Source of the DNA: Planctomycetota bacterium
GTDB lineage: Bacteria > Planctomycetota > UBA11346
Assembly (NCBI GenBank): GCA_038231435.1
Contig: JBBRLJ010000016.1
Span: 1-64,000, forward strand
Length of the DNA stretch: 64,000 nt
Direction: 5' to 3'
The notes below the pieces were generated by a model. The model saw nothing but the letters and a program-made list of their open reading frames with translations, had not been told where the DNA came from and did no database searches. Positions 1 through 64,000 of this stretch are shown here, in pieces. The number at the start of each line of letters is the position of its first letter. Position 1 is the first letter of the stretch. The translations under genes and the position numbers were made by a program.

Positions 1-2758
1 ATCGGCGGGCAATACGGTGACGGTGCACTTCGCGAGCAACGACCCCGCAGGTGTGGTGTCGACTCCTGACCGCGTGTTCGACTCGACGACATGGAACATT
101 CCGCAGACGGTGACGGTGGTTGGCCAGCCGAGCCTGGTGAACGGCGATGTGGCGTACCAGATCCTCAGCACGATCGCGGCGACGAACGAGCCGACCTACC
201 CGATGGCGCTGGCACTGCCCTCGGTGGGCGTGACGAACAAGGATGCGCTGATCCAGGTGAGCACGAATAACGTGCTGGTGACCGAGAACGGTGCGGGCTC
301 GAGCTACACAGTGCGCCTATCGCAGCCGGTAGTGGGCGCCGGCGTGGTCACAGTCTCGATGCTGTCGGCCGACACCACCCAGCTCACGGTGTCGCCGACC
401 TCCCTGAGCTTCGATTCGACCAACTGGAACGCCCCGCAGGTCGTTAGCGTATCCGCTCCTAAGGACGACATCGATCAAGGCGGACACACTCTCGGCATCA
501 CGCTGAGCTCATCAGGCGGTGGATATGGCCAGGTGCCGACAGTGTCGGTCCTCGCTACCATCACCGACTCCGACACCGCGAACATCGTGGTCGCCCCGCT
601 CTCTGGCCTGAACACCACCGAGGCCGGGGGCACGGATACCTTCACCGTCAAGCTCGGCAGCAAGCCAACCAACACGGTGGTGCTCGACATCGCCAGCAGC
701 AGCCCCAAGGGCACGGTCAGTTCTCCGACCCTGACCTTCACGCCGGGCAACTGGTTCACCGCGCAGACCGTGACTGTCACGGGTCAGCCCGACGCGATCC
801 CGATCGTGCAGGGCAACGTGCCCTATCAGATCAACGTCACGGTGGACCAGCCCCTGACGCTCGATGGGCTCTACGACACGAAACCTGCCCAGGCGGTATC
901 CGTCACCAGCCACGATGTCGATGTCGCTGGCGTGACCTTCGCCCTGATCTCGCCGACGGCCACGACCACTGAAGGGCTTGGCGCTGGCCACTCGGTGACC
1001 TTCGACGCGACGCTCGCGAGCCAGCCGACCGGCAATGTCACGGTGACCTTCGCAACCGACAACGCTCTCAAGGGAACGGTGACCGCTGGCGGCAGCGTCA
1101 CCTTCACTCCGGGTGGCTGGAACTCCACGCACTCGGTGACGATCACCGGCGTCGACAACTTCATCGAGGACGGCAGCATCATCTACCATCTGGTGGCCAC
1201 CGTCACCAACAACGGTGGCGACGCGAACTACGCCGTGGGCCCGATCTCCTCGACCGTCATCACCAGCCTCGACGACCTGTTGCCGGTCGCGGTGGTCAAT
1301 CCGGCCGGGCTGACGCTGTTCCGCAACACCAGCGCCGACATCGACACCACGCTGATCTCCGGCACTGATGCCGAGACCCCGACTCCGCTGACCTTCACCG
1401 TCAAGCTGGTGCCTGGGCAGGGTACGCTGCTCAAGCATATGATGGTCGGAGACGCTGGAACGGCGCTGGCGCTGAACGACACCTTCACGCTGGCGGATCT
1501 GACGCCAAACCATCCCGATCCCGCATCGACGGTGTTGGTGCCGTTGCCGCCACGGTCATTGATCACCTACCAGCACAACAACGGCACCAGCGCCACGGAC
1601 GGCTTCGCCTTCACCATCACGGATTCCGACGGTGGCATCAGCGCGCTCGCGGTGTTCAGCATCCACATCACCCTCGGCCAGCTGCCGCCCGTGATCACGC
1701 TCCCCGGCGGCCCGGTGACCTATGCCGAGCTGACGGCCCCCACCGTGATCGATGGCGGCGCGACCCAGAACGATCCGGACAATCTGAATTTCAACTTCGG
1801 CATCCTGACGGTCACGCTCTCGGGCCAGGCCGTCAACGATGTCGCCCACGACGTCATCGGCATCCGCCTGCTGGCGCCGATCGGGGTTGTGGGTACCTCG
1901 GTCGAGTTCAACGGCATCCCGTTCGGCACCATCTCGTCCGACGGCATCGGCCAGCCGCTGATCGTGAACCTCAATGCGAACGCCACCAACGGCGCGCTCC
2001 AGGCCTTGATCCGGAGCCTGACGTTCTCGAACAACTCGACATTCCCGTCCGCCAACTCGCGGACGATGAGCGTCGTGCTCGATGACGGCACCACCGGCAT
2101 CAGCGTGCCCGCCACCAAGCAGATCGACGTCACCCCCGTGCACGACGCGCCGCTGGTCATCGGCACCACGGTCTTCACCGCCCAGGACGTGTCGGTCACG
2201 GGCACCGTCACCCCGTCGAGTCCCGACCTGATCTCGCCGCTGATCGTCTCGGTAGCCAGCCCATCGGTGAAGGGCACGGTGACGATCACCAACGCCGCCA
2301 CCGGCGCCTTCCTGTACACGCCGTTCCCGGGCCAGTCCGGAACCGACACCTTCACGGTCGTGGTCGCCGACGGTGTCGCTCCGGGATTCCTGGTGTCGGC
2401 GCCAGCGACGGTGACCGTGATCATCACCGGCGGATCGGATCTCAGGCCCTGGGCGGCTTCGGATGCGCCGTTGGAGGTGCTGGCCGGCACCTTCCTCAGC
2501 TACACGGTCGACATCGACGTGTCGGACCTGCCCGCGCCGCCGAACCTGACCTTCTCGCTGCTCGGCAACGTGCCGGCGGGCATGTTCATCAATCCCATCC
2601 CGGGCACCAACACGGCGATCATCATCTGGACCGCGGTCACCATCCCGGGCACGGACTACGTCGACATCGGCGTGCTGGTGAAGGACTCGGTCAGCAGTTC
2701 CGCCGGCTTCCAGAAGCTGCTCATCAAGATCGTGCCCTTCCCGGGCGGAGGTGGATGA
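1..2758 (+). CDS. Large surface adhesin-like protein, 5'-truncated (Calx-beta/Ig-like repeats, cadherin/CSPG-like repeat, Big_9-like domain)
   Basis: Frame is open from the window edge. T/V-rich beta protein with four F-x(3-4)-W-N-x-x-Q-T-V-T-V-x-G repeats, then ITYQHNNGTSATDGFAFTITD (CSPG/cadherin-like) and GAFLYTPFPGQSGTDTFTVVVADG (Big_9-like). Confidence 0.8.
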   Translation, partial: SAGNTVTVHFASNDPAGVVSTPDRVFDSTTWNIPQTVTVVGQPSLVNGDVAYQILSTIAATNEPTYPMALALPSVGVTNKDALIQVSTNNVLVTENGAGSSYTVRLSQPVVGAGVVTVSMLSADTTQLTVSPTSLSFDSTNWNAPQVVSVSAPKDDIDQGGHTLGITLSSSGGGYGQVPTVSVLATITDSDTANIVVAPLSGLNTTEAGGTDTFTVKLGSKPTNTVVLDIASSSPKGTVSSPTLTFTPGNWFTAQTVTVTGQPDAIPIVQGNVPYQINVTVDQPLTLDGLYDTKPAQAVSVTSHDVDVAGVTFALISPTATTTEGLGAGHSVTFDATLASQPTGNVTVTFATDNALKGTVTAGGSVTFTPGGWNSTHSVTITGVDNFIEDGSIIYHLVATVTNNGGDANYAVGPISSTVITSLDDLLPVAVVNPAGLTLFRNTSADIDTTLISGTDAETPTPLTFTVKLVPGQGTLLKHMMVGDAGTALALNDTFTLADLTPNHPDPASTVLVPLPPRSLITYQHNNGTSATDGFAFTITDSDGGISALAVFSIHITLGQLPPVITLPGGPVTYAELTAPTVIDGGATQNDPDNLNFNFGILTVTLSGQAVNDVAHDVIGIRLLAPIGVVGTSVEFNGIPFGTISSDGIGQPLIVNLNANATNGALQALIRSLTFSNNSTFPSANSRTMSVVLDDGTTGISVPATKQIDVTPVHDAPLVIGTTVFTAQDVSVTGTVTPSSPDLISPLIVSVASPSVKGTVTITNAATGAFLYTPFPGQSGTDTFTVVVADGVAPGFLVSAPATVTVIITGGSDLRPWAASDAPLEVLAGTFLSYTVDIDVSDLPAPPNLTFSLLGNVPAGMFINPIPGTNTAIIIWTAVTIPGTDYVDIGVLVKDSVSSSAGFQKLLIKIVPFPGGGG

Positions 2759-2811
2759 TGGAAACGCGCACGCCCAGAAAGCCGAACATGCAGCCCAACA
2801 GGCAGCCCATC

Positions 2812-3684
2812 ATGCAGAAGAAGACTCTGATCTCCGCCACGCTCGCCACCGTGATCGCCGTGGCCGCCCTCGGTGGAACCGGCTGCGGCGGGCCTGGTGG
2901 CGGAACCCAGACCAGCGGCCTGCTCCAGGACGTCAGCATCGTCCTGGCGCAGTATCTGGTGCTCGATCTCGGCAGCGGGAAGATCGATGCCCGCTCGGAT
3001 GTCCCAGACCTCGCAACCAACGCTGAGTACCGCCGGACCAAGATGGTATTCAAGGCGATCAGCGCGGGATCGAGCACTTCCGGCCAAGCGGGCGGATCCT
3101 TCTGCGCGCAAGCAGACGAATCACCGAGCGCCAACTCGGTGTCGAAGTACTACATCGCGGTGTACGAGACCACCCAGGCCCAGTGGCAGCTGGTGACCGG
3201 CACGACCCCGTGGGTCAACGTGGTGCCGGCGAGCGTCGTGGGCGGGGTCATCAACGATCCGGATTCGCCCGCCTTCAACATCACCTACAATGCGGCCACC
3301 CAGGCACTGGCGGTCGCCTCGGGCGCTCTGCACACAAAACTCGACCTGCCCACGGACGGCCAGTGGGAGCACGCCTGCCGCGCCGGCGGCGCTGGTCACT
3401 TCTCGTGGGGTTCTAACCATACCGATACGGTTGCCGCCAACTTCGCGCTGGTGGCCGAGACCTCGGGCAACCACGTTGGACCTGATCCGGTCGGCACATT
3501 CGCTCCGAACGCCTTCGGCCTGTACGACATGCACGGGAACGTCTGGGAGATGACCAAAGGCAACACCATCCGTGGCGGATCGTGGAGCGACACCCTGGCC
3601 CAGGCGCGTACCGCCAACAAGTCGTCCATCGATCCCCGCACCGCCCATGCGCTCGTCGGGATGAGGCTCGTGCTGATCCCATGA
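2812..3684 (+). CDS. FGE-sulfatase (SUMF1/EgtB/PvdO-fold) domain lipoprotein
   Basis: Signal peptide ending ALGGTGC; motifs YETTQAQW, LPTDGQWEHACRAG, PNAFGLYDMHGNVWE, RGGSW, GMRLV. Start could alternatively be 2755 or 2788. Confidence 0.85.
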   Translation: MQKKTLISATLATVIAVAALGGTGCGGPGGGTQTSGLLQDVSIVLAQYLVLDLGSGKIDARSDVPDLATNAEYRRTKMVFKAISAGSSTSGQAGGSFCAQADESPSANSVSKYYIAVYETTQAQWQLVTGTTPWVNVVPASVVGGVINDPDSPAFNITYNAATQALAVASGALHTKLDLPTDGQWEHACRAGGAGHFSWGSNHTDTVAANFALVAETSGNHVGPDPVGTFAPNAFGLYDMHGNVWEMTKGNTIRGGSWSDTLAQARTANKSSIDPRTAHALVGMRLVLIP

Positions 3685-3767
3685 GCCGACGCCGTCCATC
3701 ATCCGTGCGGGCTCCCGTGACCGTCAAAAAGGTTTCGCTCCCCGTGCGGCGCCAGACCATCGCGGCG

Positions 3768-4418
3768 ATGAACCGATCATCGCGCGGCGTGCCCACCATC
3801 CTCATTCCATTGCTGCTGTCGGCTCCATTGGGCGCTGCCGAGCTGGTAGTCAGGGATCTCTCGGCCGGCATCGAGCTGCTGCCGACCGGATTCACCTACA
3901 CGCTCACCGATCCCACGGGCTCCCGCACCGGACAGGATTCGTTCTCCTCCGGCTACGGCGCCTTCGTCGGCAGCGTGTGGTCGATCGCTGGGCCCGGCGA
4001 CAGCAGTGGCTTCCTGCTTGGCGGCGATCTCACCTATGCCACCTACGCCTACACCAATGGCGGCGCATATACCACCTACGGCGGACGGTTGCTCGGCGGC
4101 TACGCCTATGCGATCTCGGATCGCTGGACGCTTTCCGCGGTGGTCGACGCGGGAGCTGGCTCAGGGACGTTCAACATCGTCGGAACTTCGGCCTTCAAGA
4201 ACTATACGGCCAATGGCCTGTACTATTCGTATGCTGCCCGCCTCGGCGCGTCCTTCGCGGTGAACGATTCGCTGCTGGTCGACGTCGATGCGGGTTATCG
4301 CAATACCCAAAGCAACCTCAGCGCCGGCGGGACCGATCTGACCCTCACCGGCACGGGCATCTGCGCCGCGATCGGATTCAGGTATCGCTTCTCGAGTTCT
4401 CCGTCGCCTCTCGAGTGA
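3768..4418 (+). CDS. Putative small outer-membrane beta-barrel protein
   Basis: Signal peptide, alternating G/Y/aromatic amphipathic strands, last strand AIGFRYRF. Confidence 0.7.
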   Translation: MNRSSRGVPTILIPLLLSAPLGAAELVVRDLSAGIELLPTGFTYTLTDPTGSRTGQDSFSSGYGAFVGSVWSIAGPGDSSGFLLGGDLTYATYAYTNGGAYTTYGGRLLGGYAYAISDRWTLSAVVDAGAGSGTFNIVGTSAFKNYTANGLYYSYAARLGASFAVNDSLLVDVDAGYRNTQSNLSAGGTDLTLTGTGICAAIGFRYRFSSSPSPLE

Positions 4419-4439
4419 CCCCGTCCCCAGCACTGGAAC

Positions 4440-7400
4440 ATGGCCATGTCTGACAGCAAGAAACCTGATGAGCAGCCGGCGAAGAAGTCGGAATCCGCCG
4501 ACGCCAGCCGGGAGAACGGCAAAGAGACCAAGGTCACGCGCAAGACCCTGTCGTCGGATCCGACGATGCCGATCAAGCTCGACCGCTCGATGTTCAAGAA
4601 GCCGCTGCCGGGCAAGCCGAATCCAGCTGCCACCGCGCCGACCGAACCTGGCGTGCCGGTGCTCAAGGATGAAACCGCTCCTGCCGCGAAATCCAATGCG
4701 ACGACCGGGGTGAAATCGGACGGCAAGTCCGCGAAGACCCAGAGCGGCGACGAGTGGCTCGGCACGGAGCAGACCATGGTCGGCTTGCCGAAGCCGACGA
4801 CCACCAAGATCAAGATCGCATCGATGGACGAGGGCGAGGACTGGCTCGGGCGCGAAGCCACCATGATGCCGACCTCTCGGCCATCCGCCGATGCCGCCGC
4901 CGAGGCGAAAGCCAAGGACAAGGCCGCCGAGGAATGGCTCGGCAACGAGTCGACGATGGTCGGCATGCCGGCCCCGAAGATGACTCCTCCCGGCGGAGCG
5001 GCGGGCGCGGACGAGGAATGGGTGGGACGCGAGGCCACCATGCTCGGCATGCAGGCCGGCGGCGGCGACCTGTCGATCGAGACTCCGGCGGACAAGAAGC
5101 AGGGCTCGACCACTAGCGGCTCGCGCACCGGCTCCGGCACGCGCGGGACCAGCCCGGCCATGGATGACGGTTGGCATCTCAAGGGCAAGCAAGGCCCGCT
5201 GACCGGCAAATCCCTCAACGATTACGAGATCGGCGGCATCCTCGGCCAAGGCGGCATGGGTACCGTCTACCGCGCGCGCCAGATCAGCCTGAAGCGTCGC
5301 GTCGCGCTCAAGGTGCTGCCGCCGCACCTGTCGCACGACCCGAATCTGCGTTCGCGTTTCGAGCAGGAGGCGCGTACCGCCTCGCTCTTGAATACCCCGC
5401 ACGTGGTGCAGGTGTTCGCCGCCGGATGCCAGGGCGACGAAGTGTACTTCGTCATGGAGTACGTCGAAGGCACCGACCTCTCCGAGATCATCAACGAGAA
5501 GAAGGCTCGCAACGAGAAGATGACCGCGGAGGAATCCGCCGGCTACATCCTCCAGGCCGCGCGCGGCCTGGCCGAGGCGGGCAAGCACAACATCGTGCAT
5601 CGCGACATCAAGCCACCCAACCTCATGGTGACCACCAAGGGCGTGGTCAAGATCGCCGACTTCGGCATCTCGAAGGTCACCGGCGAGCAGGGCATGACCA
5701 TGACCGGCACCGCCGTCGGCACGCCGGCGTACTGCAGCCCGGAGCAGGGCCGCGGCGACCTCGTCGACTGCCGGGCGGACATCTATTCCCTGGGCGTGGT
5801 GTTCTTCGAGCTGCTGACCGGCCAGAAGCCGTTCGACGGCACCACCGCGAACGCCCTCATCTACCAGCACAACTACGCCGAGCCGCCGCTGCCGACCTCG
5901 ATCGATGCCTCGATCTCAGAGCAGTACCAGGCCGTGGTGATGAAGTGCCTGCAGAAGGATCCGGCCAAGCGCTACCAGGACGCCGCCGAACTGGTCACCG
6001 ATCTCGAGCGCATCCGCGACGGCAGCATGTCGTTGACGGCGGTGTTCTCGGCCAAATTCGGCACTGGCGCCGACGAGGCGATGTCGCGCTACCTGGGCGT
6101 GAAGAAACGCCGCATGTGGCCGCTGGTCGCGGCGAGCCTGCTGGTCCTCGGCGGCGGCGGCGGCGGATACTACTATTACAGCGAGCTGCAGGAGAAGCGC
6201 CACGTCGACCGCGCGGAGCTCGACCTGGTCACGCGCATGCTCTCGCCCCTGAATCTTGCGGCCCCGGTGCCGGCGAGCGCAGACGGCGATCTGAAGAAAC
6301 TCGCCCGTCTCAAGGGAGAGAAGGACGCGGACGTCATCCGTTACACCGTGAAGCTCAAGAAGGTGCGCGATCTGCAGGCACGCCTCGCGCGACTCGACGC
6401 GGTCGACACGGTCCCCGCCGCCCTGCGTTCCGAGAGTGAGAAGGACCTCGACGGCTACCAGGATCTGGTGGGCACCAAGGGTGCGGACATCGCGCGCTGG
6501 GGCCTGAAGCTCGAGGCAGCCCGCGCCGACGCCGCGCAGCTGCGCACGACCCTCGCCGAAATCGATTCCGCCGCCTACCTCACCGTCGCGATGCGTGAAC
6601 GCCTCGACCCAGGTCTGACCAGGCTCAAGGCCCTGGTCGGCGAAGGCGACGGCGATGTCCAGCGTTGGACGACCAAGTTTGCGGATTTCCAAGAACGGCT
6701 GACGAAGCTCAAGGCGTCGCTGGCGGCGCTCGACGCGCCCGACGCGGTGATCGGCGAGGCCCAGGTCGCACGCCTGGCGTCCGAGCTCGAGTCATTGCGG
6801 CTCGCGACCGGCGGTAGCGACGCCGACGCCCAGCGCTGGCAGGACAAGCTCGCCCAGGCGGGCGAGCGCATCGCGCGCCTGCGCAAGAGCCTGACGCGTC
6901 TCGATGGCGGCGGGGATTACGTGACCACCGCGCTGCATGTCGCGCTCGGGGCCGATCTCGACGAGTACAAGGGCCTGGTGGATGCAGGGGATCCCGAGCT
7001 CAAACGCTGGCTCACGCGCGTGCACGACTCGGTGGAATATGTGAAGCAGCTGCGCGTGCAGCTCGCTCCCCTCGATCAGCCGGAAGCGCTGATGGTGTCG
7101 GATCACCCGATCTACCAGTCGCAGCTCGAGCGGCTGCGCGTTGTCGTGGGCGAGGACGACGGCCAGGTCAAGTCCTGGACGCGCAAGCTCGGAGGCGCGA
7201 AGGATTTCGTCAGCGGCCTGCGCGTGACGCTGGCGCGGCTCGAGAAGGACGAGCCGCTCAAGGTCGAGGAGCAGGACGCGTGCGAGAAGGCTCTGGCGAG
7301 CCTCGACGCGATCGGCGGCCTGTCGAGCGATCAGAAGCGCTTCTACGCCCGCCGCCTGGGCGAAGAGCGGCAGCGCGTGAAGGAGCTGCGCGACGACTTG

Positions 7401-10154
7401 GCGGCGAAGGCTGCGAGCGACCAGAACATCAGCGAGGCCCTGGTTGACGAGATCGACCGCCTGGCGGCGCTGGTCGGCGAGCAGGACCCGGACGTCAAGG
7501 TTTGGCGCGGCAAGGCGGCGACGTACACGCGCCTGCGCAAGGCCCTCATCGTGCTCGATAGCGCGCAGCCGATCCCGAGTCGCGCCGAAGCCATGCTCGA
7601 CGAGTTCGCCAAGATCGTAGGCGAGGGGGACGACAAGATCATCCTGTGGCGGGCGAAGATCGCGCTCGTGTCCCAGCTGCGCCGCGACCTCGCGGATCTC
7701 GACAAGGTTGTGCCGTTGCCTCAGGACGCGGGCGAGAACGTCGGCGAGCTCGCGCGTCAGGTCGGCACCGAGGAGCCCGACGTGAAGCGCTGGCGTGCGA
7801 AGGTCGATCGCGTCGCCGCGCTGCGCACCGCGCTGTCGGTCGAGCTGCGCGATACCTACATCCTGCCGTCGGAGGCGCCGCGCCGCGCCGCGGAGCTGTT
7901 GACCTTGATCGGATCGAGCGAGCAGGACGTCAAGCGCTGGGCCATCCGCGTCGCTGTCCTGCAAGGTCCGACCCAGCCATCGTGGGCCACTCACTACGGC
8001 CGCGACCAGTATGGGCCATGGGCCGAGCTCACGATCAAAGGCGCGACGCAGCGCTTCCGCTACGTGCCGAGCGGCACGTTCACCATGGGCAGCCCCGACA
8101 AGGAGCGTGGGCGCGACAAGGACGAGCCGCGCGTGAAGGTGACGCTGACCCAGTCGTATTGGCTGGCCGACAGCGAATGCACGCAGGGCTTCTTCGTCGC
8201 AGTCGCCGGCAATACGCACGACAGTCGCTTCCGTGGCACTGACAAGCCGGTCGATCGCATCTCGTGGGAGGACTGCCACCGCTTCCTCAACACGCTCAAC
8301 GGCCAAGTCGCCAAGCTCGAAGCCAAGCTGCCGACCGAAGCGCAGTGGGAATACGCCGCGCGCGGCGGCTGCGACGCTCCCTATTCGAGCTACCAGGGCG
8401 CGCTCGAGGAATCCAAGCTCGAAACCATCGGCTGGTTCGCGAAGAATGCGACCAGCGGCACCAAAGACGTGAAGCGTCGTTTCCCCAACGTCCTCGGCCT
8501 TCATGACATGTACGGCAACCTCTGGGAGTGGTGCGAAGACCGCTACGGCAACTACTCGCCGACACCCGTCGAGGATTGGATCGGCCGCGAGGAGGAGAAT
8601 CACGTCGCGCGTGGTGGCTCATGGGGCGACCAGCCCAGCAAGCTGCGCGCCGCCAACCGGCTGTCGGTGAAGTCCGACATGCGCACTGTCTACATCGGCT
8701 TCCGCCTGGCAGTGCCGGTGGAATGGCCCGAGGGCAAGGCCCCGGGCCAGGGCGAGATCACCGTCTCCGCGACCGATCACCCGTACCAGCCGTTCGCTGG
8801 CGACGATACGGATCCGTCGGCGGCACCCTCGTCCGAACCGACTTCTGCGCCGCCGGCTTCAGTTCCCGAAAACCTTCCGACCACGCCGGCTTCCACGCCG
8901 GCGGCGTCCGCGAAGCCCGTGGCCGCTCCGGTCGCGGATGCGGGCAGCCCCGCCGCGGCCCCAGCCGTCGATGCGAAGCAGGTGGAATCATGGCGTGCGG
9001 CCTTGGCCAGCGCCATGACCTCAGATGCATCCCTGGAGAGCGTCGCATCGAGCGTCACTCTCGAAGTTCCGGCTGGCGTGCCGACCCTGCGTGGCCGGGT
9101 GGCCACCAATGTCCAAAAGCAGAAGGCCAGCATCTTCGCCTTCAGGGCCACCGGTGGAAAGAAGGTCGCGAACGAACTCGTGGTCGGTCCCGAGCCCGTC
9201 GCGGTGGCTCGCGTGGTCGAGCCGGCGAAGTCCCTCGCCACCACCGAACCGGTAACGGCCCCAGTCGCCGTCGCTCCCAACGTGAACCCAGCGGCAGCGG
9301 CTCCGGTCGCCGCAGATGCAGACGGCGATGCCGACGCCAAGCGTCTCGATTCCTGGCGCGCATCGTTCGCCGCCGACCTCAAGGCGGACGGAGAACTCTC
9401 GGCCCACGCCGTGCGGCTCGATCAGGAGCACGGATCGCTCGTCGTGCGCGGAAGCGTGGACACGGCGCAGCAGAAGCAGAAGGCCGGCCTGCTGGCCTTC
9501 CGCGCGACCCATGGCACGCGGGTGCTCAATGAGCTGGAGATCGGTTCGCCGCATCCGCTCGCGACTTCCGCGATTCCGGCGGTGACTGAACCGGCGAAGG
9601 CCGCGCCCAAACCGGAATCCGTGCTTCCGGCCGCCCCGACTGCGGCTCCCGCCGTGGTGGCACCGGCTCCAAGCGGCGATCCGACCAGCCAGAAGCCCAC
9701 CGCTCCAGAAGTCGCGCCCGCGGCCCCATCGCCAGCCGTGGTCGCCGAGCCGCTCGTGGCCGTGCCCGCAACGGCAACGTCCGCCCCGGTCACTGTGGCC
9801 AGCGCGACTCCGGCCCAAGCCGCAGCTGCGCTGCCCGAGCCGGTGGTGGCCGTAGCGCCCTCGCCAGTTCCGGCGGCATCTCCGACGACCCAGCCCGAGG
9901 CGGCTGTCGCCGCACTGCCGGCGCCCGAGGCCGCGCCGAGCGAGGAGTTGGCGCGGCTGCGCGGCTCCTTCGACGCGGCGATCGCCAGCGATGGCGGGGC
10001 ACGCGGCGCCAAGGACCTGCGGCTGGTGGAAGCGGTCGGCGCAGTGGTCGTGCGCGGCACCGTCCGCGACGCGGCCGAGCGCAACCGTATCGGACTGATC
10101 GCCTTCCGCGTCAGCGGCAAGCGTATCGTCAACCAGCTGGCGGTGGCTCCTTAG
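4440..10154 (+). CDS. Membrane Ser/Thr protein kinase with helical-repeat ectodomain, FGE-fold domain and three BON-like domains
   Basis: Hanks motifs LGQGGMGTVY, VALK, HRDIKPPN, DFG, GTPAYCSPEQ; TM segment WPLVAASLLVLGGGGGGYYYY; FGE motifs LPTEAQWEYAARG, GLHDMYGNLWEW, RGGSW, GFRL; three xRGxV...V-x-N-E/Q-L modules. Confidence 0.9.
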   Translation: MAMSDSKKPDEQPAKKSESADASRENGKETKVTRKTLSSDPTMPIKLDRSMFKKPLPGKPNPAATAPTEPGVPVLKDETAPAAKSNATTGVKSDGKSAKTQSGDEWLGTEQTMVGLPKPTTTKIKIASMDEGEDWLGREATMMPTSRPSADAAAEAKAKDKAAEEWLGNESTMVGMPAPKMTPPGGAAGADEEWVGREATMLGMQAGGGDLSIETPADKKQGSTTSGSRTGSGTRGTSPAMDDGWHLKGKQGPLTGKSLNDYEIGGILGQGGMGTVYRARQISLKRRVALKVLPPHLSHDPNLRSRFEQEARTASLLNTPHVVQVFAAGCQGDEVYFVMEYVEGTDLSEIINEKKARNEKMTAEESAGYILQAARGLAEAGKHNIVHRDIKPPNLMVTTKGVVKIADFGISKVTGEQGMTMTGTAVGTPAYCSPEQGRGDLVDCRADIYSLGVVFFELLTGQKPFDGTTANALIYQHNYAEPPLPTSIDASISEQYQAVVMKCLQKDPAKRYQDAAELVTDLERIRDGSMSLTAVFSAKFGTGADEAMSRYLGVKKRRMWPLVAASLLVLGGGGGGYYYYSELQEKRHVDRAELDLVTRMLSPLNLAAPVPASADGDLKKLARLKGEKDADVIRYTVKLKKVRDLQARLARLDAVDTVPAALRSESEKDLDGYQDLVGTKGADIARWGLKLEAARADAAQLRTTLAEIDSAAYLTVAMRERLDPGLTRLKALVGEGDGDVQRWTTKFADFQERLTKLKASLAALDAPDAVIGEAQVARLASELESLRLATGGSDADAQRWQDKLAQAGERIARLRKSLTRLDGGGDYVTTALHVALGADLDEYKGLVDAGDPELKRWLTRVHDSVEYVKQLRVQLAPLDQPEALMVSDHPIYQSQLERLRVVVGEDDGQVKSWTRKLGGAKDFVSGLRVTLARLEKDEPLKVEEQDACEKALASLDAIGGLSSDQKRFYARRLGEERQRVKELRDDLAAKAASDQNISEALVDEIDRLAALVGEQDPDVKVWRGKAATYTRLRKALIVLDSAQPIPSRAEAMLDEFAKIVGEGDDKIILWRAKIALVSQLRRDLADLDKVVPLPQDAGENVGELARQVGTEEPDVKRWRAKVDRVAALRTALSVELRDTYILPSEAPRRAAELLTLIGSSEQDVKRWAIRVAVLQGPTQPSWATHYGRDQYGPWAELTIKGATQRFRYVPSGTFTMGSPDKERGRDKDEPRVKVTLTQSYWLADSECTQGFFVAVAGNTHDSRFRGTDKPVDRISWEDCHRFLNTLNGQVAKLEAKLPTEAQWEYAARGGCDAPYSSYQGALEESKLETIGWFAKNATSGTKDVKRRFPNVLGLHDMYGNLWEWCEDRYGNYSPTPVEDWIGREEENHVARGGSWGDQPSKLRAANRLSVKSDMRTVYIGFRLAVPVEWPEGKAPGQGEITVSATDHPYQPFAGDDTDPSAAPSSEPTSAPPASVPENLPTTPASTPAASAKPVAAPVADAGSPAAAPAVDAKQVESWRAALASAMTSDASLESVASSVTLEVPAGVPTLRGRVATNVQKQKASIFAFRATGGKKVANELVVGPEPVAVARVVEPAKSLATTEPVTAPVAVAPNVNPAAAAPVAADADGDADAKRLDSWRASFAADLKADGELSAHAVRLDQEHGSLVVRGSVDTAQQKQKAGLLAFRATHGTRVLNELEIGSPHPLATSAIPAVTEPAKAAPKPESVLPAAPTAAPAVVAPAPSGDPTSQKPTAPEVAPAAPSPAVVAEPLVAVPATATSAPVTVASATPAQAAAALPEPVVAVAPSPVPAASPTTQPEAAVAALPAPEAAPSEELARLRGSFDAAIASDGGARGAKDLRLVEAVGAVVVRGTVRDAAERNRIGLIAFRVSGKRIVNQLAVAP

Positions 10155-10252
10155 CAGGCTGTTCCTGGCAGGCTGCTCCGTGCAGGCTGTGAAGGAGCGC
10201 CGCGACTCCGCGGGCGAGTAGCGTACACGGCGAGAGCGGCTACCGTCCGCGC

Positions 10253-10429
10253 ATGGACCGCCGCCGCGCCGCCGTGCTTGCGTTCGCCGTGGCGGCGATG
10301 GTCGTCGCCACGGTGATTTTCAAGCTGCGCGTGTTCGCGGCTTTCGGCAAGTACATCCTGATGCTGCTCGCCATCGTGGCGGTGGTGGCGTTGATCGCGG
10401 CGATGTTCGGACGCGACGATCAGCGCTGA
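10253..10429 (+). CDS. Small (58 aa) two-TM membrane protein, not in the ORF track
   Basis: Translated by hand: MDRRRAAVLAFAVAAMVVATVIFKLRVFAAFGKYILMLLAIVAVVALIAAMFGRDDQR; GC3-rich codons. Confidence 0.6.
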   Translation: MDRRRAAVLAFAVAAMVVATVIFKLRVFAAFGKYILMLLAIVAVVALIAAMFGRDDQR

Positions 10430-10500
10430 TCGCCACTCCACGACACCCGCCGTGGGACGTTTTCCCTTGCCGCACGTGCCTCACCTGCGATACGACACCC

Positions 10501-11232
10501 ATGGCAGCGAATGATCCCCAGGCTCCATCGATCCCTGGTTCCAGCGCCGAATCGCCCGCCGGCTGGGATCCGGTATGGGAGAAGGTCTTCAGCAGCCAGG
10601 CGTGGGGAAAATATCCCGGCGAGGACCTGATCCGCTTCGTTGCCCGGAATTTCTACAAGGCGCCTGACCGCAAGGCCGTGCGTATTCTGGAAGTGGGCAG
10701 CGGGCCGGGCGCGAACCTGTGGTTCGTGGCGCGGGAAGGCTTCAGCGCCTACGGGATCGAAGGATCCGCCACCGCCGTGGCCCAGTCCATCAAACGCCTC
10801 GACGACGAGGTCGGGGGCTGGAGCGGGAAGATCGTGCAAGGCGACTTCAACCGACTGCCGTTCGCCGATGCCGAGTTCGATGCCGTCATCGACATCGAGG
10901 CGATCTACTGCAATGCGTTCGAGAATTCACGGCGCATCATCGCGGGAATACGTCGCGTGCTCAAGCCCCGGGGCCTGTTCTATTCGCGGACCTTCGCGCA
11001 GGGCTGCATGGGCGACGGCACCGGAGAACCGGTCGGGCACCACGCCTGGAAGGTCGCCGAGGGGCCGCTGCTCGGGAAAGGCTATTCGCGATTCAGCGAC
11101 GCCGATGATATCGAGCGGCTATATGGCGAGGGATTCACGATCGAGGAGCTCGAGCTGAACTCGCGTACGGTGGGAGGGCACCGCTCGGGGCATCATGTGA
11201 TCGAGTGGTCGGTCACCGCGCGGAAGGTGTGA
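10501..11232 (+). CDS. Class I SAM-dependent methyltransferase
   Basis: Motif I ILEVGSGPGAN, GIEGS, GDFNRLPFADAEFDAVI, RVLKPRG. Confidence 0.9.
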   Translation: MAANDPQAPSIPGSSAESPAGWDPVWEKVFSSQAWGKYPGEDLIRFVARNFYKAPDRKAVRILEVGSGPGANLWFVAREGFSAYGIEGSATAVAQSIKRLDDEVGGWSGKIVQGDFNRLPFADAEFDAVIDIEAIYCNAFENSRRIIAGIRRVLKPRGLFYSRTFAQGCMGDGTGEPVGHHAWKVAEGPLLGKGYSRFSDADDIERLYGEGFTIEELELNSRTVGGHRSGHHVIEWSVTARKV

Positions 11233-11233
11233 T

Positions 11234-12727
11234 TCAGCTGGCGCCAGGCGTTGGCGCTGCGGCGGCCAGCCGCACAGCCGCCGCCTCGGCCTGCGCGCAT
11301 ATGTCCGGGATGCCCACGCCGTCATAGCCATTGCCGATCAGGGCCAGGCCCGGCACGGCGCGCTCACGCGCGCGGATCGCGGCCACCCGCGCGAGGTGGC
11401 CAAGGTCATACTGCGGCATCGATCGCGGCATGCGCGAGACGCGTGCGAACAGCGGCGGCGAAGCGATGCCCAGCCAGCGGCCGAGCTCCTCGACCGCGAT
11501 GCGGACGAGCGCCTGGTCGTCGTGCGCGAGCGCGCCTGGGCGGAGCGCGCCGCCGACGAACGCGCGGATGAGCGCGATGCCGTCGGGAACCCGACCGGCG
11601 AATTTCCGATCGACGAAGCTCGCGGCGATGAGCTCGCGCCCCTCGACTGCGGGCACCACGAATCCAGCGGCTTCGGGCAGGCGCGCGATGGCCGCGCGCG
11701 GCCAGGCGAGATTGATGGTCGCGACATCGTGGTAGCGGATTGCGCCGAGCTCATCGGCCAAGCTCGCATCCACCGGGCGACACAACGCGGCGGCGACATG
11801 CGCGGGACCTGCGACGACGACGATATCAGCCTGGATCGTTCCCTGATCGGTCATGATACGGAAACCCGATCCGGCGCCGGGAGCCCAGCGCTCGATGGCA
11901 GTCACGCTCGTACCCAGGCGGAGTTCGCAGGCTCGACCCGCATCGATGCCCGCCTCCGGGAGCGACAGCTGCTCGACGAGGCGCTCGATCAGGCGTCCGA
12001 GCCCGCCGCGCAGGCTGGCGAATAGGCCGTAGCGCGCGCCGCTCGCGGGAGCTTCGCGCGCGCGCGCGCGCGCCGCCAGCGACAGGCTGCGATGCGCGCG
12101 TTCCATCTCGGCGATCTGCGGCATCGCGGCGGCGACGCTGAGCAGCTCGGGATCCGCGGTGTGGATGCCCCCGACCAGCGGCTGCGCGAGCCGCGCCAGC
12201 GCCTCGCGGCCCAGGCGCCGGCGCACCAGCGCGGCGAGGCTCTCGTCGGGAGCGTCGGCCGCGCGCCTGGGCAACACCAGATCGATCATCATGCGCAGCT
12301 TGCCCGGCCAGCTCACCAGCGGCGAGGCGAGGAACGGGAGCCAGCGGCCGGGAGCGAGCAGGTAGAAGCCATCGGGGACGGGATGCAGATCCCAGCCGCG
12401 CGCGATCAGGCTGCGGCGCGCTTCCGGACGCGTCGACACCAGCTCGTCGGACAGGCCGAGATCCTCGACCAGGCGCATGCCCGCGGGTTTTGTGCGCAGG
12501 AACGCGTCGGCGCCGTGTTCGAGCAGCAGCTCGCCGGAGACCTCGGCCCAAGCGCCCGCATCCGTGGCACGGCCCGCGGTTTCGCGGCTCGACCACAGCA
12601 GCCCGCCCCAACGCGGCGATGCCTCGAGGATGGTGATCGATGCGTCCGGCAGACGGCGGCGCAAGCGGAAGGCGACCGCGAGTCCGCCGATGCCGCCGCC
12701 GACCACGACGATGCGTTGCGTGGCCAT
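11234..12727 (-). CDS. hemY: Protoporphyrinogen/coproporphyrinogen oxidase (HemY type)
   Basis: VVVGGGIGGL FAD motif, EHGADAF, SMPQYDLGH, GNGYDGVGIPDI; directly downstream of hemE. Confidence 0.9.
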   Translation of the reverse strand: MATQRIVVVGGGIGGLAVAFRLRRRLPDASITILEASPRWGGLLWSSRETAGRATDAGAWAEVSGELLLEHGADAFLRTKPAGMRLVEDLGLSDELVSTRPEARRSLIARGWDLHPVPDGFYLLAPGRWLPFLASPLVSWPGKLRMMIDLVLPRRAADAPDESLAALVRRRLGREALARLAQPLVGGIHTADPELLSVAAAMPQIAEMERAHRSLSLAARARAREAPASGARYGLFASLRGGLGRLIERLVEQLSLPEAGIDAGRACELRLGTSVTAIERWAPGAGSGFRIMTDQGTIQADIVVVAGPAHVAAALCRPVDASLADELGAIRYHDVATINLAWPRAAIARLPEAAGFVVPAVEGRELIAASFVDRKFAGRVPDGIALIRAFVGGALRPGALAHDDQALVRIAVEELGRWLGIASPPLFARVSRMPRSMPQYDLGHLARVAAIRARERAVPGLALIGNGYDGVGIPDICAQAEAAAVRLAAAAPTPGAS

Positions 12728-12732
12728 CCGGT

Positions 12733-13845
12733 TCACCGGACGCGCGCGCTCGCGGCGTGGACGTGCTCGACCAGCGCCTTGGCCTGATCGGGGTCGGTCT
12801 CCTTGAACACGCCATGCCCGAGATTGAAGATGTGACCGGGGCGCGACGCTACGGCGGCGAGTACGCGGTCGGCGCCGGCGAGCAGCCGGTCGCGCGGCGC
12901 CAGCAGCAGGCACGGATCAAGGTTCCCCTGGACGGACAGGTTCTCGCCGCGGGCTCCGCGCAGCGCGAACGCCGCGGCGAGATCGCCAGCGGAGTCGATG
13001 CCGATGACGTCGGCTCCACAGCTGGCGATCAGATCGGTCAGGTGCGAGGCGCCGGCGCCGAACGCGATGCTCGGCACGCCCTCGGGCACGCCCGCGAGCA
13101 GGCGCGTCAGGTGCGGAGCGACGAATTCGCTGAAGTCCTCTCGCGTCAGGGCTCCGGCCCAGCTCTCGAAGACCTGGATGCAGCTCGCGCCCGCGGCGAC
13201 CTGGCGGCCGAGATAGATGATGAGCGTATCGACCAGCACGCGCATCAGTCGATCCCAGGCCGCGCGCTCGCGGTACATGAAGGCCTTGGTGCGTGCGAAC
13301 TGACGGCTGCCGCCGCCCTCGATCGCGTAGGACGCGAGGGTGAACGGTCCGCCGCAGAAGCCGATGCACGGGATCGCGCGCGGCGAGCCGGCGACGGTCA
13401 GCTGCACGGCTTCGTACACGTAGGTGAGATCTGCCGCCGCCTGCACCGGATCAGCGAGCGCGTCGACATGAGCGAGGGAGGCGATCGGCTTGGGCAGGCG
13501 CGGGCCGTCGCCCTCGGCGAATTCGAGGGGCAGGCCGAGCGCCTCGAGGATCACCAGGATGTCGCTGAACACGATCGCCGCGTCCACGCCGAGCCATGCG
13601 CGGGCGTAGAGCGCGACCTCGGCGCACAGCTCGGGCCGCTTGCACAGCGCGAGGAACGAGGAGGCGGATCGGATGCCGCGATAGTGCTGCATGTAGCGGC
13701 CTGCCTGCCGCATCAGCCACACCGGCGTGCGCTCGACCGACTCGCCGCGGCACGCACGTAGGAAGGTGCTGTTCCACAATTCGGCCGGCAGGCCGAGCCG
13801 GTTGCCAGATGCGCGGATGCCTGTTCTCGCCAGTGTCGCGGACAT
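12733..13845 (-). CDS. hemE: Uroporphyrinogen decarboxylase
   Basis: PVWLMRQAGRY, AAIVFSDIL, GGPFTLASY, QGNLDP, HIFNLGHG. Confidence 0.95.
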   Translation of the reverse strand: MSATLARTGIRASGNRLGLPAELWNSTFLRACRGESVERTPVWLMRQAGRYMQHYRGIRSASSFLALCKRPELCAEVALYARAWLGVDAAIVFSDILVILEALGLPLEFAEGDGPRLPKPIASLAHVDALADPVQAAADLTYVYEAVQLTVAGSPRAIPCIGFCGGPFTLASYAIEGGGSRQFARTKAFMYRERAAWDRLMRVLVDTLIIYLGRQVAAGASCIQVFESWAGALTREDFSEFVAPHLTRLLAGVPEGVPSIAFGAGASHLTDLIASCGADVIGIDSAGDLAAAFALRGARGENLSVQGNLDPCLLLAPRDRLLAGADRVLAAVASRPGHIFNLGHGVFKETDPDQAKALVEHVHAASARVR

Positions 13846-14123
13846 GGCGCGCAGCCTAGCAGGCTGGGCCAAAACCACAGCCGGCCAGGATTCAGGCGTT
13901 CGCCATCGCTGCAGTCGCCGACGGTGCCGTGGGGCGGCCGCCTGGTACGCCAGCGCAAGTGCCACCACTTCCACTTCAGGAGGCGAAGCGCAGATGCAGG
14001 CAGCGCGTGGCGCGCAGGGCGACGTCGAGCGCGCGCTCGGTCAGCGGCATGCCGCCATCGTGATCGGGGACCACGGAGGCTCCATCGCCTTTTCGGCGCG
14101 GCTCCGACATGCCCGCTCGCAAT

Positions 14124-15548
14124 TCACCGCCGAGGTCGCAGCGCCTCGGGGTTCGCGGCGAGCAGGCCGAAGAACGCCGTCTGCGCTTTGATCGCCGAGA
14201 GCAGATCGCCGAGATGCACCGATTCGTTCTCGGAGTGCGCAGCGCATGCCGGGTCCTCGACCCCGAGCAGCAGCGCCGGGATGCCGCCGAGACGCGCGGT
14301 GAATTCGCCGACGAAGGGGATGCTGGCTCCGCAGCCCATGTACACCGGTTCGGCTCCGTAGCCGGTGCGCAGGGCTTCGAGCGCCAGCGCGAACACCGGG
14401 TGCTCGGGCGAGGTCGCCCACGGCGCGCCCAGGCTGGCTGGCGTGAACGAGAGCTCCATCCCTGCCGGCGCACGCGCGCGCAGGTGCTCGGTGAGCAGCC
14501 GGTAGGTCTCGTCGGCATCCATGTCGGGAACGATGCGTACGCCGATGCGCGCCCAGGCGGCGTCCATCACCACGTTGCCGGTCTGGCCGCGCGTGCCGGC
14601 CTGGATGCCGTTCACAGCCAGCGACGGTTCGCGCCACAGGCGCGCGTAGAGCTCGCCTCCGGCCGCGGGCAACGCCTCCGCCGGCGAGGTTCCGAGCAGG
14701 CCGGCCTGCTCGGCGAAACGCGCGCGGTCATAGGGCAGGCGCGCGAAGGCGCGGCTCTCGGCGGGACTCGGCGGCCGGACCTTGGCGGTGAGTCCGTCGA
14801 CGGTGATGCGGCCATCGGCGTCGCTGAGCGAGGCGATCATGCGGCACAGGGCCTGGGTCGGATCCGGCACGGCGCCGCCCCACATGCCGGAATGCACCGG
14901 CGTGCGCAGGGCGCGCAGCTCGACCTCGACGCCGACATGGCCGCGCAGGCTGGTGGTCAGCGACGGCAGACCGGTGTCGAAATTCTGCAGGTCCGCGATG
15001 ACCACGCAGTCTGCGGCGAGTTCGCTAGCATGGGCATCGAGGAACTGGCTGAAGTGGTGCGAGCCGATCTCCTCCTCGCCCTCGACCACCAGCGTCAGGT
15101 TCACTGGCGGCGCGCCGGCGGTGGCGTTCCACGCCGCGGCGCTCGCCGCATGCACGGCGATGCCGCCCTTGTCGTCGGCCGCGCCGCGGCCGGACCGGCG
15201 GCCGTCGCGCTCGACGGCGGTGAATGGGGGCGTGCGCCACAAGGCCTCGCGCAGCGGCGGTTGGACATCGTGGTGGGCATACAGCGCAACGGTCGGTCGT
15301 CCGGGCCCCGCGCGGTGATCCTTGGCGATGACGTAGGGGAGCACCCCGGGTAGGCGCGCGATGCGCACGTCGGGAAAGCCGGCTCGCACCAGCCACGCGA
15401 CCGTGGCCTCGGCGCTGCGCTCGACGGCGGCCGGATCGAAACCCGCGAAGCTGCACGAGGGGATCGCGACCAGATCCTTCAGCTGTTGGACGGTGTCCGG
15501 AAAGGCTCGTTCTGCGGCGCGGAGCGCCTTGGCGATATCAGCGGTCAT
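14124..15548 (-). CDS. M20 family metallopeptidase (dipeptidase-like)
   Basis: YAHHDVQP, GRGAADDKG, EGEEEIGS, HSGMWGG, AHSENES. Confidence 0.9.
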   Translation of the reverse strand: MTADIAKALRAAERAFPDTVQQLKDLVAIPSCSFAGFDPAAVERSAEATVAWLVRAGFPDVRIARLPGVLPYVIAKDHRAGPGRPTVALYAHHDVQPPLREALWRTPPFTAVERDGRRSGRGAADDKGGIAVHAASAAAWNATAGAPPVNLTLVVEGEEEIGSHHFSQFLDAHASELAADCVVIADLQNFDTGLPSLTTSLRGHVGVEVELRALRTPVHSGMWGGAVPDPTQALCRMIASLSDADGRITVDGLTAKVRPPSPAESRAFARLPYDRARFAEQAGLLGTSPAEALPAAGGELYARLWREPSLAVNGIQAGTRGQTGNVVMDAAWARIGVRIVPDMDADETYRLLTEHLRARAPAGMELSFTPASLGAPWATSPEHPVFALALEALRTGYGAEPVYMGCGASIPFVGEFTARLGGIPALLLGVEDPACAAHSENESVHLGDLLSAIKAQTAFFGLLAANPEALRPRR

Positions 15549-15755
15549 GGCGGGGGAGTATCGGGGAGTCGGCACCGAGACCAGGCGGTGCCCGATCTGG
15601 CGACCTGCTGACAAGAAATGGCAGGGCACTGACATTCGTCGTCCATCCAGTGACGAACCACGACCGATGAGCACGGAATGAGGACATTATAGCCAAAAAA
15701 ATCACACAAGAACGCCAAAACGATAATCTACGGTGAGGTTAGCGGATTCGAATAC

Positions 15756-15771
15756 TGGCATGACCGGTGCG
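15756..15771 (+). promoter_or_regulatory. Putative sigma54 -24/-12 promoter of pilin 1
   Basis: TGGCATGACCGGTGCG: GG-N10-GC, about 44 nt before the ATG. Confidence 0.6.
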
Positions 15772-15814
15772 ATGATCCATCAACATCCACCGTACCAACT
15801 GCTAGGAGTCTCCC

Positions 15815-16459
15815 ATGCGCCACGGCTTCACCCTCATCGAGCTGATGATCGTCATCGCGATCATCGCCATCATCGCGGCCATCGCGATCCCCAATCTGCT
15901 CGAGTCCCGCATCACGTCGCAGGAGTCGGCTGCCGCCGCTGCGCTGAAGAGCGGTCTCCTGCCCGCCGAAGTCCAGTTCCAGGCTGGTGGCTATTCCGAC
16001 GCTGACGGCAACGGCATCGGCACGTATTGCGTCGTCGGCGGCTCGGGCGTCGCGGCTGCTCCGTACAGCACCCTGAGCGGCTCCACCGCGATCAACGCGA
16101 TCACCCTGACCCTGCTCGCTCCGTCGTACGCTGGCGCATCGCCGGTGGTCAGCGGCTACATCTTCAAGCAGCCGATCACCTCCAATCCGCCGAACACCGG
16201 TACTCCTTCGGATGGCAGCGGCGAACGCGCTTGGGGCGTCATCTGCTACCCCGCCGACGATACCCAGGGGCGTCGCTTCTTCGGCATCAACCAGGCGGGC
16301 AACGTGTACAGCTCGCGTCCGAGCGCGACTGCCAATTCCGGTGTCTCCGGCACGGGCGGCGTGCTGACGCTGGCGTGCGGCGCGGGCGCGCTCGACATGT
16401 TCGGCGCGTCGTGCATCTCGGCGCCGGTCCCCGCGACCTACACGCCGTACAGGAAGTGA
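15815..16459 (+). CDS. Type IV pilin-like protein 1 (prepilin N-terminal methylation motif)
   Basis: MRHG/FTLIELMIVIAIIAIIAAIAIP; RBS AGGAG; C-terminal W-x-x-x-x-YP...G-R-x-F-x-I-N-Q-x-G head motif. Confidence 0.9.
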   Translation: MRHGFTLIELMIVIAIIAIIAAIAIPNLLESRITSQESAAAAALKSGLLPAEVQFQAGGYSDADGNGIGTYCVVGGSGVAAAPYSTLSGSTAINAITLTLLAPSYAGASPVVSGYIFKQPITSNPPNTGTPSDGSGERAWGVICYPADDTQGRRFFGINQAGNVYSSRPSATANSGVSGTGGVLTLACGAGALDMFGASCISAPVPATYTPYRK

Positions 16460-16489
16460 TCCGCGGCATCGCTCCGGCGATGCCCTCAG

Positions 16490-16522
16490 AAAAGGGGGTG
16501 GGCTTCGGCCCACCCCTTTTTT
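16490..16522 (+). terminator. Intrinsic terminator after pilin 1
   Basis: GGGGTGGGC-TTCG-GCCCACCCC-TTTTTT, preceded by an A-tract; a second hairpin GGCATCGC-TCCG-GCGATGCC lies at 16465-16484. Confidence 0.9.
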
Positions 16523-16556
16523 GTCGCCACTCACTGCTCGCCTTGCGATCGGGGAA

Positions 16557-16572
16557 TGGCACGACGCTTGCT
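16557..16572 (+). promoter_or_regulatory. Sigma54 -24/-12 promoter of pilin 2
   Basis: TGGCACGACGCTTGCT matches the TGGCACG-N4-TTGCW consensus exactly. Confidence 0.8.
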
Positions 16573-16615
16573 TTAAAAACTTTCGTACCCAACATCCTCA
16601 CGCGGGAGTAATCAC

Positions 16616-17260
16616 ATGCGCCACGGCTTCACCCTCATCGAGCTGATGATCGTCATCGCCATCATCGCCATCATCGCCGCGATCGCGATCCCGAACCTGC
16701 TCGAATCGCGCATCACCTCACAGGAATCGGCGGCTGCTGCGGCGCTCAAGAGCGGTCTGCTGCCAGCCGAGGTGCAGTTCCAGGCCGGCGGCTACGCCGA
16801 CGCGAACGGCAACGGCATCGGCACCTACTGCGTCGTCGGCGCCTCGGGCGTGGCCGCGGCTCCGTACAGCACCCTGAGCGGTTCCACGGCGATCAACGGC
16901 ATCACCCTCACTCTGCTCGCTCCGTCCTATGCCGGTGGATCGCCGGTAGTGAGCGGCTACATCTTCAAGCAGCCGATCACCGCCAACCCGCCCGCGGTCG
17001 CGACCCCTTCCGATGGCAGCGGCGAACGCGCGTGGGGGGTCATCTGCTACCCCGCCGATGATACCCAGGGCCGTCGCTTCTTCGGCATCAACCAGGCTGG
17101 CAACGTGTACAGCTCGCGCCCGAGCGCGACCGCCAATTCCGGAGTATCCGGCACCGGCGGCGTGTTGACGCTGGCATGCGGCGCTGGCGCGCTCGACATG
17201 TTCGGCGCCTCGTGCATTTCCGCGCCGGTTCCGGCTACCTATACGCCTTATCGGAAGTGA
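16616..17260 (+). CDS. Type IV pilin-like protein 2
   Basis: Same 214-aa length as pilin 1, 9 aa differences by hand count; RBS GGGAG. Confidence 0.9.
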   Translation: MRHGFTLIELMIVIAIIAIIAAIAIPNLLESRITSQESAAAAALKSGLLPAEVQFQAGGYADANGNGIGTYCVVGASGVAAAPYSTLSGSTAINGITLTLLAPSYAGGSPVVSGYIFKQPITANPPAVATPSDGSGERAWGVICYPADDTQGRRFFGINQAGNVYSSRPSATANSGVSGTGGVLTLACGAGALDMFGASCISAPVPATYTPYRK

Positions 17261-17289
17261 TCGGCGGGCCGCACGGCATGCCTGCGCGA

Positions 17290-17318
17290 GGGGCGGGCTC
17301 ACGGCCCGTCCTTTTTTT
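17290..17318 (+). terminator. Intrinsic terminator after pilin 2
   Basis: GGGCGGGC-TCACG-GCCCGTCC-TTTTTTT. Confidence 0.85.
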
Positions 17319-17390
17319 GTCATCGAGGTCGCGAAGGCCGCCAAAATCCGTCAATCACGGGTGATTCAGAGTCGATAGCCGCGGTATGTA

Positions 17391-17406
17391 CGGCACGGTA
17401 GTTGCT
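17391..17406 (+). promoter_or_regulatory. Sigma54 -24/-12 promoter of pilin 3
   Basis: CGGCACGGTAGTTGCT: GG-N10-GC with TTGCT. Confidence 0.75.
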
Positions 17407-17447
17407 CTTCCGTACAGCATATGAAGCCACATCTCTCGGGGGTCACC

Positions 17448-18092
17448 ATGCGCCACGGCTTCACCCTCATCGAGCTGATGATCGTCATCGCGATCATCGC
17501 GATCATCGCCGCCATCGCGATCCCCAACCTGCTGGAATCGCGGGTGTCCGCCCAGGAATCGTCCGCCGCCGCCGCGCTCAAGAGCGGCATCCTGCCCGCT
17601 GAGGTGCAATTCCAGGCGGGCGGATATTCCGATGCCGACGGCAATGGCATCGGCACGTACTGCGTGATCAACGCCTCCGGAGTCAGCCTCGCGCCATTCA
17701 ACACCCTCTGCGGCTCGGCACAGATCAGCTCCATCACCCTGACCCTGCTCGCGCCGTCCTACGGTGGCGCGTCGCCGGTGATCAGCGGCTATAACTTCAA
17801 GCAGCCGATCACGGCCAATCCGCCTATCGTAGCGACCCCGACCGATGGCAGCGGGGAGCGCACCTGGGGCATCATCGCCTATCCGACCGACGACAATCAA
17901 GGGCGTCGCTTCTTCGGCGTCAACCAGGCCGGCAACGTCTTCGCGTCGCGCCCCAGCCCGACCGCGAATTCCGGCGTCTCGGGAACCGGAGGCATCAATA
18001 CCATCGCCTGCGGTCCCGGCGCTTTCGACATGTTCGGCGCGTCGTGCATCTCGGCACCGCTCGCTTCGACGTATCTGCCCTATCGCCGGTGA
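17448..18092 (+). CDS. Type IV pilin-like protein 3
   Basis: MRHGFTLIEL start at 17448 gives 214 aa, about 79% identical to pilin 1 by hand count. Confidence 0.9.
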   Translation: MRHGFTLIELMIVIAIIAIIAAIAIPNLLESRVSAQESSAAAALKSGILPAEVQFQAGGYSDADGNGIGTYCVINASGVSLAPFNTLCGSAQISSITLTLLAPSYGGASPVISGYNFKQPITANPPIVATPTDGSGERTWGIIAYPTDDNQGRRFFGVNQAGNVFASRPSPTANSGVSGTGGINTIACGPGAFDMFGASCISAPLASTYLPYRR

Positions 18093-18325
18093 TCGCGCCG
18101 GTGATCGCGCGGACGTTCGTGCAGACCCGCGAATAAGGGCGCACGGCTGACGCATCGGTGAGGTGGGCCCGCGCTCTCCGTTCGATCTTGACGACGGGCC
18201 TCGATCGTGAACCACTCTCGAGCCGCTGTGCCGGCGCCGCCCGGATTCCGCGCAACGCATCGTCGTGCCTCGTCGAGCATCGCCGCTCATTGCCGCGGCA
18301 CCGAACGGGTCGAGGATGGCTCCAG

Positions 18326-20617
18326 ATGACGTCACCAGCATCCCACGGGCTCGGACATCGCGCGGCGTTTCCGCTGGCGGGATTCCAGCCCGCGCTGCTG
18401 CTCGGCTGCGTCGTGGTCTACACCACGGCCTTCCTCTTCGGACGCGCATTTCCCGCCTCTGGTCGTTCGCTGCTCGTCCTGCTGGCTCCACTGCTGGTCA
18501 TCTCCCAGCTGCCGCACCGCTGGGACCGGGATCGGATGTCGCTGGTCGCTTCGGCGCTCATGCTCGGCTTCGTGGCCTGGTCGCTGCTCCAGCTGCTGTG
18601 GGTGACGCCGCTGGTCGAGATCGGCGCGGGCAGGTGCGCGGTGATGGCCGCCGCGATCGTGCTGTGCTGGTCGGTCATGCACGGCCCCACGCCGGCCGAA
18701 GGCCTGATCGCCGCGGCGGGCGTGAGCACGATGCTGGCGCTCGCGGTGGCGATCGTCGGCATGCGTCAGTACGACACCGCCTCGTTCGGACTCGGCAATA
18801 TCAACCACTTGCTCTACTGCTGCACGCCCGCGTTCTTCGGCTGGGTCGCGTGGCTCGTCGCCTCGGCTCTGCTTGGCCGCCGGACCGCGCCGTGGCAGTG
18901 GCTGCTGGCCGCCGTCACTGGCGTCGAGATCGTTTATGCGTCGGTGTTCGCAACCCCCGGCATGCCGCGTCGCGGAGCGTTCGTGGCCGGCGGCGCGGCG
19001 GCGCTGGGATTGGCGGCCATGTGGCTGTGGTCGCGCAGCCGCCGTGCCTGCATCGCCGCGATCGCATGCGCGACGCTGGCCGCGGGAGGCGCGCTGGCGT
19101 GGCAGGCGCATCATCACCACGACGGGTCGCTGATGGCGCGCACCGAACGCGTACAGATCTATCGCGCCGCCATGGAATCCATTCCGCACAGCCTCCCGTG
19201 GGGGGCCGGGCTCTATGGTTCGCTCGGGCAGCAAGACCTCGACGGCGAAGCCAACCGCCATCTCACCTCGACCGGGCTGTGGCTGATGGACGTGCACAAT
19301 CAGCTGCTCGAATCGTTCCTCGACGGGGGAATCGTCGGCGGCCTGCTGTTCATCGCCCTGGTCGTGACGATGTGGTGGCGCACCTCGCGCATCGCCGATC
19401 CCGCATTGCGTTACGGCGCCGCGGCGATCGGCGTGGTGCTGCTCGTGCACGGCCTGACCGACAACTGCTACGGGATGCCGGCGGGCATGGCGTGGGCCGG
19501 AGTGCTGTTCGGGATCATGCTCTCGTGTCCGGTCGCGGAGCCGGACGAGAAGGCGCCCATCATCCCCGGCCTGCGCCTGTGCGCATGGATCATCGTGGGT
19601 TTCTGCACCTTTGCCGCGACGCGCGAGATGTCGGCGACCTTCATGAGCTACGACGCCTCCACCGCGGTGCGCATGCGCACATTGCGGCAGACCTGGCAGG
19701 CCGATCTGCTCGGCGACCAGTGGCGCCCAGTGATGGAAGTATCCTTTCGGCGCGAGGACATGGCCGGATGCCGGCGGTTGCTCGATCTGGCGGGGCCGCG
19801 CCTGGGCTGGACCAGCGGACAACTGGCCGCGTCGTGCATGGTTGACGAACGCATGACCCTGATCGCGCTCAACGAGATGTACCTCGCCCTCGGAGCCGCC
19901 TGGCGCGAGCCGGACCAGATTGCGGCGGTCGGGAAACGCTGGCGACAGCTCGCCGAGGTCTCGTCCGCGGACCGCGACCAGCAACGCGATCTGCTGCGCC
20001 TGATCCACCGCTTCCCGATGGGTAACTTCAGCTACGCGCACCTGGACGCTCTCATGTCCAGACGCCCCGACCTCGAGCATCTCGTTCCCGCGATCGTGAA
20101 GACCAGGATGGCCTACCGATCGGGCTCGCCGGATGTTCCGGCGCCGCGCCTGGAAAAACCCGGGTCGATCGAGATGGCCGCGGACCTGTATTCGGAGATG
20201 CTGTGGGCCAATGGGCGGAAGTGCGGGCCCGAGCGACTGTCCGAGCCGCTGCGCTGGTTGCTCAGGAGCTACGGCGACATCGACGAGTCGCAGCTGCTCG
20301 CGCTGCTGCTGGTCCGCGACGCCGAGCCCGGAGCGTACGCCTGGCTGATCGACGAGCCCGCGATCATCCGCGGCTTCTCGCCGAGCTTCACCAGCGATTA
20401 CCTGACGCTGCTCGACAGCATCGACGATCCCGTCAAGGCGCGGGTGTGCTGGCCCCTGCTCGCGCGCATGAACCCTGAATTCGCCCACGACATCGAACGC
20501 GGCCATCTCGATCTCGCCTCGATCGACGCCCCCGCGACCATCGCGATCTGGGAACGCTTCGTGCGCATCCACGCCCTCGCCATCTCCCGCCCCGCCCCCG
20601 CCCAAGTTCCTCGCTGA
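18326..20617 (+). CDS. O-antigen ligase (Wzy_C)-like polytopic membrane protein; candidate pilin O-oligosaccharyltransferase
   Basis: About 12 hydrophobic segments, GLGNINH, ERVQIYRAA...PWGAG...DVHNQLLESFLDGGIVG, long soluble C-terminal extension. Confidence 0.75.
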   Translation: MTSPASHGLGHRAAFPLAGFQPALLLGCVVVYTTAFLFGRAFPASGRSLLVLLAPLLVISQLPHRWDRDRMSLVASALMLGFVAWSLLQLLWVTPLVEIGAGRCAVMAAAIVLCWSVMHGPTPAEGLIAAAGVSTMLALAVAIVGMRQYDTASFGLGNINHLLYCCTPAFFGWVAWLVASALLGRRTAPWQWLLAAVTGVEIVYASVFATPGMPRRGAFVAGGAAALGLAAMWLWSRSRRACIAAIACATLAAGGALAWQAHHHHDGSLMARTERVQIYRAAMESIPHSLPWGAGLYGSLGQQDLDGEANRHLTSTGLWLMDVHNQLLESFLDGGIVGGLLFIALVVTMWWRTSRIADPALRYGAAAIGVVLLVHGLTDNCYGMPAGMAWAGVLFGIMLSCPVAEPDEKAPIIPGLRLCAWIIVGFCTFAATREMSATFMSYDASTAVRMRTLRQTWQADLLGDQWRPVMEVSFRREDMAGCRRLLDLAGPRLGWTSGQLAASCMVDERMTLIALNEMYLALGAAWREPDQIAAVGKRWRQLAEVSSADRDQQRDLLRLIHRFPMGNFSYAHLDALMSRRPDLEHLVPAIVKTRMAYRSGSPDVPAPRLEKPGSIEMAADLYSEMLWANGRKCGPERLSEPLRWLLRSYGDIDESQLLALLLVRDAEPGAYAWLIDEPAIIRGFSPSFTSDYLTLLDSIDDPVKARVCWPLLARMNPEFAHDIERGHLDLASIDAPATIAIWERFVRIHALAISRPAPAQVPR

Positions 20618-20630
20618 GCAGCGTAACCTG

Positions 20631-20711
20631 CTCCTATCCCAAACCGCTCCCTGGCTCCCGGGGGGCAGGCCGGAGGCCGATGTTGGGGGGCCGTAGCCCC
20701 CCAACTGATAG
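20631..20711 (-). repeat. Hairpin repeat element, family B copy 1, overlapping the thrB 3' end
   Basis: Minus strand CTATCAGTTGGGGGGCTACGGCCCCCCAACATCG...CCCCCGGGAGCCAG...GGGATAGGAG; matches 29966-30067. Confidence 0.7.
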
Positions 20712-21611
20712 CCCGGCATTATCGAACGGCACCACCACCACCCGCGCTTCCACCGCGCGGCGCGCGTAGCTGTCCGACACCGCGGAGCGCACCGCCTCGC
20801 CGCGATCGCGCGGCGAGAACGACAGCACCGTGCTGCCGCTGCCAGAGAGGATGGTGCCGATGGCGCCAGCCGTGGCGGCGGCGGCGCGCGCCTCGGCCAG
20901 GCCCGGATTCAGGCCCGCGCGATGGCGCTCGTGCCAGGCGTCATCGAAGAGGCCGCGCAGATCCTCGATGCGTCCCTGCGCGAGCGCAGCGGTGATCAGC
21001 GCGGTGCGCTGCAGCGCCTGCACCGATTCGCGCCGCGACGACTCCTGCGGCAGGATGCGGCGCGCCTCGCTGGTCTTCACCTCGAACGGCGGGATCGCCA
21101 CCACCGCCACCAGTCCGACCGGGACGTCGAAGCGCGCGTGACGCAGGCGGCCGTCGCAGGCGCCCACGACGGTGAAGCCGCCGAGGCAGGCGGCCGCGAC
21201 GTTGTCGGGGTGGCCCTCGATGCGCGCGGCCACCTCGAGCACCGCGGAGCGGTCATCGGCCGATGACATCGACATCCCGCCCAGCACGCGGCAGCCCGCC
21301 GCGACTCCGAGCAGGATGGTGGCCGAGCTGCCCATGCCGCGGGCGATGGGCACGTCGCCGCGCACGCTGACCGAGAATCCCGGGATCGCGCGCCCCCACG
21401 CCGCGCGGCAATCGTCGCGCACGCGCGATGCCATGGCCGCGAGCCCGGGATCCGATGCCCCCGGCGCGATGATCGCGTCGCTGTCCGCACCGGTGCCTGG
21501 GTCGAGGTGCCTATCGAGAGTGACGGTGTTGGCGAGGCCCAGTGCGATGCCCAGGCAATCGAAGCCGTGGCCGAGATTGGTGGTCGAGGCCGGGATGCGG
21601 AACGACGGCAT
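20634..21611 (-). CDS. thrB: Homoserine kinase
   Basis: PASTTNLGHGFDCLGIAL, VPIARGMGSS, EGHPDNV, LSGSGST. Confidence 0.92.
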   Translation of the reverse strand: MPSFRIPASTTNLGHGFDCLGIALGLANTVTLDRHLDPGTGADSDAIIAPGASDPGLAAMASRVRDDCRAAWGRAIPGFSVSVRGDVPIARGMGSSATILLGVAAGCRVLGGMSMSSADDRSAVLEVAARIEGHPDNVAAACLGGFTVVGACDGRLRHARFDVPVGLVAVVAIPPFEVKTSEARRILPQESSRRESVQALQRTALITAALAQGRIEDLRGLFDDAWHERHRAGLNPGLAEARAAAATAGAIGTILSGSGSTVLSFSPRDRGEAVRSAVSDSYARRAVEARVVVVPFDNAGLSVGGLRPPNIGLRPAPREPGSGLG

Positions 21612-21729
21612 GTGAGGAATGTTACGCGTGGATGGACAGCGCGGAAGCGCCTCGGCGCCAGCTGGCGCTCGCGCGTTCATTCTGGTCTTTGCGCGTTCCG
21701 CCCCTGGCCGGCATCGCTATATCCCGGCC

Positions 21730-23472
21730 ATGACACATCTCCTGGCGACCCACTTCAAGCCCGGCTTCGCGCTCGGCCTCTTCCGCTTCGCGCTCGCCAT
21801 CCCGGCGTTGCTCGCCTGCGCCGTGCTCCCGCTGCGCGCCGCCGACGCCGAGGACGGCAAGGCCGCGAAGGACGGCGCGCAGAAGCCCTCCAAGGAAGGC
21901 ACCCTGGTGATGCGCCTGCATGGCGACTACCAGCTCAAGCCGCCATCGGTGATCTTCGGCGAGAGCGGCACCTCGCTGCACGACATCACCGTGCAGCTCA
22001 AGAGCGCGCTGCGCGCGCCCGAGCCGCGCCTGGTGCTCGACTGCAGCACCGGCTTCTCGCCCGGGCTGGCGGCTGCCGAGGAGATGGCCTCGGTGATCCG
22101 CGAGAACAAGGGCAAGAAGCGCATCGCGATTCTCGTCGACGAGGTAGACGACCAGGCGCTGGTGGTGGCCGCGGCGTGCGACGAGGTGGTGATGCCCGAG
22201 GCCGGCATCGTCTCGGTCGACGGCATCGGCCTGTCGAGCTATTACTTCGCAGACGCGCTCGCCAAGATCGGCGTCCATTTCCACGCCGTCGCCAGCGGCG
22301 ATCACAAGACCGCGCCCGAGGCGCTGACGCGCAACGGGCCTTCGCCCGCGGGCATCCAGCAGTCCGAGGAGCTCGCCAAGAATCTCGACCAGGTGCTGCT
22401 CGAGCTCAGCGCGCGCCCCGACCTGTCGCTCGACGACCTGCGCGCGGCGCGCGCCCGCGCGCCACAGACCTCGAAGATCGCCATCGATGGCAAGCTGGTG
22501 ACGGCGGTGGCCGAACCGGGCGCGTGGCTCGAGAGCCAGCCGGCGCCGCGCCGCGTATTCAGCGCCAAGCGCGCGACGCCGGATCTGACCTCCTTGACCG
22601 GCATGATGCAGTTCTGGGCCAAGCTCATGCAGGGCGAGCAGGAGGAGCGCCAGCCCAAGGTGGTGGCGGTGGTCGAGCTGCAGGGCGAGATCGTCGACGG
22701 CGACGACAGCGATCCCGGCTACAGCATCGCGCCCGGCGACACCTGCCGGATGCTGCGCGAGCTGGGCGATGATGCGCGCGTGGTGGCGGTGGTGATGCGC
22801 ATCAATTCGCCCGGCGGCAGCGCCACCGCCTCTGACCGCGTGCACCACGCGGTGCGCCGGCTCGCAGAGAAGAAGCCGGTGGTCGCGCTGTTCGACAGCG
22901 TCGCCGCCAGCGGCGGCTATTACATCGGCTGCGCGGCGAAGGAGATCCTGGTGCATCGCGGCACCATCACCGGCTCGATCGGCGTCTTCGCGGTCGTCCC
23001 CGACGCCTCGGGGACGCTCGACCTGCTCGGCGTCCACCGGCACATCGTCACCACTGGGCCACGCGCCGACCTGCAGGGGCTGGGCCGCTACACGCCGGAC
23101 AAGGAGGCTGCCCTGCAGGCGATCGTCTCGGACATCGACGCGCGCTTCGAGGGCCTGGTGGCCGCGACCCGCAAGATCGACCTGGTCAAGGTGAAGGAAC
23201 TTGCCGGCGGCCGCGTCTACACCGGCGACCAGGCGGTCGCGCTCGGCCTCGCTGACGGCCTCGGCACCTTGGCCTCGGCGGTCCTGCGCGCGCGCACCCT
23301 GGCGGGCGCGGCTTCGCCCTTGCCGCTCGAACGCTACCCCCGCGACAGCGGCTTCTTGGCCCGGCTGGGACTCGCCAACAGCAGCATCGGTCCGGTGCCG
23401 GCGCAGCTGCGGCTGTGGCTGCAGGTGGCCTCGGCCAAGGCCCCGGTCGCTTTGGCTTGGTGCAACTTTTAG
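21730..23472 (+). CDS. sppA: Signal peptide peptidase SppA (S49, long two-domain form)
   Basis: GDHKTAPE, MRINSPGGSA, AASGGYYI, ITGSIGV, GGRVYTG. Confidence 0.9.
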   Translation: MTHLLATHFKPGFALGLFRFALAIPALLACAVLPLRAADAEDGKAAKDGAQKPSKEGTLVMRLHGDYQLKPPSVIFGESGTSLHDITVQLKSALRAPEPRLVLDCSTGFSPGLAAAEEMASVIRENKGKKRIAILVDEVDDQALVVAAACDEVVMPEAGIVSVDGIGLSSYYFADALAKIGVHFHAVASGDHKTAPEALTRNGPSPAGIQQSEELAKNLDQVLLELSARPDLSLDDLRAARARAPQTSKIAIDGKLVTAVAEPGAWLESQPAPRRVFSAKRATPDLTSLTGMMQFWAKLMQGEQEERQPKVVAVVELQGEIVDGDDSDPGYSIAPGDTCRMLRELGDDARVVAVVMRINSPGGSATASDRVHHAVRRLAEKKPVVALFDSVAASGGYYIGCAAKEILVHRGTITGSIGVFAVVPDASGTLDLLGVHRHIVTTGPRADLQGLGRYTPDKEAALQAIVSDIDARFEGLVAATRKIDLVKVKELAGGRVYTGDQAVALGLADGLGTLASAVLRARTLAGAASPLPLERYPRDSGFLARLGLANSSIGPVPAQLRLWLQVASAKAPVALAWCNF

Positions 23473-23630
23473 TGCGGGGGCTTTGCCCCCGGGCCCCCAC
23501 GACCTGTGTCGCCACTCGCTCTGGCCCCCGGGGGGCCAGATCGTTTGCGTGATGGGCTTTGCCCATGGCTCACGCAAAGCGTGGCTCGGCGGTCGGCAGC
23601 CGGCGGGGGCCCTGACTGGGACCTGGGCAC
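23470..23630 (+). repeat. Nested multi-hairpin intergenic element, family C copy 1
   Basis: GGGGC-TTT-GCCCC, TCTGGCCCC/GGGGCCAGA, ATGGGC-TTT-GCCCAT inside TTTGCGTG/CACGCAAA, closed by GCCAC/GTGGC and GGGCCCCC/GGGGGCCC. Confidence 0.6.
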
Positions 23631-23836
23631 GGATGACTCCAGACGCATTCCCTGGCCTTGCTTAGCGTTGACTGGCTCGAGGGGCCTCAGGCTTTGCAGT
23701 ATGTTACACCGCCTGCAGGGGGGCGCGGTTTTGCCCCTGGGTGGCGGAGGGGTGGGCGTACCCTACCCGGCCCGATGGCCCTGTTCGCCACGTGAACGCA
23801 GCCCGTGCGGTCGCGTTGTCCCTCCAGAGGTGATGC

Positions 23837-26800
23837 ATGCGGTTTTCCGTCCTTTCGCCGTCATTGTTGGCCTTGGTGGCAGCCTCGGGACTGGCCCGCG
23901 TGGACGCCGCGACGGTGGTCGAGCGCGACCAGCACTTCGTCGCCGTCCAGGCGCTCATCGAGCACGAGATGAAGGGCCCCGCGGAACGTCAGAAGAAGGA
24001 TTTCCTGGACGCCGCTTATCCATCTAACGATCTGTGCGCCAAGGCTTTGGAGTGGTATTTCGCTGACCGCTTCCGCAGCGAGGACGCCAAGAAGGTCGAC
24101 GACATGGGCAAGGCCATCGGCGACGAGATCGAACGCAATCCGGCGGGCGTCCCCGAAGTGGTCAAGAATCTGTTCAAGGCCGGCGGCAGCCCGCTCTTGC
24201 GCATGGTCAACGAGCTCGCCCACGCCATCGGCCCCAACGATCCGCCGCCGCTGGTCGGCAAGGAGAACATCCCCAAGGAGGAAGTGGACCGCCGCAACCT
24301 GCTGGTGAAGAACATCTGCGCCCAGGCCGACAAGGAGTGGAAGGTCGCCTCGGCGAAGGTGAAGGAATTCGAGAACGGCGTCGAGAAGACCCTGTGGGAG
24401 ATGCAGGAGACCGATCCGAAGTACCGTCCGCTCGCCCAGCAGGCGGCGATCCTGCGCTTCGACGCGGTCAAGCCGCTCTACCAGGCGCACGTCGTGCTGC
24501 GCGAGGTGATCACGCGCGGTCAGGATTTCGGCATCGATCCGGCTCCGGCCGCCAGCTTCTTCCAGGCGATGCTCAAGGAGAACAAGGAGTGGCTGGGCAA
24601 GTGGGACTACGACTGGGGCGACAGCTTCCTGCCGCTGAAGGTCTACGTGAACGTGCTGATGGCCGAGGCCGTGCGCCAGAAGATCGCCGGCACCACGCCC
24701 GATGAGATCGAGGGCGAGTTCTTCAAGGTATTCGACACCAATCTCAAGGACTTCCCGCAGAACCTCCGTGAGCAGCTCATCGAGATGCAGCTCTCCGCGT
24801 GGGGATCGCTGATCCGCTGGCGCCTCGAGCTCGGCGATGACAAGAGCTACAAGCGCGGCATCGAGACCTGGAACCAGCTGCAGGAGCGGCTCAAGGATCT
24901 CCGCGACCAGGCCCCCAAGCTCAACGCGAACGATCCCAAGGCCACCGCGCTCGCGCAGGTCTACATCGTCGCCGCGCGCGTGCAGGCCGCGAAGAAGGAT
25001 CTGGTCGGCGCCAGCGGCACGCTCGCCGACGTCGCCAGCGCCAAGCAGAACCCGATGGCGCCGTACGCCAAGTTGTGGATCGCCAATCTCAACACCGGCA
25101 CCGGCGGCGCCAAGGGTACCAGCGAATGGGGCATGCCGCCCGTCGCCGAGGATCCGGAGCGCGTGCTGAGCGTCGCCAAGGCCTTCATCTCGCAAGCCAG
25201 CACCACCATCGACGTCAAGCAGCAGCGCGCGCTCTACCTGCGCGCGGCGATCTCGCTGCGCAACGGCGTGCTCGGCCTGTCGCAGGGAGCGTTCGAGGAC
25301 CAGTTCGTGCACAACGGACCCGAGGTCTACGAGCGCTACGCGTACGCGCTCTACAAGCTCGACATGCGCTTCCATGCCGCGATCGCCGCCGAAGAAGGCA
25401 TGCGCGCGATCTCGGCGCGCATCACCGACAAGCCGGGCGGCAATCCCTGGCGCCCCGACGCGAAGAAGCCGTGGAGCGAGGACGGGCAGAACGTCTTGAA
25501 GCTGGTGAAGAACACCCTGCTGTTCGCCTCGCAGCTGTACAGCCGCGCCCAGGGCACCGGCGTGCAGTCGCTGTACGACGACGCCATCACCCTGGTCAAG
25601 AAGGTCAGCCCCGAGGACGCCGGCAAGGGACTCGATAAGAACCAGATCTATTTCAAGATGAGCGAAGGCGATTTCGACGGCGCCATCGAACTGGCGCGCG
25701 CGTACGCCAAGAAAAATACCGAGCCCGAGGAATATTACTGGGCGTTCGGCGTGATCTCGGACGCGCGCATGCGCAAATACGACGCGCTCGAACCACGGCT
25801 GAAGACCGAGCCGAACGTCAAGAACGACATGGACAAGATCGCCGAGGAGCTGGTGGCGACCTCCGACAAGCTGGCCGAGAGCTTCAAGGGCCGCAAGGAT
25901 CTCAGCGACATCGAGCTCAAGGCGTTGTCGTCGGCGCAGAGCGCGCCGATCTTCATGCTGATCAAGCGCGGCAAGTTCAGCGAGGTGATCGCCAAGCTCG
26001 GCCCCGACTATTGGAAGCATCCGCCGTCGGACGAGTCGCTGGCGGCGCGCATGCTCAAGAGCCTGTGCTCGGCCACCATGAAGCTGCAGGAGGACGCCCT
26101 CAAGGACGCCAAGGCCAAGGCCGATCCGCAGACCTATCTCGGCGCCTTCCCGGCGCAGAAATCCGTCTACGAAATCTACCAGCGCCAGGTCCAGCGCGTC
26201 AAGGATCCCGAGAACCAGAAGACCGCGCAGGATGGCGGCAAGCAGTTGGCGGTGGTGTTCAAGAACGTCTCGAACCAGGGCGAATTCCTGCGCCAGACCA
26301 ACGTGCCCGGCTCCGACAAGCTCGGCCCCATCGTCGACGAATCCCGCCGCGCGCTCGCCGACCTGATCGAGCCCGGCCTGACCCAGGATTCGAAACCCGA
26401 GCTGCTGCTGGCGATGGCAAACCTGCTTTGGGACATGAAGGACCACCCGCGCGCCGGCCGGCTCTACGAGCTCTACATGCGAGCGTTGCTCGACGATACC
26501 GATCTGCAGGGCTTCAAGCGCGATCCCAAGACCCGTCTCGACCAGATCGAGGCGGTGGTCGCCACCCGCCCCGAGCTGAAGGCCGATTGGGCCAAGCTGC
26601 GCACCCTGCTCGAGGACACCCCCGAGCTGGTCGAGAGCCGCCTCAAGGGCCTGACCAAGGACCAGTGGGGCAAGGACCAGGAGCCCATCGACTACACCAA
26701 GGCCGCGATCGCGCTGCGTGAATACCGCAAGCGCATCGACAGCATGAAGACCGTGCTCGGCCCCGACGCGTACAAGCGCATCATCGACGGCCTCGGCGAT

Positions 26801-27622
26801 TTCGAGAAGACCGTGCAGGCCCTCGCGCAGGACATCCGCGTGCGCAAGCGCCTAGCCCAATTCTTTCGCGAGGTCGGCCGCTCCGACGAGGCGCGCAAGC
26901 TCTACACCGAACTCATCAAGTACGATCCGGACGATCCGGATTCGGCGATCGCCTTGGTCGAGAACGTCCTCGAGGACGTGCGCAGCGGCAAGACCGTGCC
27001 GAAGGAACAGATCACCAAGGCGCGCGACCTCGCCATCGACAAGCGCCAGGACGAAGGCGACAAGGATCCGGGGATCTTCTGGATCGCCCAGATCCAGATC
27101 TTCGAGCTGTCGTTCGCGCTCGGCGACCTCAAGCCGATCAACAACACGCTGACGCGCATGAAGGCCGGCCAGAGCGACATCTCGCATGACCTGGTGCAGC
27201 CGTCGGTGCGCGCGGACGCGAAGATCGTCGGCGACGATAAGCGCGTGCGGCGAGCCGCCGACGCGCAGGCGAAGAGCCTGGCCGAACGCTTCCTGAAGGT
27301 CTACGAGTACAGTGGCGTGGTAGAGAAACCGTCGTTCCACATCGAGCAGGTCGATGTCGACGGCAAGCCGTGGATCCTGTTCGTCGACAACGACGCGCCG
27401 AAGATCGCCGGCCAGAAGGTCGAGAACGCGGACGGCGACGAGGTGGTGGTGTTCCTGCCCGAGGGGGATTCGCCGCTCAAGCCCGCCGGCGCCGCACCGG
27501 CACCGGCACCGGCTCCAGCCCCAGATGCGCCGGCGCCCGCCGTTCCGCCCGCGGCCGCTCCCGCTCCCGCTCCCGAAGGCGCCGCTCCCGCACCCGCCAC
27601 CCCGGCAGGAGCCACGCCATGA
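23837..27622 (+). CDS. Large secreted alpha-helical (TPR-like) hypothetical protein
   Basis: Signal peptide, strong codon bias, TPR-like segments (LAQFFREVGRSDEARKLYTELIKYDPDD), Pro/Ala tail. Confidence 0.8.
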   Translation: MRFSVLSPSLLALVAASGLARVDAATVVERDQHFVAVQALIEHEMKGPAERQKKDFLDAAYPSNDLCAKALEWYFADRFRSEDAKKVDDMGKAIGDEIERNPAGVPEVVKNLFKAGGSPLLRMVNELAHAIGPNDPPPLVGKENIPKEEVDRRNLLVKNICAQADKEWKVASAKVKEFENGVEKTLWEMQETDPKYRPLAQQAAILRFDAVKPLYQAHVVLREVITRGQDFGIDPAPAASFFQAMLKENKEWLGKWDYDWGDSFLPLKVYVNVLMAEAVRQKIAGTTPDEIEGEFFKVFDTNLKDFPQNLREQLIEMQLSAWGSLIRWRLELGDDKSYKRGIETWNQLQERLKDLRDQAPKLNANDPKATALAQVYIVAARVQAAKKDLVGASGTLADVASAKQNPMAPYAKLWIANLNTGTGGAKGTSEWGMPPVAEDPERVLSVAKAFISQASTTIDVKQQRALYLRAAISLRNGVLGLSQGAFEDQFVHNGPEVYERYAYALYKLDMRFHAAIAAEEGMRAISARITDKPGGNPWRPDAKKPWSEDGQNVLKLVKNTLLFASQLYSRAQGTGVQSLYDDAITLVKKVSPEDAGKGLDKNQIYFKMSEGDFDGAIELARAYAKKNTEPEEYYWAFGVISDARMRKYDALEPRLKTEPNVKNDMDKIAEELVATSDKLAESFKGRKDLSDIELKALSSAQSAPIFMLIKRGKFSEVIAKLGPDYWKHPPSDESLAARMLKSLCSATMKLQEDALKDAKAKADPQTYLGAFPAQKSVYEIYQRQVQRVKDPENQKTAQDGGKQLAVVFKNVSNQGEFLRQTNVPGSDKLGPIVDESRRALADLIEPGLTQDSKPELLLAMANLLWDMKDHPRAGRLYELYMRALLDDTDLQGFKRDPKTRLDQIEAVVATRPELKADWAKLRTLLEDTPELVESRLKGLTKDQWGKDQEPIDYTKAAIALREYRKRIDSMKTVLGPDAYKRIIDGLGDFEKTVQALAQDIRVRKRLAQFFREVGRSDEARKLYTELIKYDPDDPDSAIALVENVLEDVRSGKTVPKEQITKARDLAIDKRQDEGDKDPGIFWIAQIQIFELSFALGDLKPINNTLTRMKAGQSDISHDLVQPSVRADAKIVGDDKRVRRAADAQAKSLAERFLKVYEYSGVVEKPSFHIEQVDVDGKPWILFVDNDAPKIAGQKVENADGDEVVVFLPEGDSPLKPAGAAPAPAPAPAPDAPAPAVPPAAAPAPAPEGAAPAPATPAGATP

Positions 27623-28692
27623 GCGGCTTCGACTCGATATCTTCGTCATCGGCAGTGTCGTTCGCGCGTTGCGCGCTGCTCATGCTCGCGATGGTCTCGC
27701 TGTCGGCGGCGTCCGAGCCGGCGCCGGCGACCATCACCACCACCGAGGGCAAGAGTTTCGAGAAGGCATTCGTGGTGAGCGAATCCATGGACGGCATCGC
27801 CTGGGTGATCGACGACCCGCGCTCGACCGCCAAGTTCGAGAAGAAGGCCGGGCAATACAGCGTCGAGTACAAGCAGTCGCGCAACACCAGCCTGCTCAAG
27901 GGCGACAACGCCAGCGGCAAGGATCCCGAGGGTGCGATCGTCTCGTACACCCAGGCGCTCGCCGAGTGCAAGTATGACTGGGAGCGCGAGCACGCGTACG
28001 TGGGCATCGCGCGCGCCGCCGAGGTCTCGAAGAAGTACGACGATGGCATCCAGGCGATCCAGGGTCTCGAGAAGGAATTCCCGAAGAGCCTGCGTCTACC
28101 CGAGGCGACCTATCTCAAGGGCCGCCTGCTCGTCCTCAAGGGGGACAAGGACGGCGCGCTCAAGGTCATGCAGGGGCTGCGCGGCCACGACAAGGACTGG
28201 GGTGTCGGCGCTGGCGCGCTCGGCGTGCTCGGCATCGGCGAGCTGCTCTCGGCCGACACCAAGTTCAAGGAGGCCGCCACCGAGCTGGCGGGATGGTTCC
28301 CGGCCAAGATCAATCCGGCGACCAACCCCGACGAATTCGCCAGGATCGGCCTGGCGCTCGCGCAGTACGAGCTGAAGAGCGGCGGCGAGGCCAACGCCAT
28401 CGTCGACTTCCGCACCGTCGCGTTCTCGCCCTGCTCGCCCGACCAGCAGGCGCGCGCGCACCTCGGTTGGGCGCGTCTGCTCGCCGACCAGGCCGTACCT
28501 GCCAGCCAGCTCTCGGCCTTCGACCACGCGGCCATCGCCGCGTCGCTGAAGGGCCAGAACGATCCGTCCACCAGGACCGAGGCGGTCCGTCTCGCCACCG
28601 GGCTGGTCGCGAAGATCAAGGAGCAGGGCGCCAACGACAATGCGAAGAACGCGCTGCAGATCGAATACAAGACCTACCTATCCAGGTTCTAG
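27619..28692 (+). CDS. Secreted TPR protein
   Basis: ATGA overlap with the upstream gene, signal peptide, LEKEFPKSLRLPEATYLKG TPR-like motif. Confidence 0.75.
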   Translation: MSGFDSISSSSAVSFARCALLMLAMVSLSAASEPAPATITTTEGKSFEKAFVVSESMDGIAWVIDDPRSTAKFEKKAGQYSVEYKQSRNTSLLKGDNASGKDPEGAIVSYTQALAECKYDWEREHAYVGIARAAEVSKKYDDGIQAIQGLEKEFPKSLRLPEATYLKGRLLVLKGDKDGALKVMQGLRGHDKDWGVGAGALGVLGIGELLSADTKFKEAATELAGWFPAKINPATNPDEFARIGLALAQYELKSGGEANAIVDFRTVAFSPCSPDQQARAHLGWARLLADQAVPASQLSAFDHAAIAASLKGQNDPSTRTEAVRLATGLVAKIKEQGANDNAKNALQIEYKTYLSRF

Positions 28693-28702
28693 CGAGACGA
28701 CC

Positions 28703-29965
28703 ATGAGCCATCGCCTGACATCCATCCTGCTGGCGTCGATGCTGCTCGGCTTCGCCGCGCTGGCGACGGCAGTCGACGACGACCGCGACCGCATCTACGG
28801 CGCCAGCACCAAGACCGACGCCTACGTGCAGAACGAGCTGTCCGACATCACCACCTTCAAGGTCTCGGCTCAGAGCGCGCTGCAGAAGAAGCCGACCAAG
28901 GACATCAAGCGCATCGTCTACGCCGGCATGAACGTCGACGGCGTGTGGCGCAAGGGCATGGAATCGAAGAGCCGCGGACGTTACGAGGAAGCCGCCGAGT
29001 TCTTCGGCCAGCTCGCCGACTCGGGCGCCAAGGAGTGGGAGAAGACCTATGGCGCAATGCAGGAAGGGGAGTGCTGGGAGCTCGCGCACAAGTACGACCT
29101 AGCCGCCAAGGCCTACCAGAAGGTGGTGAAGACCGCCGATTTCACCAAGGACGACAAGGCCCAGCCCCGCCACCGCCTGTGGCTCGACGCCGCGTACCAT
29201 TTCGGCGTCGCCAACGCGCTGGACAAGAAACCCGACGAGGCGACCAAGGTGGTCGAGGGCCTTTCGGCCTACGCCAAACTGCAGAACGTCCCCAACAGCT
29301 CCGGCGCCGAGACCCGCGCCAACGCGGTGCGCGCGGCGATCGCCGCGGTGGCCGCCGACATGGGCAAGCTGCGCGAATATTCGCAGAAGACCAACTTCCG
29401 TCCGGGCGAGGAGATGGAGACCTGGTTCCACTTCAATCTTCTGGTCGCCGACGTCTACCGCACCGGTGGCAAGCCGAAGGACGCGTTGTCGATCGTCGAC
29501 CGCATGGTCGACGAGCCGGCGCTGGTGGCGGAACCCGCGCGCAAGGCCCAGGCCGAGCTGGTGAAGGGCATGTGCCTGCTCGAGACCGATCCGCAAGGCG
29601 CGGTGGTCGAGCTGCTGAAGATCGATCTGCTGCCGTACGGATCAGAGGACCAGAAGTGCGAGGCCCGCTACAACGCCGGCCGCCTGATGCTCGATGAGGC
29701 GGCGAAGATCAAGGCCAAGCCCGAAACCGCGAAGGACGACCGCAAAGCGGATTTCGTCAAGGAGCTGACGCGCACCGCTCGCATGCTGCTCGGCGCGGCG
29801 GCGGATTCGTCATCGACCCTGCCCTCCAAATCGCTGGCCAAGGCCGCGCTCGACAAGATGGAGCCGGAAGAAGGCGCGGCGCCCGCCGAGGGCGATCCCG
29901 CGACCGGCGCCACGGGCGCGCCGAAGGCCAAGAAGCCGCCGGTCGACAGACCTACCGGACCCTGA
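28703..29965 (+). CDS. Secreted TPR protein
   Basis: Signal peptide; GRYEEAAEFF and KYDLAAKAYQKVV TPR-like helices. Confidence 0.75.
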   Translation: MSHRLTSILLASMLLGFAALATAVDDDRDRIYGASTKTDAYVQNELSDITTFKVSAQSALQKKPTKDIKRIVYAGMNVDGVWRKGMESKSRGRYEEAAEFFGQLADSGAKEWEKTYGAMQEGECWELAHKYDLAAKAYQKVVKTADFTKDDKAQPRHRLWLDAAYHFGVANALDKKPDEATKVVEGLSAYAKLQNVPNSSGAETRANAVRAAIAAVAADMGKLREYSQKTNFRPGEEMETWFHFNLLVADVYRTGGKPKDALSIVDRMVDEPALVAEPARKAQAELVKGMCLLETDPQGAVVELLKIDLLPYGSEDQKCEARYNAGRLMLDEAAKIKAKPETAKDDRKADFVKELTRTARMLLGAAADSSSTLPSKSLAKAALDKMEPEEGAAPAEGDPATGATGAPKAKKPPVDRPTGP

Positions 29966-30067
29966 CTATCGGTTGGGGGGCTAGCCCCCCAACATCGCGC
30001 CGCCCCTACCGACCGGGGCCTTACTCCGCGTTTTCCCCCGGAACCAAGAGGAAGGGGGGGCTAGGAG
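29966..30067 (+). repeat. Hairpin repeat element, family B copy 2
   Basis: CTATCGGTTGGGGGGCTAGCCCCCCAACATCG...CCCCCGGAACCAAG...GGGCTAGGAG immediately after a TGA stop. Confidence 0.7.
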
Positions 30068-30140
30068 AGGCGGGACGCTCTCGAGCCGCATGCGGGGCTA
30101 TGCCTGGTTCCGCCACAAAGACTGGATCTCGCGGAGTGAG

Positions 30141-30563
30141 CTAGATCTGGTCGCGGCGATGATGCGGCGTGAGCTTCGGCCATTCGGGGATGTCGTCGAT
30201 GCGCGCGCGTTCGCTGGCGCGGTCGATGAGGCGGAGGATGGCGGACGAATCGAAGGGCCAGCGCGGGCCCTGGTGGGCGGCGAGATGCGCGCGCGCGCCG
30301 TCGAGCAGGCGCTGCACCGGCCGACGGTTGCCGTGCCGCAGATGGTGCAGCGCGGCGGCGAACTGGATCAGGCCCTTGAGATAGTGCCGGTCGGGCCCGC
30401 GATCGAGCTTCCAGGCTTCTTCCCAGGATTCGTGCGCGTGCCAGTAGTCGCCGCGATCGAAACGCGCGAGGCCGTCGTCGATCAGGCGGTGCAGGTCAGC
30501 GCGCGCACGGGCCGCCTCGGGAAGGCGCTCCGGCGCCGCAGGCGCCGGACGCCGCGGCATCAC
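30141..30563 (-). CDS. DUF309 domain protein
   Basis: FDRGDYWHAHESWEEAW...LKGLIQFAAALHH. Confidence 0.85.
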   Translation of the reverse strand: MMPRRPAPAAPERLPEAARARADLHRLIDDGLARFDRGDYWHAHESWEEAWKLDRGPDRHYLKGLIQFAAALHHLRHGNRRPVQRLLDGARAHLAAHQGPRWPFDSSAILRLIDRASERARIDDIPEWPKLTPHHRRDQI

Positions 30564-31276
30564 GGGGCTTTTTGCTGAGGCAACGGCGCGGGTATCTGCT
30601 TGACCGGGTCGGTCGGCTGGGAGCCTTCCGGCTTTTTCGCGCTGGTATCCTCGGGCTTCTTGTTGCCGAGCTGGGTCGGATTCTTGGCGCTCTTGTCGCT
30701 GCTGATCGTGATCGAGATGTTGATGGTGAATTCGCCGTTCGGGTACTGCTTCTTGAACTCCTCGGCGGCCTTCGGCAGGTTCTTCTCGAGCGTGTTCAGC
30801 TGGGTGACGATGTCGTCGAGCATCTCGGCGAGCGACGGCTCGCGATCCTTGCGGGCGCCGAGCTCCTTGACCTTCTGCGAAAGCTCGGCGATCTCGACCG
30901 CGGGCGGCTTGGGCGGCGGCGGCTTCGCCTGCAGCGGCCCGCTGACGGTCAGCTTGTCGTTCTTGCGCTCGAGGTTGACGGTGACGGTGTCGCCGACCTT
31001 GGCGCCCGCGAGGGCCTTCTGCAGGTCCTCCATGCTGCCCAGGGTCTGCTGGTTGATCGACTTGATCAGATCGCCGGCCTGGATCCCCATGCCCGAGGCG
31101 GAGCTGTTCGGCAGCACCGCCGAGACCAGCACGCCTTGATCGAACTTGTCGGCCACGACCTGGATGCCGAGGAAGGGATGTTCAGTCGCCGGGGGCTGCT
31201 CCGCCGCGCACCAGCCGGGCGCCGCCAGCGCCAGGAGCGCGAGCAGCGCGAGGATCGCGAACGGACGCTGCATCAT
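30560..31276 (-). CDS. Secreted PDZ-domain protein
   Basis: Signal peptide, PFLGIQ, VLPNSSASGMGIQAGDLIKSIN; no protease domain. Confidence 0.85.
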   Translation of the reverse strand: MMQRPFAILALLALLALAAPGWCAAEQPPATEHPFLGIQVVADKFDQGVLVSAVLPNSSASGMGIQAGDLIKSINQQTLGSMEDLQKALAGAKVGDTVTVNLERKNDKLTVSGPLQAKPPPPKPPAVEIAELSQKVKELGARKDREPSLAEMLDDIVTQLNTLEKNLPKAAEEFKKQYPNGEFTINISITISSDKSAKNPTQLGNKKPEDTSAKKPEGSQPTDPVKQIPAPLPQQKAP

Positions 31277-32031
31277 GGACGCGCTCCGCCATCGGTGTCG
31301 TTCGACCAGGTGAAGCGCCAGGGAGCGGTCGCAGAGGCGGCTGCATGCTCGGCGACGGCGACCACCGCCCCGTCATCGCTCGAGGCGACGACGCACGACA
31401 GTTGCCACGGCTGGCCGCCGATGGCCTTGCCGAGGGCGTCGGCGCGTTTCGCAGCCTCGGCATCGGGCGCGCTCGGGATGGCGCGATCGAGATCGGAGAG
31501 CTTCTCCTTGAGCGCTTCCACGGCCTTGTGCTGCTGATCGAGGCGCTCCTTCTGCCACTGGCGGAAGCGCTTCTCGGATTCGGGATCGATGCGGTCGCGC
31601 GGGATGTTGCTCGGCCACTCCTGCAGCGGGGCGCCCATGGCCACCTGCTGGCCGTTGCGCTGGATGACCACCTGCACCGGATCGCCAACGCTGTTCAGCC
31701 CGACTTCGTTGCGCATGTCGGTCATGCTCGCGATCGGCGCGCCGTTGATCGACAGGATCACGTCCCCCGCCCGGATGCCCATCGAGGCGGCGGCGGTGTT
31801 GGGGAAGGTGTTCTGCACGTACACGCCCTGGTTGGGGTCGATGTTCTCGCGCTCCTGGACCGAATTCGGCACCGGGCTCATCTCCACCCCGAGCATCGGC
31901 GGGCCCGATGGCGCGACGGTGGCCTGGTAGTCGCCGCCGTCTTGGGACGCGGCGCCGGCCGCCGCGGACAAAGCCACGGTCATGGCGAGGGCGCGGAGCG
32001 TGGTGCTGAGGGCGGTGCTGGGAACGGGCAT
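31273..32031 (-). CDS. Secreted PDZ-domain protein
   Basis: Signal peptide, PMLGVEM, PNTAAASMGIRAGDVILSING; coiled-coil C-terminus. Confidence 0.85.
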   Translation of the reverse strand: MPVPSTALSTTLRALAMTVALSAAAGAASQDGGDYQATVAPSGPPMLGVEMSPVPNSVQERENIDPNQGVYVQNTFPNTAAASMGIRAGDVILSINGAPIASMTDMRNEVGLNSVGDPVQVVIQRNGQQVAMGAPLQEWPSNIPRDRIDPESEKRFRQWQKERLDQQHKAVEALKEKLSDLDRAIPSAPDAEAAKRADALGKAIGGQPWQLSCVVASSDDGAVVAVAEHAAASATAPWRFTWSNDTDGGARP

Positions 32032-32271
32032 GGCGATCTCCGGAGAGTCACTGGTGAAAAGTCACTGCTAGATTAACGAAAACCCTTGTGGCACAACGCA
32101 AAACGCCAAAAGCGAGGACGCTCCCACGACAGTGCATACGCTCAGACGGTGCCGCGGTTGAAACCTTTCCCCCGCTAACGCGCTGGCCTGTTCAGACGCA
32201 TCCGCGACGACGTCCGGTCGCGGGTCGGCGTTGTCGAAGCCCGGCTCCCCCCTCGGCGGTCGGGGACGGCG

Positions 32272-33207
32272 TCAATCCGGAGCGAAGATGGCCTCGATGT
32301 AGCCATCCGGATCGAAGGGCTGCAGGTCGTCCATGGTCTCGCCGACGCCGATGTAGCGCACCGGCAGGCCGAGCTCGCGGCGGATGGTGATGGCGACGCC
32401 GCCTTTTGCCGTGCCGTCGAGCTTGGTCAGCACCAAGCCGGTGACGCCCATCGATTGGCCGAACACCTTCGCCTGCTGGATGGCGTTCTGGCCGGCGGTG
32501 GCGTCGAGCACCAGCAGGGTCTCGTGCGGTGCCTGGGGCAGGCGCTTCTGGATGACGCGGCGGATCTTTTCCAGCTCGCGCATCAGGTGCTCCTTGTTGT
32601 GCAGCCGACCGGCGGTGTCGATCAGCACCACGTCCGACTTCCGCGACTCGGCGGCGACCACCGCATCGTAGGCGACCGCGGCGGCGTCGGCGCCGTCATG
32701 GCTCTTGATGATCTCGACGCCGACGCGCTCGGCCCAGATCGAGAGCTGCTCGATCGCCGCGGCGCGATAGGTGTCGCCGGCGGCGATCAGCACCTGCCGG
32801 CCCTGGTCCTTGAAGCGCTTCGCGAGCTTGGCGATGGTCGTGGTCTTGCCGGCGCCATTCACCCCGACCACCAGGACGACGGTCGGGCCCTCGGCCGCCC
32901 AAGCGAGCTCCTCGTCGCGCGGAGCCTGCAGCTCGTCGCGCAGGCTCTGCTTGAGGAAGGCGAGCAGATCGTCGCCCTTGGCGATCTCTCCGTCGCGGTA
33001 CTTCGCCTTGAGCTCGGCGACGATCTGCTCGCTCTTGGCGACGCCGATGTCCGCCTGGAGCAGAGTGTCCTCGAGCTGCTCGAGGAAGGCACGGTCGATC
33101 GCGCGGCCGCCGCCGATGAGCCGGCGCAGCGCTCCGCCGACGGCCGAGCGGGTCTTCGCCAGGCCTTCCTTGATCTTGGTGAACAGCCTGCCGATGGCTT
33201 TAAACAT
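32272..33207 (-). CDS. ftsY: Signal recognition particle receptor FtsY
   Basis: GVNGAGKTTTIAKLA, DTYRAAA, DTAGRL, TKLDGTAKGG. Confidence 0.97.
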   Translation of the reverse strand: MFKAIGRLFTKIKEGLAKTRSAVGGALRRLIGGGRAIDRAFLEQLEDTLLQADIGVAKSEQIVAELKAKYRDGEIAKGDDLLAFLKQSLRDELQAPRDEELAWAAEGPTVVLVVGVNGAGKTTTIAKLAKRFKDQGRQVLIAAGDTYRAAAIEQLSIWAERVGVEIIKSHDGADAAAVAYDAVVAAESRKSDVVLIDTAGRLHNKEHLMRELEKIRRVIQKRLPQAPHETLLVLDATAGQNAIQQAKVFGQSMGVTGLVLTKLDGTAKGGVAITIRRELGLPVRYIGVGETMDDLQPFDPDGYIEAIFAPD

Positions 33208-33215
33208 GGACGCGC

Positions 33216-33332
33216 CGTCGGTCGTCGGTCGTCGGTCGTCCGTTGTGGACAGCCACAGGCGACTCGAGCGCTTCCTTCCGTCGCATCGTGTCCCTCTCCG
33301 GCGACGGACGATGGGCGACGGACGGCGGACGG
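33216..33332. repeat. Heptamer tandem repeats in inverted arrangement between rsfS and ftsY
   Basis: (CGTCGGT)x3-4 at 33216-33243 and CGACGGA-like x4 at 33302-33332. Confidence 0.6.
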
Positions 33333-33333
33333 T

Positions 33334-33738
33334 TCATTCCCGCGAGCCGGCCTTCGCGGCATCCTGGTCCGGGTCGGCGAGCTTCTTGAGCTCCTTCTCG
33401 ACCTCGATGTCGCGCGCGGCCTTCCACAGGGAGTCGAGCTGGTAGTGCGCGCGCATCTCGACGGTGAGAGCATGGACGACCACGTCGAGGCAGTCGATCA
33501 GCATCCAGCCGGTCTCGCCTTCGACCGGCATGTGCGCTACCTTGTGGCGCTTGCAGAAGTGGTAGACCTCCTCGACCATGGACGTGGTCTGGCGGTCGGA
33601 GCGGGCGGTGGTCAAGACCACGTAGTCGAACAACGCGGCGCCGGGCGGCAGCGCCATCACGCGGACGTCGGTGCCGCCCTTGTCGAGGCAGATGCGGGCG
33701 GCGTGCAGCGCCAATTCGCGAGAAGTGAAACGGGACAT
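33334..33738 (-). CDS. rsfS: Ribosome silencing factor RsfS
   Basis: DKGGTDV, FDYVVLTTARSDRQ, WMLIDCLDVVVH, RAHYQLDSLW. Confidence 0.9.
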   Translation of the reverse strand: MSRFTSRELALHAARICLDKGGTDVRVMALPPGAALFDYVVLTTARSDRQTTSMVEEVYHFCKRHKVAHMPVEGETGWMLIDCLDVVVHALTVEMRAHYQLDSLWKAARDIEVEKELKKLADPDQDAAKAGSRE

Positions 33739-34019
33739 GGGGGGCCCACGGTATGGCATGGGGCTCAGGGGCAAGGCGAGATGCGGCTGCCTCTGGCGCG
33801 GTCTTCGCTCGAGAATCGCCGCCGGACGTCGGAGTCGTCGTCGCTGTTCGCTCCCAGCCACGTGGTGGAGCGCCGCGGCCGAGCGGGCCGATGCGCCCGG
33901 GAGATGGGCGGATCGGCCCGGGCAGCGTGGCCGGACGTGCGCTTTCGTGGTGCGATCGTTGCAGGCGTCCCGGCACGGTCGTCGCTGCCATGTCAGTGAA
34001 CGGAACGGAACGCCGCGCG

Positions 34020-34544
34020 ATGCCTTCATCGACACTGCCACCTCGGCCCTCGCTCGGTCCCGCGGCTCGATCAGCGCCTCGGCAAGGGGCTCAGCACGGC
34101 CCGCGATCGCTCGGCGGCATGACCCTCGTCGAGACCATGATCGCGATCATGATCCTGGCCATCGGCCTGACCACGGTGTTCACGTCGCTGGTGAACGCGC
34201 GGCGGGGCAACCAGGTGGCCGAGGACCAGGCGCTCGCGCACCAGGGGATCCAGGCGCAGATCGAGACCTACCAGGGCATTCCCTTCGCGACCTTGCGGTC
34301 GAGTTTCCGCGGCGCGCGCTTCGCGGTCGGCGCGCTCACGCCGACGGACGGGCATCCCTCGGTCGGGACCATCACCGGCGCCTGGAATCCCGACCCGGCG
34401 AAGCTCGCTCCGGAGGCGAACCGTGTCCCTGGTTCGCCGGGGAGCGCTGAGCGCGTGCCCCTGCGTTTCCGCTGCGAGTGGTCCGAGGGCGGATCCGCGA
34501 TGTCCGCGGAAGTCGTGTACGTCTTCACCCAGCGCGGGATGTGA
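34020..34544 (+). CDS. Minor pilin (PilV-like)
   Basis: G/MTLVETMIAIMILAIGL prepilin motif; start uncertain. Confidence 0.75.
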   Translation: MPSSTLPPRPSLGPAARSAPRQGAQHGPRSLGGMTLVETMIAIMILAIGLTTVFTSLVNARRGNQVAEDQALAHQGIQAQIETYQGIPFATLRSSFRGARFAVGALTPTDGHPSVGTITGAWNPDPAKLAPEANRVPGSPGSAERVPLRFRCEWSEGGSAMSAEVVYVFTQRGM

Positions 34545-35365
34545 TCGTGCGCCTGGATCCATCGCCGCATCCGACATCGAGTCCTCGTGGGGGCTTCACC
34601 CTGCTCGAGGCGATCATCGTCGGCGTGGTCCTGGCGATGGTGGTGCTGATCGCCGCTCAGAGCCTCGAGTCGGGCTCGCGGCTCAACGAGCGCATCTCGA
34701 TCGAAGCCGATCTGCAGCAACGCGCGGACGACGTGCTCGGCGCCCTGTCGCTCGAGCTGCGTACGGCGTCGACGTCGATGCACGGCGGTGGCGCGGATCT
34801 GGTGGTGGGGCCCGATGCTCCAGCCGCCTCCGCCTCATCCGTGCGTACCGAGACCGACGTGGGCGCCACCTACGACTACCGGATCTCCACCGGCATCGAG
34901 CCATGCCTCGAATCCACCATCGACGCCCCCGGGGGCGCGGCGGTCCTCCACCAGTCCTTCCGCTGCGCATACGAGCCAGGATGGCATCGTCTGATCTTCA
35001 CGCGCGGATCCGCGGGGACGGGTTCGGGTACCTTGGTCAAGCAGGTCTTCGCGGACCGCGGCCGCACCAACCTGGTCAGTTCCGAGCTGCTATGCGATCA
35101 CATCGCCGCCGTCGATCCAGCCGATCCGCGGCTTGGTGGCTTCTCCATCCACCGCGACGGCAATGCATTGACGCTGCGCTTGGCGCTGCAGGCGGCGGGC
35201 GAGGCGCCGTCCGCATCCGCCACGGCGCGCGATGGCGGCGATGCCAGGGTCGTGCGCTGCGTGGATTCACGCGTGGTGTTCCTGCGTTCCACGCTCGACG
35301 CACGTGAGGATCGCTCCGCGCTGGACGTGCTGGCAGGGTCCGGAACCGGATCAGAGCGGCCCTGA
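34541..35365 (+). CDS. Minor pilin (PilW-like)
   Basis: RGG/FTLLEAIIVGVVLAMVV; GTGA overlap with the upstream gene. Confidence 0.75.
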   Translation: MIVRLDPSPHPTSSPRGGFTLLEAIIVGVVLAMVVLIAAQSLESGSRLNERISIEADLQQRADDVLGALSLELRTASTSMHGGGADLVVGPDAPAASASSVRTETDVGATYDYRISTGIEPCLESTIDAPGGAAVLHQSFRCAYEPGWHRLIFTRGSAGTGSGTLVKQVFADRGRTNLVSSELLCDHIAAVDPADPRLGGFSIHRDGNALTLRLALQAAGEAPSASATARDGGDARVVRCVDSRVVFLRSTLDAREDRSALDVLAGSGTGSERP

Positions 35366-35366
35366 C

Positions 35367-36938
35367 ATGGCAGCCACATCGGTATCAGCAGCATCGGCAG
35401 CATCGACACCTACGCGAGGGACCATCGCGAGCGAGAGTGGCAGCGCGCTGCCGTTGGCGCTGGGCATCGTCGTCATCCTCGCCGCGTTGTCGGTGAGCCT
35501 GACCGAGATGACCATCGGCCGGAGCGCCGGCCAGCGCGGCCGGCACGACGAGGTGCGTCTCGCGGCCGCGGTCGAATCCGCCGCCGGCGAGACCCTGGCC
35601 TGGATGCATGGCCACCAAGCGCTGCTGGCGGCGCTGCCAGAGCATCCCGAGCTGGTGGCCGATGCCACTTCGACGCCGCCCCGTGGGCGTCCGTGGGCCG
35701 ATCAGTGGGAGAAGCTCGTCGACCGCAGCATGAGCGCGCCGGTCGCGGCACGTGTCGGCGCGAAGATCCCCGACGCTGACATCATCACCAATGGCGCTCA
35801 GCCGACAATGATCCCGGCGATCCTCTCGCAGTCCTCGGATGCCACTACTGCAGTGGACGGTCGCGGACCGATTGTGAGCGGCTGTGCGGCGGACACGCGC
35901 AATGGCTGCGCGATCACCAGCTACATCGTCTGCCTGCATCGTACCGAGGCAGGCCATGCCTGGCCCGACGGGCATGAGCGCTTCGCCGTGTTCACCGTGG
36001 CGACGCTCGGCGACCTGGCGGTGGATCCGCGGAGCTTCCAGCGCCGCATGGTGCAGACCATCGTCGCCACCGGCTGTTCGCGCCCATTCACCCAGGCGCT
36101 GTACGCGAGCGACAGCCTGGTCCTGTCCGGTCCCGCGCGCACCGACAGCTGGCTCGGTGGCTCGACCGCGTACGCACCGCTCCCCGCGTCCGCCTCGCCT
36201 GCGCCGGCATCGCACGGCGACGTCGTCTGTGCCGGCACGATGTCGCTGCGGGATCGCGCCTCCATCCATGGTGCGGTTCGCCAGGACGAGCGCCTGGCGC
36301 TGCCGTCGATCGCCGGCGTCGTCACCGATGCCGTGACCGTAGCCAATCTCGACTTCTCCGGTGACGTCACGCTGGCCGGAGATGCGCAGGGGGGCCAGGT
36401 CTCGTACCGCGCGCGCACGGTCACCGGCGGCCTGTGCTTCAGCGGTGGCGGCACGGTGCGCCTCTTCTGCGAAGGAGCGTTCGCGCCCAGGTCGATGCGC
36501 TTCTCTCCGGGATCGACGGTCGAGGTGGTGATCATCCAGGGCGAGCACGATGCCAAGGACGTCGTCATCGGAGGCCCCACCCGAGTGCCCACGGGATCCG
36601 GCGACGTGGAGCGCCGTGGCGCCGGCGGCTCCGACGGCAACGGCGATGACGTCGCCGCTCCTCGTCGCCTGGTCTTCATCTCGGACGCCGACATCGAGAT
36701 CCGCATCGCCGGCGACGGCGCGCTGGCGGCGGTGGTCTACGCGCCGCGCGCGCACCTCACGCTCGCGGGATCCTTCCAGCTCTTCGGCGCCCTGATCGCG
36801 CGCTCGATCGACGGCGCGGCCGATGCCACATTCCAGATCCACTACGACGAGAGCCTGTGGGGCATGACCCTGCCGTCCGCTCCCACTCTATCCGCTTCAG
36901 GCTGGAGCCTGGTATCGCTCTCCCTCGGCAACCACTGA
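35367..36938 (+). CDS. PilX-like protein with beta-solenoid C-terminus
   Basis: ESG/SALPLALGIVVILAAL (no E+5, PilX/GspK-like), AAVESAA, C-terminal VVYAPRAHLTL...FGALIARSI...IHYDESL. Confidence 0.7.
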   Translation: MAATSVSAASAASTPTRGTIASESGSALPLALGIVVILAALSVSLTEMTIGRSAGQRGRHDEVRLAAAVESAAGETLAWMHGHQALLAALPEHPELVADATSTPPRGRPWADQWEKLVDRSMSAPVAARVGAKIPDADIITNGAQPTMIPAILSQSSDATTAVDGRGPIVSGCAADTRNGCAITSYIVCLHRTEAGHAWPDGHERFAVFTVATLGDLAVDPRSFQRRMVQTIVATGCSRPFTQALYASDSLVLSGPARTDSWLGGSTAYAPLPASASPAPASHGDVVCAGTMSLRDRASIHGAVRQDERLALPSIAGVVTDAVTVANLDFSGDVTLAGDAQGGQVSYRARTVTGGLCFSGGGTVRLFCEGAFAPRSMRFSPGSTVEVVIIQGEHDAKDVVIGGPTRVPTGSGDVERRGAGGSDGNGDDVAAPRRLVFISDADIEIRIAGDGALAAVVYAPRAHLTLAGSFQLFGALIARSIDGAADATFQIHYDESLWGMTLPSAPTLSASGWSLVSLSLGNH

Positions 36939-36952
36939 TCCTCGTTTCCTTT

Positions 36953-36980
36953 CCCTCTTCGCTCTTCCCTCTTCCCTCTT
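36953..36980. repeat. Heptamer tandem repeat
   Basis: CCCTCTT CGCTCTT CCCTCTT CCCTCTT within a pyrimidine tract. Confidence 0.6.
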
Positions 36981-37061
36981 CCGTCCTCTGTCGTCTCAGT
37001 CTCCCTCGGCACCACGGTGCGAAGCTTCCCCGCCTCGCCACGCTCGTAGCATCCATCCTCG

Positions 37062-37580
37062 ATGCCTCCTCGCCCACTGATCCGTGCCGCCGAGATCCGC
37101 CGTCGCGTGCGGGAGCTGGGCCGCGAGATCAGCGCCGCCCATGCGGACCGAGCGCCGCTGCTGCTGCTGCTGATGGACGGCGCTTTCTGCTTCGCCGCCG
37201 ATCTGGCGCGCGAGATCGCTTCGCCCGAGGCGCGGCTGGCCTTCCTGCGCGTGCGCAGCTCTGGGGCTGGCACCGAGTCGTCGGGTCGGGTCGAGATGGA
37301 GGCGCTGCCCGAGCTCGCCGGCGCGCACGTGGTGGTGGTCGACGACATCCTCGACAGCGGGCGCACGCTCGCGGCCGTGCGCGCCGCGGCGCTGGCGGCT
37401 GGCAGCGCGAGCGTGAGCACCTGTGTGTTGCTCGACAAGCCGTCGCGCCGAGTCCCCGAGGGCTTGGCGCGCGCCGACCATTCCGGCTTCACCGTCCCCG
37501 AGGCATTCCTGGTCGGCTATGGCCTCGATCTCGATGGCCGCTGGCGCCACCTGCGCGACGTGTGCGTGCTCGAGCCCTGA
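37062..37580 (+). CDS. hpt: Hypoxanthine phosphoribosyltransferase
   Basis: VVVVDDILDSGRTL PRPP motif, LLDKP, FLVGYGLD. Confidence 0.9.
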   Translation: MPPRPLIRAAEIRRRVRELGREISAAHADRAPLLLLLMDGAFCFAADLAREIASPEARLAFLRVRSSGAGTESSGRVEMEALPELAGAHVVVVDDILDSGRTLAAVRAAALAAGSASVSTCVLLDKPSRRVPEGLARADHSGFTVPEAFLVGYGLDLDGRWRHLRDVCVLEP

Positions 37581-37724
37581 GCCTCGGCCCGCCGGGCCGC
37601 TTGTCTCTTTTCTTGCCCGCCATCAGCCCATGCTGCGCCCTCCCGCGGAACCATCAACGCCGGCGCCAGCTACGGCGGCGGCTTGCTCGGAAAAGACCTC
37701 CACGGGAAATATCAAAGGACCCCC

Positions 37725-38972
<1,248 letters not shown>

Positions 38973-39088
38973 CCCGATGGCTGACCTGATGGCCGGTCCC
39001 CATGGTTGAGCGGCGTTCGTCCGCGGCGCGTGGATCGCGTGCGACCCGTCCAGAACGGTATCCGACGCGATTGCTCGGCACGGGCGGC

Positions 39089-39703
39089 GTGCTCACTGCC
39101 GACGACCTCGCCCTGCCGGCGCCGGTCCTCGCGCCGCTGCTGATCGGCTGCGGCATCGAGGCGCACGGCGTGCGCGGCCGCATCATCGAGACCGAGGCGT
39201 ACCAAGGCGAGGAGGACCTCGCCTGCCACGCCTCGCGGGGGCGCACTCCGCGCACCGAGGTGCTCTATGCGGCACCGGGCACGCTCTACGTCTACCTCTG
39301 TTACGGCATGCACGTCCTCTTGAACCTGGTGTGCGATCGCGAGGGCACGCCCGCGGCGGTGCTGATCCGCGCCATCGACATCGGCGCGGGCGAGGGGGAT
39401 GGCGAGTCGCTCGCGCGCCGTCGCCGCGGGCAGGCGCGCGCATCCACCGCGATGGCGCGCGAGCAGCTCGCTAACGGTCCGGCCAAGCTCACCCAGGCGT
39501 TGGCGATCGATCTCGGCCACAACCGCCTGGTCCTCGGCGCGACGCGTTGCCCGCTTCGGCTGCGTCCGGCGCGGGTCCGCCCACCCTTGGCGCGCGGCCC
39601 GCGCGTGGGCGTGGCCTACGCGGGCGACGGCTGGGCGCAGCGGCCATGGAGATGGTGGCAGGCCGGCTATCCCGTCGCCACCGGCCCCGGTGCAGGCGCC
39701 TGA
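39089..39703 (+). CDS. DNA-3-methyladenine glycosylase (MPG/AAG family)
   Basis: GRIIETEAYQG, YVYLCYGMH, NGPAKL, RVGV; start uncertain (39002 alternative). Confidence 0.9.
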   Translation: MLTADDLALPAPVLAPLLIGCGIEAHGVRGRIIETEAYQGEEDLACHASRGRTPRTEVLYAAPGTLYVYLCYGMHVLLNLVCDREGTPAAVLIRAIDIGAGEGDGESLARRRRGQARASTAMAREQLANGPAKLTQALAIDLGHNRLVLGATRCPLRLRPARVRPPLARGPRVGVAYAGDGWAQRPWRWWQAGYPVATGPGAGA

Positions 39704-39779
39704 GCACGGCGTGCGCCGTCCACGGGTTTCGATTCCGGTGGAGGCATCGCCAGGCTAGCGTGGTGAGAGAGGCCATCGC

Positions 39780-40796
39780 ATGTCCACCATTCTCGTCACC
39801 GGCGGCGCCGGCTACATCGGCAGCCACACCTGCCTCGAGCTCCTCGGCGCGGGTCACCGCGTCGTGGTGCTCGACAACCTCGACAACAGCTGCGAGGAGG
39901 CGCTGCGGCGGGTCGAGCGCCTTGCCGGCAAGAGCGTGGAATTCCACCGCGTCGATCTGCTCGACCGCGCTGCGACCGATGCCGTCTTCGCGCGCCAGCG
40001 GGTCGACGCGGTCGTCCATTTCGCCGGGCTCAAGGCGGTCGGCGAATCGGTGGCCATCCCGCTGCGCTATTACGACAACAACCTGACCGGCACGCTCCAC
40101 CTGCTCGAGGTGATGAAGGCGCGCGGCGTGCGGCGGCTGGTGTTCTCGTCCTCGGCGACGGTCTATGGCGATCCGGCGACGGTGCCGATCACCGAGGACA
40201 TGCCCCTGTCCGCGACCAATCCGTATGGGCGCACCAAGCTGTTCATCGAGGACATCTGCCGCGATCTGGCCAAGGCCGAGAAGGACTGGTCGATCGTGCT
40301 GCTGCGCTATTTCAATCCGGTCGGCGCGCATCCCAGCGGCCAGATCGGCGAGGACCCGAAGGGCATCCCCAACAACCTCATGCCGTACATCATGCAGGTG
40401 GCAGTGGGCAAGCGGCCGCACCTGAGCATCTACGGAGGCGACTACCCGACCCCCGATGGCACCGGGGTGCGCGATTACATCCACGTGGTCGACTTGGCCC
40501 TCGGCCATCTCGCGGCTCTCGAGGCCGTCGCCAAGCTGCCCGGCTGCACGGCGATCAATCTCGGGACCGGCGCGGGCGTCTCGGTGCTCGAGATGTTGGC
40601 CGCGGTGTCGAAGGCAGTAGGTCGCGAGATCCCCCGCCAGGTCGTCACCCGCCGCCCTGGAGACGTGGCGACCTGCTACGCCGATCCAGCGCTCGCGAGC
40701 CGGATCCTCGGCTGGCGCGCCACCCGCGGCCTGGACGCCATGTGCGCCGACAGCTGGCGCTGGCAGAGCGCCAATCCCAACGGTTTCGCCACCTGA
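39780..40796 (+). CDS. galE: UDP-glucose 4-epimerase
   Basis: [43 protein letters not shown]. Confidence 0.97.
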
Positions 40797-40897
40797 TCGC
40801 CCATCAGGACGCGCGGGCGCCCTAGAGGGCCCGTCAGTCGGTAGCGCGCTGTCAGCACCGCTCTTGTGCTGTGGCGCGTCGCGGGGATAGTGGAGGC

Positions 40898-41479
40898 ATG
40901 GCAGGAAACATCTCCAGCAAGGTCGCCACCGTCATCGTGCTCGTGCCGCTGCTGGCGCTGGCATGGTTCCTCGCGCCCATGGCTCTGCCGGTTTACCGGT
41001 GGCGCTACATGGATTTCCTCGAGCTGTCGAAGAAGACCGGCATCCCACTCGCCGAGATCTCGAAGCAGTACGATGTCACCGCCCGCTACGCTCCCCGCGG
41101 CCTCGAGGACCCGTTGCCCTGGCAGATCATGACCATGGACCCGACGTGGGTATCGGTGAACAGCAAGCACGACGACGAGGACCACATCCTGGTGCGCTGC
41201 ACCTTCGTGAGCGACCGCGACGGCACGCCTCCGAGCAAGCTGTTCCTCGGCTCCGGCTCGCTCAAGGACCGCTACTGGCGCGCACGGGCCTGGCGCATGC
41301 CTCCTGGCACCCTCGGCTTCAATTCCAAGCGTCCGGTGGTGATCTACGCCGGCGACTCGATCGAGAAGCTCTCGATCGGCCAGTGCGAAATGCTCGATGA
41401 CGAGGTCACGCGCCAGAGCAAATGGACCAACGACGACAAGGAAGTCGAAGACGGTTTCAAGACGAGGTCGTCGCCCTGA
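40898..41479 (+). CDS. Hypothetical N-terminally membrane-anchored protein
   Basis: RBS GGAGG, one TM helix, strong codon bias; no motif recognised. Confidence 0.7.
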   Translation: MAGNISSKVATVIVLVPLLALAWFLAPMALPVYRWRYMDFLELSKKTGIPLAEISKQYDVTARYAPRGLEDPLPWQIMTMDPTWVSVNSKHDDEDHILVRCTFVSDRDGTPPSKLFLGSGSLKDRYWRARAWRMPPGTLGFNSKRPVVIYAGDSIEKLSIGQCEMLDDEVTRQSKWTNDDKEVEDGFKTRSSP

Positions 41480-41969
41480 TCACCGTAGCGACCGGCGCGC
41501 GGTAACGCAGGCCGTGCGCCGCGTCCTCGTAATAGCCGTGCAGCGTCGCCCCCCGTTCGAACCCCAGCTTCTCGTACAGCCCGCGCGCCGCGACATTGTC
41601 GTGCCGCACCTCGAGCGATAGCGTCGCGCATTTCCGCGACGCCGCTGCGCGCGCCAGCCCGAGGATGAGCACCTGCGCGAGCCCCTTGCCGCGCTGCTCG
41701 GGCCCGACCGCGATCGAATAGATCCGCGCCACCGCCGATCGCGCCCTGAACAGCCCGACGATGGCCGCCACCACCGCAACCTGGTCCTCGACCACCAGCG
41801 TCACCGCAGTTCCCGCGACCGCCGCATCCCCGAGCAGCCGCCGCCACGTCCGCCGCGGAAACCGGTCCGCCTCGGGAAAGCACCGCCCCTCGAGCGCGAC
41901 CAGCCCCTCGAGATCCCGCCCCCGCGCGACCCGCACCAACGGCTGCTCCTCGACGGGATTCTTCGTCAC
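41457..41969 (-). CDS. GNAT acetyltransferase (RimI-like)
   Basis: ARIYSIAV, RGKGLA, LEVRHDNVAARGLYEKLGF, YYED. Confidence 0.9.
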   Translation of the reverse strand: MTKNPVEEQPLVRVARGRDLEGLVALEGRCFPEADRFPRRTWRRLLGDAAVAGTAVTLVVEDQVAVVAAIVGLFRARSAVARIYSIAVGPEQRGKGLAQVLILGLARAAASRKCATLSLEVRHDNVAARGLYEKLGFERGATLHGYYEDAAHGLRYRAPVATVIRATTSS

Positions 41970-42007
41970 ACTCTCATTCCCTGCATGTAGTCGTGGATTG
42001 TAACCGT

Positions 42008-42115
42008 GAGGATCGTTATCGCCGACGCTGCCAAGGCGGCGATCCCGAAGCGGTAGTCATCTACCGCGAGCGGTGAGCCAACGCCGGTAGCGTCGGCGAG
42101 AACGACCGCAACTAG
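42008..42115 (-). ncRNA. Structured intergenic element, family A copy 1 (ncRNA or MITE/REP-like)
   Basis: About 87% identical by hand alignment to 47929-48035, with compensatory changes; starts at the CTAG containing the rimK-like stop. Confidence 0.6.
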
Positions 42116-43014
42116 TTGGCGACCCAACCTTCCCAGGGCTCGCCGGTGAGCGACCTGATCACGTTGCGATACACCTCGGGATTGTTGATATCCTCGACCC
42201 CGGCGTCGATGTTGGGATTGTCGTTCACCTCGATGACGATGAAGCCGTCGTCGAGCTCCTTGATGTCGACGCCGTACAGGCTCTTGCCGATCGAGTTGCC
42301 GGCCTGCAACGCGACCTTCACCAGCCGCGGGTCGACCTGGGTCTTCTCTACGCCCTCGACATCGCAGATGTTCGGGCGGCCGTCCTCGTGGGTGTCGTGG
42401 ATGCGCCACGCGCCCTCGCCCATGACGTACTTGATCACCAGCAGGACCTTGCCGTCGAGGATGGTGACGCGCCAATCGAACGAACTCGGCAGGTACTGCT
42501 GGACGACCAGGCGCTCGGCGCGGCGCAGGAAGCGTTTGCCGACCTTCACGAAGCCGTTCTCGTCGTGGACCTTCTCAACGTAGGCGCTGAACGATGAGTT
42601 CGGTGCCTTGAGCACCAGTGGGGTGCCATACGACTCGAAGAGCTCGCGCGCCTGCTCGACGGTGACTTCCTCCTCGGCGAGGAAGCAGGTGTCCGGCATC
42701 GGCACGTTGGCGCGCATGAGATGCTGGTACATGTTCACCTTGTCGCAGCACACCACGATGGAATCCGGCTCGTCGATCACGCGCAGGCCGTGCACCTCGC
42801 CCATGCGCGCGGCGACGTAGCTGGAATTCAGGGGATCGGTGAGCGCGCGGATCAGCAGCCCGTCGTAGCGCGGGATGTTCATGATCTCGGAGCGGAACAG
42901 GAAGTCGCAGTCGTGCCCGAGCTTCGCGGCCGCCATGCGGAAATTGGTCAATGCCGTCAGCTGCACCGCGCTGCGGATGGTGTTGCGATCAGTGAAGATG
43001 GCGAGGCGGGACAT
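42112..43014 (-). CDS. RimK-like ATP-grasp ligase
   Basis: LIRALTDP, CCDKVNMY, PLVLKAPNSSFS, QQYLPSSFDWRV, LYGVDIK, IEVNDNPNID. Confidence 0.9.
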   Translation of the reverse strand: MSRLAIFTDRNTIRSAVQLTALTNFRMAAAKLGHDCDFLFRSEIMNIPRYDGLLIRALTDPLNSSYVAARMGEVHGLRVIDEPDSIVVCCDKVNMYQHLMRANVPMPDTCFLAEEEVTVEQARELFESYGTPLVLKAPNSSFSAYVEKVHDENGFVKVGKRFLRRAERLVVQQYLPSSFDWRVTILDGKVLLVIKYVMGEGAWRIHDTHEDGRPNICDVEGVEKTQVDPRLVKVALQAGNSIGKSLYGVDIKELDDGFIVIEVNDNPNIDAGVEDINNPEVYRNVIRSLTGEPWEGWVAN

Positions 43015-43036
43015 CAGCGGATCGCTTCGCTCGCCG

Positions 43037-43064
43037 CGTGCGGCGTGCGGTGTGCGGTGTGCCG
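43037..43064. repeat. Heptamer tandem repeat
   Basis: CGTGCGG CGTGCGG TGTGCGG TGTGCCG. Confidence 0.55.
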
Positions 43065-43144
43065 CGTGATCGAGGAAAGAGGCCGCGTTCGCAGGGCGGT
43101 CGGCTGTTCTCGTCGCGCCCCACACTTCGCACTCCGCGCTCCGT

Positions 43145-43777
43145 CTAGCCTCGCCATAACCCCGCCTCCTTGATGATGGCCTTCTCGTTCTGCGTCAGTT
43201 CGTTCTTGGGCAACGGCTCGATGGCGCTGAACAGGTAGAGCTTCTCGGTGACGATGATCTTCACGCGGGCGAGAGGGATGCGGAAGGTCATCCAGATGTC
43301 CATGGCCAGCTCGCCGTATTCCGGCTTCAGGCAGTGGCCCAACACCAGGCGCAGGGTGTCGACGCGGCTGTCGGGCTGCATGTCCTGGATGACCATGGCG
43401 TACTTGCCGCTCATGGTCAGCGACTTCACGGCTTCGATGAGCGAGGCATGGTCGGCGATCACCTGGCCCATCGACTGGAACGGATTCACCGGATAGGCGA
43501 TCAGCGGCGGATCGAAGCCCATGGTGTTGTCGTTGGCGATCTCCCACTGCGGCACGTTGATGCCGGCGGCTGCCGCCTTGCTCAGCGCCAACGGCACGAC
43601 GTAGGCGTCGAGCGCCTCGGCGGGGCTCGGCAGGGCGATCAGGCCTTCGTGCTCGGCCTCCATGCTCTTGTAGTAACCGTCGCCGAGGTAGCTGTAGTCG
43701 CCCTCGAGATTCACGAACACGCCCTGGGCGCGCAGATCCTCTGGCAGGGCGGGGGACGGGAAAATGGGTTTCGTCAT
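43145..43777 (-). CDS. RimK-like ATP-grasp N-terminal (RLAN) domain protein
   Basis: VNLEGDYSYLGDGYYKSMEAEHEG...PS matches the RLAN pattern N-L-x-x-x-Y-x-Y-x-x-x-G-Y-Y-x-S-x-x-A-E. Confidence 0.8.
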   Translation of the reverse strand: MTKPIFPSPALPEDLRAQGVFVNLEGDYSYLGDGYYKSMEAEHEGLIALPSPAEALDAYVVPLALSKAAAAGINVPQWEIANDNTMGFDPPLIAYPVNPFQSMGQVIADHASLIEAVKSLTMSGKYAMVIQDMQPDSRVDTLRLVLGHCLKPEYGELAMDIWMTFRIPLARVKIIVTEKLYLFSAIEPLPKNELTQNEKAIIKEAGLWRG

Positions 43778-44032
43778 CGTTTTCGATCGCGCCGCGGCTT
43801 CGACCGCGTTATCCCCTGGAATGGTGGCGCGGGAGGCCCGCAGGCTGGTGCGCTCGGAGTGCCCGGGGCGCTCCGGACGATTGGTGCGGTTGGGGGGCAG
43901 GGCGGACGTGGATTCGGGTGCGGCCATAGAACCGCGGCATCGCCGTCGGTCCGCGCATGCTAATGCGGTGAAGACCAATGAAAGGGCTTTTGACGGAGTA
44001 CTCTTCCGAGCGCGGCCGCTCGGCCGCGGCTC

Positions 44033-44569
44033 TCAGGGAATCGCCGCGGGTTCTCCGATCAGGTACGCCGCCAACAGGTGGTACTCGCGGGCTTGGAGCA
44101 GGATCCAGCGCGCGTCGCCGCTCGCGCAGGCGTCCACGAAGGCCTCGGCGTCCCAACGGCCACCAGGGATGAGGAAACCATCGCCAGGGGCGACCGATGC
44201 AGCCAGCGGCCCATGGATCGCGTGCCGGCCGGCACGGTGGAACCAGTACTTGGCATTGGAATGATCGCCTTCGCGGCGGTGCATGAGCGCGTGCAGGTAG
44301 GAGCCGTCGCCGTCACCCAGATCCTGGCTGAGCGTGTGCGAGGCGTCGAGGTGGTCGTGCCAGAGCAGCGCCAGGGACAGGAGGTGGCCGTGACGAGTCG
44401 TCGACTCCCCCGTCTCGGCCACCGGATGAGCACTGATGAAAGCGGACGCTCGCCGACGCACCTCGTCCTCGGGTAGCGCGGTCGATCTCCGGCTCGCGTC
44501 CAGCGCGGGCGCGCTGGCGGTGGCGCTGCACAAGACGTCATCGATGAATGCGGCCAGTGCAGCTGCCAT
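44033..44569 (-). CDS. Conserved hypothetical protein
   Basis: LWHDHLDASHTLSQD, SYLHALMHRREGDHSNAKYWF, a recurring His-rich hypothetical motif. Confidence 0.7.
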   Translation of the reverse strand: MAAALAAFIDDVLCSATASAPALDASRRSTALPEDEVRRRASAFISAHPVAETGESTTRHGHLLSLALLWHDHLDASHTLSQDLGDGDGSYLHALMHRREGDHSNAKYWFHRAGRHAIHGPLAASVAPGDGFLIPGGRWDAEAFVDACASGDARWILLQAREYHLLAAYLIGEPAAIP

Positions 44570-44635
44570 GGGTGGATGATGCCGCCGCATGCGCCAGTGG
44601 AAGAGACCGGCCCTGGCTCCATCGCCGCGACTCGG

Positions 44636-46093
44636 CTATTCGACGCCCGCGCCGGTCTTCCAGGTCATCGCGATCGCTCCGATGTCCTTCAGTCCGCAGG
44701 CGAGCGAGACCGGGCCGCTGGCGTCGCTGGCCAGCGCCTGGGCCTTCCACAGCACCTCCTGGGTGTGGTTCGCCGAATCGGTGACGCGCATGGTGACGCG
44801 TACCGCCGCGAGATCGTGGCCGGTGCCGTTCTGCATGGTGCCCGTCAGCAGCAGGCCGGTCGAGGTCCGCTCGATCTTCTGCGGAGTGAGGGTGATGCCG
44901 TTGGCGGTGATGGGCGCGGGCACGCCGTTCGCGCCCGCTGGGCGCGCGTCGTTCGTCGCGGCATCGCCCGAAGCGGCACTTGCCGCGAGCTTGGCCTTGC
45001 CACCCTTCCAACCGACTTCGTAACCGGCCCAGCCGGCGAGCCCGCCGAGATCGGCGCTGACGTCCTTCTCCTCGTCCTTGGCCAGATGGCCGACCGGGAT
45101 GTCGAACGATTTCAGGGTCTTGCCCGCCTTGTCCTGCAGCGCGATGGTGACCACCACGCCGTCCTGATCGCTGTCGAGGCCATTGCGCACGCGCGCCTTG
45201 AGCTTGCCACCGTCGGCGTGGATCTGCGCGGTCTCGACATCCTTGGCGCCGGTGAAGCCGGCGGATTCCGTCTGCGAGCCTGCGTCGGACTGCTCGGTGC
45301 TGATGCTGACGGTGGCGAAGGTCGGCACTCCGGGCACCACCACCTTCTGCTCCTTCACCGCGCCCGCTGGCACCTCGCCGCCCTCGGGCTTGTGCTTGAC
45401 GGTCTTGACCTCGGCGCCCTTCTCGTCCTTGAAGTGGATGGTCTGGACCACGTCCTGGGCCGGCTTGCCGCCCAGATTCCAGTCGGTCCAGGTGATGGTC
45501 GCGGACTTGGATTTGTCGCTGGTCTCGAAGTTGGTGTTCACCGCGACCACGTAGCCCTGGCCCGAGAGCGCTCCGATCGCGAGCGGAACGGTGCCCTTGT
45601 CGCAGGCGATGAAGGTCTCCTTGCCGCCCGACCAGCTGAGCTCGACCTGGTAGGCGGGGAAGTTCGGGCAGTTGGCGCGGTAGTCGACGTCGGCGCGGCC
45701 GCTCGCGTCGATCGATCCCCACTCCTTCCACTCGCCCTGGTTGAGCACCTGGCGCGAGGGTCCGAGCGTGGCGATACGGGCGCGCAGGCTCTCCACCTTG
45801 GCGGCGCCGGCGACCATGCGCAGCTCCCACTGGAAGAACGGACGGTAGTTCTGATCGGCGCGCCCGCCCCAGATGTAGGCCCCGACGAACACCGGGTCGT
45901 TGCCGATCGGCTTGATGGCCGCGGCTTCTTGGCGCTTGAAGGCGAGCTTGGCGTCTGACTTGCCAGCGTCCTCGCCGGCGATGCCCGAGCCCTTGCCCGG
46001 TTTTTCGGCGCCGGCGGCGGGCCCGGCCAGGCCTATGGCGAGCACAGCTGCCAGGGAAGCTGCGATGGGAGTAGTCAGGAGGGAATGGCGCAT
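44636..46093 (-). CDS. Secreted multi-Ig-like (FxLYD-like) hypothetical protein
   Basis: Signal peptide; repeated N-x-G...V-x-V-T-I-x-F/L-x-D-x-x-G modules (IHFKDEKG, IALQDKAG). Confidence 0.65.
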   Translation of the reverse strand: MRHSLLTTPIAASLAAVLAIGLAGPAAGAEKPGKGSGIAGEDAGKSDAKLAFKRQEAAAIKPIGNDPVFVGAYIWGGRADQNYRPFFQWELRMVAGAAKVESLRARIATLGPSRQVLNQGEWKEWGSIDASGRADVDYRANCPNFPAYQVELSWSGGKETFIACDKGTVPLAIGALSGQGYVVAVNTNFETSDKSKSATITWTDWNLGGKPAQDVVQTIHFKDEKGAEVKTVKHKPEGGEVPAGAVKEQKVVVPGVPTFATVSISTEQSDAGSQTESAGFTGAKDVETAQIHADGGKLKARVRNGLDSDQDGVVVTIALQDKAGKTLKSFDIPVGHLAKDEEKDVSADLGGLAGWAGYEVGWKGGKAKLAASAASGDAATNDARPAGANGVPAPITANGITLTPQKIERTSTGLLLTGTMQNGTGHDLAAVRVTMRVTDSANHTQEVLWKAQALASDASGPVSLACGLKDIGAIAMTWKTGAGVE

Positions 46094-46249
46094 GGACCAG
46101 TGTCAACGCAGGGGGCGGGCGAGGGTTCAAGCGAAGCGGGCCTCGTCGTGTCCGAAGCGTCACCCACAGAGAAGCTTACCCCACGCTTGGGGGCTGTGCG
46201 GGAGAGCTTTCGGAGGCATACTCATCGGTCCTGCTGGAGAGACCACGAC

Positions 46250-47932
46250 ATGGCGCGCAAGTTCCTGGGTGAGATCCTCGTCGAGATGGAGGCCTGCACC
46301 GACAACGAGGTGAACGAGGCCCTCAAGAAGCAGATGGACGGTGAGAAGCGCATGATCGGCGAGCTGCTCGCCGAGGCCGAGGCCTGCTCCCCCGAGGATG
46401 TCGCCCGCGCCCTGGCCGAGCAGTTCGACCTGCGCTTCTACGATCTCGAGACCATCGACATCCCCAAGCAGGTGATGGAGCTGATCCCGCAGCAGGTGGC
46501 GCGCGAAAAGAAGGTCTGCCCGGTCATGCTCAACGGCAAGACCCTGGCCGTGGCGATGGCCAACCCCTTGGATCTCGAAGTCGTCGACACCCTGCGCTTC
46601 AGCACCTCGATGGCGATCGAGGTGGCGATGGCCAGCGAGCGCCAGATCCTCGCGGCGCTCGAGAAGTACTGGGGACTCTCCGAGAACAAGGTCGAGGCCA
46701 TGCTCGGCGAGCTCACCGAGGACATCGCCGTCCGCGCCTCCACCGATAGCGATGAGCACGGCGACGACGCGCTGATCATCAAATTCGTTCAGCAGATCAT
46801 CTCCAACGCCGATGCCAATCGCGCCTCCGACATCCACATCGAGCCGATGGCGGATCATCTGCGCATCCGCTACCGCATCGACGGCGTCTGCTTCACCATG
46901 GATCCGGCGCCGAAGCGCCTCCAGGGCCCGGTCATCCAGCGCCTGAAGATCATGGCCGACATGATGATCGAGGAGAAGCGCAAGCCGCAGGACGGGCGCA
47001 TCAAGGTCAAGCTGCCGAACAAGAAGATCGATCTGCGCGTCTCGTGCCTGCCGTCGATCCACGGCGAAGCCATGGTCATGCGTATCCTCGACAGCGAGAC
47101 GCTGAAGCTGTCGCTCGACGACATGGGCTTCGATCCGTCCGACCTCAAGGCCTACAACGGCCTGATCAAGCGCCCGAACGGCATCATCCTGGTCACCGGT
47201 CCGACCGGCTCGGGCAAGACCACCACGCTCTACGCGACTTTGCACGCGCTCAACACCATCGACCGCAAGATCATCACCGCCGAGGAGCCGGTCGAATACC
47301 TGCTCAGCGGCATCAACCAGTGCGAGGTGCGGCACAAGATCGGCCTCACCTTCCCGCGCATCCTGCGCTCGATGCTGCGCCAGGCCCCCAACGTCATCCT
47401 GGTCGGTGAGATCCGCGACGCCGAGACCGCGCAGATCGCGATCCAGGCGTCGCTCACCGGCCACTTGGTGTTCTCGACCCTGCACACCAACGATGCGCCC
47501 AGTGCCATCACCCGACTCATCGACATGGGCGTGGCGCCGTTCCTGGTCGCCACCTCCATCCAGGCGGTCATCGCCCAGCGCCTGCTGCGCACCAACTGTC
47601 CCAAATGCCAGGAGCCGTACGATCCGGATCCCGCGGCGCTCGCCGCCATCGGCCTCAAGCCCGAGCAGTACGCCGGGCGCAAATTCATCCACGGCAAGGG
47701 CTGCGACCACTGCAAGGGCTCGGGCTACCGCGGACGCAAGGGCCTGTTCGAGATGATGGTGATGAACAAGCAGCTGCGCGACCTGGCCTTCAACAAGACC
47801 GCGACCGCGGACATCCGCCGCGCGGCGGTGGCCAACGGCATGAACACGCTGTCGATGGACGGCGCGCGCAAGGTGCTGCAGGGCGTGACCACGGCCGAAG
47901 AGGTCATGCGCCAAGCCAAGATCGACGACTAG
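46250..47932 (+). CDS. pilB: Type IV pilus / T2SS assembly ATPase (PilB/GspE family)
   Basis: N-terminal MshEN-like FLGEILVEM, RASDIHIEP, PQDGRI, GPTGSGKTTT, LRQAPNVILVGEIRD, STLHTND, two CxxC pairs. Confidence 0.9.
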   Translation: MARKFLGEILVEMEACTDNEVNEALKKQMDGEKRMIGELLAEAEACSPEDVARALAEQFDLRFYDLETIDIPKQVMELIPQQVAREKKVCPVMLNGKTLAVAMANPLDLEVVDTLRFSTSMAIEVAMASERQILAALEKYWGLSENKVEAMLGELTEDIAVRASTDSDEHGDDALIIKFVQQIISNADANRASDIHIEPMADHLRIRYRIDGVCFTMDPAPKRLQGPVIQRLKIMADMMIEEKRKPQDGRIKVKLPNKKIDLRVSCLPSIHGEAMVMRILDSETLKLSLDDMGFDPSDLKAYNGLIKRPNGIILVTGPTGSGKTTTLYATLHALNTIDRKIITAEEPVEYLLSGINQCEVRHKIGLTFPRILRSMLRQAPNVILVGEIRDAETAQIAIQASLTGHLVFSTLHTNDAPSAITRLIDMGVAPFLVATSIQAVIAQRLLRTNCPKCQEPYDPDPAALAAIGLKPEQYAGRKFIHGKGCDHCKGSGYRGRKGLFEMMVMNKQLRDLAFNKTATADIRRAAVANGMNTLSMDGARKVLQGVTTAEEVMRQAKIDD

Positions 47933-48035
47933 CTGCGGTCGTTCTCGCGGGCGATGCCGGCGTTGGCTCACCCTAGCCGTAGATGACTACGGCGTCGGGA
48001 TCGCCGCCTTGGCCTCGCCCGCGATAACGATCCTC
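47929..48035 (+). ncRNA. Structured intergenic element, family A copy 2
   Basis: CTAGCTGCGGTCGTTCTCGC...GGCGTTGGCTCACC...GTAGATGACTAC...GGGATCGCCGCCTTGG...GCGATAACGATCCTC; starts at the pilB TAG. Confidence 0.6.
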
Positions 48036-48052
48036 GCTTGCTGCTTACTGAG

Positions 48053-48174
48053 GGAGAGTCGGCTTTGGGGACTCGCCTTCGGAGACTCGGCTTCGGGGAC
48101 TTGCCTTCGGAGACTCGGCATCGGGGACTCGCCTTCGGAGAGTCGGTTTCGGGGACTTGCCTTCGGGGACTCGG
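48053..48174. repeat. 14-bp tandem repeat with 28-bp higher-order period
   Basis: Eight full units plus a partial one, alternating CTTCGGGGACTYGC and CTTCGGAGACTCGG. Confidence 0.85.
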
Positions 48175-48225
48175 CTCGGGGGCGGGGGAGGCTGGCGCGT
48201 CGGGCCTGGGCGCCAGGATGGTGGC

Positions 48226-49044
48226 GTGGATGCTGAGATCGATCTGACGCAGGAGATGACGGTCGCGGTGCGGGCGGCGCGCGAGGCGGGGGCGGTGGCG
48301 CTGGGGATGCAGGGCGGGACGGTGGAGCGGACCAAGGGCGATGGGTCGCCGGTGTCGGATGCGGATCTGGCGGCGGACGCGGTGATCAGGCACCAGCTGG
48401 CGACGTTCTTTCCGGACGACGGGATCCTCAGCGAGGAGATCACGGACGATCGCGCGCGGCTGGCGAAACGCCGGGTGTGGATCATCGATCCGATCGACGG
48501 CACGCGCGACTACCTCAATGGCATGCCTGGGTGGGCGGTGCAGGTGGCGCTGGCGATTGATGGCGTACTGGTGCTCGGGGTGCTCGATATCCCGTGCGAG
48601 GGCATCTGCCTGTCCGGCATGCCGGGGATCGGCGGTACGGTACTCGGGCCGCATGGAGCTCGCGAGCTCGCGGCGGTCGCCGGAACGGCGGACGTGCTGA
48701 TCACCAGCGGCAGCAAGCGCAACCAGGAGGCGGTCGCCTCGGTACGCGCGGCGCTGCCCGAATTCGCGGCAATGCGCGCGACCTCGGTGGGCGTGAAGGT
48801 GTGGCGCATGCTCTCCGGCCAAGCCGATCTCTACGTGCACCCGCGAGCGATCGCGGAATGGGATGTGGCGGCCCCGGCAGCGGTGCTGCTCGCGGGCGGC
48901 GGCGCGGCCACCGATCTCGCGGGCCGGCCGTTCCGCTTCAACGGCGAATCGGCGCGCTGTCCGGGATTGGTGTTCTCGACGCGCGCGGATCACGCGGCGG
49001 TGATCGAGCGCATGCGGCTCGCCGGCGTGGGACTCGCGCCATGA
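48226..49044 (+). CDS. Inositol monophosphatase / CysQ-family phosphatase
   Basis: TKGDGSPVSDADL, ILSEE, WIIDPIDGTRDY, EWDVAA. Confidence 0.88.
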   Translation: MDAEIDLTQEMTVAVRAAREAGAVALGMQGGTVERTKGDGSPVSDADLAADAVIRHQLATFFPDDGILSEEITDDRARLAKRRVWIIDPIDGTRDYLNGMPGWAVQVALAIDGVLVLGVLDIPCEGICLSGMPGIGGTVLGPHGARELAAVAGTADVLITSGSKRNQEAVASVRAALPEFAAMRATSVGVKVWRMLSGQADLYVHPRAIAEWDVAAPAAVLLAGGGAATDLAGRPFRFNGESARCPGLVFSTRADHAAVIERMRLAGVGLAP

Positions 49045-49679
49045 CGCTCGGCTTCGCGCGCGCATGCGCGCGTTCCCTGACCAAAGACACGACGCTCTCA
49101 TCGCGCGGAGCGGTGCTGCGCGCAGCGGCGCACCTGGCGCTGGTGGTGGCACTGGCGGTGACGTTGCTGGCAACGTCGTCGTGCGGCGACCGCCGCAACC
49201 TCACCGTGGACGAGGCCGAGATCGTCGCCTGGTATGTCGAGGATGTCTCCCATGGCATCCCGCGCCGTCCCGAGGAGCTGCGCCTGGTCGAGGGCAGCCA
49301 GCGTATCGGCCGCATCGCCGAGTGGATGATGGGCAACGACATCCGCGGCGTGCGCGAGCCACCAGCGCTCCTGCAGGCGCGGCGCAACCGCCTGCGGCTG
49401 TTGGGCGACATGATGAAGCAGGGCCTGATCGTGTCGGCGCCGGACTCGGGGTTGCTGGCGCCGCGTCCAGGCATGGAACTGGTCGAGCGCGAGGTGGTCG
49501 AGCCGGTGGTGGACAGCGAGAACCGCGACCGGCGCGCGCTCGACGGCATCATCCTGTCGATGGCCGACGCCCCCGGCGGCATCTCCGAGCGCTACCTGGC
49601 GGTGGTGCGACGGGCACGGTTGGAACTCGACGCGCTCTCTGGCGCCTCGATTTGGAAGCCAAGTCCCAGTAGGAAGTAG
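49041..49679 (+). CDS. Hypothetical lipoprotein (possibly DUF1318/YdbL-like)
   Basis: Lipobox-like LLATSSC, VVDSENRDRRAL segment; ATGA overlap. Confidence 0.55.
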   Translation: MTLGFARACARSLTKDTTLSSRGAVLRAAAHLALVVALAVTLLATSSCGDRRNLTVDEAEIVAWYVEDVSHGIPRRPEELRLVEGSQRIGRIAEWMMGNDIRGVREPPALLQARRNRLRLLGDMMKQGLIVSAPDSGLLAPRPGMELVEREVVEPVVDSENRDRRALDGIILSMADAPGGISERYLAVVRRARLELDALSGASIWKPSPSRK

Positions 49680-49809
49680 GGGGCGGGCGGGTCGCGCGCA
49701 GGTGCGAGGGATAGGGCCGGTTGCGCGGCCGCCGCTCAAGGCGTACGCTGCCGATCCGCCACGGCACCCGGCCGCGGACTCCCAGTCACGGACCCACCAG
49801 CGACGAGCC

Positions 49810-50700
49810 ATGCCAGCAACCACCACGCCGATCCTCCAGGCCTCGCTCGTCGAACTCATCCGCGTGACCTCCACGGTGCTGCCGAAGGACGTGGTGCGCG
49901 CGCTCGAGGCCTCGCGCTCGTCCGAGTCACCGGGCACCAATGCCGCGTACGCGCTCGATGTCATCTCGTGCAACATCGGCCTGGCGAAGGACAAGAGCCA
50001 GCCGCTATGCCAGGACACCGGCTCGGTGCTGGTCTACGTCAACGCCCCGATCGGCTACGATCAGGTCGCCTTCGAGCACGTCTTCATCGATGCGGTCAAG
50101 GAGGCCACCGCCAAGGGCTACCTGCGCCAGAACTCGGTCGATTCGGTGACCGGGAAGAATTCCGGGGACAATGTCGGTCCGGGCACGCCGGACTTCCACA
50201 TGCACCAGTGGCGACGCGACTACGTCGAGGTCAGGTTGATGCTCAAGGGTGGCGGCTGCGAGAACGTCGGCGCGCAGTACGCGCTTCCCGATCCGCGCTG
50301 CGGCGGCCGCGATCTCGTCGGCGTTGAGAACGCGATCCTCGATTGCGTGCTCCAGGCGCAGGGACAGGGCTGCGGCCCCGGCATCCTTGGCGTCTCCATC
50401 GGCGGCGATCGCGCGAGCGGCTACGCGCACAGCAAGACCCAGCTGCTGCGCATGCTCGACGATTCCAATCCAGACCAGGTGCTTGGCGAACTCGAGGAGC
50501 GCATCGTCGCGAAGGCCAACCAGTCGGGCATTGGCCCGATGGGTTTCGGCGGCGCGACCACGCTGGTCGGCTGCAAGATCGGCAAGCTCAACCGCGTGCC
50601 GGCGAGCTTCTACGTCACCATCAGCTACATGTGCTGGGCGTTCCGCCGGCAGGGCATCGATCTCTCCGCGGGCGGAGAGATCGGTCGCTGGTTGTATTGA
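49810..50700 (+). CDS. Fe-S fumarate hydratase class I, alpha subunit
   Basis: PLCQDTG, YLRQNSV, KGGGCEN, GIGPMGFGG. Confidence 0.92.
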   Translation: MPATTTPILQASLVELIRVTSTVLPKDVVRALEASRSSESPGTNAAYALDVISCNIGLAKDKSQPLCQDTGSVLVYVNAPIGYDQVAFEHVFIDAVKEATAKGYLRQNSVDSVTGKNSGDNVGPGTPDFHMHQWRRDYVEVRLMLKGGGCENVGAQYALPDPRCGGRDLVGVENAILDCVLQAQGQGCGPGILGVSIGGDRASGYAHSKTQLLRMLDDSNPDQVLGELEERIVAKANQSGIGPMGFGGATTLVGCKIGKLNRVPASFYVTISYMCWAFRRQGIDLSAGGEIGRWLY

Positions 50701-50731
50701 TCTCGCGCCCTGGCCGCTCCGGAGTCTGACG

Positions 50732-51304
50732 ATGAGCATCGTGACGTTGACCACCCCCATCACCGACGAGCAGGCGCGATCGCTGAAGGTCGGCGACACC
50801 GTCGAGCTCAGCGGCCGGCTGTACACCGGCCGCGACGCCGTGCACCATCGCCTGCACACGGGCGTGAAGCCTCCGGTCGACCTCGCCGGGCACATCATCT
50901 ACCACTGCGGTCCAGTGATGGTCCAGGAAGGCGGGAAGTGGGTGTGCAAGGGCGCCGGCCCGACCACCTCCTCGCGCGAGGAGCCGTACCAGTGGGAGGT
51001 CATCCGCGATCACCGCATCCGCGGCGTCATCGGCAAGGGCGGCATGGGCGCGAAGACGCTCGCGGCGTGCAAGGAGCACGGTTGCGTCTACCTGCACGCC
51101 ATCGGCGGCGCCGCGCAGGTGTGCGCCGAACGCATCGTGCGCGTCGACGGCGTTGACTGGATGGACCTCGGCAGCCCCGAGGCGATCTGGCACCTGTGGG
51201 TCGAGCGCTTCCCGGTGATCGTCACCATGGACAGCCACGGCAATTCCCTGCACAAGCAGGTGTTCGAGGCTTCGTCAGAGGCGCTGGGCAAGCTCAAGGC
51301 ATGA
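50732..51304 (+). CDS. Fe-S fumarate hydratase class I, beta subunit
   Basis: TGRDAVH, IYHCGP, GPTTSSR, IGKGGM, PEAIW, MDSHGNS. Confidence 0.92.
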   Translation: MSIVTLTTPITDEQARSLKVGDTVELSGRLYTGRDAVHHRLHTGVKPPVDLAGHIIYHCGPVMVQEGGKWVCKGAGPTTSSREEPYQWEVIRDHRIRGVIGKGGMGAKTLAACKEHGCVYLHAIGGAAQVCAERIVRVDGVDWMDLGSPEAIWHLWVERFPVIVTMDSHGNSLHKQVFEASSEALGKLKA

Positions 51305-52104
51305 CCACGCGCGACCGCGGGCTGTTGCGGGCCTGCGTGCTCGCCATCTCCGTCGCCGGATGCTTCTCCGCCATGGGCTGCATCCGATCGCGCGAGGCCG
51401 CGCCGGGCGAAAAGCGCGCCGCCTTCGCGCCCCATGCCGAGCGCATGGTCGGCGACGTCGCCTTGCGCGACCACGTGCTCGCGCGCACCGCGTTGCTGGT
51501 GGTCGGGGCCGAACCGCTGGCGGTCGGCATCGATGCCGATGGCTGCTCGCTCGACGTCGCCCCGGGAGTGGCGAGCGTCTCGCTCGCCAGCGCGGCGCTG
51601 ATCGCCACGGACGGCTACCTGCTGACCGCCGCCCACGCCGTGATGCGCGAACCGGTGTATGCCTGCCTGCGCGCGTCCGACGGCTCCACCCGTGTGTTCC
51701 GTTGCCGTGTAGTCTGGCGTGGCGATGCGGACACCGCCTGCCGCGATCTGGCGGTGCTGCGCATGTCCGGCGATCTGGCGGTGCCGGTGTTCACGTGGTC
51801 CGCTCGGATCCCCGCGTCAGGTTCGATCGTCATCGGCCGCGGCATCGGCTTCACTGCCGGCGCGTGCCTGGGTACGGAATCATTCGCCGCCGACGCGCAC
51901 GCCCCCGCCAGCGTGGTGGTCGCGAGCGACGAGCCGACCCAGGACGGCGACAGCGGCGGACCGCTGGTGGACATCGACGGACGGTTGATCGCCGTGCAGT
52001 CGCGGATGCAGGGGACGTGGTCGGGTCACCGTAGCGCGGCGGTGCGGCCAGATCTGGGTTGGCTGGAGGCGCTCCTCGCCGCAGACCGCGAACGGACGCG
52101 TTGA
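51301..52104 (+). CDS. Secreted/lipoprotein trypsin-like serine protease
   Basis: [21 protein letters not shown] catalytic triad motifs. Confidence 0.85.
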
Positions 52105-52129
52105 GGAAGGCCCGGAGCTCGCGCTCGCG

Positions 52130-53704
52130 CTAGATCTTGGCTTCGCTCTTCGCCAGGGTTTCGCGGATGGTCTTGGTCAGGACCTGCGAGGTGAACGGCT
52201 TGGGCAGGAAAGCGGACACCGTGCCTTTCTCGCGCTCCTGCTCCATCTGCTCGTCGACGTGCCCGGAGATCAGCACCACCTTCATGCCCGGCACCGTCGC
52301 ACGGATCTTGGCCGCGAGCTCGAAGCCGTTGATGCCCGGCATCTTCAGGTCGGTGATCACCAGATCGATGGCGCTACCCTTCTGGGCCAGGATGGACATC
52401 GCCTGCTCGCCCGAGGACGCGGTCAGCACGCGGTAGCCGTTCTCGCCGAGGACTTCTGCCAGGATGGCGCTGACATGCACTTCGTCGTCGACCAGCAGGA
52501 TGCACTCGGTTCCGCGCTGCGCCTCGGCCGCGTTGGGCTTCTCGGTCGTGTCGGCGCTATGCTCCTGGCGCGGCAGGAAGATGGTGAAGGTGGTGCCCGC
52601 GCCGCGCACGCTGTCGACGTGGATGTGGCCTTTGTTCTGCTGCACGATCCCGTAGACCGTCGACAGGCCCAGTCCGGTGCTCTTCTCGCCTTCCTTGGTG
52701 GTGAAGAACGGCTCGAAGATGCGCGGCACCACCTCGGGCTCGATGCCCAGGCCGTTGTCCTGGATCGACAGCGTGGTGTAGATGCCGGGCGGGATCGAAT
52801 CGGGCTGGCCGTCCTTGGCCTCTTCGAGGATCTCGGTGCGCGTGCGCACGGCGATCTGGCCGCCGTTGGGCATCGCGTCGCGCGCATTGAGCACCAGGTT
52901 CATCACCACCTGCTCCATCTGTGCTGGATCGGTGAGCACGCTGCCGAGCTGCGGGCCGAGGTCGAAATCGAAGGTGATGTCCTTGCTGATCACGCCGCGC
53001 AGGAGCGGCTCGAGATCGCGCACGATGTGGTTGACCTCGATCAGCTGCGGGCGCATCTGCTGGCGGCATGCGAAGGCGAGCAGCTCGCGCGTCAGCATGG
53101 ACGCACGCTGCGCCGCCCACTGGATGGCCTCGGCGTGGCGCAGGGCCTTGGGATCGGCCACCACGCGCGGGCGCAGCAGCTCGCAGTTGCCGATGATGGC
53201 GGTGAGGATGTTGTTGAAGTTGTGGGCGATGCCGCCGCTGAGCCGCCCGATCGCCTCCATCTTCTCGAGGCGGCTGATGCGCTCCTCGCGCGCGCGGTTG
53301 GTCTCTTCCCACTGCTTGCGCTCGATCGCGTAGCGGATGGTGCGCGCGAGCTGATCTCCGTCGAGGCTGTCCTTGGGGATGTAATCCTGCGCGCCCTTCT
53401 GCACCGCCAGGCAGGCGAGGGTCGCGTCGTTGAATCCGGACAGGATCACGATTGGGACATCGGCGGCCTTGTTGTGGACGTTGATGAAGGTGCCGAGCCC
53501 CGTGGAATCCGGCAGCGACAGGTCGAGCAGGATGACGTCGCATTTGCGCTGATCGCCGTCGAGGTACGCCACCGCCTCCTTCAGGCGTCCGCAATGGGTG
53601 ATGTTGTAATCGGTGTTCAGGCCCTCGGCGAGGTACTCCTGCAACAGGCGGGCGTCGCCCGGGTTGTCCTCGACCATCAGGATGTTCACCGAATGCGCTG
53701 CCAT
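52130..53704 (-). CDS. Cytoplasmic hybrid histidine kinase (REC-HisKA-HATPase-REC)
   Basis: ILMVEDN...[38 protein letters not shown]-terminal REC (TDLKMPG, LPKPF). Confidence 0.92.
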
Positions 53705-53959
53705 GTTGAGGTCCTCGAGGAAAGGCCGATGGATGGTCACTGGGCCACGGGGGTGATCCGTGAACCTCACCGGCACTATCTCCGGACCTGGCCCAGACCA
53801 ATCCTGCTTCCGGGATACTTTCCACGGAGGCCGCGCCCGCGGGGCCCCTCACGAACAGCGAGGGATGGAACAATTGAAGCGGTTAGTCGCAAAAAGCGGA
53901 AGCCAGGAGCTGCCAGCGAGAGCCGCTTCGGCCGCGGACCCTCCGCCTATCCTGCGCGC

Positions 53960-54958
53960 ATGAGCCAGGCCGACATCTGTCCAGGGGGCGGTCCAGGGGG
54001 TGATCGAGGAGGCGGTCGAGGATGCGGGCGTTTCGCGCCGTCGACGACCGGCCAGGCCCATCCCGGCACGCTCTTGGCGGCGCTGCTGTGCTGGCTGGAC
54101 GCGCGCAGGCGTGGGGAGCGGGTGCTGCTGCGGCTCGAGGATCTCGATCCCGAGCGCTGCCGGCCTGAGCTGGCGGCGGCGCTGATCGACGACCTCGCCT
54201 GGCTCGGCCTCGACTGGGATGGCGTGGCGCATCAGCACGAGCTCGCGGCGGATCACGAAGCCGCTCTCGATCGTCTGGCTGAACTCGGGGCCCTGTACCC
54301 TTGTCCCATGGGCCGGGCAGAGCTGCAGGCGCTCGGCCGCCGCGCCCCCGATGGCGGCTGGGCCTATGACAACCGCCACCGCGGACGCGCCTTGCCGCCG
54401 GGTGGCTGGCGGGCCTGCCCGGATCCAGTGCGCGCGATCCTGCCCGAGGGTGTGTTCGCGCCGGTGGACGAAGGGGGGTTGTCCTTGGCGCAGGATCCAT
54501 CGCTCGCCTTCGGCGATCCGGTGGTGCGGCGGCGTGACGGCGCCGTGGCCTACCAGCTGGCGGTGGTGGTGGACGACGCCGCGGCGGGCGTGACGCGAGT
54601 GGTGCGCGGGCGCGACATCGCGCCGAGCAGCGCCCTGCAGGCGGCACTGCAGCGGCTGCTCGGCCTGCCCACGCCGAGGTATCGACACCATCTGCTGCTG
54701 CTCGAACGGCGCGGGCGCAAGCTGGCGAAGCTGCATGGCTCGGTCGGGGCGGCCGAGCTGCGTGGGAGCTACGATGCGCGTGCGCTGGTCGGATTCCTGG
54801 CGTGGTGCGCAGGGCTCGTTCCCCGGCCCGAGCCCTGCGCCGCCGCGGACTTGATCGGCGATTTCGCATGGGAGCGCGTGCGTGAGGCCGACCTGACGGT
54901 GGAGTGGGACGGCGCGCGCCTTGACGCGCCGGAGCTCGCCGGCGCGGGCCTCCAGTGA
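53960..54958 (+). CDS. gluQ: Glutamyl-Q tRNA(Asp) synthetase-like (GluRS paralog lacking the anticodon domain)
   Basis: [39 protein letters not shown]; short length. Confidence 0.8.
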
Positions 54959-55857
54959 GTGCTGACACGACATTCGCCTGGTTGACCCCACCCGCGCCCG
55001 CTGCGATCGGCCTGGTGCGCTGCGGCGCGGCCGACGCCCACCTGCTCGACCGTCTGCTCGACCGCGCCCCCGCACCCTCGCGAGCGCGCTTCGCCCGCCT
55101 GCTCGCGCCGGATGGTCGCATCGTCGACGAGGTCGTGGCGACGAGGCTCGCCGACGGGGGGCTCGAGCTGTCGTGCCATGGCGGCCCGGGGATGCGCGCC
55201 GCGGTCTCCGATTGCTTGCGCGGACATGGCTTCGTCGAAGTCGTGACGGATGGGCTGGACGGCGACGGCGCCTGGAGCGATCTTGCGCGCGCCGGCAGCC
55301 CTGGCGCGGTGCGCTGGCTGTTGCGACATCCCCACGCGCTCGCCGCAAGCGAAGCGCCGACACCGTTCGCGCGGGAGCTGCTGTTCCGCCAACCGGTGGT
55401 ACTCATCACCGGGCCGACCAACGCCGGCAAGAGCACGCTGCTCAACGCCTGGTGCGGCCGTCAGCGCGCCTTGGTCAGCGACGTGCCTGGAACCACGCGC
55501 GATCTGATAGCGGCCGAGGCGCTCATCGCGGGCTGGCGCGTCCGCTTGCTGGATTCGGCCGGCCTGCGTCCGAGCGACGATGCGCTCGAGCGCGCCGGCC
55601 AGGAATTGGTCGAGCGCGCGCGCGCCTGGGCCGACGCGGTGATCCACCTCTGTCCTCCCGATCAGGATCCTTCCGAGGCACGGTCGGGCGACCTGGTGGT
55701 GCTGGGCAAGGCGGACCTGCGCGCCGCCATCGCTCCCGGCATGGCGGCGTGGTCGATCTCCGGAGTGCCGGGCGCGTCTCCGGCCGCGCTGCTCGCCACG
55801 CTGGAGCTACGCCTGCTCGCGCACCTCGGTCTCCCGCCAGGTCTGGTCGAGCCCTAG
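54955..55857 (+). CDS. Short MnmE/TrmE-like GTPase
   Basis: N-terminal [12 protein letters not shown]...DEVV...ELSCHGG; G domain [20 protein letters not shown]; no C-terminal FCxGK. Confidence 0.75.
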
Positions 55858-55977
55858 AGCGCGGTCGCGAGGGTCGGCGATGGACGCGCGCTGTGCGCCG
55901 AGGACCACGAGGACTCCAGCATTGCCCGCATGGGGGGCCACATACACTACCCGCCCGAGGCTACGCCCCGGTCCATC

Positions 55978-57273
55978 ATGCTCGATCTCGCCGAATTCCG
56001 CGCAAATCCCGATGTATTCCGCAAGGCCTGGGCCGATCGCGGCATGCAGGTGGACGTCGCCGCGTTGAGCGCGCTCGACGAGCGCGTACGCGCGCTCAAG
56101 CATCGCGCCGAGTCGATCAAGGCTGACGTCAACGCGGCGAGCAAGGCCATCGGCCAAGCGGCCAAGAGCGGTCAGGATGTCGCGGTCGCCAAGGAGAAGG
56201 CGCGCCAGCTCGGCGATCAGGCCAAGGCCGTCGATGACGAGCGCGCTGGAGCCGAGCACGAACTCGAGCAGCTGCTGATGACCTTCCCCAATCCGTGCCT
56301 GCCGAGCGTGCCCGTCGGCAAGGATGCCGCCGACAATCGCGTCGCCGCCACCTGGGGCGAGCCACCGGACTTCGCCTTCGCCGCGAAGCCGCACTGGGAG
56401 CTCGGGCCCGCGCTCGACATCATGGACTTCGACCGCGCGGCAAGGCTGTCCGGCTCGGGCTTCGTGGTCCTCAAGGGTCTCGGCGCGCGCTTGAGCCGCG
56501 CGCTGGTGTCGTACTTCCTCGACGTGCATACCCGTGAGCACGGCTACACCGAGCTGGCGGTGCCCTACCTGGTGCAGCCGCAGATGATGCTCGGCACCGG
56601 GCAGCTGCCGAAATTCGCCGACCAGTCGTACGCCTGTCGCGACGACGACCTGTGGCTGATCCCAACCGCCGAGGTGCCGGTCACCAACTATCATGGCGGC
56701 GAGATCCTCGACGCCGATCGTCTGCCGCTGAAGTACACCGCCCACACCCCATGCTTCCGCCGCGAGGCCGGGGCCGCTGGCGTGGGCACGCGCGGCATGA
56801 CCCGCGTGCACCAGTTCGACAAGGTCGAGGTGGTGTGGCTCACCGCGCCGGAGCGCAGCGATGCCGACCTGCTCGAGCTGCGGGGGCACGCCGAGCGCCT
56901 GCTGCGCGATCTCGGACTGCACTACCGGGTGCTCGAGCTGTGCACCGGCGACACCGGCTTCGGTTCGGCGCATACCTTCGATCTCGAGGTCTGGAGCGCC
57001 GGCACGAAGAGCTGGCTCGAGGTCTCGAGCTGCTCGACCTTCACCGATTTCCAGGCCCGCCGGGCCAATCTGCGTTTCCGGGAAAAAGGCGGCAAGCCGC
57101 GCTTCCTGCACACCCTCAACGGCTCGGGCCTGGCCCTGCCGCGCTGCATGATCGCGCTGCTCGAGGCCTACCAGCAGGCCGACGGCAGCGTGCTGGTGCC
57201 GAAGGTGCTCCAATCCTATCTCGGAACCGATCGCATCGCCCGCCCCGCCGCCACCCAGCAGGCGAGCGGGTGA
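55978..57273 (+). CDS. serS: Serine--tRNA ligase
   Basis: MLD N-terminal coiled coil, GTGQLPKF, IPTAEVP, CFRREAG, HQFDKVE, EVSSCS, TLNGSGLA. Confidence 0.97.
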   Translation: MLDLAEFRANPDVFRKAWADRGMQVDVAALSALDERVRALKHRAESIKADVNAASKAIGQAAKSGQDVAVAKEKARQLGDQAKAVDDERAGAEHELEQLLMTFPNPCLPSVPVGKDAADNRVAATWGEPPDFAFAAKPHWELGPALDIMDFDRAARLSGSGFVVLKGLGARLSRALVSYFLDVHTREHGYTELAVPYLVQPQMMLGTGQLPKFADQSYACRDDDLWLIPTAEVPVTNYHGGEILDADRLPLKYTAHTPCFRREAGAAGVGTRGMTRVHQFDKVEVVWLTAPERSDADLLELRGHAERLLRDLGLHYRVLELCTGDTGFGSAHTFDLEVWSAGTKSWLEVSSCSTFTDFQARRANLRFREKGGKPRFLHTLNGSGLALPRCMIALLEAYQQADGSVLVPKVLQSYLGTDRIARPAATQQASG

Positions 57274-57396
57274 TCCCATGACGACAGCCCATGGTTCATG
57301 GTTCCTCGTCCATGGCCTGCTGTCCGTCGTATCGTTGTCGTGCCGTGACGTGCCGTCGCGAGGGCTGGCATCGTCGGCGAAAACGGTCGCAGCCCC

Positions 57397-59322
57397 ATGA
57401 GCGACGACATCAAACATGAGTGCGGGATGGCGATCGTCCGGCTGAAGAAGCCGCTGGCGTACTTCCGGGAGCGCCACGGCTCGGCCCTGTGGGGCCTGAA
57501 GAAATTGTACCTGCTGATGGAGAAGCAGCGCAACCGCGGCCAGGACGGCGCGGGCATCGCCGTGCTCAAACAGCACATGCCGCACGGCACGCAGTATTTC
57601 CACCGCCTGCGCGAGGCCGGCAGCGCGTGCCTCGACCGGCTCTGGAAGCAGGTGCACGACGATCTCGCGGTGGTGACCCGCGACGGCAAGGTCGATCCCT
57701 CGGACGAGACCGATCTCAAGCGCCTCTATCCCTGGCTCGGCGAGGTCTATCTCGGCCATCTGCGCTACGGCACACACGGCGCGAACGCGCTCGACAACTG
57801 CCACCCGTACGTGCGCCCGAGCAACTGGCCGAGCCGCCAGCTGTCCGTCGCCGGCAACTTCAACCTCACCAACACGCCCGAACTCTTCAACATGCTGGTG
57901 AAGCTCGGCCAGCACCCGATCGGCGAAGCCGACACCAGCACGGTGATGGAGAAGATCGGCCACTTCCTCGACGTCGCCAACGAGGCCATCCTGCGCCAGA
58001 TCGGAGACTCGTGCGGCAACGGCCCTGAGCTGGCCAAGCGCATCGCCGACGAGATCGACATCGGCCGCATCCTGCAGAAGGCCGCGCGCTATTGGGATGG
58101 CGGCTACTTCATGTGCGGCCTGATCGGCCACGGCGCCGCCTTCGCGCTGCGCGATCCCAACGGCATCCGTCCCGGATTCTGGTACGAGGACGACGAGGTG
58201 GTCGCCTGCGCGAGCGAACGCGCCGCGTTGGTGACCTGCTTCAACATCAAGCCAGAGGACGTGCGCGAGGTCACCCCTGGCTGCGCGCTGATCATCGACC
58301 ACCGCGGCCACGCCGAGCAGGTCGAGGTCCTCAAGCCGCTTGAGCGCCGCTCGTGCACCTTCGAGCGCATCTATTTCAGCCGCGGCAACGACGCCGAGAT
58401 CTACCGCGAGCGCAAGGCGCTGGGGCGCGAGATGGTGCCGGCGACGCTCAAGGCAATCGAAAACGATCTCGAGCACACCGTCATCAGCTACATCCCGAAC
58501 ACCGCCGAATCCGCATATTACGGCCTGCTCGAGGGGCTCGAGGCCTACCTGGCCGAGTGGAAGGAGCGCGAGATTCTCCATCACCAGGAGGGCGGCACGC
58601 TCGACCGCGAGACGCTCAAGCAGATCCTCTCGGTGCGCCCCTGGCAGGAGAAGGCCGCGCTCAAGGACGCCAAGCTGCGCACCTTCATCAGCGGCGAAGA
58701 CGACCGCGGCGAACTCGTCAGCCACGCCTACGACGTCACCCGCGGCATCCTGCGCCCCGGAGTCGACAACTTGGTGGTGATCGACGATTCGATCGTGCGC
58801 GGCACCACCCTGCGCTCGAGCATCCTGCGCATGCTCTCGCGGCTCGAACCGAAGAAGATCGTGGTGCTCTCCAGCGCGCCGCAGATCCGTTATCCAGACT
58901 GCTACGGCATCGACATGAGCGTGCTCGGCAAGTTCGTTGCGTTCGAGGCGGCCGTGGCCCTGCTGCGCGAGCGCGGCAAGTCGCAGGTTCTCGACGACGT
59001 CTACCAGGCCTGCCTCGCCGAGGAGGCCAAGCCCGCGCCAAGCCCAGTCAACCACGTGAAGCGCATCTACGCACCGTTCGCGGACGAGGAGATCTCGGCG
59101 AAGATCAGCGACTTGGTGCGTCCCCGCGACATCGACTGGACAGGTGAGGTGACGATCGTCTTCCAAACCGTCGCCGGCCTGCGCTGGGCCATCCCCGGCC
59201 ACACCGGCGATTGGTACTTCACCGGCGACTACCCCACGCCCGGCGGCTTCCGCGTCGCCAATCGCGCCTTCATCAATTACATGGAAAAGCGCCAGGGCCG
59301 CGCCTACGAGGCAAGGGCTTAG
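57397..59322 (+). CDS. purF: Amidophosphoribosyltransferase (long form)
   Basis: KHE/CG Ntn start, NRGQDGAG, GHLRYGT, CTFERIYFSR, VVIDDSIVRGTT, CYGIDM, FTGDYP. Confidence 0.93.
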   Translation: MSDDIKHECGMAIVRLKKPLAYFRERHGSALWGLKKLYLLMEKQRNRGQDGAGIAVLKQHMPHGTQYFHRLREAGSACLDRLWKQVHDDLAVVTRDGKVDPSDETDLKRLYPWLGEVYLGHLRYGTHGANALDNCHPYVRPSNWPSRQLSVAGNFNLTNTPELFNMLVKLGQHPIGEADTSTVMEKIGHFLDVANEAILRQIGDSCGNGPELAKRIADEIDIGRILQKAARYWDGGYFMCGLIGHGAAFALRDPNGIRPGFWYEDDEVVACASERAALVTCFNIKPEDVREVTPGCALIIDHRGHAEQVEVLKPLERRSCTFERIYFSRGNDAEIYRERKALGREMVPATLKAIENDLEHTVISYIPNTAESAYYGLLEGLEAYLAEWKEREILHHQEGGTLDRETLKQILSVRPWQEKAALKDAKLRTFISGEDDRGELVSHAYDVTRGILRPGVDNLVVIDDSIVRGTTLRSSILRMLSRLEPKKIVVLSSAPQIRYPDCYGIDMSVLGKFVAFEAAVALLRERGKSQVLDDVYQACLAEEAKPAPSPVNHVKRIYAPFADEEISAKISDLVRPRDIDWTGEVTIVFQTVAGLRWAIPGHTGDWYFTGDYPTPGGFRVANRAFINYMEKRQGRAYEARA

Positions 59323-59498
59323 TGCATTCAGGGGCTTCGCCCCTACGGCCTGTCGGCCTACCCCACGGGCTTTGTCAGGCCTCGATTTCTCCGCTGCGCT
59401 GCGACATCGTGGGCGGATGGGCTTCGCCCATTCTATCTGCCCACCGCCCTTCGGCGCCCGGTCGCTGTCGCTCCGGTCTGAACGCTCAGGTTTGAATG
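59320..59498 (+). repeat. Nested multi-hairpin intergenic element, family C copy 2
   Basis: TAGTGC start, AGGGGC-TTC-GCCCCT, ATGGGC-TTC-GCCCAT inside GTGGGCGG/CTGCCCAC, closed by GCGACA/TGTCGC and CATTCA/TGAATG. Confidence 0.6.
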
Positions 59499-59584
59499 AG
59501 GCGCGCCGCCTATCTGACCGGGCGCGGCCTTGGACGTGGCCCGGGACCCTGGCAAAAGCGGTTTCCGCGGTAGACTCCGGGCTC

Positions 59585-60658
59585 ATGGATTTTCTCGGCA
59601 TGTCGTTGTCGGAATTGCGCGCCTGGTGCGCGTCGATCGGGCTGCCCCCTTTCCGTGGCGAGCAGATCTTCACTGCCCTCCACCAGGGCGCCGCGAGCTT
59701 CGCGGCGATCACCGTGCTGCCGCGCGATCTCGCGGAACGCCTGGATCACGAGTTTCCTCTGCCCGCGATCATCGAGGACCGTCGTCAGGAGAGCCGCGAC
59801 GGCACCGTCAAATCGCTGCTGCGCATGCACGACGGCAAGCTCGTCGAGTGCGTCTCGATCCCGACTGCCACGCGCCACACCATCTGCGTGTCGAGCCAGG
59901 TGGGCTGCGCGGTGGGCTGCACGTTTTGCGCCTCGGGCCAGAACGGCGTCGAGCGCGACCTGGTGGCCGGCGAGATCGTGCGCCAGGTGCTGTTCCATCA
60001 CCTGCGCCGCCCGGTCACGAACGTGGTGTTCATGGGCTCCGGAGAGCCGCTGTTCAACTACGACCACGTGGTCAAGGCGATCCGCGTGCTCGCCGAGCCG
60101 AAGGGCCTGGGTCTGGGGCGACGCCGTTTCACGGTCAGCACCTCGGGCGTGCCGAAGCGCATCCGCCAGCTCGGCGTCGACGAGCCGCAGGTGACGCTGG
60201 CGTTATCGCTGCACGCCGCCGACGACGAGACGCGCTCGCGCATCGTGCCGATCAACGCGCGCTGGCCGCTCGCCGAACTGCTCGACGCCATGCGCGACTA
60301 CAGCGCCTCGGTCAATCGCCGCATGACCTTCGAATACGTCTTGCTGGCGGACGCGAACATGAGCGAGACGCATGCGACCTCGCTCGCGCGGCTGGCCAAG
60401 AGCTTCGGCGCGCACATCAACCTCATCCCCTTCAATCCGGTGACCGAGACCCCGCACCGCCGCCCGTCGAGCGATCAGGTCAAGGCGTTCGCCGAGCAGG
60501 TCGAGCTCGACGGGGGGCACGTCACGGTGCGTGGCCAACGCGGAGCGGACATCGACGCGGCCTGCGGACAGCTGCGGAAACGCGCCGCGAACGGCGCCTC
60601 AGCCGGTGTCGACCCGGAGACCTCCGATGCCCCTGGGCGAACGCCTAAGATCCTCTGA
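59585..60658 (+). CDS. rlmN: 23S rRNA/tRNA m2A methyltransferase RlmN
   Basis: CVSSQVGCAVGCTFCAS, VFMGSGEP, LALSLHA, FEYVL, NLIPFN, DIDAACGQL. Confidence 0.95.
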   Translation: MDFLGMSLSELRAWCASIGLPPFRGEQIFTALHQGAASFAAITVLPRDLAERLDHEFPLPAIIEDRRQESRDGTVKSLLRMHDGKLVECVSIPTATRHTICVSSQVGCAVGCTFCASGQNGVERDLVAGEIVRQVLFHHLRRPVTNVVFMGSGEPLFNYDHVVKAIRVLAEPKGLGLGRRRFTVSTSGVPKRIRQLGVDEPQVTLALSLHAADDETRSRIVPINARWPLAELLDAMRDYSASVNRRMTFEYVLLADANMSETHATSLARLAKSFGAHINLIPFNPVTETPHRRPSSDQVKAFAEQVELDGGHVTVRGQRGADIDAACGQLRKRAANGASAGVDPETSDAPGRTPKIL

Positions 60659-60755
60659 ACATTGGGTTTGATTGAGGCGAACAGCCCCCCTGGGGAGACC
60701 TTGCGATGTGCGCTCGCGGCACTAGTCTGCTCGGCCTTCAATCGTGGGAGAAGGC

Positions 60756-61022
60756 ATGGAACCGCATCTGCACGTGGTAATGGGCTTCGGCCTTCCCCAA
60801 GGCACCGAGTGGCTGGTGATCGCCCTGGTATGCCTGCTGCTCTTCGGCCGGCGTCTGCCCGAGGTGATGCGCGGACTCGGGGGCAGTGTGAAGGAATTCA
60901 AGAAGGGCATGGAGGACGGCCCGGCGAAGACCACCGAGACCGCTCCGCTGCCGCGCGTCGATGGCGCGGTGAGCCGAGATGCCAACCCGACGCCTCCGTC
61001 CGATCACCCCAAGGCGAGCTGA
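60756..61022 (+). CDS. tatA: Twin-arginine translocase TatA/E
   Basis: EWLVIALVCLLLFGRRLPEVMRGLGGSVKEFKKG; start 60756 or 60780. Confidence 0.92.
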   Translation: MEPHLHVVMGFGLPQGTEWLVIALVCLLLFGRRLPEVMRGLGGSVKEFKKGMEDGPAKTTETAPLPRVDGAVSRDANPTPPSDHPKAS

Positions 61023-61029
61023 GCCACCG

Positions 61030-62121
61030 ATGTCGGAATCTGTCGAGAAGCTCGCGCGGGTCCGGAAATACATCAAGGCCCAGGGGCTCGACGGCTTGGT
61101 GCTCGCAACGCGCGCCAACTTCGCCTGGCTCTCGGGCGGTGGCGACAACCACGTGGTCTCACAGGCCGATGTGGGCGTGGGCGCGCTGGTGGTGACCGCC
61201 AAGCAGGCTTTCCTGGTTGCGAACAAGATCGAGATCGACCGCCTGGCCACCGAGGAGCCGCTGTCGGCCTTCACGCCCAAGCCGTTCCCGTGGATCCAGC
61301 CGCTCGGCGAGGCGCTCGAGAAAGTGCTGCCGTCGAAGAAATTCGCCTGCGACATCCCGATGGCCGGCCTCAAGCCGCTCGACGGCGACTTCGTCTACGA
61401 ATGCCGCGCCCAACTGACCGAGCCCGAGATCCGCCGCTACAAGGCTGTCGGCCGTGATTGCTCGTTGGTCATGGAGACAGTCGCGCGCCAGACCCAGATG
61501 GGCGACAGCGAAATGCAGGTCGAGGCCGACATGGCCAAGCACCTGCTCGCGCGCGGCATCCAGCCCTACGTGCTGCTGGTCGCCTTCGACGATCGCATCA
61601 AGCGCTACCGCCACCCGACCCCGACCGCGAACCACCTGCGCAAGATGGGCATGCTGGTGATCTGCGGCCAGCGCGGCGGTCTGATCGCCTGCCTCACCCG
61701 GCTGATCCACTTCGGCGCGCTGCCGGCCGATCTGGCCAAGCGCCACGAGGCGGTTTGCCGCGTCGAAACCGCGATGTGGGCCGCCACCAAGGTCGGCACC
61801 GAGTACGGCAAGGCGCTGCAGGCTGGCCTCGACCAGTACAAGAAGGAAGGCTTCCCGAAGGAATGGGAGCTGCACCACCAGGGCGGGCCGACGGGCTACG
61901 CGGGCCGCGACTTCATGGCGACGCCGGGCGAGAAGCGCCTGGTGCTCGACAAGCAGGCGGTCGCGTGGAACCCCTCGATCACCGGCACCAAGAACGAGGA
62001 CACCTACATCCAGGACGGCGCCACGCGCACCGTCGTCACCGCGTGTTCGGCGGATTGGCCGACCATCAAGGTCACGGCCGGCGGCGAGACGCTGTCGCGC
62101 CCGGGCATCTTGGTGCGCTGA
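61030..62121 (+). CDS. M24 family (Xaa-Pro) peptidase-like protein
   Basis: Creatinase-like N-domain, YRHP, LHHQGG, AWNPSITGTKNED. Confidence 0.85.
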   Translation: MSESVEKLARVRKYIKAQGLDGLVLATRANFAWLSGGGDNHVVSQADVGVGALVVTAKQAFLVANKIEIDRLATEEPLSAFTPKPFPWIQPLGEALEKVLPSKKFACDIPMAGLKPLDGDFVYECRAQLTEPEIRRYKAVGRDCSLVMETVARQTQMGDSEMQVEADMAKHLLARGIQPYVLLVAFDDRIKRYRHPTPTANHLRKMGMLVICGQRGGLIACLTRLIHFGALPADLAKRHEAVCRVETAMWAATKVGTEYGKALQAGLDQYKKEGFPKEWELHHQGGPTGYAGRDFMATPGEKRLVLDKQAVAWNPSITGTKNEDTYIQDGATRTVVTACSADWPTIKVTAGGETLSRPGILVR

Positions 62122-62507
62122 TGTCCGCGCCGTCCACGCGGATAGCCCAAATGCACATGACGGCATCCCTCTCACGGGCGCTGTGCGGGCTTCCGCTCGT
62201 GCTCATCTGCGCGCTCTCGCTCGTCGTCCTCGCCGGCTGTCCCGGTGATCGCAAGCCGATCCCGGTCGTGGCCGTGGTGGTTCTGCCCGACGACGACACG
62301 TACAGCGTGAACGGCCAGCGCATGAGCTACCGGCAGATGTGCGACGAGCTGCGCACCATCGCCGAGAACAACCAGCGCGAGAAGCGCGTGGATGCCCGCG
62401 CGATCGTCAGGCTGTCGTCGCAGGAAGGCGCCAACTACGACCGCGTGCGCCGCGTCGAGGACTACTGCAACTCGGTCGGTCTCGATAACATTCAAAAAGG
62501 CCTGTAA
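62121..62507 (+). CDS. ExbD/TolR-like periplasmic-domain lipoprotein
   Basis: VLAGC lipobox; YSVNG...IVRLSSQEGANYDRV...GL resembles the ExbD C-domain. Confidence 0.55.
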   Translation: MSAPSTRIAQMHMTASLSRALCGLPLVLICALSLVVLAGCPGDRKPIPVVAVVVLPDDDTYSVNGQRMSYRQMCDELRTIAENNQREKRVDARAIVRLSSQEGANYDRVRRVEDYCNSVGLDNIQKGL

Positions 62508-62629
62508 CAAGAGCGCATTGGGGTTGTAGCTGCTTCCGCAGCGGCGGATCCCGGCTCGCGTGTCCGGCCATGGTCTGGAATGGGCCTGCCGGTTCTTGCC
62601 GCGCTGGGCCGGGTGCCATCCTGCGTGCG

Positions 62630-63148
62630 ATGGCCAAGTACGGCTGCCTGCTCATCCTGCTGCTGTTCGGCCTGCTCGCCGTCGAGGTCTGGGTCTACCT
62701 GCTGGTCAGCCAGGCCTTCAGGCCGCCAGAATACCTGGTTCCCATCCTGGTCATGATCGGCATGGGCATCGTCGGCTACAAGGTCATCCGCTACCACGTG
62801 CCGCGCATGGCGCAGTCGGTGCTGACCGGATCGGTCGGCCGCCATTTTGTCGGCATCATTGCGGGCGCGCTGATGATCTTTCCTGGCCTTGCCAGCGACG
62901 CGCTCGGCCTGCTGCTGCTGCTGCCCGGCATCAATCACATCTGCGGCAAGGCCTGCAACGTCATCGCCATGAGCGTGCTGCGCAACACCATGAAGAAGAT
63001 GTTCAATGGCATGGGCGGTGCCGGAGGTGTCGGCGGCTTCTCGTTCCCCGGCATGAAACCTGGAGCCGCAATGAAGCCCGATGAGCAGGCCAGCTTCCCG
63101 CGCAAGACCCCCAAGACCTACGACACCAAGGCCGAGAAGCACGACTGA
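62630..63148 (+). CDS. FxsA-family membrane protein
   Basis: AVEVWV..., AGALMIFPGLASDALGLLLLLP. Confidence 0.75.
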   Translation: MAKYGCLLILLLFGLLAVEVWVYLLVSQAFRPPEYLVPILVMIGMGIVGYKVIRYHVPRMAQSVLTGSVGRHFVGIIAGALMIFPGLASDALGLLLLLPGINHICGKACNVIAMSVLRNTMKKMFNGMGGAGGVGGFSFPGMKPGAAMKPDEQASFPRKTPKTYDTKAEKHD

Positions 63149-63265
63149 AGCATTCCGTGTGGGGACCACAGCCCCGCCTGTGCCTCTAGGCGGTCAGCGG
63201 CGAACCATGGCGTTGCCCACAACCCGATCTGGCAAGTTTCCGGGTCCGCCTCACGATGCCCGCCC

Positions 63266-63544
63266 ATGAAGCACAATTCCTATTTCGATGGCAAGGTCCA
63301 GAGCCTCGGATTCGAGCGCAATGGCCGCAAGCAGACGGTCGGCGTGATCGATCCGGGCGAGTTCCATTTCGGTACCGACGCCGCCGAACGCATGACCGTG
63401 ATCAGCGGCGAACTGCACGCGAAGTTCGCTGGCTCGAGCCAGTGGCTGCACTACCCCGCCGGCACCGCGTTCGAGATCCCCGCCAAGAGCGGTTTCGACG
63501 TCAAGGCGATCTCGCCGTCGGCGTATTGCTGCGAATTCCTGTAA
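63266..63544 (+). CDS. ppnP: Pyrimidine/purine nucleoside phosphorylase
   Basis: HNSYFDGKVQSLGF, TVGVI..GEFHFGT..AERMTVISG, YCCEF. Confidence 0.92.
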   Translation: MKHNSYFDGKVQSLGFERNGRKQTVGVIDPGEFHFGTDAAERMTVISGELHAKFAGSSQWLHYPAGTAFEIPAKSGFDVKAISPSAYCCEFL

Positions 63545-63550
63545 GCCGCG

Positions 63551-64000
63551 GTGCCCATCAAGGCCGTCATCTACGATCACGATGGCACGCTGGTGAATTC
63601 GTTGCCCATGGTGGTCGCGGCCACCAATGACGTGCTGCTCGCACGCGGCCTACCCGAGCGACCGCCATCCGAGATCGTCGCGGCCATGGTCATGCCCACC
63701 ACGCCGCGCATGGGTCATCACGCCCGCGTCGACGATCCGCGGATCCAAGAGGTGTTGGCGCGTGAGTTCTATCTCAGCGCGCATCGCGTCGGACCCACGC
63801 ACGCGAGTCTCTATCCCGGCGTGGCCGCGCTGGTCGCCGAGGTCTCCGCTCGCGGGCTGCCGCAGGCGATGGTCAGCAACAACGAAGGACGCCTGGTGCG
63901 CCGCCTGATGGCAGCTCTCGGGATCGATGGCCATTTCGCCTGCATCCTCGGCGAAGAAGACGTGCCCGCTCCGAAACCGGATCCGCGCGGCATTCTCCAC
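63551..64000 (+). CDS. HAD-family hydrolase, 3'-truncated
   Basis: Translated by hand: (V/M)PIKAVIYDHDGTLVNS (HAD motif I), LYPGV, MVSNN, PKPDP. Confidence 0.85.
   Translation, partial: MPIKAVIYDHDGTLVNSLPMVVAATNDVLLARGLPERPPSEIVAAMVMPTTPRMGHHARVDDPRIQEVLAREFYLSAHRVGPTHASLYPGVAALVAEVSARGLPQAMVSNNEGRLVRRLMAALGIDGHFACILGEEDVPAPKPDPRGILH

Follow-up and report, generated by a model that had tools for sequence, protein, structure and literature searches.

A conserved planctomycete gene set joining a tagged adhesin, an FGE-fold lipoprotein, a small β-barrel and a stalked receptor kinase suggests a route for signalling across the envelope

How might contact at the surface of a planctomycete be passed into the cell? 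A possible way is suggested by the four-layer gene layout at the start of contig C16 (JBBRLJ010000016.1) of the Planctomycetota genome G000 (completeness 88%), of which we analyzed the first 64,000 nucleotides (hereafter, the window). ORF calling and Pfam searches agreed with the initial annotation in placing there four co-directional genes on the plus strand, encoding an adhesin-like surface protein (positions 2..2758), an FGE-fold lipoprotein (2755..3684), a small outer-membrane β-barrel (3681..4418) and a receptor kinase of 1904 aa (4440..10154). As the window begins at base 1 of the contig, the adhesin ORF is open at its 5' end, and no other contig end of G000 overlaps C16 to supply the missing 5' part or the linked kinase-FHA gene described below. 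Neighbor genes from same-genus genomes map to the start of contig C69, the end of which presumably resembles a transposase fragment. Predictions of promoter-like sites (2; shuffle mean 0.9) and terminator-like sites (3, none on the plus strand; mean 4.5) were uninformative.

The adhesin-like ORF covers the C-terminal 918 aa of the protein, with Ig-like repeats, Pfam matches to Cadherin_3 and Big_9, and a terminal domain. The label of Ig/Calx-like adhesin given to it earlier stands for the adhesin-like character and the Ig-like repeats of this C-terminal fragment, whereas no Calx-beta Pfam match occurs in the window; one is present in an adhesin-like ORF of a same-genus genome. The adhesins of relatives, mostly of about 1,200 to 7,000 aa at full length, begin with signal peptides and differ in their N-terminal domains (RCC1, PATR, beta-helix, PLD). 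The terminal domain (CTD; 2429..2755, about 108 aa), a candidate lipoprotein-binding tag, was delimited by alignments, which show S-x-P-P and Q-P motifs and a Gly-rich end, by a structure model (pLDDT 92.5) and by a fold match to cadherin (Z 11.1, rmsd 3.5, 102 residues aligned), and it lies at the protein C-terminus in 112 of 116 matches. A lipoprotein gene directly follows the CTD gene in 92 of 107 cases (62 of 77 when the loci that built the profile are set aside) and is not directly behind it in the other 15. Genome G017 alone has about 20 CTD matches. The pair is duplicated as a unit at loci L056 and L058, and at L073 a 378-aa PLD protein with the CTD is accompanied by the lipoprotein, with no kinase match in the 19 kb of this locus that the analysis covered. 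Across 86 pairs, the distance matrices of CTD and lipoprotein correlate (r 0.70; shuffles up to 0.10), the nearest neighbor is the same in 41 of the 86, and the top covariation score (MI z 8.0) exceeds those of shuffles (at most 4.9). We rejected this covariation as evidence of binding, because the signal is accounted for by the joint inheritance of neighboring genes and by an insertion specific to one clade.

The start of the lipoprotein gene overlaps the adhesin stop. Its product was found to have the FGE-sulfatase domain (Pfam, E 5e-27) and the lipobox-bearing signal peptide that the earlier description implied, with a likely start at 2812 and a signal peptide ending GTG-C, the predicted lipidated Cys lying at 2884-2886. 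Asp occupies position +2 of the lipobox in only one of 29 lipoproteins, and an outer-membrane location is predicted. The family has an H-x-L-x-G-x-R motif near its C-terminus, and its FGE domains form their own clade, apart from those of the kinases (tree support 99/98).

Are these FGE domains, and that at the tip of the kinase (7980..8729), enzymes? In catalytic formylglycine-generating enzymes, we take the two active-site Cys to be located after RGGSW. The sequences RGGSWSDT and RGGSWGDQ, from which the initial annotation had concluded that both domains lack these residues, are present as quoted, and a pair of Cys in the 14 residues that follow GGSW is found in one of 84 lipoproteins and in none of 27 kinase FGE domains, so that the catalytic arrangement characterizes neither the lipoproteins nor the kinase tips. 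The best fold match of the kinase tip is TvpA (Z 33.3, rmsd 1.6, 227 aligned), followed by PvdO (30.6) and PorK (26.6). The lack of the Cys pair and the match to binding-type FGE/CLec folds point to probable binding modules, as had been proposed. That both domains are PvdO-like enzymes that modify the cargo is very unlikely: PvdO is the second-best fold match and a His is invariant in 30 of 30 lipoprotein rows, but the Cys pair is absent, the top match is a ligand-binding protein, and all NCBIfam scores fall far below cut-off (for PvdO, 57.5 and 85.1 against 500). Lopez et al. 2021 reportedly deals, by its title, with FGE-like T6SS immunity proteins.

The third gene fits the small outer-membrane barrel described before, with a Pfam match to OMP_b-brl (E 3e-7). 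The ORF has alternative starts at 3582, 3681 and 3768, of which the last two are preferred, and ends at 4418, with the mature protein predicted from about 3837. A C-terminal tail, P-x-x-L-E, is conserved, and no Cys column reaches 15% in an alignment of 25 barrels. Homologs were found in 14 of 15 genomes of the family and in none of 285 genomes of other families. A sequence search of the PDB returned nothing better than E 0.01, and the neighbors of the barrel in the Atlas are generic small barrels. A barrel of 8-strand size is unlikely to pass folded cargo. As for the presumed export route of the cargo, G000 carries five secretin loci and three Omp85 genes; searches of this genome for SprA_N (PF14349) and for ShlB gave no match, with the control genomes silent too.

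The kinase combines an intact Hanks Ser/Thr kinase domain (5223..5978, residues 262-513; GxGGMG, HRDIKPxN and DFG all present), a single transmembrane segment after KKRR (6117..6182, limits approximate), a stalk (6207..7964), the FGE/CLec-fold tip (Pfam, residues 1209-1424) and three BON stretches with Pro/Ala linkers (8997..10154); Pfam and the structure model thus agree with the helical stalk, FGE domain and BON stretches originally read from the sequence. The transmembrane segment in the window is Gly-rich and falls under the hydropathy threshold of 1.5 used for the call, whereas 25 of 28 kinase rows pass it at the same place. The stalk is modeled as 12 repeats of about 48 aa, each a long helix and a short helix (pLDDT 89.9, pTM 0.50), and is 580-629 aa long in 22 of 23 kinases, with 26-56% identity to that of the window. 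Only 94 stalk matches were found among 1.84 billion representatives; the stalk had no match in Pfam or in a PDB search and no usable one in the Atlas, and a fold search with the whole ectodomain gave nothing above Z 6.6 for it. The BON domains, which had been counted as part of the system, proved to be a genus-level addition, found in two of 27 module kinases, both of the window's genus; in sequence P0039 a LysM domain stands in their place beyond the tip. As these tails are envelope binders, we place the stalk tip in the periplasm. Overlooked in the initial annotation were four tandem W-x-G-x-[DE]-x-T motifs in the N-terminal cytoplasmic tail (4755..5048), candidate phosphothreonine docking sites. 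Of 27 module kinases, 17 have 3-6 copies of the motif and nine have none. The motif matches 15 of the 4002 proteins called in G000 and is repeated only in the window kinase.

Judged by homology searches, the gene set is conserved across one Planctomycetota family. Among 47 other genomes of the family, the stalk was found in 40, the barrel in 42 and the CTD in 43. Genomes G003 (90% complete) and G024 (86%) have no match to any of the three, and G009 (91%) has neither stalk nor barrel and a weak CTD match only. The neighborhood search for co-occurrence that had been set as a test of the system found the homologs syntenic across the family, and the proposal withstood it. Gene order varies among relatives, and the recurring couplings are those of the CTD gene with the lipoprotein gene and of the barrel with the kinase. 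The barrel lies within 35 kb of the stalk in 51 of the best 75 stalk rows, and its gene immediately precedes that of the kinase in 27 of 54 loci; among 39 loci with room for it, 15 lack the adjacency. Barrel and kinase also occur without adhesin or lipoprotein matches at L179, L196 and the truncated locus L178.

The module has a fifth gene, a kinase-FHA fusion, which had also been missed. Its C-region was found in 43 of the 47 other family genomes; it keeps G-[KR], SRxH and mostly NGT. Examples are L152:3368-5740 and L031:7133-9454. Of 47 strong matches, 24 have a stalk or barrel gene no more than 35 kb away, and in 10 of 15 further loci examined the kinase-FHA gene stands head-to-head with an adhesin-like gene. 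No linked copy was seen in G000, where the expected position lies beyond the contig edge; contig C43 carries a weaker paralogue only (E 5e-31, where same-genus genomes give about 1e-54).

Taken as a whole, we would give an even chance to the view that these genes form a family-wide trans-envelope module for display and signalling, composed of two sub-modules and an output gene. Large surface proteins, exported by Sec, would carry the cadherin-like tag, and the lipoprotein encoded just after each would bind it and hold the cargo at the outer membrane. The small barrel would pair with the single-pass Hanks kinase, whose fixed-length stalk would carry the FGE domain across the periplasm (18-30 nm by a rough estimate), so that the tip probably reaches the C-terminal tail of the barrel, the lipoprotein, or both. 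Upon binding of the cargo to a surface or to another cell, the kinases might cluster and phosphorylate Thr residues of the tail repeats, which could recruit the neighboring kinase-FHA protein and relay the signal, with a type VI secretion system (T6SS) as a possible output in some lineages. For this outside-in direction, from displayed adhesin to kinase cascade, the balance is again close to even. It is favored by the family-wide presence of stalk, barrel, CTD and kinase-FHA C-region and the joint absences of the first three, by the two gene pairings and the conserved stalk length, by the proximity of barrel to stalk and of kinase-FHA to stalk, barrel or adhesin-like gene, and by the TagR-PpkA-Fha1 precedent. 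Against it stand the size of the barrel with respect to folded cargo, the 15 of 39 loci without barrel-kinase adjacency, the 15 of 107 CTD matches without a lipoprotein directly behind, the nine of 27 kinases without the W-x-G motif, the frequency of kinase-TM-FGE fusions outside such operons, from whose FGE domains those of the module do not separate in the tree, and the contig edge at which G000 shows no linked kinase-FHA gene.

The same CTD-lipoprotein and barrel-kinase pairings would fit a system that looks inward. The lipoprotein could act in the periplasm as the dedicated chaperone or carrier of its CTD, and the kinase tip could detect cargo that has failed to be exported or is wrongly anchored, or else the barrel's state, with the kinase-FHA pair adjusting production or export and outside contact going unreported. 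The diversity of the cargo, down to the 378-aa PLD protein at L073, resembles a general cargo-handling tag, and in the T9SS, type B CTD cargo binds cognate PorP-like barrels (PMC9143113). However, rapid signalling at the post-translational level is what a stalk of fixed length and a second kinase bearing FHA are suited to, and in the loci examined, as read from their ORF lists, no transcription regulator recurs beside the module; we consider such an export monitor rather unlikely, though worth keeping in mind.

Improbable to a further degree is that the module is mainly a post-translational T6SS trigger, in which the adhesin would sense contact and which would correspond, in planctomycetes, to TagQR-PpkA-Fha1. 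Of 42 VipB/TssC rows, six have a stalk kinase no more than 35 kb away and eight have one or other of the two kinases nearby, against a rough chance expectation of at most 1.3; at L178 and L179 the genes for barrel and kinase come right after tssB-C-F-G in the same orientation, and at L077/L182 the module abuts a tssJKLM-BC-hcp-FG-clpV cluster. Yet the other 36 rows are not near the stalk kinase, the tss genes of G000 lie on contig C3 beside a different kinase, G022 and G030 belong to one genus and are thus not independent, and the module is present in well-assembled genomes without a VipB match (G016, 94% complete; G021, 91%; G031, 90%; G019 and G007, 89%). We think it less probable still that the genes form a co-regulated surface-biogenesis operon without physical coupling, in which the kinase would be one of the many planctomycete kinase-FGE receptors, with its own ligand, or the stalk a structural spacer. 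Gene order is indeed shuffled, and kinase-FGE fusions are common (PMC11032199), with five more in G000, but the narrow stalk family travels with the barrel, and the genes have stayed linked through many rearrangements, duplications and joint losses.

Within the outside-in reading, we tentatively entertain, as a possibility somewhat short of even, a new adhesion receptor in which interchangeable giant adhesins, an undescribed CTD/lipoprotein anchoring, the barrel, a periplasm-spanning kinase and a kinase-FHA relay would form a cascade of two kinases that signals cell contact through both membranes, wired to the T6SS in some lineages. If true, this would add a cargo-tag/lipoprotein route for surface display and a stalk repeat without match in the Pfam, Atlas or PDB searches. 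The locus names candidate partners for one planctomycete kinase at every envelope layer, together with a candidate cytoplasmic reader.

The earlier statement that no named system has this combination holds for the exact operon, of which no description was found in the main texts of the open-access literature, but not for its logic, since TagQ/TagR(FGE)-PpkA-Fha1 is known and kinase-FGE fusions are common in Planctomycetota. With the target proteins of diversity-generating systems (DGR; Treponema TvpA, PMC10907252, PMC7159879) the kinase tip shares its best-matching fold, used there for ligand binding, whereas the region after RGGSW is conserved in the module and not hypervariable; we rejected a DGR target, as no template repeat (blastn, both 3' regions) or RT motif (scan of the 88%-complete G000) was found. 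Membrane-bound Ser/Thr kinases are numerous in planctomycetes, and an FGE domain in the periplasm is frequent among them (PMC11032199). The module kinase shares with PVC kinase-FGE fusions the N-terminal Hanks kinase and the C-terminal FGE domain, which in single-pass kinases of planctomycetes lies mostly in the periplasm (PMC11032199; Chlamydia Pkn1, 10.64898/2026.09.24.754023); Pkn1, in contrast, is described as having no transmembrane helix, and the accessible portions of these sources mention no stalk and no adhesin/lipoprotein/barrel operon.

The Bacteroidota T9SS/gliding core comprises the FGE lipoprotein PorK/GldK, the 8-stranded barrel PorG, SprB-SprF, and type B CTD cargo together with its PorP-like partners (PMC12365241, PMC12635249, PMC9143113). 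The module resembles it in its Cys-less FGE lipoprotein (PorK lacks the FGE active-site Cys, PMC12365241), its small barrel with a conserved C-terminal tail, and its giant C-terminally tagged adhesins with a cognate partner gene, and the lipoprotein profile finds its best PDB sequence matches in PorK and TvpA, level with each other. On the other hand, the lipoprotein scores 61.1 bits for GldK against a cut-off of 350, the barrel and its tail have no conserved Cys for a disulfide link to the FGE lipoprotein, the inner-membrane partner is a kinase and not a motor, and it is the lipoprotein, not a barrel, that serves as the cargo's cognate partner.

The closest precedent is TagQ/TagR-PpkA-Fha1 of the Pseudomonas aeruginosa H1-T6SS, in which TagR, an FGE protein, connects a lipoprotein of the outer membrane with the kinase PpkA and Fha1 (PMC13713981), with TssW-PpkA-Fha as a related pathway (PMC12607579). 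Both cross the envelope by way of an FGE protein associated with the outer membrane, a Hanks kinase of the inner membrane and a reader with FHA; the module has the intact kinase, an FGE protein of predicted outer-membrane location and, in many family loci, a linked FHA protein. Some copies adjoin T6SS genes, whereas most are not near them, so that the module is not one encoded with and dedicated to a T6SS, and no ABC-transporter pair, and no homolog of TagQ or TagS/TagT, was noted in the lists of its loci. Its FGE protein and lipoprotein are one and the same, with one such protein to each CTD cargo; its kinase has a 12-repeat helical stalk and an FGE tip where PpkA has a disordered linker; its FHA domain is fused to a second kinase, and a barrel and giant adhesins are included. 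If the module is a contact-sensing adhesion receptor, it would extend the TagR-PpkA-Fha logic from the sensing of membrane damage to sensing through adhesins.

ORF reading of the window confirmed the four co-directional genes that the initial annotation had placed within positions 1–10154, and their products gave Pfam matches, gene by gene, to Cadherin_3/Big_9 (adhesin), FGE-sulfatase (lipoprotein), OMP_b-brl (barrel), and Pkinase, FGE and three BON domains (kinase). Because the window begins at the start of contig C16, the first gene, encoding the adhesin, is cut. Adhesin and lipoprotein genes overlap, stop codon with start codon; the barrel gene has an in-frame ATG that lies across the lipoprotein stop codon, and the kinase gene begins after a gap of 21 bases. 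Window positions 10501–13974 hold a SAM methyltransferase gene, 346 bases past the kinase and not noticed near the module in relatives, and on the opposite strand a uroporphyrinogen decarboxylase and a flavin amine-oxidase-family gene. At 15815–18092 three pilin-like genes stand in tandem; their products bear a methylation motif at the N-terminus, and the first two share 205 of 214 residues. The stretch 23837–29965 includes a 1261-aa helical protein with a signal peptide and, 3' of it, two ORFs of about 440 aa; the large protein and the second ORF had no Pfam match at E 1e-8.

The module, formed by these genes and a fifth encoding a kinase-FHA fusion, is real, conserved and restricted to this lineage. 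Across the family's 47 other genomes, the helical stalk of the kinase was present in 40, the barrel in 42, the C-terminal domain of the adhesin (CTD) in 43, with some weak matches, and the C-terminal region of the fifth protein in 43. Matches to stalk, barrel and CTD were jointly absent from G003 and G024, and G009 lacked stalk and barrel. The barrel profile, for which up to 10 candidates were scored in each genome, matched 14 of 15 family genomes and none of the 285 genomes taken from the phylum's other families. A search of 1.84 billion representatives gave 94 stalk matches; kinase and FGE motifs occurred together in 46 of them, and many of the rest were fragments. A barrel lay within 35 kb in 51 of the 75 best stalk rows, and the remaining 24 were all less than 10 kb from a contig start. 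Relatives bearing names are Planctomycetota MAGs; a stalk kinase (P0046) and a module lipoprotein (P0165), on contigs both 8388 long, carry from their source a Caulobacterales label that may reflect mis-binning or transfer. In synteny loci picked from match lists, with ORFs from our own simple gene caller, gene order was variable: adhesin-lipoprotein-barrel-kinase, kinase-adhesin-lipoprotein-barrel, barrel-kinase-adhesin-lipoprotein and barrel-adhesin-lipoprotein-kinase were all seen. Two couplings are recurrent among them, cargo gene with lipoprotein gene and barrel with kinase. One genome (G017; L062–L075) showed a large expansion, with 20 CTD, 14 barrel and 14 stalk matches, cargo in tandem arrays and kinases with shorter stalks. 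In PMC11032199 the FGE domain takes third place among the accessory domains found on kinases of planctomycetes and is mostly periplasmic, and the window's genome (G000) encodes five further kinase-FGE fusions, all without the stalk; such a fusion alone is ordinary, and its combination with stalk, barrel, CTD and fifth protein is not.

The CTD, about 108 aa at the end of cargo genes, is a predicted cadherin-like sandwich (pLDDT 92.5; fold match Z 11.1), C-terminal in 112 of 116 matches. The lipoprotein gene lay directly 3' in 92 of 107 matches with room (9 rows without room left out, one locus counted twice) and in 62 of 77 outside the profile-building loci, and cargo-lipoprotein pairs were duplicated as whole units (L056, L058). 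Cargo N-termini are diverse (RCC1 propellers, PATR, beta-helix, one small PLD protein) and were signal-peptide-like in the 14 full-length adhesins inspected. With regard to cargo passage across the outer membrane, G000 encodes secretins and Omp85 proteins. Beyond the family the profile matched 25 of 285 genomes; as these matches reach 52 bits at most and are often several in one protein, the CTD is a specialised Ig repeat. At L073:11152–13116, a 378-aa phospholipase D-like protein with a CTD is followed by its own FGE lipoprotein, which could represent enzyme display or an effector-immunity-like pair.

Catalytic motifs of the stalk kinase were intact in 28 of 28 rows. The ectodomain was modelled as 12 long/short helix pairs plus the FGE domain (pLDDT 89.9), its overall shape being unsure because of a pTM of 0.50. 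Of the 23 kinases that could be measured, 22 had a stalk of 580–629 aa; it was shorter in some more distant matches. The FGE tip matched the folds of TvpA (Z 33.3), PvdO (Z 30.6) and PorK (Z 26.6). Of 27 module kinases, two carried BON domains, both from the window's genus, and LysM took their position in one relative. The cytoplasmic tail carries W-x-G-x-[DE]-x-T in 3–6 copies in 17 of 27 kinases (four in the window) and none in 9. In 27 of 54 loci the barrel gene immediately precedes the kinase gene, which it does not in 15 loci with room, and barrel and kinase occur without adhesin or lipoprotein matches in L179, L196 and the truncated L178. The barrel tail is conserved as P-x-x-L-E, without Cys; at least six distant barrel paralogues lie on C51, C9, C4, C20, C11 and C24 of G000.

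The product of the fifth gene is a kinase whose C-terminus carries an FHA domain (by Pfam); this domain keeps G-[KR] and SRxH, and in most cases NGT. Of 47 strong matches to the gene, 24 had a stalk or barrel within 35 kb; of 15 further strong ones fetched, 10 stood head-to-head with an adhesin-like gene. The G000 assembly contains only a weaker paralogue that is not linked (C43), the expected site falling past the contig edge. At L056:3161–5854 and L060:15297–18053, an FHA-SpoIIE phosphatase-kinase fusion (Pfam assignment on L056) adjoins the module, replacing the usual kinase-FHA gene.

The observations cover which genes are present, how they pair, their folds, the length of the stalk and the sequence motifs. 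As the best reading of them we give about even chances to an outside-in chain, whose physical contacts, stimulus, phosphorylation sites and output we infer: the lipoprotein would hold cargo through the CTD, the stalk would let the kinase reach barrel or lipoprotein, engagement would cluster kinases, and phosphorylated tail repeats would recruit the kinase-FHA relay. That the module instead monitors export is unlikely, and a lack of any physical coupling among the parts is highly doubtful. An enzymatic role of the FGE domains is scarcely credible; the motifs RGGSWSDT and RGGSWGDQ had been quoted correctly, and the reported absence of cysteines held across relatives, one lipoprotein out of 84 and none of the 27 kinase FGE domains having two Cys after GGSW.

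It is also quite improbable that the module serves mainly to trigger type VI secretion. VipB/TssC was found in 29 of 48 family genomes, and 6 of 42 rows lay within 35 kb of the stalk kinase (8 of 42 for either kinase) against a rough chance expectation of at most 1.3, the linked contigs having been picked by list comparison and the rows coming from kin and not being independent. Barrel and kinase directly follow tssB-C-F-G in L178 and L179; five genomes of 89–94% completeness carry the module without a VipB match, and the tss genes of G000 are on C3. There (L198:14339–19491) tssB, C, F and G are arranged head-to-head with the gene of a membrane kinase of 1038 aa, the outer part of which resembles beta-propeller repeats, and no tssJKLM was noticed in the 50 kb listed.

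Search listings from an open-access literature library yielded no account of an adhesin-lipoprotein-barrel-kinase operon. A use of the FGE fold of the DGR type, described in PMC10907252 and PMC7159879, was sought in G000 and not found. The module echoes the parts list of the T9SS (PMC12365241, PMC12635249, PMC9143113), but its lipoprotein scores below the GldK cut-off and its barrel fails the Cys-tail test. Chlamydia Pkn1 shares kinase and FGE with the module kinase but lacks a transmembrane helix. The module would appear to work most like TagQ/TagR-PpkA-Fha1 (PMC13713981, PMC13411936, PMC12607579), a pathway in which models have TagR bind and dimerise PpkA through its FGE domain; the module is not a member of that pathway, because it is not dedicated to type VI secretion. 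We regard it as a putative trans-envelope kinase-FHA signalling system, a variant with unusual parts and possibly a separate kind.
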